Positions 1-64,000 of a DNA stretch of 64,000 nt are shown here, one piece after another (position 1 is the first letter of the stretch; every line of letters starts with the position of its first letter). Origin of the DNA: Podarcis pityusensis (Eukaryota); assembly GCA_964106645.2 (NCBI GenBank), contig OZ067043.1. One strand, written 5' to 3'. A model generated the notes under the pieces. That model was not told the origin of the DNA, ran no database searches, and saw only the letters and a list, made by a program, of their open reading frames with translations. Made by a program: the position numbers and the translations under genes.

Positions 1-703
1 GAAGTGCAAACACACCAGTGGGAGCACTGGATTGGCTCCACTGGTGCATTTGCTCCATGCCCACTGCCTCATCCATCTTTCTCTCCTGGTAAGCAACAGC
101 AAACCCCTGTTGGGGCTCATATAGCACCCCCAACAACCCACTTCTGCCTGATCCTATACAGAACCCCACTTCTGATGACAGCCCTAGTCTTCTTAATCTA
201 AACAGTGCTAGAATATGAGGTCTGGCAGCCACCATTTTTAATTTTCAATAAAGCTCTCTGTGTAGCATGGCTCAGGAGCTATGTGAATAAATAGAATCTG
301 CCTGCTGTCTCATATCAAACATAATTCTGCCACCAAGTAAGTCTTCTAGAGTTCACCCATATAGGAGGGAGGCTATCAGAGGTAGAGAACACTTTGTGAA
401 GGTCCCACTGTAACCAGCCCTGTGCAGACCTGGTTAGCTTCAGCAGAGTTGTTAAATACCTTTATACCATGAGATCAAGTTTAGAAACATGTTTCTAAGT
501 ACTGATACCTAGCAGAGGTGGAATTAAATATCAGATGTACTCTAAAGACTAGGAAACTATTCTCTTAGTGAACTCCCTCCACCCCACATGCACACACACA
601 ACTTCGGAAGGAATACCATTAGTTGCCTTTAAACATTGCAGGAAAGGAAAATTCCTTAACTCAGCAGCATGTCAGAATTTTTTGTTGTAATTTGGGCACT
701 CAC

Positions 704-844
704 ATTCAGCCAGCATTCCCACAGCTTTACATTTCTTTAGGCGACACTCCTGACACTTCCTCCTCATATACATATCCATTTCACAGTGGCCACCATTCTT
801 GCATCTGTAGATGGCGTTTTTGGTGATGCTACGTCGAAAAAATC
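704..844 (-). CDS. NR1H5: NR1H5 (FXR-beta) coding exon 3, second zinc finger of the DNA-binding domain
   Basis: Encodes (G)[46 protein letters not shown](C), an FXR-type C4 finger. AG acceptor at 845-846 and GTGAGT donor at 703; 141 nt. Downstream exons lie outside the window. Confidence 0.95.
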
Positions 845-1159
845 CTAGCATACACATTTGGAACAAGTGAGCATAAAAATGAGAAATGATACAGCTGATA
901 AGACAGCCTGTTGCCCTCGCATGCAGTAGAGGATGCTGTCCTGTCACCACTGTTGAAGTAAGATTTAACTTTCAGTTAAATGGACTACTCTCATCACCCC
1001 TGGCCATTGGCCATGCTGGCTGAGGCTGATGGGAGTTGGAGTCCATTAGCATCTAGATTCCACCAAAACATCCTTCTTCTTAGCCCTTCATTTGTAAGTC
1101 AGAGCCTGGGACTTTACTGTCCAGGTTATCCCCATGGAAACCCATGCTGCTTGTCCTTA

Positions 1160-1523
1160 TGAACATAGACAGTTTCCTTATACTGAGTCAGATCAGTAGT
1201 CCCTCTGATCCTGTGCTGGGTGGCAGCTCTTCTCTAGTATTTCATACAGGATAGAGTTGCCATATTGACACCAGCTTTTGGAGCTGTTTCCACTGATTTT
1301 TCCATCACATTGTCATACATCCAGGTTTTCCCTGACATTTTGCCGATTCGGCAAAATTCCCCCCGACACCATTTTTACACCCCATAACCAGAACATATAA
1401 GAAATTTTCCTGATGTATGGCAAGCCTAATACAGGACATTCCTAGGCTGACTTCGGGATGCTGGAGATTGAACTTGGGACCTTCTTCATGCAAAGCAGAT
1501 GCTCTGCTACTGAGCTACTGCCC
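1160..1523 (-). mobile_element. tRNA-derived SINE (degenerate), interrupted by a MITE
   Basis: Reverse complement begins GTAGCTCAGTAGCAGAGCATCTGCTTTGCATG (tRNA-like head) and ends with ...TCTGACTCAGTATAAGG; same family as 39997-40150. Confidence 0.65.
1252..1428. mobile_element. hAT (Blackjack-like) non-autonomous DNA transposon
   Basis: Termini TAGAGTTGCCATA...TATGGCAAGCCTA; exact 8-bp TSD ATACAGGA at 1244-1251 and 1429-1436. Confidence 0.8.
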
Positions 1524-1708
1524 GTATCAAAGCTGGGTGTCTATCTTACTATCAGAAATGTAGTCCAACAACATATGGAAGGCCATAGGTTCTCTATCCC
1601 TGCCTTATGCACTAGACCTTTCTCCCCAACTTTAACTTTGCACTAGACTTTTCTCCCCAATTTTAACCAGCGGACATTCTCTGATTCACAAAATTATTTC
1701 CCCATTAC

Positions 1709-2071
1709 CTTTGCAGCCTTCACAGGTGAGTGCGTTGTAATGATATCCTGAAGCCTTGTCCCCACAAACCACACAGAGCTCTTCCTGTCCCTTTATTCGC
1801 AAGGCAGAGTGACTAAGCCTGGGTCTTTTCTGTCCAAGATATCCTCCCCCATTATTCTGGGCACCCATGTAGGTGGGCTTACTGAGTTCACAATTGCTGA
1901 TGATGTATTGCCCATCACTGTATTGAGAATCCAAGTTGTATGTGTTGTACTGTGTTTGGGGAGATGGAGTCTGTAATGCTGCAGGAAACTGAATGGTTGA
2001 ATACTGACAATAAGGAGCAGCTTGGAAGTCAAGATCTTGCAGTGGATAACTGATGTGTTCTGGGAAGGCAT
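1709..2071 (-). CDS. NR1H5: NR1H5 coding exon 2, A/B region and first zinc finger
   Basis: Encodes (D)[25 protein letters not shown]...[25 protein letters not shown](G), with P-box CEGCKG. AG/GT boundaries and phases match both neighbouring exons. Confidence 0.95.
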
Positions 2072-2241
2072 CTAGATTATTTTGAAAAATCACATAGAAA
2101 ACAGTGGATTAGTTTAGGATTTTACATCTCTAAATTATAGAATATAGTAGAATTGTTTGTAGAAGGGCACCCTGTGTATACAGTTCTGCTGACAATATTA
2201 TCCTTGATTGGAGAGTTTACTGTTAATTTTAAAAAATGTCA

Positions 2242-2340
2242 ATAATAATAATAATACTTCAATTATTTATACCCCACCCATCTGGCTGGGTTTCCCAAGC
2301 CACTCTGGGCGGCTTCCAACAGAACGCTAAAAACAAAATA
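2242..2340 (-). mobile_element. L2-type LINE 3' terminal fragment
   Basis: Reverse complement GCCGCCCAGAGTGGCTTGGGAAACCCAGCCAGATGGGTGGGGTATAAATAAT followed by a (TAT)n tail, typical of a squamate L2 3' end. Confidence 0.55.
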
Positions 2341-2665
2341 ATATAATACAGGTATATATCTTACTTTATTAAATATATAATATAAAGGCCACAACTGGTC
2401 TTAAATTGTTTGAATATATCTTCTGAGAATGAAATTCACTACTTAAGTGAACTTCAATGCATCCACACTGGAGTAGGTTTTTGGATCTTGTACTGTATAT
2501 CTTTATGTCACCTGAGGGAATTACGGTATTTGATCCCCTCAATGCTGAAATGGCACACTGGATGGCTTTGAATGTCCTTCATGTATCAAACATATATTTA
2601 ACAACTGTAGAAATTCGGTTCATACACAGAGAGACATGTGGATAATTGCCTTTTGCTTAACTCAC

Positions 2666-2756
2666 CATAATACTGGATTGGATCACTAAGGCAGTACCCA
2701 TCAGGTATGGTCACAAAGGTATTTGCCATAGTCTGCTCTAGCTCCCACTGCTTCAT
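2666..2756 (-). CDS. NR1H5: NR1H5 first coding exon (MKQWELEQT-MANTFVTIPDGYCLSDPIQYY)
   Basis: Not in the ORF track. MANTFV...DGY...QYYD resembles the mouse Nr1h5 N-terminus as recalled. GTGAGT donor at 2665, phase 1, joins exon 2 as G|AT. Second in-frame ATG at 2729. Confidence 0.88.
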
Positions 2757-5502
2757 TCAGTTCGGAATGTTACCTGCTTTCAAAAAGCTTCTAGTTACTT
2801 TAAATTGAAGAGTCAAGATGTTGTCAAAGGATAAGATTATTTCCTGAAACAATTTATTGGAGGAAAAGGAGAAATAGTTAGAAAAACTCTACAGAGTGCA
2901 ATAGAAATAGAAATATTATGTTGTGGTAGTACAAATACAAAGTTACTAAGGATCTGATTCTGTTGAATCTACTGTTCCATTAATCTTACTTGTTTTAAAG
3001 GGAATCCACATTTCTATTAATACTTACCCTCAAATATTCTCAGTTCTCACTTCAGCTATTAGCCTGGATCCTGACGGCCTCAGAATATCATTATTTCTCA
3101 GTAGGAATGCAGTTGCTGGGAAATTACTTTTCTACATTTATTATTTCCTTTGCAATCAATGAAGATCTACAAGGCCTGTATTTTTAGTGTCAGGTAAGTA
3201 GGGTGGCCATGTGTCCTACCTAAAAGAGGACCTACACCCTATATGAAGGGCAGCCTAAGGACATCTCTGTGTTTGACGATACCTTCTATTCAGTTTCATA
3301 AGAGAGCATCTTGCCCATCAACTTAGTTAACTGATCTTAGTTAACCTTTGGATCACCTGGGCACAACCTTCTCCATTTCTGTGATATACATTTTTAAAAT
3401 AAATTATAGTAATCTTGTCTAAATTTGCATCTGTGTTTATAAATGGCACATGCACATTTTATGCAAATCTATTCCCTTTTTTGACATCTTCCTAGTATAG
3501 GAGTATTTAATTTCCATGCAAGGTTTATGATCAGTATTTGTTTACCTTGCTTGAAATATCAGGTAGAAAGTTTGTTCTACAATATTACTTCTCTCTCCTA
3601 ATTGTTCCTTGGCTGATTATACCTCAACCATTTTGTTTCTGTCTGCCATTACTGAAAACACTGTGAGTGCAATAGTTTAAGCTCTCTCTGGCCTGACTGA
3701 GGGCGGACCATGTGGGTGGAGCCATTGATAAGGAGCTGCAAATCTTGCTGAAAAGTCTCACAAGAACCTGAAATTTCAGATCTCATGAGATTTGTGCAAA
3801 AACATCCACACCTGGGGCTTTTATCACTGCTGTTCAGACCTACTGCATTAGGAGAGAGGGGGACAGGTGAAATGAAGAAAAGTAATGGGATAATTGCAAA
3901 AAATATATATAACAACAATACTGTGTAGAAGCTCCTTTAAAAACTTAAGAACTATGTGGCAAGATCTGTCTAAAATTATCTCTAGCCTAATGAATCTAGT
4001 GGCTTCCACTAGTAAATTGAAAAAGGCTCACCCCTAGCACCATCATCCCTTCAAAGCCCGAGGAGCATCAACATTTGCATCCTTTCATATGTACCCTGAG
4101 AACATGCCAGTTACTGCAAGCCCAGAAAGAAGTAGTAAGAATGGCTAATTTATATGCAGTACATGTAAAAAACTAAGAGAAGACAGATAAAGAGATCAGT
4201 TGTCTAGAATGGGAATGAGCAATGGAAGATCATCCTCCCTGCCAGCACTTCCCTTGGCTCCAACAGTGATCTATAAAAAAAAATATAACATGCTACTTCT
4301 CAACAATCTCTACCAGAGACCTCTCCTTCTGAGCTGGGTGACTTGTCAGAGAGTTCAAATAGCACATGATGCAAAATAGTGTCTATATCCTGAAAAGATC
4401 ACAAGTAAAAGTTTGGAGTTTTTGGTATATATTATTAGATTAGTTATTAAAGATAAAAAATAAACATTAAACTTAAGCAAAACAAAATTAGTATCTGAGA
4501 TTAAACAAGATGAGATCTTCCCATTTGCTAAGGAGGCAGAATGAAATATTTCCATGGATTAATGTGCTTGTTAAAGAACTGAACTGGATAACTTCTGTAC
4601 ATATTTAATACATTTTTGGAAATGGGTTAAATGCCATTTTCATACATTTACAGGGAAGAAAGTTATGCCTTACAGTGATTTGTACAATGCGTGCCTGAAG
4701 CAAAATCACAAAGCATATTTCTGGGGAGAAGCACTTTCCAGAGTAAAAAGCCAATGAAAACAGTTCAATAAAACTCCAAGGAAACAGATAAGAACACAGG
4801 GCCATCTAGACTAGAGAGCTAGTGCTGATAATATAATTTTGTTTTTCCTCAGTGAGAGGCTGATACTACTGATGTGAAATCATGTGGGAAATGTGGGGTT
4901 TTTTTGCAAGAAAAACTGTGAACAGGAGACTATCTTTCCAATCCTTTTTGATAGTATCTATAAGGATTTTGAATTCCAGTGTGGGGAGTCACTTGGATTC
5001 TTCATAAATATTCTTCAATGAATATAAAATGTTAGGTTGCAATTGGCCCTTTCTAGACCATCTATTCACCATCTATTTTCTCTGTCTATTGCTCTTCTGG
5101 CAGTGAAGCCTCTGACACTGATTGACTGAGCTGATGTTTAGGCTCAAAATGTTCTGTTGCTCTGGACACTAAAGAGTTTGCAGTTAAGATCCTGTGAGGG
5201 AAGCCAATGTTGTCAGTTGGGAACTACTAAACCTTACAAAAAAGTACAGTAGGCTGAAGAGTTGGGAGAGGTCTGGTGTGTGTGGAAGCTGAGAGATAGC
5301 TTAGAGACAGAAGGCTCAGAAGCATGGAGGCTAAAGGGAAGGTGCAGTTCAGAATGGACTTAGAAAGGAACCTTAAGGAAGCTTTCAAAGGGTTATTAAA
5401 GAAAAATATCGGAGAAGATGGAACTGAGTAAAAGGGAGAAGTGACAGAGAAACTTGGCAGTGCTAAAATAAGCTACAAAAGGGAAAGGAGGAAAACAGGC
5501 AG

Positions 5503-5567
5503 CTTCCTTCCTTCCTTCCTTCCTTCCTTCCTTCCTTCCTTCCTTCCTCCCTCCCTCCCTCCCTCCC
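5503..5567. repeat. (CCTT)n/(CCCT)n microsatellite
   Basis: Direct inspection; explains the spurious GRKE/SFLP ORFs. Confidence 0.95.
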
Positions 5568-8500
5568 AAAGGCCACTTTCCCTCTTGGCCAGCCCTCCAG
5601 GGGCTGCATGCAGTGAGTATGCCCCCCACCACTCAGGCACACAGCCCCTCCTCCACAGCCTATTCATGCAGATAAACTGAGGAGTGGCGTTATTGCCCCT
5701 TCTCCACTTGATCTGTGTAATGACCAGGAATATGCCTCCCCATTAGGGCATCGGGCTTTGCTCTGCCCAGCACTGTATCTCCTTTACTTTTTATTTTATT
5801 TTTATGTTTTGCCAGTGCTAATTAATGGGGTCTTAGCGGAGAAGGAAAAATATTTTGGGGCATAGATCAGGCACCTGAACTGGAGTTTAGCCATCTCTGG
5901 GTTAGATCCTGATGAATGTATTCTGCCATTTATGGACCTGCCTAAGTACGTTTGGCACATGAAAGCTTATACTAGCCATTACGGTGTTACAAAATTATGT
6001 TGCTATTGTGTTCTGGCAATTCTAAGGATGTAGCAAAAGGCAGAAGCAAAAAGAAAATTGGGGGAGGGGGTTGAATTTCTCTGATCAGCCAGTACTTTGT
6101 CTCCAGACCTCTTGTTTTAATGTGGTTTGTACAGCAAGGATTGCTGGAAGGGCAGAAAAAATGTCTCATGGCCTTTTCAATTTTATTTACAGATTTCTAA
6201 AAAGACATTTTTCTGATGTTCCTCATCCAGACAACCCCCCCCTTCCACCATAGAGCAGGAAAAGGTGAAACTGCATAGTATGACAAGAATGCTGCCACTT
6301 GCTATCTCTGTTTGTAAATGTTTGTTCAAAATAGAAGTGCCTTGATGAATCATGCAACCGTTATCAATGGGATCAGTTGAGCATGTACAAAGTCTACATG
6401 TTTTAATCAGCAAATACGCACTTTAAATGGAGCATTGTGTGATTTCAGTTACATCATAGTTTTGAATATTGCTTTGAGGGAAATGCTGCTCTTCCTTTAA
6501 CCAATTCCTGAACAAAAATAAAAGAGATAGCAAGGAACTAATTCAGTCACAAAAACAAATCCTTCCTCATTCTCCTGCCTAGGATTCCACTGCTGCCTTT
6601 GCTGCACACAAACCACAGTGTGTATTCTTCATAACAGGCATGTACTGAATCATGCTGTGTGATTATATATTATGATATACATATTATATTGAATGCTAAA
6701 TAGCACTATATTTTTGTATGATTAAATGTAACATGAAAATCATTGGTAATTTTAAAAAATGCAATAGTATTTTCTGAACCCAGAAATAAAGTGAGCACTG
6801 AACACTTTTAGAGCTATAAACATCTACTGAAAAATCTCCACTTTAGCCTGTGACTTAAAAAAAAAAAAAAAGTCTAATTGTAGGAGAGGAGGCAGCTGGA
6901 GGTGTGAAAGGGAGAAAATGGAAAGAGCAAAAATGGAATTGGTTGATAGGGAGTGCATTAGAGAAAGAAATAGAGTGAGATGAGTCTCTGGTCTCACGTA
7001 CGGTACTTTTGGCTTGGACCCTGCTCACTGCTTGATGCAGCCCCTGGAAATTCCCTTCTGTGAAATTCAGCCTAAAATGGGCTAAAATAGGTTTCCCACC
7101 TTTGATTTAGATTGAAAATGTGAGTAAATGAGCTAAACCTGTGTCTAGACTGGCACAGTTAGTTCTGCATTAGCTAAGTGCCAGTTGTCAACCCATGCAT
7201 TCTGTGTCACAGGTTAGTTGCATATTTAATGTGTGCAAATGTACAATGGATATAATTCCTTGTATTTTTCCGTTTTCAGGGGAGTGTAACATTGCATATA
7301 TTGCCAAAATGACATTGTCCATTCACAAAAGGGAAGTATAATCAGATTTGGTACAAGAGTACAAAAAAAAATTAGGGCCCCTTCACCCCCTGTCATAGAA
7401 CTCCAAAAACAGCCCAGTAATGACTGGGTATGCTCAACTGCCATGGAATGCTGATTGATTTTTCTGTTTCTGAAACAATTATTCTGGACCCTGGCCAGTA
7501 GAACTTATATCTGAGTAAATGTAAGTAGGATTTGGTCTGTCACAGTGCAAATTACTACTACTACTACTACACCAGGAATGTGTAAGGAACTTTACAGAGT
7601 GCAACAGGACATATCCCTCACCTATCCCTGATTCCAGGGAAATAACAAATTCACAGCCATAGTGCAAAAAAAAAAGTAAAATGAAATCCTATACAAGTGT
7701 TAATACTAATATGTGTTCAAAGGTAAAATCTAACCATATGGCCACAAAATATCAGTGGAATCCCTTTGGAGAAAATACCAGTTCTAACAAAGACACTGCT
7801 CAGCTACTAGCGTATTATTAATGGCAAAAAATATGCAGTGCTTGCTCTATTACAGCATATAGAGCATAGGTCTTGCAGGACACCCTCCAGGGAGTACTTC
7901 AGAATGTTTGAACCGACAGTATATTAACATCTATCGTAAATATTTTGACAGTTATGTCAAAAGGGAAATTTCTTCACCAGGGAGAATTTTAGGAATTCAA
8001 GCTGAAAGTCTTCTCACATTTCTGAAGTGCACTCATATCCTGGGAAAGAATATGAGGTTGCAGGGCAACTAGATTTAGGCAGTAGATTTTAACCTTGATT
8101 TGTATCCTGTCCTAACCTTTTCTTCCGCTCCACATACTGAAACTCTAAATCATGGGTGGGCCAGTGTTAACTAACTAATGCATGCTTTTGCGTACATTAT
8201 CTTTTGTTACCTTTTGCTGCTATCAGAAGAGAGATCAAGCTATAATTCAAATACTTAATCGTTCAGAGAAATCTGTCATACTTTCAAAAGCCTGGAACCA
8301 TAAATCAAAGTGTGCCTGTAGTTTAAGCTTCCAGCTAAGGTTGGTTCTTTCTTAACAGAAAATACCACAACAGAAATATCAAATGGAACAGTTAAGGGTT
8401 TTTGTTTTGTTTTTCTCCCCACTGCAAACAAGACTCAATTTATGCAAGTAAATACCTCTAGGAAATTGAATAAATCCTGTGCATTGATCATCATGTGTGG

Positions 8501-8628
8501 CAATCACATACACATTTTTTTGTGTACAGTGGTGGGAAACAATGCCAATTGTGGCCTACTAGTGTGTATACAGAAACATCAAAATACATTTGTGTGTTAT
8601 CATCACATAACATATGGATAATACTGTA

Positions 8629-9630
8629 CAGTGGTGCCCTGCAAGACGAATGCCTCGCAAGACGAAAAACTCGCTAGACGAAAGGGTTTTGCGTTTTTTG
8701 AGCTGCTTCGCAAGACGAATTTCCCTATGGGCTTGCTTCGCAAGACGAAAACGTCTTGCAAGTTTGTTTCCTTTTTCTTAACACCGTTAATACAGTTGTG
8801 ACTTGACTTCGAGGAGCAACTCATAGAACGCAGTGTGGTAGCCTTTTTTGAGGTTTTTGAAGACTTTGGTGATTTTTGAAGCTTTTCCAAAACTTCTTTT
8901 GCAGCCATTTGGTAAGTTAAACTTTTAAAACTTTTTTGGGGGTTTTTGGATTTTGGGTTGGGGTGTTTGGAATTCAAGGACTTGGTGTTGGGGAGGGGTT
9001 TGCAAGAATCTGGAAGCTTGTGTGTTTTTTTCCTGCATTTTTATGATTTTCTGTGACCATTGGGCCACTCTGCTGTTTTTTTAAAAAAAATTCTGGATTT
9101 GAATTTCTGTGTGGTGGGTGGCTAGGGGAACAGTTGCGGAGGGGTTTGCAAGAATCTGGAAGCTTGTGTGGTTTTTTCCTGCATTTTTATGATTTTCTGT
9201 TACCATTGGGCCACTCTGCTGTCTTTTAAAAAAAATTCTGGATTTGAATTTCTGTGTGGTGGGTGGCTGGGGGAACAGTTGAGGAGGGGGTTCTTCAGCA
9301 AGAAGCAAAGAGTGGAAGAGGAACCTTCTTCGAGTTGTCCCCCAGAGTCTTAGAAAATGTACTGTACACTTTGTTGATTTTTAAATGTTTTTCTGTCATG
9401 TTTAGAAACTTAATTTATTGTTCCTTCAGTTTTTGAAATGCTCTTTACAGTATGTGTGGCTTTAAAGAGCACTTAATAAACTCTTGTTGTACCAAATTTG
9501 GCTTTGTTTGGACTTTTTTTGACCATAGGAACGCATTAATTGAATTCCAATGCATTCCTATGGGATTTTGTGCTTCGCAAGACGAAAAAACTCGCGGAAC
9601 GAATTAATTTCGTCTTGCGAGGCACCAGTG
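8629..9630 (+). mobile_element. Tc1/mariner superfamily (Tigger/pogo-like) non-autonomous DNA transposon, about 1 kb
   Basis: TA at 8627-8628 and 9631-9632; TIRs CAGTGGTGCCCTGCAAGACGAA and TTCGTCTTGCGAGGCACCAGTG; several subterminal GCAAGACGAA repeats; internal tandem duplication of about 146 bp. Confidence 0.85.
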
Positions 9631-11500
9631 TACTATTTTGCCATGTTTGAAATGATCCTCATTGGGCTTCCAAGTAAATGTGCCTGTGATCGGAGATCCA
9701 ACTCTTAACAAATCTCTATATTATTGGCATCTACAACCACAATGCATTCTGAGATGCATTCACAGTAACGAAGGATACTTGTGCTGATGGAATGAGAGAG
9801 CTGAATATCTCCCAATGTCTCCACTAGTTCTATACTAAATACATTGATACACTCATTTTATATGATCTAATTGTACTTTCAGGTTGCCGTTCTTTTTTAC
9901 TTGTGACAATAATGCTGACTGAGCATGCCTGGCACCCACAATCCACATGGCAACTATACTTACATCTCTGTTGACTACTCCTAGCCAATGGACTATTAGG
10001 TTCATGATGGGTGAAAGAGCTATTGTGGTGCAATTTTTTTTTAATGTTAGTTTTCTTTAAAATGCACTAGTTTTCCTTCCAGTGTATTTAATAAAAAGGA
10101 AATTATTATGGTGTGGTAACTCACTTCTTCAGAAACTAGTGCATGGCAGGTTTTTGCAGGGCAAATGAACCTAGGGGGCAACTTTTCAAATTGCCACTGT
10201 AAATTTAGTGATCAGCAGCAATTAGCAGGTAATAACATTTCCCAGCTGACAGGATGATCTTTGGGGGAAGAGTCCTTGGGGGAAGTCTTAGCAAATGTAA
10301 TAATTTAGTCCCTGACTATACTCTTTATTAAAGACCAAGCTACTTCCAATGGGGCTAGACTGCATGCCTGACCAAACACTTTTTTTTCAGAATGTTACCG
10401 TAATTTCATTTCGTTAAAACCCAATAAGCACCTGTCCATTTTAGATGACAAATATAACTGCCAAATATCTCATTCTTAAAATACTAATACTAAAACTTCA
10501 TAATTTCAAAATTCATCACACATTAGCTAAGTTGCAAAATCCAATTCTCATGTAAAATGAAAATTTTATTGAACTATTAAAATGATTCAAATGCACTGTG
10601 CAGGTAATATCCTCTAGTAGGTATAAATCTAGTATGTGCCAACAACCTGTGCATGCTAAAACAAAATAGGCTCTGCTCTCATTACAGACAGTTAAACGTC
10701 CTGCTTGTAGACTAATATATACAGTAAATGACACAGCACTTTAGACCAAGAAAATAAAGCATTATGGTGGTGGGAGGGGGAAAGAACATATCAAAAATAA
10801 AGCATTAGAAACTAAAATTAACTGTTCAGGTGCATATTTCATTATAATTAGCACTGCATTTAGAAAATCAAACACCAAACTTGACATAATCATCACATCT
10901 CCCAAGTATAGTCGTATGTCAAGACCAGACAATCCTAAGGCATTTACAAAATACATTAAAATACTTACAGTGCCTAGTTCCAAGGAGCTGTTTTCTTATA
11001 GTTCCCCTTTGGGGTGCATCTGGAGCACAGAGAGCCTTTTCTGTATTTATCAGTTTCTTTGCATTCGCATTGGCTCCAAACACTTTGCAGAGCAGCGCTT
11101 CACTCTATCTGAGAGACACAAACTTCCCACACAGCCGTTCTGAGGGTCAAAGCAAGGGCAGCAGCAAGACCACATAAATCAAATAATAACTGAATAATCA
11201 GGGACAGAGGCCATTGGGACCCACACGTCACATTTTCCCAGCAACCTCTCTACCCAGTTCTCTAGCAAACTTTTTTTGTTGTCCCGGTTAGAGTCTGGCA
11301 TTTCCTCATTTTGATTGCTTCACATTTGACAATCTTCACAGTGCAAGGACCACTTAATTGAAAGAAAAACAACAGTCATTTTATAATGTGAAACATGGTG
11401 AAGTGGTTAGTGTATTGAACTCTTGACCAGGGAGGTGGACTTCTTGAGCACATAGTAACTAGCTGAAACCAGATAGCTAAACACTATCACTTATTTAGAT

Positions 11501-11637
11501 CAGGCTTCCTCAACCTCGGCCCTCCATATGTTTTTGAGACTACAATTCCCAGCATCCCTGACCACTGGTCCTGCTAGCTAGGGATCATGGGAGTTGTAGG
11601 CCAAAAACATCTGGAGGGCCAAGGTTGAGGAAGCCTG
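11501..11637. mobile_element. hAT MITE (137 bp, hairpin-like)
   Basis: TIR CAGGCTTCCTCAACCT...AGGTTGAGGAAGCCTG; exact 8-bp TSD ATTTAGAT. Confidence 0.9.
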
Positions 11638-11645
11638 ATTTAGAT

Positions 11646-11940
11646 GCTGCTGTTGCCACAGTACCAGCCAAGGTGTCCAATGCAATGTTGAGCCCAGTGT
11701 TGTGGGATCATTTCCAATTGATATGGCCTGAGGCAGTGGACACGATACTTGAAGTGATACCCCCATCCACCTGCTCATTAGATCCTTGTCCATCCTGGCT
11801 TATTAAAGGTAGCCGGAGTGGGGTGATTGAATGGGTCACAGGTGTGGTAAACACAACCTTGTGTGATGGAATGGTGCTTGCAAGCCTCAAAAAGCCAACC
11901 TTAGACCCACAGAGTGTAACGACTATAGTCCGATTGCCAG
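11646..11940 (+). mobile_element. Degenerate L2-type LINE ORF2 fragment (pre-RT region)
   Basis: Translates to ...STCSLDPCPSWLIK...VVNTTLCDG...LKKPTLDP, motifs typical of L2-clade ORF2. Confidence 0.7.
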
Positions 11941-12929
11941 CAACCAGAGATCTGATACATTTCAGTTCAGGTTCTTAAGTGAAACCAGAGAAGAACCTGG
12001 TGCTCAAAGCTCATTGATAAAGGTAATCCCCCTACCTCCCAAACTTCATTGTGTTTACCTGTACTCCATGTTCCTACAATTGTTCATCACTGCGCTTGTA
12101 TAAGCAAATATTTAACTATGGAGATTTGCATTCATAGATAAATTTAGTAAGAAAAAGAATCAAATATATAGCATTCAGTTTAATGAGTTATGGGAAGGTG
12201 ACATTCAGGTCTACAAGTATAACAAGCAGGTGGATACCTAGCTAGGGGTGAACATTACTTTGGTGATCGTAGAAAAAAAGTTAGGGAAAATTCAATAATT
12301 ATATTTATTTTATAATACAGGCAAAGACAAAGATCACTGGGCAAGGTCCTACATTCTGAACACAGCAGAATTCCCATTTCTCCCCTTCTTGTGTCCCCTA
12401 ATCTGTTCCAGAAGGGGCCCTAATCTTCCAGAGCAGATGTTGGCAAAACACAAGAGGCTGTAGAAGGGAGGGGATGAAATGTAAATCCCTTTTGCACAAC
12501 TAGAAATCTGTTGCACAAGCAGGATACAATTGTATGTTACCCATTAGTCACATCCTTGAGAACTACTTGAAACCTCCTAATTCTAAAAGAAAGTAAACAA
12601 ACTTTTTTTTCATTAATTCACAATCTGATCTGATTATTCTACTTATCTCTCTCTCACCACATGACTTCAGACTGTTGTTGTTGGCTTCTGTCTGTCTTGG
12701 GAGACAATGGAGGAGTATGACTTTGGAGTAATGCCAAACCATTGGAGAGTTACAGCACCTGCTGTATCAGAGACTGATAGGGAAAAGAAATGGCATGATG
12801 CATTCTGCAGCAGCACAACTGGGCTTCAGACAATGCAACATTTAAAGGTGCCCATTTTGGGAGGTAACTAACCATTCAAAAGTGACTGACTACGATGTAG
12901 CCAATGTAGCTGCTACATGATCACTTCTT

Positions 12930-13260
12930 TTCCAGTCTTTACTTGGTTAACCAGTTGTGTCCTTTCCTGGAGAAGTCAGAACTATCCTCAGTTAATCATG
13001 TCTTAGCCACTTCTAGTTTGGATTATTTTAATGCAGTCTCCATAGGTCCACTTTTGAAGGCACATGATAAACTTCAACCAGTTCATCATACTGCCATCAG
13101 ACTTTGCCTAGGATTGGCAGGATGACCCATATTAGGCCAATTTTGTGTCAACTTCAATGGCTTGTGGTCTGTTTCCAGACTCAATTCAAGTGCTAGCTCT
13201 GGCCTTTGAAACCCTAATGGCCTGGCCTTATCTCAGCATCAGAAAACACCACTTGCTGTT
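12930..13260 (+). mobile_element. Degenerate L2-type LINE ORF2 fragment (post-RT region)
   Basis: QLCPFLEKSELSSVNHVLATSSLDYFNAVSIGPLLKAHDKLQPVHHTAIRL resembles the L2 motif HALVTSRLDYCNALY.GLP...KLQ.VQNAAARL. Confidence 0.7.
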
Positions 13261-13996
13261 TGAATCTGCATGCAGCATTGTATTCTAGAATTAACTGAGA
13301 CTTGTTCTACGTAGTCCATACGTAATGATGAAATTTACAGTATATACAAGATTTGTTGCTAAATTTGTTCTTCAGGTTAAGTGTGAATGATTCTGGATTG
13401 AGAAAAACAACATTTTTGTTCCTCAAAGGTTAGTGTATGAACTGTCAGGAAAACAGGGGGAGAAGGAGGGGGGCCCATAGAGGGGTGTAGCCATGACTGG
13501 GACACACTGGGGATGCGGAAGGAGAGGTTGGTGTAGGAAGTACTCACAGGGTGGGGGCCAGTGCACAGGAACCAGAGCAGCAGGACCCATTACCCAAAGG
13601 AGCCCCTGTTTCCATGAACACGGCAGGCTCTGAGGCATAGGAAACGGGGGGTGGGGTGGCTCTAGGTGGCTTAGACAGGCAAGCGGGGGCTTACTAGCTC
13701 TGGGAAGAGGTGTGTGATTCCTCAGTTGGAGTAGATTTGGAACAGGTGAGGGTTACATGCCTCATCAAGTCTAGATGATGCAATCAGTTAAAAGGGAAGC
13801 AGAGCTGATGTGCTGTGTCTGTTCAGCTTCCCATAAATGGTTGGACCATGGCTTGGATGTTCCAAGGAGCTCTTTGGGACTGTTTGTGTAGGACTGGCCT
13901 GCTGGACTGTGTGTTAGCATCCATTGTGGGATTGTGCACTCCAGCAGGACTTGCCACCAGGTACCCCATGGTTCAGGACACTTGGTTTCTATAGAC

Positions 13997-14133
13997 CAGG
14001 CTTCCTCAACCTTGGCCCTCCAGATGTTTTTGGCCTACAACTCCCATGATCCCTAGCTAGCAGGACCAGTGGTCAGGGATGCTAGGAATTGTAGTCTCAA
14101 AAACATCTGGAGGGCCAAGATTGAGGAAGCCTG
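13997..14133. mobile_element. hAT MITE, second copy of the 11501 element in opposite orientation
   Basis: Same CAGGCTTCCTCAA TIRs; exact 8-bp TSD CTATAGAC. Confidence 0.9.
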
Positions 14134-17100
14134 CTATAGACCCTCTTTGTCCCTTCGCCAACAGGGCAGCATGTGAGTTGTGCCTAATGTTTAGACCCTA
14201 AACTATGAAATAACCTCCCAAGAAAGTTTCCTTAGCCTGCTTTGCCTACTTTTAAACAAGCTCTTAATACAATTTTATTCCAGCATGCATTTTAGTTAAA
14301 TATCTGATATATTTTTGTGGTTTTTATGGTGAAGGCTTATGGTGCTGTTCTAGTGCTTTTTAAAATTTTATTTGTAGAGTGGTTTTTAATTTTTGTGATT
14401 TATATTTTTACTTTGTAAATTGCTTTTAATTTGGTTGTATCTTAGAAAAGCAGGATACAAATGGCCAGGTAAACTAACTATGCTCTTAGTGGTACATGAA
14501 GATGTGTGCATAGGGAGAACATGGCAAAGTCAATGTCACTGGATCACCAGTCAGCTCCCCATGTTGATACAGATGCTGAACAATATTATAAGCTACAACA
14601 TATGGCATGTTGGCTCAGAGCACTTTTGCTAACCCCATTTTAGGCAACAATACTATTTTAAAACTTTTAGTACTTGTCATGGGTGTTGAGAAGAATATAC
14701 TGGCCAAGCCACCTGTTGGAGGCTAGGACAAGAATGGGAAACTGGCAGGCGGAGATCTGCCTTTCAACTCAAAATCATGTTTTAGCAATCACAGACCTAG
14801 CTCAAAAGTAAATGGAACAACTGCTGCCTTACACAGGGGCCTCGAGATCCCAGACCATTTCCGCTCAACATTTTTTATCTTCATAAATTTTATTTCCTTG
14901 CCACTGCCATCATATATGATGCGCAGAGGATGACTGTTTCTCAATTTCTCATATATACATATTATGTATCACATACAGCAGGCCATATCCCTTAAACCCA
15001 GTAAATGCACTGGGCTTTTAACAATATGAGAATTGTCTGTTCAATTTGGTATTCAAATAGTTAAATAAAAAGCTTCATCCAGTCAGTCCAGCTGGATCAT
15101 CTCCGCATAACTGACCCTGTCTGCCTGATCTGGTAGTGGATTGTTTACACCACTTTGGTAATTAACCACTATCGGCCTCATTAATGAAACATAAACCACC
15201 TCACCAATTCATTTATAAAGCTCTTGTCAAACATTTAAAACCAAGGGCAAAATCTGAGCAAAGCAGCAGCTCTTTCATAGCTACTGGGACTCTGATTACT
15301 GGTGGTCGCTTTGTTGTTGTTTTTCATTTTTAAAAAAATTAAATTATGGAGTAATCTATTGGTCTTGGCTAGCCCCCCAAAAATCCATCTGTGATCTGAC
15401 ATTTAGAAGAGTAACGCTTGGGCAATTATGCTGCGCCCTTCCCTTCCCTCCCACTACCCCCCCCCCCATGTAGAAGACTGATGTTTTAACTCCTTAACTA
15501 TAAATCATTTAACAATAAAAGCAGGAATGTAGCCCAAAGCAGGCACAGTTCCTTAGAAGATCCCCTTCCTCGTCCTCCTATAATAGAAGTGGGAACAAAG
15601 TTCATGTTGAGGTGCTATATTAGGAATAACCAACATGGTGCCCTCCCATTGTTGGACTACAGTTCCCATCATCCCTTATCATTGACCATGTTGGCTGGGA
15701 TGATGAGAGCTGGAGTCTAACAGCCATCACAAGGTAACCACATTGTCTACTCCTGTGCTGTAACTCACAATTTATGTGCATTTAACTTGTGTGCATTCAG
15801 CTTTATGCGCTTGGCAAAAAAATTAATAGAAGGGGGCAGGGTTCTGGGGAAAATGACTTTGGCAATCCTACCCACCATTGAACCCAATATGTTTTGACTA
15901 TATGTGATTTTGGCTTTACGCTCAGAACAGCATATACATATATTTTCCCCATTGTATAACTAGGTTTATAAGTTGCATCTGAGGAGGAATGGTTGCTTAT
16001 TGAAAGCAATTAATGCTTTATATATAAATTACACATTGGGTTGGATCCAGACTAAGACAGTTGAACGTGGGTCCTGTTGTAATTAATAGGACAGGATATT
16101 CATTATTTAATTTAAGTCCCTTTAGTTTCAATGGGACTTAAGTTCAGGTAAGACTGTAATCCTATACACATTTATCTAGGAATAAATCCAATTAAACACA
16201 AGGAGGCTTGGTTTTAAGTAAGCCTGTCTTGGGTTGCACTATTAGGTTGGACTCGGTCCACTGTATCTTGTTCACTGGAGAAGTTCCTTCACTGAAATCT
16301 ACCTCTCATTTCTTGCAGCTACATACCTATATTGTGGGCTTGCCACTTGAGTTGTGTTTTGGTTTTGATTTATTTGTTTATTTGGTGTAACTGAGTAATT
16401 CTGTAAGTACTAGGGTTTAATTATAGCTGCCTGCATCACTCCTCCTCCTCCTCTTTACAACAATCCTGAAAAGTAGGTCATTATTATGCCTATGTTGCAG
16501 ATAGGAAACTGCAGCTAAGTGAATTGCCTAGATCCATCTGGGCCTCAGTTTGACAGTTTAACATGAGGCCAGAAATTGTCCTGACCCAGGCCTCTGACTC
16601 CTCATCCTCATGTTCAACTGGGAGAAGAATGTGTGCTCTGGCCCAGCCTGTGACATACCTGCCTCCTCAAAAAAATCCAGCACCAGAGGAACTTGCAGTC
16701 CTGGTGCCTCTCCAGCCTATAAGGCCCATTGCCATCTTTGGGCGCTGGTTAGGAGGCTGCAGTAGAACCACAGCCTCCCTTGACTGTCAGAGTCCATGAC
16801 TCCTAAAACACTTTTTAAGAGTAGAGGCTTCACTCATTGGGTGGGGCTAGCTGCTTAAAGAAACCTGCAGTTTCATTTCCAAATAAAAAATGGAAATGGG
16901 GCTTAAGCTTTCCTTGAAGTCTGTCCTGATGGCCTTTCTTTCTGATTCTAGTAGTACAGAATTGAGGGAGGGCTGGTTATGCTTATGCAGGAAGCAACCA
17001 CTATGTGTTGACATGCAATTTATTGTTGCCTTTCAGGACCAAGCTCTCATGCTGAAACTTGTTTCAGCAGCCAAGGTAAAGAACATTTGTATAGAAAAAG

Positions 17101-18548
17101 AGATGCCTAGGCTAGGTATCTTTTGCCATTGGCTTGTGTAGAGTCCACCTTCAGTCTGAAACTAGTCTGTTTTATCTTTTGTAATGCCCTGTTTTGTTTT
17201 AGTATTTTAAACTGAACTGCATTGGCAGAATTATGGTATTTAAATATAAATGCAGTCCATCAGCCAATGAATACAGGCTTCAGTTGGTTTGTGCTTACAC
17301 TTGTCTATAAGGAAAACAAACATAGCATTATATGTATTCTAAATTCACTTTAACCTTTTATTCTGCATGAATAAAACTCTTATCAAGTAAGGTCCAAATG
17401 TGTCCTTTGTAAAAACTGCCAAAGTCCTGGTTCTCTTATATGCTGAATACTGCTGTCAAACAAATTGTTGGTCCTCCTACAATCTCCCCGGCTTTTCTGT
17501 GGATGAACAGGCACATGTAAAGCACTATTGAATGTTTGTTCAAGTTTTCAGCACATGTGAAATGCATGGTGGAGGTGGCTATGCTGTGCATTAGAGGCCC
17601 AGGAAATCTGCTCCATTGTTTACTTGGTGGAAGTAATGTGAATAAAGATCACCAACCAGTGCAGTTTCATTTACAGTGAGGTTGTAATAAATCTGGGCCT
17701 CCAATCCATTGTTTCTTTAGAAACACATCATTGTTTCTTTAGAAGCAGTAACCAGCTCTCCCACGGGCTGATTTTCCAGAAACCATAAAATAGGTAGTCC
17801 ATATCAATAAAGGGGCTGCTATATTCATGTATCAGAAAACAAACCCCTAAGAATTTAAAGCTTGAATGAGTAGCAAGTTCTGAGATTTTGTGGCCATTGT
17901 AAAAAAGGTTGTCTCTTCCATCTTAAGCATTAACAGCAGTTAACTAAATGGACACATTTAGTCTCCAGCTTCCTCAACTGATGCTTAATTTAGCAATGCA
18001 TGATTTCTGGCCCTTTGGCAGTACAGCCTATAGGTTCTTGAATGTAATCTCTTGATACTATCCACTTAAATCTGAATGAGAATGGCAATCTTTGGATGCT
18101 GGAATCTTGTTGCTGGGCCTCTGCCACAAAAATGTTGTTCAACAGCAGTGTTCAAATAGGGTTTGCAGATTTCAGAAAAACTGTTGATCGTTTATATAGC
18201 GCAAGAAGACAGCAATTAGACAGGAGTTCCTGGCTAGCATTAAGGATTGGCCATTCTTCTTCTTCAGAGAGCTGGTTAGGTAACAACATAAAGAGACTTC
18301 TGTTTTATGTCAAGTATTTTAGAGAAATTTGACTAGTAACATCAATAGTGAAATAAGCCAGTGGTGGATATGAATCATATTAGTCTTCTTTGAATGAGCT
18401 ACTAGAGAGTATTCCTAAATTCTGTAGTGGGAAGGATGAACTTCTAGTTTGGATTCCACCCTTGTGCACAAGAAAGCCAACCTACTCATTCTCTCCAGTG
18501 ACACATGTAAAGGAAGCATCTCTGAGCATGTCAATCTCAACATTAGGG

Positions 18549-18720
18549 AAGCAGCTGTACCTCTTTGTAGTAGAGCACGTTCTTTGCTTGCAAAAGCTTC
18601 CAGGTTAAACCCTATGGATCTTCAGGCAGGACTGGGAAATATTAATTTCTGAAACACCCAGAGCCACTGTCACATCAGTGAGGATGTTGGACCAATTATC
18701 TGATGAGCTTCCTGTGTTCT
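18549..18720 (+). mobile_element. tRNA-derived SINE remnant
   Basis: GCTGTACCTC...GTAGAGCACGTTCTTTGCTTGCAAAAGCTTCCAGGTTAAA head; same family as 39997-40150. Confidence 0.45.
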
Positions 18721-21700
18721 ATTTTATTTCTTCAAGATGGTATGACTTCTGATATTAAACAGTTCTATTATGGAATTATTGCTGCAGAGCAGCAGTACAA
18801 GTAATAAGATCACTTGCCTAACCACTTGCCACTTGTATTTTGGAACTGCAACTGCTACTGCTGCAATTCTGTAGTGAATACAGAGCCACTTGGTTACTGT
18901 TCTCTTCCATTCAGTGGCTTGTGCTAAATTCAGAGAACCAGGCTTGTCCCTGGACTGTTAATTTGCTTGGCTCTTTGTGGACATGTCTGGATTTCTTCAA
19001 AGCACATGGCAGATAAGAACAAGTGCTGAAGCACAAATAGTTGCAGTGATGCTGATTCTCGAGTCCTCAAACCCGCAGCTTTGTAAATCATCAACAGTGG
19101 CTGTACTGCAGAGACCTTGCTCCCATCCTACTTGCTCTCTTTGGTTTATTAGCACACACATAGTACCAAAAGAATATGTTCTCTATTACAGTAATCCCAC
19201 AACTTGTGCTTGCTTTGCTTACGTGATCACAACCTTACACAGGCATGGGGGTGAGCATAAATGAATATATAGAGAGCAGGAAATCCCACTGCTCTCCACT
19301 GTCCATTTATTTTCACCTCACCCTCCACACACAGTCGGTTTTTCTGGCTTACCAGGCGTGACTACTGCTGTTGAGGATATATTTGCTGAACGGTGAACTG
19401 CAGAATTTCTTTTAATTTGCCTACACACAAAACCTGTGCTTCTCTTGAACACTCAAATCCTGACTGTTCAGAAAATTGGCACTTTCACTAGGTGAGCAAT
19501 ATATGTACACTAGTGTTGGCTTAAGCTGTTGGAATATTTGGCTATTGTGAAATGTCATTTCCCAGAGATGTGATAGCCTGTTTTTCTGTTTAAACGGTAA
19601 GCTGCTTAGAGAAAGGACTTTGTCCTGGTGGACATCCAAAAGGAAACCCAAGCCAGCTGCCCAAATGTTGCCAGCTTAAAAGTATCCTGGTCAAAGGCAT
19701 CAGAATTAAACCACAGACCCAAATTATTGGTTTAACTTTATTTCTTTGAGGTACTATCTTGCTGGGTAGTAAAATCCAGGAATGGTTTGACTGGTTTGGT
19801 CCACTATTCAATGGTGTTCATTGCTTGTGGTGTGGCCACTTATTTATTTCTTTATTTCTTTATTTACTTACTTACTTACTTAATTTATTTGCAAATTTAA
19901 CAAAGAAAAGAGGGAAATTAAAGAAAATAATAATATACAACAGGAGGATGTCAGGAGGAGCTGGGGGTGGAGCTAAATGCAGCAGCCACACAGTTGCTGC
20001 CCCTCCACCTTCTCCTGGTGCTGCTACCAATGGGAGGCTGCTTCAACCCCCCCTTCCCCTCTGCAGCAGCAGCAGGAGGAGGAGCCAGGCACTGGAGCTG
20101 TTCCATGTTTTGCCTCCATGCTTTTTAGACACTGAGGGGGCCCGCTTCCTACCCCAAAAATATTTGGGGGGGCAAAAGGGCTCAGCCCCCAGGAGCTGGT
20201 GCCCCTGCCTTGAGACTCAAATTGCCTTGGTGACTAGGAGTATGTGTTCTCCCTTGCTGCTTTTCCACTCAAAAGTCACTTGCTTTCTTTTCTCTTTTCT
20301 TTTTTTTAAAAATGGTATCTGTGCTCCATAACATGCATAACATGTCATTGGCTCCTCTGCCATGCTATTTATGGGAACATCTTATCATTGCTAATGAAAA
20401 AATGTAGCAGAACAGAAGCATTTGAGACACGAAAGAGCATTCTAGCCTGCAGAGTGTTTACATTCACGTTACAAACCAAGAACCCCCTTGAAACAGCATG
20501 TGGAAGTGGGTGGAATACCCTGAGGCTGAAAGAACAACCAGCTGACCCTCTACCTTCCTACAGTTAATACAGCTCACTGGCCATTTGGGAAGGAGAGTTA
20601 TTTAAGACTTACTGGAACCCTGGTTGTTAAGTATGTGTTTGCTCTGGAATTATATATTTGCAGCAATCAGTCAACATTAGTATCCAGGGGCCTGCTTTCG
20701 CTTGGTTGTTTTGCTGCAGAGAACCAACCCTTCCAACTCTAATCCAGCAACCACTTTAGCTGGTGTGTTTGTACTTAAGCTGAGCAAGCTGTAGCAAATA
20801 GAATTTAATTAGGCTGTGGTGCTTTTTTTACACATTTATCATCTGCAGCCATAAACCACACGTTGCACTTGACTCTTGGCAAAGCGGTGGGGGAAAACTC
20901 AAAACAACAAATATTTGAGTTCTAGTTCTGGTACCCTTTGTGGGAGGTCTTGATGGTCAGAGGTGGACTCACACTACAGAATAAGTATGCTGCTTTCCCA
21001 CCCCACCCCCCAATTAAGAAAGAAAAGATTTCCTGTAAGGGTTGTAGAGGGTAAACAATAGACACCAGGAAAATAGGAGAATGAAAGCTGTCTTCTGAGG
21101 GATGTTAACCAGCTCCTGAGTGTTACTGTGCTGAGACATGCAGGCAAATTCCATTTTTAATTGTATTTAAGAGAGCATATAAAGTTGTGTTTGAACACTG
21201 GATATTTCTTTTCACACACAAAAATCTCAGTTTTATTAAATTCCTTTAGGATCACAGAGAAGATGTAGTAAAAGTAGATGCAGGGGGGGTGCAATTCTGA
21301 GTAAAATTTAGTTGCATACCACCCATAGTTATATGCAGAGTAGACCTATTGAAATGACTGAACATGGCTAAGGTCCATTAATTTCAATGGGTCTACTCAG
21401 AGTAAAACTTAGCTGGATACCACCCTATCTCATATCTGTCCATAGTCACCTGATAACATTTTTTTTTTAAAAAAACTGAATATCAAACTGAACAATCTCT
21501 TGCAAGCATGCTTTTGGTTTTACAATGGAACAAAATGGCGTATCTGGGTCAGGGATAGGGGACCTGTGGCCCTCAGGACCTATTGCTGCACTACATCCCC
21601 CATAAGCCCCAAACAGCATGGCATTGCACAGGGATGATGGGAGTTGTAGTCCAACTGTAACAATTGCCACAGGTTCCTGACCCCTAATTGAAGTTAACTG

Positions 21701-24700
21701 TTGTGTGAACAAGCCAGGCTGGATTTGAATATTTCTAAGCACCACTGTTTGTCTGCTGAAGTCTAAGGTACAAATTCTCTGGCCAACATCATCAGTAATC
21801 CATCCTGGCTTAAATCATGTGGAGACCAAATCTTTGCTAAATACGTTCAGCTCATTACCAGCTCACATATTTTTGCCCAAAATGTAGCAGTTGCCCTTTG
21901 GGGGAGAAGCATCAGTTAGTTTGTTCCTATCTGTACTTTTCCTGTTGGGACAGCTCTGTACTTTATTTGACAAAATGCAGCCATGTGGCTAAAAGAACTA
22001 TTAAAAGCATTAAAGCATTAACCTCTCATAACCCCATTTTTCACTTTGTACACATCCATAAGTGTTTAATTGAACTGGAGTTAAACACAGAAAACTTGGA
22101 GAAGTCAACTTTATACATTCCCTTCAGTTTATACAAAGCCAGCACGATAAGAAGCCAAAAGAACTAGAAAGAAGACAGCACCATGTGGACAAATTTAGGG
22201 GTTTATGCTGCTTTTTATAACAGATTACAGGGGTTTTTTTCCTGCAAAGGTGCCAGTTAAAGTGTGGATGCTTTTACAAAGAACGTGCTCTGGATGAAAG
22301 AATTAAGATAAGTCTCTCAATAGATACTAAGCGACAAACTAGATGTCACTAAACTATGCATGCAACTACATATCTTGTTTTTTCCTTAAATAATTACAGG
22401 GGTGGGGGAGACCAATTATTCAACAAAGGAAGACTTATCTCTTTACTCCCCCACTAAGATCAGAATGGATGGGGATGTTAAATGGGGACATTTTTTCCTT
22501 TTGGCTCCTAGCCACAAGAATGAACAACCCCCACCCCCCATGTGCTGCCTTCACAATGATAACTAGGCTCTCCTGCCCTTGTAATTTAGTGCATAGCTGC
22601 TTGCTATGTTTAACTACACTTCAAAATTAACATGATGTGATTCAATAAATGCACATATTACATTTTTGCAGAAGATCCACCTGTCTTTTCTCAAGTTTCT
22701 ATTGGGCATTAATTTCAGCAGGACATTTTGGGAGATGCAGGGGTTGGAAATTAATCCTATTCAACTCAGTACATAACAATGACCATCCCAAAACTTTTGC
22801 AGACACAAACAGAATTGAAAGCGGGATTGTGAGTGACCACCCTGCCCCAATAGCAGCATGATCACCATGAATGCACAATGAAAAGGACGTCTGGATGGGC
22901 CTTAAGCATAGGAATGCTGGTGAGCCTTTTAAAAGAAACCGATGAACAGAAGCAATGCAAGCTCCTTTCCCCCAGCAATTCACTGACACCGATAATTTTT
23001 CACCCTCTTAATATCTCTATTGACGCTTTGAAGGCAATGTGCTTCTCCTCTCCAGCACTGGGGCCCTAGGGTATCAACATTTTAATTGATCACTGTAGGT
23101 ATGTGTTTAACAGTAGCTTGATATGGAGACATTAGCAGCTGATAATGTTTATTTCCATGTCAAGGCCAATTTCTGTGCATCAAACTGCTGTTAGAAAAGC
23201 AGGCAAGGCTGATTCCCGCCGCCCCTCCCCCCCACTTTGCAAACTTTGGAGCAACCACAAATAAAAACCCTATGGGGTGTGTGTTAAGCTACAACAAATC
23301 CTCTGCATCTGGGCAATTCCTTTGTCAGAAAGGCTACTCCTTTATGTGGGGACTGAATATCATGCACTGCATATTTGCCAAGTGTGAATTTAGCAGTACT
23401 GTATCAGGATTGGAGGTAGAGGGCTTGGGTTGTGTGAAAGTTACTTTTGCCACCTTGTTGCTTTTCTTACAGATGTTACCATGCCAAGACAACAAAGACT
23501 TTTGTGCTTGATGAATACAACAAAACCTACATCCCTGATCTTAAGTGAACACATTTATTTGCAAATCTGGAGATAAAGGTTTCTTGTCTTCCCAGGTGAG
23601 CCTCATACAAGCAGGAGATCCAAATATGTGTACTATGTTTGGTGCAGACACCCAGCTTACAGTCTTGTGAAAATGCAAAAGAAAAGATTAGGTTCCAATT
23701 ATGGAGATGTACTTCAATGTAACTGAGTCTGGGGCCCATCAGACATCATGCAAGAAAGTCAAAAGAAGCACAGAAAATCTACACACTGAACCCAAGCCGG
23801 TCGCTACCTCTTAGCCTAACCTACCTCTCGGGGTTGAACCATGTACACCACCTTGAGCTCCTTGTCAAAAAGGTGTAATATAAACACAGTAAAGAAATGC
23901 AAGGGGAAAGTCTGTAATGCACTGGAAGAGGGCGAGGATGCGTCTTGATTTGAACCAGGGCCTTCAGCAGCTAGTCTTTGTTGCCTTCTGTCACCAGAAG
24001 GTTCCTTGACAAACCAGGAAGATATAGCATTATGAGTTAAAGCTTCAGTACTGGATTGAATACTGTCATCTGGACCCCAACCCCATACCCTAAATCCCTG
24101 CCATTCAACACCTTGCCATTGGGAAATGCTGCTGAAAAGACTTACTCTGCTTTGTCTTTTTGCTATAGAATTTAACCATTGGCCCATCAACCTCTAGCTC
24201 TCTGGATCCTGACCTGCCTGTGCAGCAACTGAGTATCCATATAATTTTAGCAGAAACTGCAGAAACCAGAAGATTAAACATTTCATAGCAGGGCACCAGC
24301 AGCAGACAACATGGTGGGGTGAACCTCCCAGTAGGTGAGTCACTGCTGCTTGCCAGGGTGAGATGGTGGTGACATTGGTGCATTGCAAAAGCCCCAGTGA
24401 GGTCAGTCCTGTGGTCCTGACAGTGCTTTTGCACCACACTGCCCTGCCTGCTGCCTCACCCTTCGCAGTAAGCATCAGAAACTTGCTGCTCTATTATATC
24501 ATGAATATTTTTAAAATACCAAAGCAGCAATGTTATGGAGTGGGAGAAACGAAAGTATGTAATGTGGGTGAGTTATTGCGCGCTCTCTCTCTCTCTCTCT
24601 ATGTGTGTGTGTGTTACACATCAGGAATTCATAACCTATAATGGATTTTAAAAGCAAGGTGTGAAAAACCATACTTTTGGCTTTAGTGGCTGGGATTTAA

Positions 24701-25689
24701 CTGGTACCCTTATACTCACAGAAGGGATCCAGTGGAGGCATCTGCTTACAGAGGAGTGGGGGATTTTTGCCTTTTTATCCTTCCATGTGTAACTCTCCCT
24801 GACACCACTGGTTCTGGAAGGCCCCTTAACTCTCAGGAGCTGATTGTCAGGGGGCTGTTAGTGCAGGGGTAGGGAACCTATGGCCCTTGAAACATTGGAC
24901 TCCCAACTCCCATTAGCCCCAACCAGTATGAGAAGTGGTCAGGGATGATGGGAGTTGGAGCCCAAGAACATCTGCATGGCCTGGAAGGCCACAGGTTCCT
25001 CTTATGTTAGCAGATGCCTTTTCTGCATCGTAAGCCATTTCATGAATGCAAGGGCAGCACTTAGACTCAGTCCCCTTAAATCAGAGAAAAACATCACAAT
25101 ACTCAATATAATGAAGGTGTGTTGTACACTTTCTTGGAAAAACAGCCTGAAGATCCTAATTGCAGAAAGTTGGAGCAAGCATTGAATAAAGGTTTTTCAG
25201 TAATACTGTTTTTAAAGGCCAATAGGTCTGAGCCATTACAAAAATGTCCCATTGAACAAAGTTAAATGAAGAATCAAGGACACCAGCTATCACTAAGAGT
25301 ACCTTCTCTTAGCAAATAAGTAACAAAGACTCCAGTTTCCGTAACAGAATGTCTGGTTTTCGGTTTGTTTGTTTTAGAAAACATGAATAGAGGCTGTTTA
25401 CTGTGAAAAGGAGCAAACAAGAATATTAGATAAGATGACATATTGACAAATCTCAGCCTGGAATTCATTAAACACTTTTAAAGGCAGTATTTAAATAGAT
25501 AACCAGGGCCTGTCAGGTCAAGGATAGGAATCCATGTGCCATGCAAATATACGAGTCCAACTGTTTACAGTATAGCAAGAAAATGAGGCACAGTCCTTTG
25601 AGAACTAGGGCAGGAATGAATAGGCTCAGGGTTCTTTCAGCAAGCTTGTGTGTGTTGCAATGGTCAACATAACTATGACTAAAGAAAGC

Positions 25690-25830
25690 AGACCATATAT
25701 CCATCTAGTGCAATACAGTTGACACTGACTGGCAGCAGCTCTCCAGGGTTTCATGCAGGGGTCCCTCTATATACCTGGGATTGAACCTGGAACTTTTTGT
25801 GTGTAAAGCAAGCATTCTGCCACTGAGCTA
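25690..25830 (-). mobile_element. tRNA-derived SINE remnant
   Basis: Reverse complement TAGCTCAGTGGCAGAATGCTTGCTTT...CCAGGTTCAATCCC contains A and B boxes. Confidence 0.55.
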
Positions 25831-27733
25831 AACTCTTTCCTAGTTGCAATTCCAGGTTGCACAACTGTTCAGCCAGTTCCTGATTTTCACATCACAACTA
25901 ACTTTCCTTGAGTTACCTCCCCTTCTTAACACAAAACTGCTCCAGAACAAGTTTTGAGGATAAGAAGCAAACAGCCCACAGCCAATAGGATATGTTTTTA
26001 TTCTAATCTTCAAAGTAACAAACTCTGCAGTGAATTCCTTTAGTGGGCCTGGGGTGGGAAGCTCCTGAAATTGTTTTCTGAGAAACATCTGATTGTTTAG
26101 AAAATACATTTTTTGACCCTGGAAAGTCATTCAGAAAACACAAAATATTTGTACACAGTCTCTTAACAGTGGACAGATTTCTGGGCCCTCTTCTTGCCAT
26201 ATCAGTCCTTAGATGCAACTGCAAATGACAACACTGCACAGTGGGATTTGTTTATAAAAGCCTTTGTTTACAGAAATCCTTAATTTGCCAAATTCTAGTT
26301 TCTTGGCATGATAGTGGTTTAAACGCAACATTCCTTATATCATTTTGCTCTCTACTTCCATGAGTAGGCCGCACTAATATAAATACGGGGGGGGGGGCAC
26401 ACAAACATCCATGTTAGACAGAAGGAACATAAGCAATACTGCCAACGTTTGCTAGAGCAGTCTCATCACCACCCCTGCTCCAGATGTTACAGAAATTAGC
26501 ACGGGGCTTAAGTTGAATTCTGTATATACTTGTCAGGCCACTGGATTCAATAGGACTTATTTCTGAGTAGACATGGCTAGGATTGCATTGTTGAACAGTT
26601 TTTAATTTAACTATTTGCACCATATCAATCCTGCATTTCCTTTCCCTACAATAGATCCCTTTATGAACCTTAGGTAGGAAATGCAAATCTCTTTTCAAGT
26701 GACAGCAAGGTTAGGGCATACAACTTCAATTACTGTAGTGAGCAAGCACTCATAACAAAGAGAAATAACAATTAAAAGTTCCACCCAGCCTTCTCTTCCT
26801 GTTCTGATTACAATCTTCCATGTGCAGGACAAAAGTAGTGGAAGTAGAATTCAGTTGTAAACATGTAAATAACACATCCTCTTGGCAACATGACCACTGC
26901 CTAAAAAAGCTAATTTGCTCTGTCCTTGTTTTTTGGGACTGAATTCTGGGTTGTTGTTGTATTAAAGAAAACATTAGGGCTAGTAAGATAGACCAACAGG
27001 AGAAGTTAAAAGCAAGGATTCCATGTGTCAATCCAATTGTGGTTTTGTTTTGTTTTTTGTTTTGTTTTGTAAATACAGGTTTGCTAGAATCAGACTTTGG
27101 GAAATTCGGTACTACTGTCTCCTCAAATCAAGTAATAATTATTTAAATATTTTTTTACAATGCACTTTAAAAAAGGATCTTGGAACAACTTACAGATAAT
27201 AAGTAATATAGTCACTGCTCTCAGGTTTGCCAAGTTAAAAGACAAGATCAAAATGCAAAAAACAAAACAAAACCATATTAGGGTAACACCTTCAGGCAAC
27301 CAAAATAATGTGCAAGCTTTCAAATTCTTTTATCCGGCTAGGTGGGGAATCTTTTCAGCCAGACAGCTGTAGTCTCCTGGACATTCTCCAGAGAGCCATG
27401 CACCAGTGGTAAGCAGCCCTAGCAGCAGAAGTGGACAGAACATCAAATGTAAATTTTGCCATTGTACCATAGGCTGGTTTCTACACACCCTCCCTCTTGT
27501 CCATCCAGACAAGCAAGAGAAATTCCAATCAAGCAAAAAATACTTGGGAGTTTGAAGCAGGACCTGGATGGTAAACAGAGTAATGGGGGAGGGAGTTGGG
27601 TGACACGGACACCACGGAATCAGCATTGGGGCACGCAAGGATAAGGAAATGAGGAGGGTGGAGGAAAACAGAAAGCTTGAGCACTAGCTACAATTCTTGT
27701 AAGGACTTGCTGGAACGAAAACAGGGCAGTCAA

Positions 27734-27759
27734 TGCAATGACTGTCACTAGATGGCAGT
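27734..27759 (+). promoter_or_regulatory. Candidate CTCF site
   Basis: TGCAATGACTGTCACTAGATGGCAGT matches the CTCF core (CCACTAGATGGCAG-like) preceded by a TGCA upstream module. Confidence 0.45.
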
Positions 27760-28179
27760 TAAAGGGAGGGCCAGAAAAAAGCTAGCCTCTCAGCAGAGTT
27801 GATGGGACTAGTCCTGCTTCTTTTCTCTACTTCTGCTCCGCAGTTTGAAGGACTCCAGCCGGCAGAATTTAAAGCAACATTTCATGCTGCAGATTTGACA
27901 GGCAGAAAAGGGATTGTAAACGGACAGCTAGAAGCAAGGAAGGCAGATGGGATAGGTGCGCACAGGGCTGGGTAATGGCTTGCCAAAACAAATGGAATTG
28001 GAAAGCGCTGCATATTGAATTGATTTTAAATAGCAGCACAAACCTACACGTGCCTACTCAAAAGTCAATCCATTGACTCCAATGCAGTCTCCCCTACCCC
28101 CTCGATGAGCAGAGGATTCTCGCTTACAGCGCAATCCCTATATATGTCTACTCGGAAGCAAGTCCTACATGGCAAGTAG

Positions 28180-28900
28180 GTACAGGACTGCGGCCGTGAA
28201 TAACGAAATCAAACCCACGGACGTGGTCGCGCGCGACCGATGCCTGCACCAGAACTGGACACGGAGCTTTCAAGCTACGAGGCTGCGCCTGACAACTGAT
28301 CTTGAGCCTTTGGCTCCTGCTAGCGGAACCGCCGGGCCCCTTACGAGGCTGCAGGCCGCAGAGATGCTGCAGGCGCAGCCTTCCCCGGCCGCTGCTCCGC
28401 CAAAGGAACAGGGAGGCTCCACCTGTTGGATTTCCGCAACCCAAAGGGGAGCCTCGACGCCCGCCGCCTGCAACCGGAAACCGGAAGTTTCTCCGGAGAG
28501 CTATGAATTTCCCTCGACTCGGAGAGGAAGGAAACTTCATACCGGAAGCGGCGGCGACGGCCGAAGCGCGGAGCCCGTGACCTCTGCGCCCCCTAGTGTG
28601 CCTCGGAGCCGGGACCCTCTTCGCTGACGGCCAGAGGGAGGGAAGCCGGAGCGGGAGACGCGGCCGGAGGGGGTAAGTAGGAGGGCGCGGACCGGGGGTC
28701 GCCTCCTGGGAAGGCGAGGGGCTGCCTCGGGGTCGCCCGGGACTGGGAACGGCCGCAATACTATGTTGCCTCCTTTCTCCCATTCACTCCATGTCGGACG
28801 CGGAAGGTGCCGCCTCCCCGGGAGGCCACTAAAACCGGACCCTGCTTGCCTGCCCTTCCTAGGACACAGACCTCCCTAGAGCACACAGAGTGGGGCTGGG
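28180..28900 (+). promoter_or_regulatory. SIKE1 CpG-island promoter with tandem ETS (CCGGAA) sites
   Basis: CpG-dense island; CCGGAAACCGGAAGT at 28474-28488 and ACCGGAAGC at 28541. Confidence 0.85.
28530..28672 (+). other. SIKE1: SIKE1 non-coding first exon (start approximate)
   Basis: Consensus donor GG|GTAAGT at 28673 inside the CpG island. The ATG-bearing exon has its own acceptor, so an upstream exon is required. Confidence 0.7.
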
Positions 28901-28996
28901 GGCATCCGTGTCGTGTGGCCAGTTCTGTGTCCCAGCCTCCTCTAGTGCTTTCATATGAAGACACCTCCCCCCTCTCAAAAAACACCCCACCATAAT

Positions 28997-29188
28997 ATTT
29001 ATTTATTACATTTATGTGGTGTACATGGTTCTCTTCTTCTCGGCTTCATCCTCTCCACAACCCTGTGAGGTAGGTTAGGCTAAACGATGGGGACTGGCCC
29101 AAGGTCATCCAGTGAGCTTCATGGCTGAGGGGGGATTCGAACCCTGATCTCCCAGGTCCTGCTCCAACACTCTAACCATTACACCACA
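28997..29188 (-). mobile_element. tRNA/CORE SINE (Squam3/MIR-like) in SIKE1 intron 1
   Basis: Reverse complement TGTGGTGTAATGGTTAGAGTGTTGG...AGGGTTCGAATCCC...ACCTTGGGCCAGTC...CCTACCTCACAGGGTTGT; A-rich tail. Confidence 0.75.
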
Positions 29189-29273
29189 TATTTCAAAGCC
29201 TCATATACTCTGAGCCTGGCTTTGATAGCTCTTGAATCTTAACCCGATCCGTTCTCCTTTCAGTTCTCTGACA

Positions 29274-29432
29274 ATGGCCTGTACTATAGAGAAGATCCTG
29301 ACCGATGCACGGACCCTGCTGGAAAGGCTGAAAGACCATGACAACGCAGCTGAGTCTCTCATTGACCAGTCCACCATGTTGCACAAGCGGGTTGTGTCCA
29401 TGAAGGAGGCCGGCACACCTCTTTCGCACAAG
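29274..29432 (+). CDS. SIKE1: SIKE1 coding exon 1 (suppressor of IKBKE 1)
   Basis: [53 protein letters not shown]; acceptor ends at 29263, donor GTGAGT at 29433; synteny with CSDE1. Confidence 0.95.
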
Positions 29433-29545
29433 GTGAGTACGGACCCAGCAGCGTCGGTGTGAAAACATGGGTCGGGGTGAGTGGAATGTTGTATGGATAT
29501 TATTAGACTGCTCTGGGTTCACATGGACCATCTTTTCTTTACAAG

Positions 29546-29651
29546 TATCAAGAGGACGGAGCTGAGCTGAAGGACATGTCTAAATACAAACCTCATATTC
29601 TGCTATCTCAGGAGAACACTCAGATCAGAGACTTGCAGCAGGAAAACAGAG
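29546..29651 (+). CDS. SIKE1: SIKE1 coding exon 2
   Basis: [35 protein letters not shown]; AG/GT boundaries. Confidence 0.95.
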
Positions 29652-30901
29652 GTGAGCATTGTGTTAGCGAGGTAACTATGAGCCCTCAAGTGACTTGTTT
29701 GGCTGCAAGGGTTAACCAGAACATAATGCAAGCCTGCACCACTTATGATTGTCTTGAACTGAAGGATGTAAAGAGCACCCATGCCTGTGTGTTCTAGTCA
29801 CAGCTCTAAACAGGATTAGTCCTTGGATATGGTTGCTCATTTCACAAGCACCCTAATCCTAAACATACATACTTCAAGTTCAATTGATTTCTGTGGGACT
29901 AATGTCTTAAGTGTGACTACTGATCTAATTTCTTCATACAAAGTGGTGTGTGGCACCTGATGAGTGCCACATTTTGTGCTGTAGCACAAAAATATATCTG
30001 AATACTGCCCAAATATTCTTCTCAGTACCGGTTCCTTACTCAATTGCATTCTTGGTGAAAGTTGTCTTTAAAGCTTGATAATAAAATTCTACTATTTCTG
30101 TGGCCTGTACACATTTCACCTACAGTCCTTTTTTAAAAACTGGCACCCATTTACTTTCTTTAACCTGATCACTTTCCCCACTGCCTCCAAAATACAGTCT
30201 GAACCTGAATAGCATGGCAGTATTGATGTTTATGATCTATTACTGTATCTTAAACTTCATGAATTTATGAGTTTTTCTTCTAAAAATTTAGAAAACTTCA
30301 GGGTGCTGGGGCCAGTAAAAGTTCCAATATATTTTAATTGATAGCTTCAGCCAATTGTAACTCATCTAAAAATTTAAGTTGTTCATGTTTTGGGGCTGAA
30401 TTAACAAGTAAATTATTTGAAATGCAGTTTACAGCCTTTGTGTACTGGCCATTACTGTACGGTATGTCAGATGCATCGGCTCTTGAGAGCATGATAGCGA
30501 CAGTAGGATTTCCCAAGACTGCCATCCTGAACAGACACATCTTGAACAAAATGGGGCTTATATCCAAGTAGATGTACACAGTATTGGTCTGGAAACAAAA
30601 CTGAATAAGTGCTGGACATATAACCAGAGTTTGAATCAATAGGTGAAGTACTGTACAGTTAAGGAAGGCCAGACCCATAAAGAATTTCTTGAAATTTCAG
30701 AAAATTGAATTATTATTATAAGAGTAAGAAATTGTGTTCATAAGGCACCAGTGGGCTAAGAAAATGTAAGGATTTGAAAATTATTGTATGTATAGAAGAT
30801 GGAGAGGTAGGATGCACAGGGAAGTTGTACAGCTTTAATGTGACATTAGAATATGGAGTTTCTTCCTAGTATTTGCATTGAATTTGTGTTATATTTTTCA
30901 G

Positions 30902-31044
30902 AACTGTGGGTTTCTTTGGAAGAACACCAGGATGCTTTGGAACTTATTATGAGCAAATATAGGAAACACATGTTACAGCTGATGATGAAAAGAAAAGATG
31001 TGGATGCTCAGCCAATTTTGAAAGTGCATCAAGCTCAGTCTGCA
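30902..31044 (+). CDS. SIKE1: SIKE1 coding exon 3
   Basis: (E)[47 protein letters not shown]; AG/GT boundaries. Confidence 0.95.
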
Positions 31045-31316
31045 GTAAGGAATTATTCTATTATTCTTTTTATTCCAGAAAGAAGATAAGTTTCCAATAG
31101 GAAGAAAGATGAGTGGCTTAGTTGTTGTGCTCTGATCCAATGATTTTTTTCCCTTGCCTCTTTTACATTTTCCTCAAGAGTTTGTTCTCTGAAACATCTT
31201 CCTTCCATTAGTGTTCACAGCTCACAAGTGCCTTCTCTTTGTAAAATAAAGTGTTGCAACTCAGCCACAAGGTACCTTCTTTAGAATTCTTATAAAGAAA
31301 ATTACCTGGTATATCA

Positions 31317-31319
<3 letters not shown>

Positions 31320-31387
<68 letters not shown>
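31320..31387. repeat. (TA)n microsatellite
   Basis: Direct inspection. Confidence 0.95.
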
Positions 31388-31390
<3 letters not shown>

Positions 31391-31904
31391 CAGTTCTTTG
31401 TGACTTCAATATTGTAAAATGAGATACCTTTAATTTGTTTTTGTACTGCTTGCAAAAATACAAACCAGTTATAAGATCCAAGAGATTCTCACCACCACCA
31501 CTACCTTAAAGCAGCCAGTATGTTGTAATTAATTCTGTCAGATTGCAACCTGAAGATCTGACCTTCCCTCTTAAACCTTCTGGGATAGCAGGAGAACATG
31601 CAGTTCCAGTACCTCCTGCCACATTCTGTAACAATCCCTCTCCTCTGTTTGTGACAGCAAATGAGACTTTGGTTTTACCACACAGCCAGTTAAGGGAACC
31701 AACATGGGAATATGACAGAAGGCACAGTAGAGCAAAGTTCAGGAAGAAGCTCAGATGTACAATATGGCAGCACTAGGTCCAGTGAGGGAAGGATGTAGAT
31801 ATGACTCTTTGGTTCCGTGTTCTTTGACTTTTCTTTGGAAATATCTGATTTAACTTGTTTTTCTTTTTATTAGTTTATAATTTTGCTTTCAAATCTGCTT
31901 ACAG

Positions 31905-32018
31905 GAAATTGAGAGTCAAATTGACAGGATCTGTGAGATGGGAGACGTAATAAGAAAAGCTGTTCATGTGGACAATGACCAGTATTATAAAATACAAGAA
32001 AAGCTAGCACAGTTAGAG
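31905..32018 (+). CDS. SIKE1: SIKE1 coding exon 4
   Basis: [38 protein letters not shown]; 114 nt, phase 0/0. Confidence 0.95.
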
Positions 32019-32584
32019 GTAAGATGCTGGACAACTGTAGTTGGGGATAGAAAACGGGGAGGCTTGTGCCTTACATTGTCAGAGGGTTCTTTCAGCCTCC
32101 AAGCCTAAACGAAAGTTGGTTGCTGCTTTGTTAAAAGCTAATGCCTGCCTTGAAGTTCTGCTGTGCTCTTGGTACAGCTGATGAGATAGGAAAGCTGGCA
32201 GCTGAGCATCATGAAAGTAGAATCTGCAGCTGCAGAATCCTGCTCCATATCAAAGCCCTTAAAACTGCAAGTTAAGAGGCCGCAACTCTTGGAGTCAGGC
32301 TTGAATTACTGAAAATTCTGTTGCTTCACTCTGAAATGAGACACATGAATTTACTGGAGGGAAAAGGGTAACGCTGCGTAGTATGAAAATATGGTTTCAA
32401 GTTAGCAATTAAGCAGGTTCATTGGGGGATACAGCATTCAGTAGAACCTTACGACTAGGTACAGCAAGGAGCACCATGCAACCACTGAAGCTTTCTCACA
32501 TGATTAAGAAACAGCAGTTGAGGTGGATAATGAAAATCTTAGCTTATCCCTCCCCTTTGAAAGTCGGGTAGGTGTTAGTCTGAC

Positions 32585-32776
32585 GCAGTAGAAATATATT
32601 AAAAAAATTAAAAAATTGTCCAGTAGCTCCTTAGAGATCAACTAAGTTTGTTCTTGGTATGAGCTTTCATATATGAAGAAGTGTGCATGCACATGAAAGC
32701 TCATACCAAGAACAAACTTAGTTGGTCTCTAAGGTGCTACTAGACAATTTTTTTAATTTTATATATATATTTCTGC
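32585..32776. repeat. Long inverted repeat, probably from a Penelope-like element terminus
   Basis: Arms 32611-32670 and 32693-32752 differ at 3 of 60 positions, with a 22-nt spacer; AT-rich flanks extend the symmetry. Family assignment from recall. Confidence 0.8.
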
Positions 32777-33525
32777 TTTGAAAGTCAGTTGCAGAGGGAG
32801 CCTGTGAGAGTAGAATGGCACTGTATGTGGACACTGAAAAGCAAATAAAATGAAACTTATGGTTCGTTTTATTTTCCTTTCAATTACCTCCTTAAGGAAC
32901 TGCCATGACTCAAGCTCCTCAGGCAAGTGCCAATAGTGGTAATGTTTCAGCACCTCTAAAAATTATTACTATTTTATGCACTTCTTTTTACATGAGTCCG
33001 AAGGCAGTTTACAGACATACAATAAAAACAGCTAAAATAGTTTTAAAAGCTGAACAAAGACAATTAAAGATAGGTTTAAAAAAATAATGCAAAATAAACC
33101 TCTAAAACAGAAACCTTTTCATCCAACTGGAAAAGCTTGTTCAAACAAAACTATCCTCAGTTTCTAGAAAGTACAAATAATGGGTGCCTGTTATACCTCA
33201 ATAGGGATGTTATTCCACAAAACAGGATTCAAACTCAGTTTATTAACCCTCATCCAACCCATCACTGCACCCAGACTGTGGTCTGGGTTCTGTGCAACCA
33301 CTCCCAATTCAGATGTTGCAGAGAAATGGAGCTTGGTATCACCACAGTACTGATGACACCTCACTACAGTTTATTGTGGGAGGAGCAGGGTTTGATGGTA
33401 CTTTTCCATTGGCAAGTAGGAGTGTTGCCAGATGGCCCTAGGGTCACCTAGTCAGGTGGAGAGCTGCCACCAGTGGTTCTGCCTAGATAGCCAACAGAAA
33501 GTTCTGAAACAGGATGTTTTTGTTT

Positions 33526-33770
33526 GGAGGAGGAGGAGTTTGGATTTGATATCCCGCTTTACCACTACCCTAAGGAGTCTCAAAGCGGCTAACATTCTCC
33601 TTTCCCTTCCTCCCCCACAACAAACACTCTGTGAGGTAAGTGAGGCAGAGAGACTTCAGAGAAGTGTGACTAGCCCAAGGTCACCCAGCAGCTGCATGTG
33701 GAGGAGCCGAGACGTGAACCCGGTTCACCAGATTACGAGTCCACCGCTCTTAACCACTACACCACACTGG
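33526..33770 (-). mobile_element. Near full-length tRNA-derived SINE (Squam3-like, lacertid type)
   Basis: Reverse complement CCAGTGTGGTGTAGTGGTTAAGAGCGG (A box)...CCGGGTTCACGTC (B box)...GCCGCTTTGAGACTCC...ATCCAAAC(TCC)n tail. Confidence 0.85.
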
Positions 33771-35076
33771 GGTATCTGTGGCTTTTGATGTTCTGGACCA
33801 AAGCCCCATGAATCCCCTAAGGGGTCTAAATTCAACCACCCCATTCCAGGGCTTCAGATGATCCATAGTGGGTTCACCGCTCCCCTCCACCCCACAGCAC
33901 CCCAGATCATTTGGATTTCTCTGCATTTATGTGTAGGAAACTTGAGCAAAGCCTCCATTTTTAAAAAAGACCAAACCAGGATCAGTTACTGCAGCCTCTC
34001 CAAATGGTTGCTAGATATTTTTTTTCTAGCTGCCTTTAAGGGAATCTTAAATATGAAGGTACAGCATTGTTGTGAAATACTATCTCACCAAACCAGCAAT
34101 ATGAGGATAATAACACTGGATAGCTTTTGTATTGGCACCATTTTAGTGTATTTTTTAGAACTTCATTCTCCAGACAAGTTGGCCTTGGTTTGAAGAAGCA
34201 TGCTGCTGCTAAATTAGTACAACAATTTAAGTCCTGGATTTCTCTATGAGCAGTTGTCCCTGTTTGTCACTCTTAATGAAAGATAATCATGACATGCAAA
34301 CCAGGAAACCAATCTCCAAACAAAGGATCTGTCAGTCTAATATTATAGTCCGGCCATATGCGTCCTTTTGCTGTAGGAAAACAGCTTCCACAGAAGATGG
34401 GGATTAGAGTCCTGCTCTTTAGGAAAACATTCAGGATTGGACAGAATGTGTGTGTCCCCCTCTCCTGGTAAACTGGACCAATCAATATCTTAAGTGGCAA
34501 GCTTATAGAAAGCCACTGAGGGAGTCTTTATGTTAACAGAGTTTCGCTTTGGTCTAAAGACTAAAGCACTGAACAATTTAGACAGAACCAGGAATAATAA
34601 GGTGGCTACTTGGCACCCATGGGGTGATCCTGACTCTCTTGAAAAATTATTGCAGACCATTTAAAGGACATTCAAGGTTGGTGGTCAATAAATAACTAGG
34701 CCAGGAAGCTGTGTGTGTGCTTGCTAGGTTCTTGTTGTCATGGCAACAGAGAAGAAATACATATAAGCCCCAGGCTGTGTCCAGAATAGGAGTTTGAGCA
34801 GCTCTTAAAATGGATGTTAGATCACCAAGCTGGCAATCACCAGTCAACTTGGCCAACGCAGGTTTAGTACAACACAACTTGTGAAAGTGCTGATAGAAAT
34901 GGATCTGTAAATCATTAATGTTTTCTCTTGCTATTTTTGTCTAATAAATGAGACCAATATTTATTTGTTTATTTACATTTGCCAAGGGTCTGGATTTAGT
35001 ACTATCTTATACTAGCACTTATATAACTGTCACTGCTTTGCTCATATGTTTGAAACTGTTTTTATTGGTTTTATAG

Positions 35077-35196
35077 CTTGAAAATAAAGAGTTGAGAAAA
35101 CTCTTAACAATCAGCAGAGAATCTATCGAGGTGAGGCAAGAAGAAATGCCTGATGGTGCTTCTCAATCCACAAAACAACTGTCTTTAAATAGTTGA
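35077..35196 (+). CDS. SIKE1: SIKE1 last coding exon
   Basis: LENKELRKLLTISRESIEVRQEEMPDGASQSTKQLSLNS*; TGA at 35194-35196; spliced CDS is 213 aa. Confidence 0.93.
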   Translation, partial: LENKELRKLLTISRESIEVRQEEMPDGASQSTKQLSLNS

Positions 35197-37239
35197 TCTC
35201 TGAAGCTGGTAAACTGCACTGCAGGAAGGAGTGTGCTTATTTTACAAGCTGTTCTTTTAATTCCCTCATGTCTCCGTTTGGGTATCATTCCAGCCTTTTG
35301 CTATATTATAGACTGTGTTTTGTGCATAGCTGCCGAAATGACTCCCTCTGCAGGCTGAGGTTTGCCCTGCTTAATCATGCACAGGAGTAGTCGTGCAGCT
35401 ATAGTCCTAAGCAAATGCTTTCTCAGGGTTATCCTTGTTTTCAGAAATCTCAGTTGGATAGGACAACTTGATCACTTTTGGCTTTTCCAGTGTAAGTACA
35501 TTTCTTTAAAAGTCAGACCTTTATAGGAAATGCAGCAAAATAGTCCGAACAGACTTATTTTCTTAGAAGTTTATTTACTTTCAAGCAAATAATGCCTAAG
35601 ATAAATTGTCATGGAGAATTTAGGCACTCCCATTCTTAATTTGATTTAATTAAAAGTCTAAGCAGTATTTTGGTTCCATTTAACTACTGTTTACCAAAAT
35701 TACTTGTCTTTAATACATCAACCAATATAGAAAGTAATGCACAATTATCTGTAAAAGTATTCTCTGAAACCCTACATGTGTGAGTGCAGTGGCTGCACAC
35801 ACAGAGATATCATAATGTATAACAGAATCTTGCATTTAGCACCCTGTCTAGCATGCCAAACCATTATGGAGGTCCTTGAATGCCTCATGTATTTCCATCC
35901 ATTCCTCTTTTCCCTCTCCCTCTCCCTCCCCAACGCAAGGAATCTGAGCTCATGTTCATTCACTGAGCAGAGGTGGCATGTACAGACCACAAATTCCTTG
36001 TAATTGCTTGTCTTTGCATGCATGTTGAGGGTCGGGGGGGGGGCAAGATATCTGTTAAATCCCTTGGAGACTCCTCTGTGTGCAGGCATTGCTCTTGCAT
36101 GGGGAAGAAATCATGCCCCATCTATTCATGTTTACATAGTACTGAAATGATCTAGAATGATGACTCTTCCAAAAGCAGCATCCTTTGGAACTTCATGCTA
36201 AGTATTTCAAAATTTACTCTTTGTGAGGTATTGATAGTAAAATGCTGCTGTTTCTAGATCCCCCCCCCCTTTCTTCTACTTGAGACTTCAGATGGGTGCT
36301 GCGTGGAATCTTGTTTGTGTACTTTATTGAAGATCTTGTCTTCATGCTGAGTAGTTAAGGAAAGCATTCACCAAACAGACTTGAAGACAAATAAATTATA
36401 AAGTGATTGTATAGGAACCTAGCCAAGTCCTGTCTTCATTTATAGTGCTCTGCAGTTTATTGTGTGTTCTTCTTAGCTGCTCGCTTGCAGACTCTCACAT
36501 CCTCATACCTGATAGATTCTATGACTGTCTCAACATTGTGCTTGTGATTGTAGAGCTAGAACTGGAGACATGTCTAGCCTGTGTGATCACATCTGTATAA
36601 ATGTATTTGTCCCCATAGCATGCTTCCATCTTGTACAGCATATTGCTTATTGCTAAAGTGTTGTAAACCATAATGAATGGGAAAGAAGATATTTCAATGT
36701 TTCTGCTTTCTGCTGGTAAGTTTCAGAGAAGGATCGATTGCTCAGTGTTGACTTGAGCTTGCGGCACATGTCGTTTCTCCATGTTTATCATTTTCCCCCA
36801 TCAGTGTGGTGGAGAGGAGAGCCGGGTTTATTCTTCAAATTCATCTTTTGGTGTTTTTAAATCCTTACCAGTCAGTTTTACTTTGAAGACTGAGCTGATA
36901 AAAGAGCTGCTGCTTTTGTGCATTATGCAAACATAACCTAATCAGCAGGACAGATTCACCTGTATATCATCACTTTGCAGTGTTATGCCTTAAATATATG
37001 CCATCAGTGCCACCTTCAGAATCAAACAGGCTCTTGTTATGAGCGGCAACATGTGCTTAGTCCGTGCATAGATTCTGGATTATTTTGTAAATACCTTTGA
37101 GGGATGTTACAATGTACATAAGTGGGTTACAGAGCTGTTGTGCTATCGTTTGCCATCTTATCTGCCTGCTCTGATCAGTGAATTCAATCTTGTCTTTACC
37201 TCTCAGGTATTAAATATGTATATTTGTTCATTTTCCTGA

Positions 37240-37245
37240 AATAAA
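37240..37245 (+). terminator. Likely SIKE1 polyadenylation signal (3'UTR about 2 kb)
   Basis: AATAAA with upstream TGTA and U-rich elements and downstream GU-rich TTATGTGTTGTGG...TTTTTGT. Confidence 0.55.
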
Positions 37246-39766
37246 TGTTTTGAGGCAATATTATGTGTTGTGGCACTTTTTGTACCGTGGGTAATTTATG
37301 GACTTACCTTACCATTGGCCAGTACCATTGTTTGCTGATTAACCACTTGGACCATTGCAAGTTACGTTCTGTATTTATCTGCAAATTAGGCTGAGTAAAG
37401 GGAACTGAAATTGGCATATGCTGGCTATAAATAGGTGTTTAGTGCAACCATGTTTATCAAACCAATTAAACCCTTAAGAATTTCATAAATGCCTATATTT
37501 AACTTTGTAAAACCAAGTTTTATTTCAGTCATTGACTGAAACAAAATGTACACATTCTCCTTCATACATGAGAATGACAAAAGCAAGCCTGTTTTCAAAC
37601 CTAATTAGTAATTAGCTTTTCTCTAAAATACAGTCTAGGACACACAATATGAAATACAGTTAAGTAAAAAGTACAATTCAAGCTGTTTCCACTGCAACAG
37701 TGCAATCCTATACATGTCTACTCTTTAGGCCTCCTCTCCCTCAACTACCACCAGGCAGCAGCCATTCCATCAGGCCGCCACAGTGGGGGAGGAAGGAAGC
37801 AGGGCTCATTCCATCAACCAGCCAAAAGACCAGCTCCATCAGGTGCCTCCTGCCTCTGAGCTGTTTCTAGGCCAGCTGGTCATTGTGAAAACTAATCTTT
37901 AATAATTGGGACCTGAGTTGCTTTTTGGTCTTTTCTCCCTTGCCCCTTGTGTTTTGAGATGGTAAGCCTGCAGGCAAGGTCTGTCTTGTTTTCATTGATT
38001 ATATGTAAGCCACTCTGTGAACATTTTTAGCTGAAAAGTGGGGTACAAATGCTCCAAATAAATGAATTGTTTTTATTTAATTTGGGTCTTTGAGTAAAGC
38101 AAGGTTGGGAAACCATTTTTAGCCAAATGGCATCATATCCTTTTGGGCAACATTTTGGGACTTGTGTGCAAGTGAACGGATCTGGAAGGAAAAGTGGATT
38201 GATGAATGGAGGTAAATGTTACAAAGGGTCACAGTCAGCTAGTTTCTAAATGCACACGTACTTATCTGGACGTAGGACAGAGGTGTAAGAATGCATTCCA
38301 GCCAGGCAGAAACTAATGCAGAGTGAAGCAGGGCCAGGGAGGGGTGTGTCTTGGAGAGAGTTTCGAGGCCCAGATAAAGGAGCTTGGCCTGAAGTTCTTC
38401 CCTGGGCTAGAACAACATAATCAAAAGTGTAAATGTCAGTCAGTATTAGCAACAGGAGATGAAAATGCCTTCACTTGCCAGTAGGTAAGGTAAAGGTAAA
38501 CAATAGCATCTGTGTAGAGAGACTGCCAGTCAATCCTCCCTAGTCCACCAAAGAGAGATCCATGACATGAAAAATACATCAGATATTGTATCCTTTGGAG
38601 AGTATTGTCTGGTTCACACCTGATCATGACCCCTTCACCATCTGTAGTTTAATTGGAGATGTAGCCAATGGAAAACAAGGTAACCTGCACCTTTGCCCTT
38701 CAAGAAAATTACTTTGGGCCATAATGAATTGAATGTGGAGATCTATCTATCTATCTAAAGAGAGCAATTTGGTTAGGCATTTAATTCTAACTTGCAAACA
38801 CAACAGTTGGTGATAATATTTGGCTTCCTCTAGCAGCTTTCTGCTATCCTGCTAGGCACTGGCTGAAATTAGAAGGGAGAGAGAACCTGACAAAGTAGAA
38901 TGTTCAGTATTTTTCAAACAGAAACAAGTTTCTTTCAGGTGGCCACTGAGTAAAATTATCCTTGCCTCTTATATGTACAAATGTGCTTTCTTTGTTTATC
39001 AGCCTTTTCCTATAAGTCATGTTTTGCAAATAATCTGTGGCTTCCTACCTCCCACAAATCAAGAATCAAGTTTGTCTACATTTTTCATAAGTGTGCCTCT
39101 AGCTGAAAATTGCTTTGCAGTTAACAGCCACTGCAAGAATAAAATAACACATTTGTTTTAGAAAATAGGCATTCAGTTACCAGCCCAAGATTGCACCTAA
39201 TTTTACAGTGATGCTCATAATGGTTTGGACCTAAAAGTAGAGTGCTTTGGCTCATAGAAGGGGGGCTTGTTTGCACTCTTCATTGCAGCAACACCATACA
39301 CCCTTAAAAATTATCTCCTGAAGGTTGGAGAACGATCCAGTGGCTTTGGAGGGTGAGGAGAGACTACATTTGCAGAGGGGGGAAATCTGCAACCCTATCA
39401 TGAGTGTGCAGAAATACCTTCTGTGTGTGCATATTGGGACTGGAGTCCAGGCCTCGGATTGGTTCACTAAAAGCACTGCCTTTGAGTCAATAAGGATAGG
39501 GCATCCCAACCTGCTTCAAGGTAATTCACCGACACGATCAGGGTTATGTCAACAGCCACTGTTGCTAGATATGGCATGCCAATATCCTGCATAGCTGTCA
39601 CAAAAAGTAATTTATGTGCGCTCCTAAATCCAGTTAAGGAAGTTGCATACCATATTTTGCTGATACATAGTAATTACTATTATGGAGTTACAATTATAAT
39701 CCAATGCAACAGGCTAAACTAGTCTGACTACTTCCAAGCAAAGTGGTGTACCATGCAATGTTGCTG

Positions 39767-39897
39767 NNNNNNNNNNNNNNNNNNNNNNNNNNNNNNNNNN
39801 NNNNNNNNNNNNNNNNNNNNNNNNNNNNNNNNNNNNNNNNNNNNNNNNNNNNNNNNNNNNNNNNNNNNNNNNNNNNNNNNNNNNNNNNNNNNNNNNN
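39767..39897. other. Assembly gap (131 N)
   Basis: Run of N. Confidence 1.
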
Positions 39898-39996
39898 CAC
39901 AGAGGACCCAATTTGTTTGTGTTTTATAGAAAAGGGAACTGGAGGCTTCTTGGTGGTCAAAGGTGTAGGAAGCTGCAATTCCAATTTGGGGATTAA

Positions 39997-40150
39997 CTGT
40001 AGCTCAGATAGAGCATCTGCTTTGCATGCAGAAGATCCCTGGTTCAATTTCCAGGTGGGGCTGAGAGAGGTCCCTGCCTGAAACCCAGGAGAGCTGATGC
40101 CAGTCAAGGTAGACAGCACTGAATTAGATGGGCCAATGGTCTGACTCAGA
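39997..40150 (+). mobile_element. tRNA(Ala-like)-headed SINE
   Basis: CTGTAGCTCAGATAGAGCATCTGCTTTGCATGCAGAAGATCCCTGGTTCAATT head; body ends ...GGTCTGACTCAGAATAAGGCAG. Confidence 0.7.
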
Positions 40151-41439
40151 ATAAGGCAGTTTCCCATGTTGCAGGTAGTTCTACAGATACTCTTATTGTA
40201 AATGGAGGCAGCCACTCAGTAAGCTAGAACTAAAAAGGTAGAGCCAATAGGCAGCTCCTAAAGTGCAAGGATGTTTTCAGCATGAACCTTGAGATATTTG
40301 TGGTGGTAAACAAAGGAGGATTTAAAATGTATCAGAGGAGGAAATGATAGCCCTGTGAAACATTATAAATCCTTTGTTCCTTGTCTTCTTGTCTCCGTTC
40401 ATTTTTCTTACAGCCACCCCATTCATGTGCCTTTTGCTTCCTCTGCATAAAGAATTGTTAATTCTCCCTCTGCCATTCCCTTTTTCTAGCCCCAAGTATT
40501 TTTGCAGGGGCCTTAGGGCATGCCCAAGCAGCTATTCCTCTGTGTTAATGAGACTCTCTGCTTACATAGGTTATTACACAAGCTGCTTTGACTCTTCACA
40601 TTAGTCTGCAGCTGAAATAGCTTAGTTTAGACTGCTCAACCTGCCCTATCAATGCTTCTTACTTCCAGGAAAAATAAGAGTAACGGAGGGATGAGAGGTG
40701 TGGAAAAGCACACTATGCCAAACTAGAAAAGCTGACAATAGTTATGCCAATGCAAGGTAATTCCCAGTGCCTTAGGCTACAAATCCCTACACATCATTCT
40801 GAATTGGACACATCTACCCATCTTACGTGAGGGAAAGGAAGTAGATGCAGGGCTGGCTGAGGGAAAGGACAAGATGGTTAACAGGTGAAGCTTATTCCTG
40901 CATGGAGATGGGTATAGCTTCCCCTGCTGAATCTTGTGTCTCTTGTGCAGCTGCTTAGAAGTACAAGAGGCATGCAAGAAAATAAATAAATAGTAGTAGT
41001 CGTAGACTGTGGCCTGGAAACGGCCTGCATTGTAGGCATGTGAAATTATGCGGTGGGGTGGGGTAGGTGGTGCTAGCAGCCAACCATATGCCTATAGACA
41101 TCCTGGCACTGGGGCTAATAGCCATAGGCATCTGATTAGCCAATATTGGAACAGGATGCTGGGCTAGATGGGCTGCTGGCCTGATCCAACCAGTTCTTGC
41201 GTGAGGGTTGATGGGAACTAGGAGTCCAGTCCAGCAACATCTGGAGGGTCATAGGTTTTCCGTCCCTACTCTAAAACAACTGGGCAGTTCACATCCTTCT
41301 GCGGTGGGTTTGTAGTGTTACTGTGTCATTGTGCTGGTTTGATTAGGTGCCTTCCGTTTGCCGGGCTCATGGTTCTCATGACCTTTGTTACACATACACC
41401 CATCTTTTCACATTTTGCAATAAAGATGCAATTCGTGCA

Positions 41440-42660
41440 TCTCAATATCGCAGGGCGTCTCCTTTAAGCAGCGGCTCCCCCGAAAGGCGGCCAATAAGTA
41501 AACAGAGAGCAAAGGCGCGCATGCGCTTTTGCGCGGCTACTTATCCCGAAGCCTCCCTTAGAGCCTGAGCTCCCGCTTCCACCCCCCCGCCCGGCCTTGC
41601 TGCGCACGCGCGGAACCGCCCTCCTCTCTGCCCGCGAGTCTCGCGAGAAGCCGGGATTTATTCCTACGTGCTGTGCCGTGCTGCTCATGGCGGCGCTGGA
41701 GCGGGGGCGCTGAGCTGTTGGGGTAAGTGGGGTTGTCCCTGCCGGGAGGCCGGCAGCCTCCTCTGCCCGCCCGGCGCGACCTTGACGGTGGCGGGCAGGG
41801 AGAGCCGAGGGGGCTTGGAATGTCGCCTGTCACTCTGTCCCAGGGACCAACGGTCTAGCGCGGGGGGAACCCCTCCCCCACCCGCCGTGTGCCCTGCTCG
41901 TTTGACAGACGGGCGCAAAGAGGCGGGGGGGGGGCGGGAAGGGAGGGAGAAGCGAGAGAAAGGGAACCTTGCTGGGCCGAGCGGGCTCCCTCGCTCTCTT
42001 CTCTCCCCAGCTTCCGTTTGTCTCCAGGCAGGGGCCTAAAGAGAGGGAGGGAAAGGGAGCGGACTGGTGGGCCCGAACCCCGACATCACTACGGCTCCCA
42101 ATGTGCACCGCGCGACTGGCCTCCCCTCGCAGGGGCCGCTGGGGCTTGGAGTTCAGGGGCGCGGTGCTCTGGGCGGCCGCGGCGATGGAAAGCACTCCAA
42201 CTCCCGGCGCGGCGGCTGTAAGCTGCGCGGCCACTGGGCCTTCTGGGGGGTGGAGTCCTGGCACCTCGTCTTCGGCGGAGCGGAGTGGGAGACGGGAACT
42301 ACCTCTCCCGGCATGCAGCGTGCGGGTGCGGGGAGGGGAAGAGGAGGTCAATCTTCCTTTGTGTGAGGGGGAGCGGTCGCCATTTTCCTTCTCTCCCTCG
42401 CTCTACCCCCACCGCGCCCCAGCCTCGAGAGAGGGGCAGATAGTGGACACGCCCCAGGCGCCTGAGGGGAAGAACGTGCCCGTCGGTGTAACCGGCCGGA
42501 GGGGCGCCCAGGGCTGGATTCCGGCCTTGGCTCGCCCCCAGGCGCCGCAGGGCTGGGGCTTTGGGTTTCCGCATCTTTTCCTTTTCGGATGCGGACCCCC
42601 GCCCCGCAAGCGTTAGATCGCCCCTCAGTAGTAGGAGCCACCATCTTGCTGCCTCAGTGC
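41440..42660 (+). promoter_or_regulatory. CSDE1 CpG-island housekeeping promoter
   Basis: CCAAT at 41491; NRF1 palindrome GCGCATGCGC at 41517-41526; BANP/ZBTB33-type TCTCGCGAGA at 41639-41648; YY1-like ATGGCGG at 41687 and CGCCATTTT at 42378. Confidence 0.88.
41640..41722 (+). other. CSDE1: CSDE1 exon 1 (5'UTR; start approximate)
   Basis: ...GCTGCTCATGGCGGCGCTGGAGCGGGGGCGCTGAGCTGTTGGG|GTAAGT, close to the mammalian CSDE1 exon 1 as recalled. Confidence 0.85.
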
Positions 42661-43149
42661 CATGTGCTGTGGCTTTCTTTAATGTGATGCTGCGGCACAG
42701 GGTGGAATGGCCACCCGTAGCTCCTTTCGCTCATGTGGGCAGCGGTAACGAAGCTGAGGAAACAGACGATTGTCTGGCACCGCTCTGCGGGCGTCAGAAA
42801 TCCGTTTTGAGTGCTAACCCTACAACTAGGCAATTCAATTCATTTGCTGCAATATAGAACTATAAAGCCATTGTAATCAGATCTCTCAGCAATATTTTGA
42901 GGCTTTCTTCAATTATTATTACATGCTGCCTAACCAACATATTCGCCCTTTAGGTTATAAGCTTTAAATATGGGTGCAGTCTGATCCGTAAGCCCCCTTT
43001 AAGAATAAAGCCTTCTTAATTCTATTGATGCCTTTGATTTGCTGGTGACTTTGTCTCCAAACGATGACTATTTGCTGATTTACTCAGTGGGAAAGGGGTA
43101 TATAACAATACTGAATTCATAAAAGCGATATTGAATTGCAGTGCACTCC

Positions 43150-43150
<1 letters not shown>

Positions 43151-43230
<80 letters not shown>
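43151..43230. repeat. Compound (TG)n(TA)n(CA)n microsatellite
   Basis: Direct inspection. Confidence 0.95.
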
Positions 43231-45111
43231 TCTTGGGAGTAAACCCACTAAATTTGGTGGTCCTTTATCCTAAGTTGCATGGTTACAGCTGAAACCCATA
43301 CATGTCTGTTCAATAGGATTAGCACTCAAAAATTATGTTTAGGATTGCATTCAGCCTCCTGTATAATTTCCTTTAATTACTGCTATCTCTTAATTGCATG
43401 TGGATTCTTCTGATCTTGATTACCAATATTATATTTAGCTGATACCAAACAATGTTTTCAAAGACAAAACTCTTTGGTAGATGTCTCTGGAAACATGTAG
43501 CAATGCCTTGTTAGTGTTGCAATCTAAATATGGCTGCCACAGCTTACATCAGCTGTGTAGACAATGTACAGAAAACTTGACTCATGTCAACAAAGTACAA
43601 AAAAACAAAGATCACTTAAGTCATAAGGGGGGAATACAATTGAACTTGCTTTTTACTGTGCCTAACTTGAGCTAATCCTTTGTGGATTTATGTGTTATCC
43701 CAGAGTCTGCTGCATTGGAGGCTTGGCAGCTGCACTGGGTGTTTGCCATTGGGAGGAGTATTTATAGCAGCTGAGCTGAAAAGTAAAGAATTTAAAGCAC
43801 AGACATGCACACTACTGATTTCACTGAACTACAGGCCAATGCTTCACAACATGGGAGGATCAACATATTTTGCCACCAAGTACAGGGAATAGTTAGGTTT
43901 AAACTGATTTAGAAGCAAGCCCTTCTGAGCTTGGGAGTTCTGTGTAAAATATGCATAGGAATTAAGACTACATTCAGTGGAATGGGCACTCTTAAGCATG
44001 CTTATATTGAAGTAATAACTTTGTTTTAGTTGAATTTAATTTCAAGGATGTGCTTAGTAGTACAGCATAACAGCATTCTAGATTACACCAGCTAAGCTAA
44101 CCTGGTTCTATTCTTACAAAAATGTTCAATTTTCTTATCCTGCATGCTGACCTTCCTACTTTGATTGGCTAGGAGAGATTTGGGATGTTCCTTTTTTGCC
44201 TTACTAAGTATCTTGGTCTGTTTTTAACTGTGCTAACTGTACAGCAACAATAATATATGGAAACACTTACTATTCAAGAGATGTTGTCTTTCCTCCATGA
44301 TATGTTGTCTTTCCCCAAAACATTGTGGGTTAGGAAAGACAACAGAAGTATAAAAACAAAGATGTGGGGTTTTGGGTTTTTTTAAACAACTATTTACTCA
44401 TGTTCTCTAGCTCTTCCTGCTCATTTCCCTCTCAAGATCACAATCCCTTTTCACTCTCCTTCCCTTTATGTTAGCTGGCTCAGCTGTTGCACAGCATCAT
44501 TCTGCATTCCATGTCCAGTGAAGTTTGGATGCTGGAAAAAATTATCACTAGGGCCAGATTTATCTATCCGTTACTGCATCCTGACTCTATCATATGGGGA
44601 AAGAAATATGTAGCCCCTTCATTAATGAGAAAATACATTACATAGATGCTATTGATTATTTATTATTAGTGTATTATAAAAGACAAAGTAATAAAAGCTA
44701 GTTAAAAACCATAGTTAAAATACACCAAAACATATGTCTAGAGACAATGAATGAAACAAACACTAATAGATTACTGCTGGATAAGTGTTTAATGGTTATT
44801 GTATTTGTTTAAAAACCAATTAAAAATTGTGTGGTTTGGTTTTAAAAAAACACACTCATTAAGACCAGCAGTAAAATACAGTTTGCCATGGCAGTGGCCC
44901 AGTGGTCAGTATTGTCTGCACCTTAGTTTTCAAAGTCCTGTTTGAATAGGAAAGTCCTGACCTGCCAGCGGAAGAGGAAGCCAGTCTAACTTCTCTTGGG
45001 TGGGAATCCCATAATATGGAAGCAGGCACAGAAAAGGCTCTCTTGTGTCTCCACCAACCATGTTGATGGAACCGAGAGAAGGTGTACACCTGAGGTTCTT
45101 AGCACCCAGGC

Positions 45112-45113
<2 letters not shown>

Positions 45114-45150
<37 letters not shown>
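45114..45150. repeat. (TG)n microsatellite
   Basis: Direct inspection. Confidence 0.95.
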
Positions 45151-45151
<1 letters not shown>

Positions 45152-45927
45152 AATGTAGTGTTTCTTCCTAGTGCATTGGGTTTGGAAACAAATTCAAATA
45201 CACAACTTAAAATATAACTTTTGCATTTGTCTTCTGCTATAACTGGCAGGCTCAGGATGAAAAACAAATGAAAACAAAAATATACTTGCATGTTTCAACT
45301 CTTAAATCTTTTAGCAGTGTTCTTTGGTATTGGCCCAGATAAACTGCAGGGATTGGTTTGGACAAGCAGTTTACAGCAAATTTTTGTGCTACCTGCGTAG
45401 TTATGCTTGTTGTTGATATTATATAATAGCTTTAAATATTACAAATTATTGTACTTTTACGTTAGAGCATGATAATATCAACATTTTTAGATTACCATAC
45501 TGCTTTCCTAGAAAGCAAGTAAAAGTTTATTTAGGAAAGAAATAGACATTTCACATATGCTTTTGCATATCTGTGGCGATTAGTGTTTGATCTCTGTTCC
45601 TGAAGCAACAGGAGTTTATATTCTAGTTGTGAAAATGTTCATGACTCAAATACATGCTTATAAACGTATTGAAAATGGTTAAGAAGGCATGATTAGTATA
45701 TAAGCATTAGAATTTCTAGTAATTTCTGAGATTCTAACCAGATGTTATGTTCAGTGCAATTTAGGATTTGAGCTTAGTAAAAAGGTAGAAGCTTTTTTCA
45801 AGCATTAGTAAAACTTTGGAGTTGTGAGAAAGATCTGCTCAGAAGGTTGGGATCACATCTGTTAAGTGTCCAAAATGTCTAAAAGTTGTGGCATAATAGA
45901 CTTCTTATTTGTTTGTTTTCTCTCCAG

Positions 45928-46319
45928 TATGAAGTGTAACAGAACAGAATTTACCACCTGAAACTGCTGCTTCAAGTTCAGATCAGGAAAGGAACACATC
46001 ACATCGTAACAACAAAACAAGACCAAAGAAGAGTAAAATTTACACTGAAGACACAACACTTGATCTGAAACAAGAAGTTTGTGCCTACTCAACAGCTTCA
46101 AAAGAGCACGTCCCAACGCTGCTAGTAGTCTTTGTTTTCTTCAGTGCTGTGCTGAAACTGCCCAGTGCAGCACCAGTTATTCCTTATTAGCTTGATAGAT
46201 CACTTGTCTCTTGCTATCTCTTTTTTTTAACAATAGCAATCTTCAAACTTTGAAACGTGTGCTGAAACGAAGAATTCGCGAATACTACTGAAAGTGCAAT
46301 ATTAGAATATCACTGCGAG
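45928..46319 (+). other. CSDE1: CSDE1 exon 2, 392-nt 5'UTR exon (region of the reported UNR IRES)
   Basis: Strong acceptor TTTGTTTGTTTTCTCTCCAG; TATGAAGTGTAACAGAACAG...ATCACTGCGAG|GTTGGT closely resembles the human CSDE1 5'UTR as recalled. Confidence 0.88.
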
Positions 46320-46998
46320 GTTGGTGCATGTACTCGTTAAAACAGTAATAGATACTGGAATTAAAACTACTGTTTGACATGAGTTTAAATAATGCTTTTA
46401 TTTAAATCCTGACTGCCTTCATTTGGTCAGAATATCAAAAGCAGAGCTAACATCTGGCTGTGGTGCTTATGTTTTTAAATGATTCGAGTTCATCAGTATT
46501 GCCATTTGGTTATATTTGCTGAGCTAACTGTGGAATGCAATCTTATCATTGTAGCTATTTCATTAAGCTTTCTGCTACTATTTTCTAGTTTCTCCCTTTT
46601 GAAATCAGTTTACTCTAATGCTATAAGTCTGGATCTCAAACTTTCTCCATATCCTTCTCCCAATTACTAGTATCGGTCAGTGAGTCTCCATTTCATAAGC
46701 TGATAGGTTTAAATGTTAATTGTCTGCTATAAGGACAGCTGAATTAATAGTAACCATGAGTTCAGTTAGCATCCAGCTTCTGCTCTCCATTTCAGAACCC
46801 CTCTTGAGGTAAAATAAAGCTATTAAATGCTTCCTTAACTAGCACATCAATCCCTTCTTGTCTTAATATGTTAGGAGGCTGCCAGAATGGCAGCTTTTTA
46901 TGACACTGGATAAGTGGCAGATATACATTGACAAGGTTGTCTTGTTTGATTTTGTTATATGCAGCATTATAAAATTAAGTTGAAACAGGCGTAAAAAT

Positions 46999-47124
46999 AT
47001 GGCAAGCACCTGGAAAGAATTTGTTGAATTTTCCATGCCGTCTTCTCCCCCTACTGCATACGTTAGTGCCAACCTGGGCAATGCATCTCCAGTCGGACTG
47101 AATTTATCACCTTATGGCCAATCA
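46999..47124 (+). CDS. CSDE1: CSDE1 alternative upstream coding exon A (MASTWKEFVEFSMPSSPPTAYVSANLGNASPVGLNLSPYGQS)
   Basis: ATG in good Kozak context (AAT ATG G); 42 open codons ending exactly at a GTAAGT donor in phase 0; in frame with 49081 and 50892. Confidence 0.72.
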
Positions 47125-49080
47125 GTAAGTTCTTTTGCCATACTAGCAATATTCTTAAGGGTAAAGCCAAGCTAGCTCAGATGGTGTGATGCAACAACCT
47201 CCTTTGAGCAAAAAAAATGTGGCCAGTTTGCAGATTACTAGCAGAAACGTCTGCTCATTTTGGAACCTCTTATTAAACAAAGCATCCTATAACCCTGCCA
47301 GAGTGCAGTGAGCAGGCTAAAACACTCTTAATTTGACAGTTTCAGTTTGAAAATCATTTCACACTCACCCCTCATTCCCAACCATTCTTTTCATTGGTCA
47401 TTGTACCAGGCCTAGTTCCTGTTTCAGGGCAATTGGTTACCTCTCCAGCTGTTTAAAATCAAAACTACCCTAATACTTAGATAATTTTGGGTTTCTTTTG
47501 TTATTTCTCTGGAAAACCCCAAAACAGAGTGATCCAAAGCTTCCTTCAAATGGCCAAAAGTAGTCGATTCAAATTTTTGAGCCTTTTTGAAAATGAGCAG
47601 AGTATACATCTGCCAAATTTTCTTGTCTGTGACAACTCAATGTCTAGCTGGAATACGGTTGATAGCTAGTTAGTTGAAACATGTCCATCCTCAGCCTTTA
47701 CTAGCATGGAAATTGTTCAGGGGTTCTCCCCAAAAGCCTTTTAAGATTGGCAGCGAACTACTAAGTTTAAAAGTTTATGTCCTTGAGAGACAATGTGTTT
47801 GTTCTCATGTCTAGCATAGTTAAATGCTGGGGAAGGGGCTCTCTTCAATCCTCTAAAGACTTGTTTATTATTCAATAATGAAATGGAAGAGTAGTTGTGA
47901 TGCCATAAAGCATAATTAGGCAAAATTCTCAAGCCTCAAGATCGTATTTCAAAATAATTGAGGGCTGCCAATCCCTGGCAGCTTCAGTTAAAAAGCCCTT
48001 TCAACAGGGCTGAGAAAGACCTTTGTTTTAAATAACATTCAGCAGCTGCTGATCAGTAGCACTGAGCTAGATGGACTAATATTCTGATACTTTATAAGGC
48101 AAATAATATTCTTAAAATAAGAAAAAAATCCAGAAAAAAAGATTCTAAAATATCTTGTTCATTGCCCTAAAAACCCTGAAAATGACTGCTACTGTACATC
48201 AGTGTAGGAATTTCTTTCCTGCATTATGGATTTGACATAGTAAACAGTAAACCAGCAACTGTTCATGAATACAATACTGGTGCAACATGCTCTGTAGAAT
48301 AGAGGCTGTAAATTGTTGTTGGAGCAATTTCACTTCAGTTCATCTCTGTGCCATACAGTTGATGTTTGCTTAAATTTATTAAATAAAGGTTGAGGAGAAC
48401 TGAGACCAGCTGTTATCTTGCTGCCAATGTTCCTGGTGTCCTAAATTTAGTTAATGACCAGTTTTGAAGTGCTCATTACTTGAAATTCAGGTACTAGTCT
48501 CTCTTCTCCAAATCATGAGAAGGAAAGAAAGACTTCTCCTGAACCCTTAGGGTTAATGAGCACAGATAACATAGCGTTATCTGTGTAAAATTCCAGTTTT
48601 TGAATTGTTACTGTGTGTATGTACTCTCTAGAACCTATGTAACAAGCAGTTTTTCTGTGTCACATTAATAGTGCCAGTTCTTCTTCTATCCCTTTCAGAT
48701 GGGAAAATATAAAATGCTATTATAATTCTATCTGGACATACTGTTTGCTTCAGTGCAAGAACATGCAACATGTTCCAACTCTTAGCTCAATTCATAACTC
48801 AGTTATTTCAAATGACACTTCTCCCTTGTGAGTACTTTTGTGTAAGAGCTGGTCAGAGTTCTGGTAGTATGAGCAAAGCAGAACATTGTTGGAGAGGAAT
48901 TGACCTAGAAATAGTGCTTGCTAATACTATTTATACTGTAATCCTATTTTTAAAAAAGAAATTTGGATTGATTGCTTTCGACTTCCAGCTCTCTTGAGAA
49001 ATGGAATTTGATAATTACTTGGATGTGTTTAAAGATGTGCTAACTATTGACTAGTTATACTGTGTACTATGTTATCACAG

Positions 49081-49230
49081 CTGTATGAGATGGAGAACCA
49101 TTATACTGTGTCATCAGATCCTCTCCCCCCTCCTGCAGCTCCCCCTCCTTCTCATCCTTTACCTTTCTCTTCATCTTCTACTTCATCCGGGTCTAAAAAA
49201 CAGAAGAGGACCCCTCTTTATCAGAGATCT
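49081..49230 (+). CDS. CSDE1: CSDE1 alternative exon C, N-terminal extension (LYE-MENHYTVSSDP...KKQKRTPLYQRS)
   Basis: 150 nt with CACAG acceptor and GTAAGT donor; resembles the N-terminus of the long human isoform (MEN..TVSSDP...KKQKRTP.YQRS) as recalled; in-frame ATG at 49090. Confidence 0.88.
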
Positions 49231-50891
49231 GTAAGTCAGGGCAACTTGACAGACATGGAATCTTAGCATGGGGATCCTTTGCAGTTAACTCATCTCTGTA
49301 TATGTTCTCACTTCTAACTTCACTGATATTAAATCTCCTCAACAGGTTAAAGGATAAAATTCCACTTGAACCAGCTGGAAATCTTGCTGGGTTCTTAAAA
49401 GGTGCTTTCCTGTATCTGTTTCAGAAACTTAATGAAAGCTTGGTCATGTGTGTGTATGTGTTGCAACTTCATTTTATTCATTCTGATAAGTTGATTGAAT
49501 GTATCTTGCCCGCTTAGATTTATTTTCCTAATTCTTTGAAAGAATGATGGCATAGATAATATAAATTCTACTTGACACACTTGTAATAGGAAACAGTTTA
49601 TAGCAAGCACCTTCTCCAGATGCATTAATTTCTAAGTAGGGAGTTGTTGCATCTTATGTTGCCAAAAAATGAGTTGCAGTATATCTTAGTGCTTTTTGGT
49701 TGGCATGTGTACAAGGGATTTCTGTTCTTGTTTCTTTGCAAGAAGAGAAATGACCACTATTCTGTATTTCATAATGTTATCTTAGTGCCTGTACTAGTTG
49801 ACAAAAAACCAAAGCCTCTTTCAGCCCAATCCTATACTCAGAAATCCCACTGAGTTCAGTGGACCTTGCTCCTAAGTAATTGTCCATAGGAGGATTGCCC
49901 ACATGCATCTCCAAAAGCTGTATGTGGGCTTAGAATCTGGCATTGTCCTTGGTGGGTAGGTCAACTCTGATTAATAATGATGACAGCAAAGGGCATTATT
50001 TCCAGCATAATGAGTAAGGATCTGTTTGGTTATAACTGTGCAGTTAGAATATTGTGTTTAGAGCTTCTTACACATGGAACTTTTGTACGCTTAATGGCTC
50101 CTTGGAGTTGCAGGAATTTTAGGTTTGCTTTCTTAAACAGATACACAGGAAACTGCAACATATCTGTAAAATATATGGTCTCAAAATGCATGATTTTGGC
50201 AATTTCTTGCCTTGAGCCCTTTGACTTGCATGATATGTTCACTGATTCTTCTAACAGCAAAAGTTAAATGATACCCTAATACTAACTTATCTCTGGATTT
50301 GATTTAACTTAAGATAGCAAAATTGTTTTTAAAGCATATTTATATCTATGTGTTTCTAGAAGATTAATGAGAATTCAGCAGGGCAGTTTTCCCTGTTTTC
50401 TGGCATTAACCAATGCATTTATGGATAGAGAAGGAGCATTTAAGCTGAAGGAGTACAGCAAAGAATTATGAAAGTTCATAAGATATTAGGCCTCCAGTTC
50501 AACAAGGGTAGAGTAGGTGCTAATGGAAATTGCCTTAAGATTAGCAAGCTTTTGTCTTTGCTTTCTTGGTAGCCTTCTTTGGCAAAGGCAAGTTTATACT
50601 AATGACTAATTTTGAATAAAGTATTAACTTTATTCTGTATATAATGGGAAAATATAATGCTATATTTGCTATATTAACCGCATATAGATAAATCCTACAA
50701 GGTAAATGTGGTTTCGTTACTGATGGATCTCAGCTAGACAAATAGTGTACACAAGCTGTGCCTTAGCTGCCAGAAACTTTCTTGCTTATCTGATGCTCTT
50801 TAATGCACAATATGTGTTCTGTGTTCCCTTAAGTATGGAAGGTGATGGGAATTGCTTTTGGAGGCTTTCACAAGTTATCTTTTGCTTTCAG

Positions 50892-51090
50892 ATGAGCTTT
50901 GATCCAAACCTTCTCCATAACAATGGACACAACGGGTACCCCAATGGTACTTCTGCAGGACTGCGTGAAACTGGGGTTATTGAAAAACTGCTGACCTCCT
51001 ATGGATTCATTCAGTGTTCAGAACGGCAAGCTAGACTGTTCTTCCACTGTTCACAGTATAATGGCAACCTACAGGAGCTTAAAGTGGGAG
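50892..51090 (+). CDS. CSDE1: CSDE1 main start exon (cold shock domain 1)
   Basis: MSFDPNLLHNNGHNGYPNGTSAGLRETGVIEKLLTSYGFIQCSERQARLFFHCSQYNGNLQELKVG; the ATG is the first three bases of the exon. Confidence 0.97.
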
Positions 51091-51349
51091 GTAATTCGTC
51101 TGGTGGAATTCTCTGGGTTCATAACTGAGGCTCTTTACATGTGTGATGAAGATTAGCACCTCTTAACACTAGAGATGTGTCTGCCTAGTCAATAGTAGTT
51201 AAACCAACCATTAGATGAGAGAGCCAAAGTGAGGCCTTGTGTTTCAATTTATGATAATTTTTTGTTTTAGTTTCCCATTTTCTGTGGATTATTTTTATGT
51301 ATACTGCTTAGAAATGCAAGTAAGTAATATAGAAATGTCATAAATAAAT

Positions 51350-51393
51350 GATTGATTGATAGATAGATAGATAGATAGATAGACAGATAGATA
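51350..51393. repeat. (GATT)/(GATA)n microsatellite
   Basis: Direct inspection. Confidence 0.9.
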
Positions 51394-52666
51394 GGCTTAA
51401 CTATATGGATGCTTCTATGATGAAGCTATATTGAGTAGAGTATCGTAGAAACTGGTTTCCCATACTGTGTTCTGGGAAGCTCTTCCTTGTTCTTCAGTAG
51501 AATGGCTGATAAGTTTGCTCACCACTACAGACTGCTATCAGGGTGGGATGTAGGGCTCATGTTAATCCCCTTATTTACTAACTGCATGGCCAGGCTATTT
51601 GTTTCCTGTGTACAGTTAAGTGCTGTTTTTAACTTCTAAAGCCCTAAATGGTTTGGAGCCAGGCTATAATAAAGGCCACTATCTTCTGTATAATCCTGCC
51701 CAAGAACTGAGGTCTTTCACAGAGGCCCTTCTCACTGACCCTTCAACAATTTCAAAAAGTGATAGTCCTTGAGGGCCATTTCTGGGATGGCCACCACCTC
51801 TAAAATTCTGTCTCTCAGGCAACACTTAACTGCCTGTCTTTAGGAGGATAGTTTAAATAGAAAAGTTTTATCAGACATTTGTGCTCTTGCTTGGGCTGCT
51901 GTGAGTTTTACTGTTTTCTACTGGTTTTTAGTGCACACTGCTCTGATCTCACAAAGGAAGATGATGATACAAATTATGTAAAATAAATATTTTTTTCCAT
52001 TGCACTGTGCAGCTACAGGAGGCAGTTGTGTGTGTTCTAGAATGCACTCAGTTTTTCTCTGGCAGGGCTGGAACACCTGTGGCTCTCAAGGTTGACTGAG
52101 CTACAATTCGCATAACTCATTACCATTGGCCAAGCTGGCTGGGGCTGATGGGAGTTGATATCCAACATATAGAGGGACAGAGATTCAGTATCCTTCAGGT
52201 AGAGCAACAGTGAGGCCCAATCTGTGTGCCCTCACAAGGTAATTATGGCCCTAAAAATACAAGAGCCCTGCTGGATCAGACCAAAGGCATATTTAATCAA
52301 TTATTCTTCTCACAGTGGCCACCTAGATGCCTTTGGGGACCCTAGAATTTGTTTTAGCTTTTTATAACACTTAGAGTTGTTTTGGTAGATGAAGAAATGT
52401 GGTGGAAAATACCTCCAGTGTCATAAAGTTGTGAAACCAGTGGACTAGAAGAATGGGCTGTGAATGCTGTACAGAAAGAGCCTCTCATTTTGCCCACTCT
52501 GAGTTCATGAGCCAGATTGACTGACCGAGGAGAATGCAGTCATGTTTTAAATTGTTATTTTGATCTTAGCATGCATGTGCAAGATAAATGCCACTGACTG
52601 AGATCCAGGGGAACCATTTACATGCAAGCAACTCATTGGGCTTTTTTGTAGTTTTCGAGAGTTCTA

Positions 52667-52797
52667 TCCTCAGGCAATCCTCCCTGTCTCCAATACTACA
52701 CAGCCTCAAAAGCAGTCTTAAATTTGAACGCTTAATGCAAATTTAAGACTACTTTTGAGGCTGTGTAGTATTGGAGACAGGGAGGATTGCCTGAGGA
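52667..52797. repeat. Near-perfect inverted repeat (60-bp arms, 11-nt loop)
   Basis: 52667-52726 is the reverse complement of 52738-52797 at 59 of 60 positions. Confidence 0.95.
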
Positions 52798-52883
52798 AAG
52801 GTAAAGCTGTGCTTGCGAATTATTCCTGTTAAGTGTTACTAGACTGGTCCTGTGTCATTGATAAAACTTCAATTGCTTTACAG

Positions 52884-52993
52884 ATGATGTTGAATTTGAA
52901 GTATCTTCTGACCGGCGAACTGGAAAACCGATTGCTATTAAACTGGTGAAGATTAAAACAGAAACATTACCTGAAGAGCGAATAAATGGACAA
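52884..52993 (+). CDS. CSDE1: CSDE1 coding exon
   Basis: (D)DVEFEVSSDRRTGKPIAIKLVKIKTETLPEERINGQ; AG/GT boundaries. Confidence 0.95.
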
Positions 52994-53344
52994 GTTAGTG
53001 GCTATGATAAGCTTTTTCCATGCATGCGATTTGCATCTGCTGTGGTCAGACAAACAAGGGCAGAGTTGAGTGTAGCATGCCTCTCCTTGGTTGCATAGAA
53101 ATATTTTTCTCAAATTTAATTTTTTCCACTTGTTTTGGCAAGCGCGTAAAAATTGGGGTTTTACCTAACCAAGAACAATTCTTACAGTTGACAAAAGTAC
53201 TGTAAGATATAAGCTTTGCAGCATGGCATACTGTTGTGGGTTACCTGTAAAGTGCATCCCCAAGTGTATTATAGAAAACTAACAGTCTGATGCATAATGC
53301 TGCCTCTGGAAATAATTAGCAATGGATTTTTTTTTGACTGGTAG

Positions 53345-53437
53345 GTTGTGTGTGCTGTTCCTCACAACTTAGAGAGTAAGTCTCCAGCTGCCCCGGGTCA
53401 GAGTCCAACAGGGAGTGTATGCTACGAACGTAATGGG
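53345..53437 (+). CDS. CSDE1: CSDE1 93-nt frame-preserving exon (alternatively spliced in mammals)
   Basis: VVCAVPHNLESKSPAAPGQSPTGSVCYERNG; phase 0/0; weak donor GTAAAA. Confidence 0.95.
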
Positions 53438-53854
53438 GTAAAACTTATGTATTTACTTAAACTTTTTGACTGATCCTCCAATATGATTTAAACTAAAATA
53501 CTTGCCAGAGTAGACAGTGAAAAAACTGTACTTGCTTTAAAAAGTTAAAATTTAAATTGCTAAAAACTTATTTATTGAAATAGAAAACATCTGACTTCAT
53601 GTTTTGACTGTAATTATGAAATATTTTCACAACTTCAGTCTAGAATTATATGGCTAGTTAAAATGAAGCAGAAAAGTTAACTGTTTACTAAAGTCTTCAC
53701 TGTGACTATTTTTTAGTTTCATAAAATGCTAATAAAACGTCAGATATTCTGCACACTTCCCAAGTTCTGAAACGCAGAAGTTTAAACTAACCAGGACTTT
53801 ATAAATTTGTCTACTCATAGCAAAATATTAATGATACCAAATTTTAATTCACAG

Positions 53855-53952
53855 GAAGTGTTCTACTTAACTTATACCCCAGAAGATGTTGAAGGAAATG
53901 TACAGCTGGAAACCGGAGATAAAATTAACTTCATTATTGATACAAATAAACA
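53855..53952 (+). CDS. CSDE1: CSDE1 coding exon
   Basis: EVFYLTYTPEDVEGNVQLETGDKINFIIDTNK(H). Confidence 0.95.
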
Positions 53953-54427
53953 GTAAGTAGATACCTTGTCATGACTGAATCCATGTTGGCTCTAAGGTAG
54001 TAAAGTTCTCCAGAAACTAATGTTATTACTTGAGTTGAAGTATACTTCGCAAACTTTGCAAAGGCCATTCAGATCAAGTTTCTGAAGATGCTTTGTTCTT
54101 GAGTGGTTATTAAAATTGCTAGTCAGTTTGTCTTTTTCTTTCATCGACAAATGGATAATCTGCAGTACAGCTATCTAATAGGAAACTTGCTTTTTTTTTA
54201 GACCTAAATGTGAATGTGTACTTCAAGTAAAGAGATTGTAGCAGTGTGATGTTTTCATCTTAAAATATCTTGGTCATAACGAAAGGAGACTTATGTATTT
54301 CCAGTTTGTAGAATAGAATTTAGCACATTAAACATATAAGGTGACCCAGTATTGCACCAACTCATGTAACTCATCCCTCCTAGCCCGTCCCCGTCCCCCC
54401 CCCAAAATCTGCTCTGGTGGGATAAAC

Positions 54428-54665
54428 TAGGGTTTCCATATGTCTGGGAATTCCCGGACATGTCCTTTTTTGGGAGGAAATTTACATTTTAAAGCAGATG
54501 TCCTGGATTTGGGGTTTAATTTTGTGTGTGTGTGTGTGTGCGCGCGCGCATGCACGTGCTCAGACAACCTGGGCTTGGCGGCGGCAGCGGAGCTATCAGG
54601 CGATAGCCCTAAAAACATCAATTTTTTGTGTCCGAATTTTTACTTCTTGAAATATGGCAACCCTA
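54428..54665. mobile_element. hAT (Blackjack-like) MITE
   Basis: TIRs TAGGGTTTCCATAT...ATATGGCAACCCTA; flanked by the direct repeat GATAAAC. Confidence 0.8.
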
Positions 54666-54782
54666 GATAAACACAACTGGAGTCACTCATAGAATTTAAG
54701 AATCATTCTGTATTTGGCTGTATTGTGATAAGTCATTGAATTATATTTTCCTTGTGTGACCTTCATCTACTTTTTCCCATAG

Positions 54783-54864
54783 TACTGGTGCTGTAAGTGC
54801 TCGTAACATTATGCTTTTGAAAAAGAAACAGGCTCGGTGTCAAGGAGTAGTTTGTGCCATGAAG
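54783..54864 (+). CDS. CSDE1: CSDE1 coding exon
   Basis: TGAVSARNIMLLKKKQARCQGVVCAMK. Confidence 0.95.
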
Positions 54865-55225
54865 GTAAATTAACACTTAACTACTTTCTGTAATTTACTT
54901 GTACAGTTACGGAACCATGTAGGAGTGGAGGAGAAGGTGTATAGACTTATTCTAGTACTTTTGAGACAGAACTTCCATGTAAGGTTGCTTGGGAGTAAGT
55001 CTCATTGAACATTAGATCTTGCATCTGAGAGAGCAGGCATTAGATTGGGCTTTGTATAATTCACTCATTCCTCCTGTAAAAAGTTTTTATGTATGCACAT
55101 TTTTAGCTGTAGATCTTTCTTATAACTATTAGTCACCAAAAAAAAAGAAAAAATGTTTTTTTCCAGCTAGGTGGATATAGATCATGATAGCATCTTTTTG
55201 CTTAACAATCCTATTTTCTTCTTAG

Positions 55226-55354
55226 GAAGCCTTTGGATTCATTGAAAGAGGTGATGTTGTAAAGGAGATATTCTTTCACTATAGCGAATTTAAAGGTGAC
55301 CTAGAAGCCTTACAGCCTGGTGATGATGTGGAGTTCACAATCAAAGACAGAAAT
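55226..55354 (+). CDS. CSDE1: CSDE1 coding exon
   Basis: EAFGFIERGDVVKEIFFHYSEFKGDLEALQPGDDVEFTIKDRN (cold-shock FGFI/FFH motifs). Confidence 0.96.
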
Positions 55355-55512
55355 GTAAGACCAAATTTCTTAACTCCAACTTAAATTGTAAATGCATGAC
55401 ATTGCAGGATCTTCCTTAAATGTCTCCATTAGATTTGTATGTTGTTTGACCTATTGTTGGTCCTTGTAACTACTTAACCAGTTGACTATTTGGCTTAATT
55501 TTCTGCTTATAG

Positions 55513-55638
55513 GGTAAAGAAGTTGCAACTGATGTAAGACTTTTGCCTCAAGGAACTGTTATTTTTGAAGATATCAGCATTGAACACTTTGAGGGAACAG
55601 TAACCAAAGTAATTCCAAAAGTACCCAACAAAAATCAG
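55513..55638 (+). CDS. CSDE1: CSDE1 coding exon
   Basis: GKEVATDVRLLPQGTVIFEDISIEHFEGTVTKVIPKVPNKNQ. Confidence 0.95.
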
Positions 55639-55882
55639 GTAGAAAATGTCTTACATTATTGTGTACAGAAATTTATTTGTAAATGTTTATTTTAAAGTAC
55701 TTTGATAGTCTGTGACACTGAGCAAATTCAGTAACGGGAAACAAATTGGGTAAATCATTAATGAAAGAGGCATCCTTGGGTGCTACAATGGAAGATGGAA
55801 CTTGTTCAGCTCTCAGTTGATGTTTTAAAACTGTAAAATCCTGGAAAGCTCTAATATGGCCTTTCTTTTGTACTCTGATCAG

Positions 55883-56095
55883 AATGACCCATTACCTGGG
55901 CGTATAAAAGTAGACTTTGTGATTCCTAAAGAACTTCCATTTGGAGACAAAGATACAAAATCAAAGGTGACGCTGTTGGAAGGTGACCACGTTAGATTCA
56001 ACATTTCAACAGATCGGCGTGACAAATTGGAACGAGCCACTAATATTGAAGTTCTTCCCAATACTTTCCAACTCACTAATGAGGCTAGAGAAATG
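55883..56095 (+). CDS. CSDE1: CSDE1 coding exon
   Basis: NDPLPGRIKVDFVIPKELPFGDKDTKSKVTLLEGDHVRFNISTDRRDKLERATNIEVLPNTFQLTNEAREM. Confidence 0.96.
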
Positions 56096-57318
56096 GTAAG
56101 TAATTAAAATGCATGCCATGTCTACTTTCATAGGAGTATGTTCCATAGAACTCAGAATTACAGCACAATTCTATAGAGATCTACTCGGATGTAAGTGTTC
56201 TACACAGAGAAATAGGATATAATTACTGTTGTCTCATTTAGCACTGCTGGTACTGTAGAATGATGCTAGATTTATGTAGCAATGAACACTGAAATAGTCC
56301 TGAGAAGTTGTCTGAATCTTCAGCATGTTGCATTTCTCTTGGCTACGTGAGGAATTATTTTCCAAGGAAGCCTTTGATAGAAGATGCGGCGAGCTGCAGT
56401 TTTACAGAATTCTAACTTTAGTTCTATATGTCTATATACATACTATAAATACATTTCTATGTGCACAATAGAACATCCTCATTCTCTGCTGTCCCCTCCT
56501 GCCCTTGTGCACCCTCAGATTCCCAACCTCTGGGTGGTTGGGAAACCCCCTGGAGCAGATTTGGGGGGTGGGGTCCTGGTGGTGGAGAGGAAATGGAAGT
56601 CATTTATTTTTTAGATAAGTGACCAAGAAATATAATAATAAGCATGACAATGGGAGGGCATTCCAGTGCTGAATTGCTCCCATGGAGAAGGGAGTACATG
56701 AAGCTTGCATTTGTAAAATAGAAAATTTTCTGATTTACAAAACCCATTTTAAAGGAAATGTGTAGCAGGAATTGCATTGAAATCCTTCTGTTGCCTCTTT
56801 CCACTTTATCTCAGTTTTCTGAAAGTTTTGCATCTTAAAAACTGATGTTAAAATTCAGAGAGCAATTTGAGCTTAACCTCAAAGGCTTGCAAGTTCAGAG
56901 CCATGTTGGGACTTGTACAGCTAGTTGCACAATGTTTTGAATCCTCCATCTGAGAATACAGTTATTTTCAATGAATAATGCCTCACAGTTTTTTCCACTC
57001 TGAGGAATTAGAGTGAGAAAAGGAAGAAAAAGCTTTGTGGGAAGGAAACAGTTCACTGAGATATTGTCTGCTTGCTCTGGATTTGTCTTAGAGTTTTCCT
57101 AAAAACTACCATTTATCTGAGTCAATAAGCTTTTTATGCTCTTCCATTGTAGGGTTTTTCTGGCCAGGAGAGGGGGGAGTGCTGGGCACAATTACTGCCA
57201 TAGACGTGTCATTATTTTATAACATTTATTTTTCGCTTGGTTCACATGTGGCTTGAGTTCTCTCATTGACTTATTAGGCTGATGACTGTTTTTTAAGGCA
57301 TGGAGAGAATGCCTAGAG

Positions 57319-57517
57319 GTGGGGGTAGGCAACCTAAGGTCCAGGGGCCGGATGCAGCTCAATCAGCTTCTCAATCCAGCCCGCGGATGGTCCAGGAATC
57401 AGCGTGTTTTTACATGAGTAGAATGTGTGCTTTTATTTAAAATGCATCTCTGGGCTATTTGTGGGGCATATGAATTCGTTCATCCCCCCCCCCATAGATT
57501 AGATAGATTAGATAGAT

Positions 57518-57552
<35 letters not shown>

Positions 57553-57619
57553 TCTGGCCCCCCACATGGTCTGAGGGACAGTGGACCAGCCCACGGCTGA
57601 AAAAGGTTGCTGACCCCTG
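57319..57619. mobile_element. hAT (Charlie-like) non-autonomous element containing a (GATA)n tract
   Basis: Exact 8-bp TSD GCCTAGAG at 57311-57318 and 57620-57627; ends GGGGTAGGCAACCT...AGGTTGCTGACCCCTG. Confidence 0.82.
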
Positions 57620-57677
57620 GCCTAGAGCATTGTGGACTAGATGGTATTCTGTTGTACCTGACAGATATCCTCTAAGG

Positions 57678-57801
57678 CAGGGTTTCCCAAACTGTGTTTG
57701 GACTACAGTTCCTATCATCCCTGACCACTGGTCCTGCTAGCCTAGGGATGATGGGAGTTGTAGTCTGAAAACAGCTGGAGACCCAAGTTTGGGAGTCCCT
57801 T
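57678..57801. mobile_element. hAT MITE related to the 11501/13997 family
   Basis: Exact 8-bp TSD CTCTAAGG; shared core CATCCCTGACCACTGGTCCTGCTAGC..AGGGAT.ATGGGAGTTGTAG. Confidence 0.85.
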
Positions 57802-57827
57802 CTCTAAGGATTCTTCATCAGCTATAG

Positions 57828-58064
<237 letters not shown>

Positions 58065-58169
58065 TGACTTACTATGCTTCATTATTATCTTTCATCTAAT
58101 AAGATCTCAAGATTGCTTACTGTACTAATTAAAGCAGAGATAAAACTAATAATGAAAACAGCCAAATAA

Positions 58170-58472
<303 letters not shown>

Positions 58473-59217
58473 TAGACAAGGAATATATTTATAAACATTC
58501 TCTGGCTGAAGATAACGGTTTCCGTACTTTTATATTTCATGTGTCCTTTGAGATGGATAAACACACATATTGCAACAAGATAATGGAAGTTTAAAAGCTG
58601 GTCTTGCAAGTGTGTCTAAACTTGATTTACTTAGTGTGGTTGCAAGGTTTGGGTTTCCTATAAGCATAATGTAGATTCTTTTTGGTTGTAGAAATAAACA
58701 TAGGTGCTGAATCTTAGGAGCATCTCTCTGCTATGAACTTACTCTTATACCAAGTATCTAGTTGAAACATACCTGTTGCATTAATCTTCCTCATTGCTAA
58801 AATAGTTTAGGGCTTTTAATTAAATCCTGATTACACTAATGCTGGCAAGATCTCTGTTCAGTGGAAACTAGGTAATATATATTTCAGAAACTGGTCATGA
58901 GTTACCTAATTGATACTACTTTCCTGTATAATCCCAAGTAGAAAAATATAGGATAGGCTTTCTTGACGTTCCAACAGTGATTGGTTATACATCATGTTTA
59001 AAAATGAGGCGTTTCCCTGTATGAATACATCTGTGTCAAAACTAGTGAATTTCATGATTACAAAACTTAGTATATTTTCTGCCACTGAATACCTATGTTC
59101 ACACTACCAGTTCACATTTGTATTGACTGTCAGGCTGTGGTCTATTGGAAAAAAATTAAATTCCTTCAGTTTTGATCCTTTTGTATTTTATTTCCTTCCC
59201 CGCTGCCCCACTTTTAG

Positions 59218-59325
59218 GAAGCTGAAGAGGGAATAATTGCTTATGATGATTGTGGGGAGAAGCTGACCATTCCCTATCAGGCTAAGGATGTGGAAGGATC
59301 TACTTCTCCTCAGATAGGAGATAAG
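59218..59325 (+). CDS. CSDE1: CSDE1 coding exon
   Basis: EAEEGIIAYDDCGEKLTIPYQAKDVEGSTSPQIGDK. Confidence 0.95.
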
Positions 59326-59927
59326 GTAATATGCATACTGTTTTTAAAAATGTAAGAATGCCCATGATTGGGTAAAATACTTCTAGAGATCCTTCTTGGT
59401 TTTTCAGTTTTCACTATCTGTGTTGATTTGTAATTATTACCTTGTTACCTTCTTAATATTATTAGGGTATACTGAGAACTGGTGCATAGTTGTGGCCTCT
59501 CTTCAGAAATTGAGAACCATTCAGGCTGTGAACCTTACACCAACATCTTGTGTCCCTGGATTAAGATTTGTTTAAGGCTGCTTTTGTGTAATATATTTTT
59601 TAAAAAATAAGATCTCAACAAAAAACAATGGTGTCACTGTGAAAGACTGTTGTGAATTAGTATGTGAATCCCTTCTCTTGTTTGGCTACAAAATGAGACT
59701 GCTGACGTTCAACTTTAAATGGCATAATAAGAGAGTACTGACTTCAACCCTTGAGAATTGAATAGCCTCAGTGAGGGGATTTTCAAAAGCGAGCTAATAC
59801 TACCATAAGTTGTTTTCACTGCTGAGAAAAAGCAAAATGTCCCATTAGATTACTTCCAGAAGTGCATGTGATCTTCCCAATCCTTCTAGAAGGCATTTTA
59901 TTTTGTCTGATATCTTTTCCCAAATAG

Positions 59928-60103
59928 GTTGAGTTTACAGTCTGTGAAGTGAAGAGAACTGGGTTGCAAACAGCTACATCTGTAAGAATGCTTGGTAGAA
60001 ACTACAGTTCAAAAAGGCTTTTAGGATATGTGGCAACTCTAAAGGATAACTTTGGATTTATTGAAACAGCCAATCACGATAAGGAGATTTTCTTCCATTA
60101 CAG
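59928..60103 (+). CDS. CSDE1: CSDE1 coding exon ending at a GC donor
   Basis: VEFTVCEVKRTGLQTATSVRMLGRNYSSKRLLGYVATLKDNFGFIETANHDKEIFFHY(S); CAG|GCAAGT. Confidence 0.93.
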
Positions 60104-60891
60104 GCAAGTTGATTAGTCTAAGAGTTTGTTGCACATTAAATCAGGTATGGTACAGGCCAGATGAAGCAGCTTCTATATGGTCCATACAGCAGCACACAGG
60201 AGTCTCCACATCACCACTGACTGTTACTTTAGACTACTAACAGTAATGTGGAGGTGCTCTGTATATTGGAAGGGGGTCCATGTGGTCAGCTCTTGCATCA
60301 TGATGTCATGTGCTGCAGTCCCCATATGGAAACCGTTGCCATCTCATTTAAGTGTGCTCCAGTGGTTCTGAAAAGTGGGAACCTCCTTTGGTGTACATAG
60401 AACCTCTGGAAGGAGGATGAAAATTTCCAGTGAGGGCACAGAATTCTGAGACAGGTGGAGTCTTCCTTCACCAGCCATAACAATTGGTTGAGTTGAATGC
60501 CTGCTAGCAGAAGATACACATTGACTCATAATTGGACTTCTGACTGTAACTACTGCTCCCCAAACAGGTTTAGGATGATGTGGCAGAAGCTTTGTTCCAC
60601 TTGTATAATGCCAGTGCTGGATTAGTGTCTGGATCCCCAGATCTTTGCACACAGTAGCAAGCAAGAGTCCCTGTGCATCCTGCTGTGGAACAGATGGTTA
60701 ATACTGAGTTGGTTGGTTTGCAGGGTAGAATAGCATGCTTTGTCTGCTCCCCGCAGACTGCATGTTAACCTTAATGTGAAAAAATCTTCCTATAATCCTA
60801 AAAAAGTGGAACATGAGTGCTCTATGCAGCAGGGATGGAGAATCTCAGGCCTAGGTGCCCTGCAAGCCTCTGTCTGGCTCATGCTGTACAG

Positions 60892-61179
60892 CAGGGACGT
60901 CCAGCTCCCAAGAAACAGCGATCTACTCCTAGAAAAATAAACTGGCAGTGATCTGCCGTTGGGCGGGGAGTTCAGAGTTGTTGAGTGTTTATAATTAAAA
61001 TGAATCGCTCACCAACAACACAGCCGCTAACAGAAGAACACACACTAAACACAACGCAGGGAGAGACCATGGGGGGGGGGGAGACGTGATTCTAAACGTG
61101 AGCGATAAGGATCCCACGATCGACCACCATCACCCGGGGATCGACCTGTCGGTCACGATCCACCGGTTGGACACCCCTG
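60892..61179. mobile_element. hAT non-autonomous element
   Basis: Ends CAGGGACGTCCAGC...GGTTGGACACCCCTG; TSD CTGTACAG/CTATACAG (7 of 8); CpG-rich interior. Confidence 0.75.
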
Positions 61180-61199
61180 CTATACAGCAACAGACACAC

Positions 61200-61363
61200 T
61201 CATTGGTATACTGCTGCACCAGAAGCGGTTTAGTCATGCTGGCCGCATGATGCAAGATGAGCGCCACACCCCATAGTCGCCTTTGACTGGACATAACTGT
61301 CCAGAGGTCCTTTACCCTTTGACTGGACTTAACTGTCCAGAGGTCCTTTACCTTTTACCTTTA
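61200..61363 (+). mobile_element. Sauria SINE-like 3' fragment
   Basis: GCTGCACCAGAAGCGGTTTAGTCATGCTGGCC...GACTGGACTTAACTGTCCAGAGGTCC with an (ACCTTT)n tail; the terminal ~36 bp is tandemly duplicated. Confidence 0.7.
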
Positions 61364-61448
61364 CAAAGCTTATCAAAAGTATTATTCCAGTGTATCTGTG
61401 TATCAAGTTAAAGACCTTTCAGTCACTGGCAATAGCAAAATAGATATA

Positions 61449-61673
61449 CAGTGGTACCTCGAGTTACAAACGTCTCAGGTTACAAACTCCGCTAACCTGG
61501 AAGAGTTACCTCAAGTTGAGAACTTTGCCCCAGGGTGAGAATGGAAATCATGTGCTGGCGGCGCAGCAGCTGCAAGAGGCCCCATTAGTGAAAGCACGCC
61601 TCTAGTTAAGAACAGTTTCAGGTTAAGAATGGACCTCCAGAACAAATTCAGTTCGTAACTAGAGGTACCACTG
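61449..61673. mobile_element. Tc1/mariner (Tigger-like) MITE
   Basis: TA|CAGTGGTACCTCGAGTTAC...GTAACTAGAGGTACCACTG|TA. Confidence 0.88.
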
Positions 61674-62159
61674 TAGCTTTGATATATTGCTCTCTAAACT
61701 GGACTACAACTCCCATTGTCTCTGACTAGTAGTTGTGCTTAGTTAGGCTAATGTGAGTTGTACAGCATATGCTGAGGGCATAGGTTTTTTGCTCCTATAC
61801 TAGTGACATAAACATCCCCAATTTATATATGCTGCATATTCACACTTTATAAGCTTATTCTGATTTACACAAATAATGGCTGATGTAAAAAATACTCATG
61901 GAAGATCCATTTGTAATGTTATTGATAGTGGCATGCTATGGGTGTTGCATAGGGCTCTTATATAAAGTAAACATTTGGCTTCCTATTAATAAATGAGGTC
62001 TTCTACATGATATGCAGCCTGCTGCACTGAACGCTTGAAAAGAAATTAGATTCTCAAGATCATCCCATTTGAATTGGTTTGCTAAAAATGTAAATTTGTT
62101 GGGATGGCATTCTTGGTTACATTTATGCATACTCAAGATTTCTTTATAATTGTTTGCAG

Positions 62160-62272
62160 TGAATTCTGTGGTGATATCGATAGCCTGGAACTTGGCGATA
62201 TGGTTGAATACAGCTTATCAAAAGGCAAAGGAAACAAAGTCAGTGCAGAGAAAGTGAACAAGACACATGCAG
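62160..62272 (+). CDS. CSDE1: CSDE1 coding exon
   Basis: EFCGDIDSLELGDMVEYSLSKGKGNKVSAEKVNKTHA. Confidence 0.95.
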
Positions 62273-63550
62273 GTAAAGCTGTTTTTAAATTTCTTTTAAA
62301 GCCAAATATTGGTCCTCAAATGGTATGTACTTGGTGCTGACAATTTTGTGGATGCCTGCTTGTTGCATTTATCCCAGGTTTGAAAAACAGGAACTTAATT
62401 CCAGCCTCGGACTGTTCCACTGTAATGGTTTATTATCCAAAACTAGAAGTGAGAATTAGATCTGTCTTGGTTTCCTGAGGGCAATTCTTGCTTAGAAACA
62501 AGGCTAATTACAAACCTGTTCTATTAGTGTTTTGGATTAGATAAAACTAACACATATATGACATGAAAAGCAGGACAAAGGGGACAAATAAGTTGACAGC
62601 AACTGCTGCAACTTCTACTGCTGCAACTGTGAAAGCAGTGAAAAGCTTGCATTTTAAAGCGTAGCCTTCTTGCTTGGGAACCCCACAAAGGATTTTGTCA
62701 AGTGTGGAGTACAAATCAATCAATCATGATATCATAATGATGTGTGATTGGCAGATGGCTGGCTCCATGTACCTGTCATATTTGGTCTGTGAGGTTGATC
62801 CTGATCAGGCTCTAGCCCATGAAACCCAAAAGGTTCCTCACCCTTGCTATAAAGTGTTGTTTGGCTCTGTATTCCTATATGGTATTTTGACTGAAGCGTG
62901 GGAACCTTACTCTCTTCATATGAGTTGCAGATTCTGATATAAAATATTTCGGAACACTGTATTGGAAACTGAATAGCAAGGATACAGAACTAAAAAACTT
63001 TACCCTATAATTGCCACAAATTGGAGAATTGCACTACTCAATATTGGGAAACAGTGCAGTAGAAAAATTGACAGTGTAGCTACCCAGTGAGCTTATTTAA
63101 ACTTCTGTGCTAGAGATGTAGTGTTACATCTTAGAATGTATGTGGGGAGTTGCACATTGGAATGTGATTCCCTCAGGTTCCATATACAAGGAAAACGTGA
63201 AGTGCATAGCTAGGTGTACTTTGTGCCCTTCCCAGACATATGAAGAAAAGCCAATACTGACAGTATGTGGATGAATTACTGTTTTCAGAATTATCAGAGA
63301 CTTTCCCATGACATCTAGTGATGTACTACTGTGTTTCCAGATAGCAAATATTAGGAAAAAAATATTAAGGGCTAGCTTTCTACCTAGATTCCATTTCCCC
63401 CCCTGCATTTTGCAAACCTGCCGCTTTTAGATTTCCATACCTTTAGCCATGGTACGACAGGTTTTACTTGATACAGGGTGACTCTGCTAAGCTCCATAAA
63501 GTTCTTTGGGAAAGATGGCCACTTGTAATGCGGATGACCTTGTTTTATAG

Positions 63551-63670
63551 TGAATGGCATCACAGATGAGGCTGATCCAGCTGTTTACACGGGTAAAGTA
63601 ATTCGTCCTCTCAGGAGTGTAGATCCCACCCAGACTGAATACCAGGGAATGATTGAAGTCATGGAAGATG
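63551..63670 (+). CDS. CSDE1: CSDE1 coding exon
   Basis: (V)NGITDEADPAVYTGKVIRPLRSVDPTQTEYQGMIEVMED. Confidence 0.95.
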
Positions 63671-63859
63671 GTGAGTAGTGTGCCTTTCCAGTATTGGTTG
63701 ATCTAATTCCATAGTTGGTTGGGTACCCTAATGAATCTTTCTAGGAAAGTTGGTTGAAGTGAGACTTGCATGTTACAATGTGATGTCTAAATGACATGGA
63801 AGCTGCTGCTTGAGAATTCTTAACCATGACACGTCTTTGTGTTATGCTTGCTTCTCCAG

Positions 63860-64000
63860 GAGAAATGAAAGGTGAAGTCTATCCTTTTGGAATTGTTGGT
63901 ATGGCAAACAAGGGGGACTGTCTGCAAAAAGGAGAAACCGTAAAGTTCCAGCTTTGTGTCCTTGGTCAGAATGGACAAACAATGGCTTGTAACATTACAC
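63860..64000 (+). CDS. CSDE1: CSDE1 coding exon (truncated by the window end)
   Basis: (G)EMKGEVYPFGIVGMANKGDCLQKGETVKFQLCVLGQNGQTMACNIT. Confidence 0.95.

What the first reader, a model, noticed from the sequence alone, without database searches (positions are those of the whole stretch)
46960..47130. Hidden upstream coding exon giving CSDE1 up to a 92-aa N-terminal extension
Seen: a 42-codon ORF, too short for the ORF track, starts at a strong ATG (46999) and ends exactly at a GTAAGT donor in phase 0. It is in frame with exon C (LYEMENH...) and with the main ATG, which explains why exon C is open upstream of its own ATG. Candidate acceptors end at 46964 and 46988, or it could be an alternative first exon. 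The peptide has three SP motifs and an aromatic WKEFVEF motif. I recall similar N-termini in predicted fish Csde1 proteins (unverified). Inference: an ancient, little-studied isoform with a disordered, phosphorylatable extension.
Basis: partly seen in the sequence, partly recalled or inferred. Interest (0 to 1): 0.75.

Follow-up and report, generated by a model that had tools for sequence, protein, structure and literature searches.

The report
Ancient CSDE1 start exon, mammals lack

Summary
A 42-codon frame (46999-47124) has a strong ATG and a phase-0 GTAAGT donor, in frame with exon C and the main CSDE1 ATG.

It is coding. Against a fish ortholog, synonymous divergence is 0.74 and non-synonymous 0.14. 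All 29 distinct orthologous peptides, from squamates to teleosts, align over 42 residues without gaps and keep 19 invariant positions.

It is not hidden. NCBI models already carry it, joined to the main ATG exon (42 aa) or through exon C (92 aa in squamates), including models matching this window.

New here: it is better conserved than exon C, and it was in 0 of 44 mammal and 0 of 21 turtle models read, which suggests lineage loss. Birds, crocodilians and sharks were not seen.

Most likely it is a cassette exon whose start codon overrides the main one and adds a Ser/Pro-rich docking tail. The acceptor, tissue, disorder, phosphorylation and partner are untested: no junction reads or structure models were obtained. 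Nine literature searches found no paper on it.

The parts
41688..41728 (+). 3' end and donor of the probable first (CpG-island) non-coding exon of CSDE1; GTAAGT at 41723; holds a short upstream ORF
   Evidence: GC about 0.60 at 41001-43000; sequence read directly; donor position. Exon status is inferred.
46200..46325 (+). 3' part and donor (GT at 46320) of the probable upstream 5'UTR exon ('exon 2'), the likely upstream splice partner of exon B
   Evidence: Donor context; no ATG in 45997-46316. Its identity as the conserved Csde1 5'UTR exon is recalled and inferred from position, not aligned here.
46770..46795 (+). Acceptor candidate ending 46795: best matrix score, but it would bring five upstream ATGs into the exon
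   Evidence: Rank 1 of 41 AGs, 8.3 bits; uATG list
46835..46874 (+). Acceptor candidate ending 46874, with a branch-like motif at 46835; 124 nt before the ATG, similar to the fish spacing (126 nt); three upstream ATGs
   Evidence: Rank 7 of 41, 3.9 bits
46928..46964 (+). Preferred acceptor candidate ending 46964: branch-like motif at 46928, T-rich tract, 29-nt AG-free gap, no upstream ATG in the resulting 160-nt exon
   Evidence: Rank 4 of 41, 4.8 bits, within the 1.1-11.0 leave-one-out range of 16 coding acceptors. Use is not shown.
46999..47124 (+). Exon B coding part: 42 codons from a strong-context ATG
   Evidence: orthologues; pS 0.74 vs pN 0.14 against L001
47125..47132 (+). Exon B donor, phase 0; the first 8 intron bases are identical in the fish locus L001
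49081..49230 (+). Exon C: 50 codons with its own ATG at 49090; ortholog of the 46-aa extension of human CSDE1 isoform 3; one model uses an internal acceptor at 49203/49204
   Evidence: P0036; P0244 = NP_001123995.1
50892..51090 (+). Exon D: begins with the canonical CSDE1 ATG and encodes the start of the first cold-shock domain
   Evidence: tblastn 100% identity; Pfam CSD and CSDE1 domains in the full protein

Best explanation
The stretch 46999-47124 is a conserved coding exon in frame with CSDE1, likely spliced in as a cassette between the 5'UTR exon and exon C or the main ATG exon, where its strong start codon would override the main one and add a 42-, 51- or 92-residue tail predicted to act as a phosphorylation-gated docking motif. 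Shown: frame, start context, donor, purifying selection on codons, and presence in automated models of squamates, amphibians, coelacanth and ray-finned fish. Inferred, step by step: (1) inclusion through an upstream acceptor, 46964 preferred; (2) scanning ribosomes start at 46999 (A-3, G+4), while the main ATG becomes internal with T at -3; (3) the two invariant blocks, W5-K6-x-F8-V9-E10-F11-[ST]-[LM]-P14-x-S16 and G33-L34-x-L36-S37-P38-Y39, bind a partner that retunes CSDE1 messenger-RNA complexes, with S16-P and S37-P as proline-directed kinase sites and S/T12 placed for primed GSK3 phosphorylation; (4) the exon was lost in mammals and, separately, in turtles, which kept exon C with its own ATG.
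For: Coding: against L001, 23 of 37 nucleotide differences are at third positions; 16 codons differ synonymously and 13 non-synonymously; pS 0.74, pN 0.14, Fisher p 6.5e-10. The two other forward frames hold stops in both species. 38 distinct substitutions average BLOSUM62 +0.26 against -0.65 for random single-base changes, reached by 0 of 10000 draws. All 29 distinct peptides align without gaps, with Ser at 42. Breadth: 28 hits among 33 candidates, all 28 starting with the peptide; 400 hits among 437 candidates with the sturgeon peptide, 120 listed. Among long models starting with it, 135 join directly to the main Met and 34 go through exon C or part of it. It is more conserved than exon C in 7 of 7 comparisons (0.67-0.95 vs 0.50-0.64). 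Cassette: L001 has a probable upstream exon donor at about 215 and one dominant acceptor at 1140 (rank 1 of 48 AGs), 126 nt before the ATG; the window has acceptor-like sites and only 4 CpG in 46320-47000; the same species also have models starting at exon C or at the main ATG. Motif: S37-P38 in 29 of 29 peptides, S16/T-P17 in 28 of 29, S/T30-P31 in 26 of 29, S/T12 in 29 of 29. Loss: 0 of 44 mammal and 0 of 21 turtle rows have it, while 34 and 8 of them have exon C; the turtle 'X1' rows are 843 or 796 aa and start at exon C or the main Met.
Against: No junction reads, ribosome profiling or peptide evidence was obtained; splicing rests on automated gene models, which can be propagated by protein homology. 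The codon test uses one ortholog pair. The upstream flank does not align between window and L001 (BLASTN covers only about 46994-47132), and the acceptor matrix is home-made from 16 sites and does not single out 46964 (rank 4 of 41). The peptide has no Pfam, PDB or Atlas match, so the docking role has no direct support; its hydrophobic share equals the folded core's. Loss is judged from annotated proteins only: 15 members were listed from clusters of 362 and 134, 280 of 400 hits were not listed, and no mammal or turtle DNA was examined. Seven rows carry a second label naming a ferret; their first label is tilapia and they score like the other teleost rows, so I treat that as a mislabel.
Confidence: 0.6

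Rival explanations
1. The same coding exon, but transcribed as an alternative first exon from an intronic, tissue-specific promoter, so the extended protein escapes the structured 5'UTR and upstream ORFs of the usual transcript.
For: No single dominant acceptor near the ATG in the window; a TATAAAA at 46968-46974; the upstream flank is not conserved with L001.
Against: L001 has one strong acceptor 126 nt upstream (rank 1 of 48). The TATA-like word would put the start site at about the ATG itself (own knowledge of the usual 25-30 nt spacing). The region is CpG-poor.
Confidence: 0.17
2. Cassette exon whose peptide folds back on CSDE1 itself: its V-E-F-[ST] strand mimics a strand of the cold-shock domains and pairs with one of them, changing RNA binding or domain packing rather than recruiting a partner.
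For: V-E-F followed by T, S or E occurs 5 times in the core, within the cold-shock repeats. V9-E10-F11 is invariant in 29 of 29 peptides. The hydrophobic share is as high as the core's.
Against: It is a 3-4 residue likeness. The peptide has no Pfam CSD or PDB match. The optional 50-60 aa exon C spacer changes the linker length freely.
Confidence: 0.12
3. The exon mainly regulates amount: its start codon and UTR change translation efficiency or protein half-life (new N-terminus, phosphodegron), and no new partner is gained.
For: Start contexts differ sharply (B strong; main ATG G-3/A+4 after exon 2). The Csde1 5'UTR tunes translation (bioRxiv 10.1101/2020.06.29.165878, passages). The Ser-Pro-Pro-Thr cluster resembles a phosphodegron (recalled, not tested).
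Against: 19 of 42 residues, spread over two separate blocks and including W, F, F and Y, are invariant from teleosts to lizards, which is more than a start-codon effect needs.
Confidence: 0.09
4. A conserved non-coding element or an annotation artefact: the open frame is incidental and never translated.
Against: pS 0.74 vs pN 0.14; conservative substitutions; start context and donor conserved in fish, with similarity ending at the exon borders.
Confidence: 0.02

Closest known systems
Automated NCBI/UniRef CSDE1 isoform models of squamates, amphibians, coelacanth and ray-finned fish (e.g. XP_008108069.1, XP_048352169.1, XP_064425290.1, XP_073765276.1)
   Same: They begin with this peptide; the B-D, B-C-D and B-partial-C-D forms are all present.
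   Different: These are predictions with no function or tissue attached in what I saw; their RNA support was not visible here.
Human CSDE1 isoform 3 (NP_001123995.1, 813 aa) and the 843-844 aa mammalian models, with the exon C extension
   Same: An optional upstream coding exon gives CSDE1 a Ser/Pro-rich N-terminal tail; exon C here is its ortholog. A heart/muscle cassette exon of human CSDE1 is reported (PMC2764345; bioRxiv 10.1101/2025.07.02.662769; passages). That this is exon C is my inference.
   Different: Exon B lies 1.96 kb further upstream, has an unrelated and better conserved peptide with aromatic residues, and was in none of the 44 mammal rows read.
The six mammalian CSDE1 protein isoforms reviewed in PMC11005786
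   Same: [quoted passage not shown]
   Different: The passages describe mammalian isoforms only; Figure 4B could not be seen.
Short linear motifs: PAM2 (PABP MLLE ligand), WxxF-acidic (AP-2 ligand), RVxF (PP1), SIAH degron PxAxVxP, GSK3-primed sites
   Same: Partial likeness of W-K-E-F-V-E-F-S-M-P, P-T-A-Y-V-S and S/T-x-x-x-S-P; all consensus patterns are recalled, none comes from a call.
   Different: PAM2, RVxF and SIAH spacing or anchor residues do not fit most orthologues by eye. WxxFxE and the GSK3 spacing fit but carry little information.

Membership tests
Conserved protein-coding exon of CSDE1 | Open frame continuous with the CSDE1 frame across canonical splice sites | tested here: met
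   Phase-0 donor at 47125; exons C and D start in phase 0
Conserved protein-coding exon of CSDE1 | Purifying selection on codons in orthologues | tested here: met
   pS 0.74, pN 0.14, p 6.5e-10 on one pair; 29 gap-free peptides, 19 invariant columns
Conserved protein-coding exon of CSDE1 | Spliced transcript observed | tested here: inconclusive
   No reads were laid; only automated models show the junctions
Conserved protein-coding exon of CSDE1 | Translation observed (footprints or peptide) | not testable with these tools
   The two supplements of one zebrafish phosphoproteome paper gave protein-level Csde1 rows only and no match to two exon-B motifs
Cassette exon | 3' splice site upstream of the ATG | tested here: inconclusive
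   Clear in L001 (rank 1 of 48); several middling candidates in the window
Cassette exon | Both inclusion and skipping forms exist | tested here: inconclusive
   Models with and without the exon occur in the same species, e.g. Anolis, Rhinatrema, Danio, but an alternative first exon would give the same proteins
Alternative first exon | Own promoter and capped 5' ends | not testable with these tools
   CpG-poor, 4 CpG in 681 nt; no CAGE data; the only promoter scan offered is bacterial
Mammalian exon-C extension isoform (human isoform 3 type) | N-terminus starts at the exon C Met | tested here: not met
   Exon B forms start 45 codons earlier with an unrelated peptide
Disordered tail with a short linear motif | No folded domain; low predicted order | tested here: inconclusive
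Disordered tail with a short linear motif | Conserved motif islands and a binding partner | tested here: inconclusive
   Two invariant blocks; no partner test was possible
NOVA-regulated neural exon | YCAY cluster downstream of the exon above background | tested here: not met
   9 in 300 nt, reached by 261 of 2000 shuffles; L001 10 in 230 nt, reached by 158 of 2000; 2 of 69 window tiles have 9 or more

The most novel reading that the evidence does not exclude
Bony vertebrates have carried for over 400 million years a CSDE1 isoform with a dedicated phospho-regulated docking module, nearly as constrained as the cold-shock domains. Mammals and turtles lost it independently, so zebrafish and Xenopus express a CSDE1 complex with no human counterpart, and work on these models, including a start-codon morpholino that would miss this isoform, has overlooked it.
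Probability: 0.3. Interest if true: 0.6.

Novelty: already known. Interest (0 to 1): 0.36.

Why it matters
The sequence is already in automated annotations, so this is not a new gene part. The comparative picture is what I did not find in print (9 searches). [quoted passage not shown] A 42-residue tail that keeps 67-95% identity between lizard and seven frog, caecilian and fish proteins gives a sharply defined bait for that question in zebrafish or Xenopus. If the loss in mammals and turtles is real, it is a case of repeated loss of a constrained module from a conserved RNA regulator, and a caution for using fish and frog Csde1 as stand-ins for human. A specialist would find it useful and mildly surprising, not paradigm-shifting.

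Tried and rejected
RNA evidence: the run search gave 'no RNA holder listed', and no reads were laid, so junctions, acceptor and tissue stay open.

No whole genome is held for this window.

Family searches: Pfam gave 0 families for the peptide; PDB gave one chance hit at E 0.58; the ESM Atlas best score was 0.76, below the lead level. The last 2 of 19 hits are unrelated long proteins and were dropped.

Splicing-factor motifs: six motifs in four flanks gave no significant excess; the YCAY excess vanished against shuffles. The bacterial promoter scan does not apply to a vertebrate and was ignored. The first acceptor matrix had one mis-picked training site; it was corrected, whose scores are the ones used.

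It concerns 3 codons, and one turtle and two mammal models also read through them (P0229, P0211, P0267). In paddlefish and bowfin the stretch is 10 codons, which fits the argument better. Acceptor 46988 is disfavoured (rank 13 of 41, 9-nt AG gap).

Other: recalled motif matches (PAM2, RVxF, SIAH) did not fit by eye. Earlier scan findings: none. Supplements of bioRxiv preprints are closed and figures are not held, so isoform diagrams or junction tables there were not seen and could describe this exon.

Full report
OBSERVATION. The ATG has A at -3 and G at +4, and GTAAGT follows at 47125 in phase 0. Exon C (49081-49230) has 50 open codons and exon D opens with the canonical ATG at 50892. The gene is CSDE1: full models carry CSD, CSDE1 and SUZ-C Pfam domains and map exon by exon onto 50892-63999. 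The exon C peptide is identical to that of Anolis and Tiliqua models, so the window is probably from a squamate. From the window alone the pattern is only suggestive: 175 of 2000 simulations give a loose version and 2 of 2000 the strict one.

IT IS CODING. The lizard peptide found 28 proteins among 33 candidates. All 28 start with it, at 79-100% identity, from gecko and agama to frogs, caecilians, coelacanth and sturgeon; 27 carry cold-shock domains and one is a 122-aa Xenopus model. The sturgeon peptide found 400 among 437 candidates; the 120 listed are ray-finned fish and coelacanth. Across 190 of the 288 proteins then held there are 29 distinct peptides. All align over 42 residues without gaps, end in Ser, and share 19 invariant columns; the 38 distinct substitutions average BLOSUM62 +0.26 against -0.65 for random single-base changes (0 of 10000; this null ignores mutation bias). 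A metagenome scan gave one orthologous genomic locus, L001, teleost-like by its peptide (1 confirmed of 54 pattern matches). Against it, 23 of 37 differences are at third positions, pS is 0.74 and pN 0.14 (p 6.5e-10), the start context and first 8 donor bases are conserved, and similarity stops at the exon borders. Exon B is more conserved than exon C in 7 of 7 lizard-to-other comparisons (0.67-0.95 vs 0.50-0.64) and somewhat less than exon D (0.83-0.98).

IT IS NOT HIDDEN. NCBI models already use it, including isoform X1 of Anolis, Pantherophis, Tiliqua and Gekko. Models whose names the tool withholds (P0030, P0036, P0037, P0040) match the window's exons essentially exactly and show three forms: B-D (42 aa), B plus the last 9 codons of C (51 aa) and B-C-D (92 aa). 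Among long models starting with the peptide, 135 join directly to the main Met and 34 pass through exon C or part of it. These are automated predictions. No junction reads were obtained here, so splicing is not directly shown.

DISTRIBUTION. None of 44 mammal rows (monotremes, marsupials, placentals including human isoform 3) and none of 21 turtle rows has exon B, while 34 and 8 of them have exon C. Four rows with withheld names and one row labelled as a bacterium were left out of these counts; they also lack it. Turtle 'X1' rows start at exon C or the main Met; that X1 is usually the longest model is my own knowledge. Squamates and amphibians have the exon, so absence in mammals and turtles would need two losses. 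The limits are real: only annotated proteins were read, 15 members were listed from clusters of 362 and 134, 280 hits were not shown, seven tilapia rows carry a second ferret label that I treat as an error, and no bird, crocodilian or shark appeared in any listing.

CASSETTE OR FIRST EXON. L001 has a probable upstream exon donor at about 215 and one dominant acceptor 126 nt before the ATG (rank 1 of 48 AGs), so the layout exon 2 - short intron - exon B is likely shared. In the window a matrix built from 16 coding acceptors ranks 46795 first, 46964 fourth, 46874 seventh and 46988 thirteenth of 41. 46964 has a branch-like motif 36 nt upstream and yields an exon with no upstream ATG; 46795 and 46874 would add five and three. 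I prefer 46964 but cannot show it. The region is CpG-poor. No splicing-factor motif was enriched, so the tissue is unknown.

LIKELY MECHANISM. When exon B is included, its ATG is the first strong in-frame start. No ATG lies in the 3' part of exon 2 that was examined (45997-46316), and after exon B the main ATG has T at -3, so inclusion would switch the output to the extended protein. The tail has few charges (7%), is 36% S/P/T and 31% hydrophobic, and matches no Pfam family, solved structure or Atlas cluster. Its invariant residues fall in two blocks around W5-F8-V9-E10-F11-P14-S16 and G33-L34-L36-S37-P38-Y39. S37-P is kept in 29 of 29 peptides, S/T16-P in 28, S/T30-P in 26, and S/T12, four residues before S16, in 29. 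Conserved aromatic islands flanked by Ser-Pro sites are typical of phospho-regulated linear motifs (own knowledge), so I commit to a docking tail that changes which complex CSDE1 joins. My estimates: coding exon about 0.97, cassette about 0.8, docking role about 0.7 given those. Rivals are an intronic first exon, fold-back of the V-E-F strand onto a cold-shock domain (the same triplet occurs 5 times in the core), and control of amount only.

LITERATURE. Nine searches combined CSDE1 or UNR with isoform, N-terminal extension, alternative or cassette exon, zebrafish, Xenopus, lizard, muscle, phosphoproteome and morpholino; they showed no paper on this exon. The library lacks most subscription papers. 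I saw passages only, no whole text. PMC11005786: six mammalian isoforms differ N-terminally, roles unknown. PMC2764345 and bioRxiv 10.1101/2025.07.02.662769: a heart/muscle cassette exon of human CSDE1, which I infer is exon C. PMC5892948: an N-terminal extension of Csde1 seen by ribosome profiling in erythroblasts, start not given in the passages. PMC10267514: a truncated proteoform. PMC11216927: skipping of the CSD2 exon. bioRxiv 10.1101/2020.06.29.165878: the hyperconserved structured 5'UTR. PMC10652045: zebrafish mutant and ATG morpholino. PMC11808059: Csde1 phosphorylated in fin regeneration; passages plus a term search of 2 supplements gave no peptide sequences. PMC5291280 and PMC6986143: nothing on isoforms in the passages. 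Unseen figures and closed preprint supplements could still show the exon.

VERDICT. A real, ancient coding exon, correctly spotted. It is already present in automated annotation and, as far as I could search, undescribed in print. The apparent loss in mammals and turtles and the two motif blocks are the parts worth following up. Interest 0.36.

Noticed in passing
window 49185-49212: One NCBI model (P0036) joins exon B to an internal acceptor in exon C, keeping only its last 9 codons (51-aa extension); the site scores poorly (-2.6 bits).
   Followed up: partly
L001:195-225 and the zebrafish csde1 ATG morpholino in PMC10652045: By eye, the morpholino target spans the junction of the UTR exon and the main ATG exon, so isoforms starting in exon B or C would likely escape it, whereas the exon-5 mutant would hit all forms. 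Inferred.
   Followed up: partly
L001:1257-1295: An out-of-frame ATG 10 nt before the exon B start opens a short overlapping frame; upstream residues of other teleost read-through models (P0183, P0188-P0190) suggest it is shared. The window has none at that place.
   Followed up: no
window 49069-49090: An in-frame ATG lies 12 nt inside the intron before exon C, and a turtle model (P0229) starts at the equivalent place; an out-of-frame ATG at 49085 sits just before exon C's own start.
   Followed up: no
window 41688-41714: A short upstream ORF of 8 codons near the end of the probable first exon, read directly.
   Followed up: no
window 49237-49536: Two QKI-type motifs downstream of exon C (0.5 expected per 300 nt), in line with the reported muscle/heart cassette exon if that is exon C; not significant on its own.
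   Followed up: partly
window 46968-46974: A TATAAAA word 25-31 nt before the exon B ATG; it would place a start site at about the ATG itself.
   Followed up: partly
window 28001-29000: A second GC-rich island (GC 0.61), probably the promoter of a neighbouring gene; not examined.
   Followed up: no
rows P0108, P0117, P0118, P0125, P0129, P0134, P0143: Tilapia CSDE1 models carry a second source label naming a ferret; this looks like a database mislabel that could fake a mammalian exon B.
   Followed up: partly
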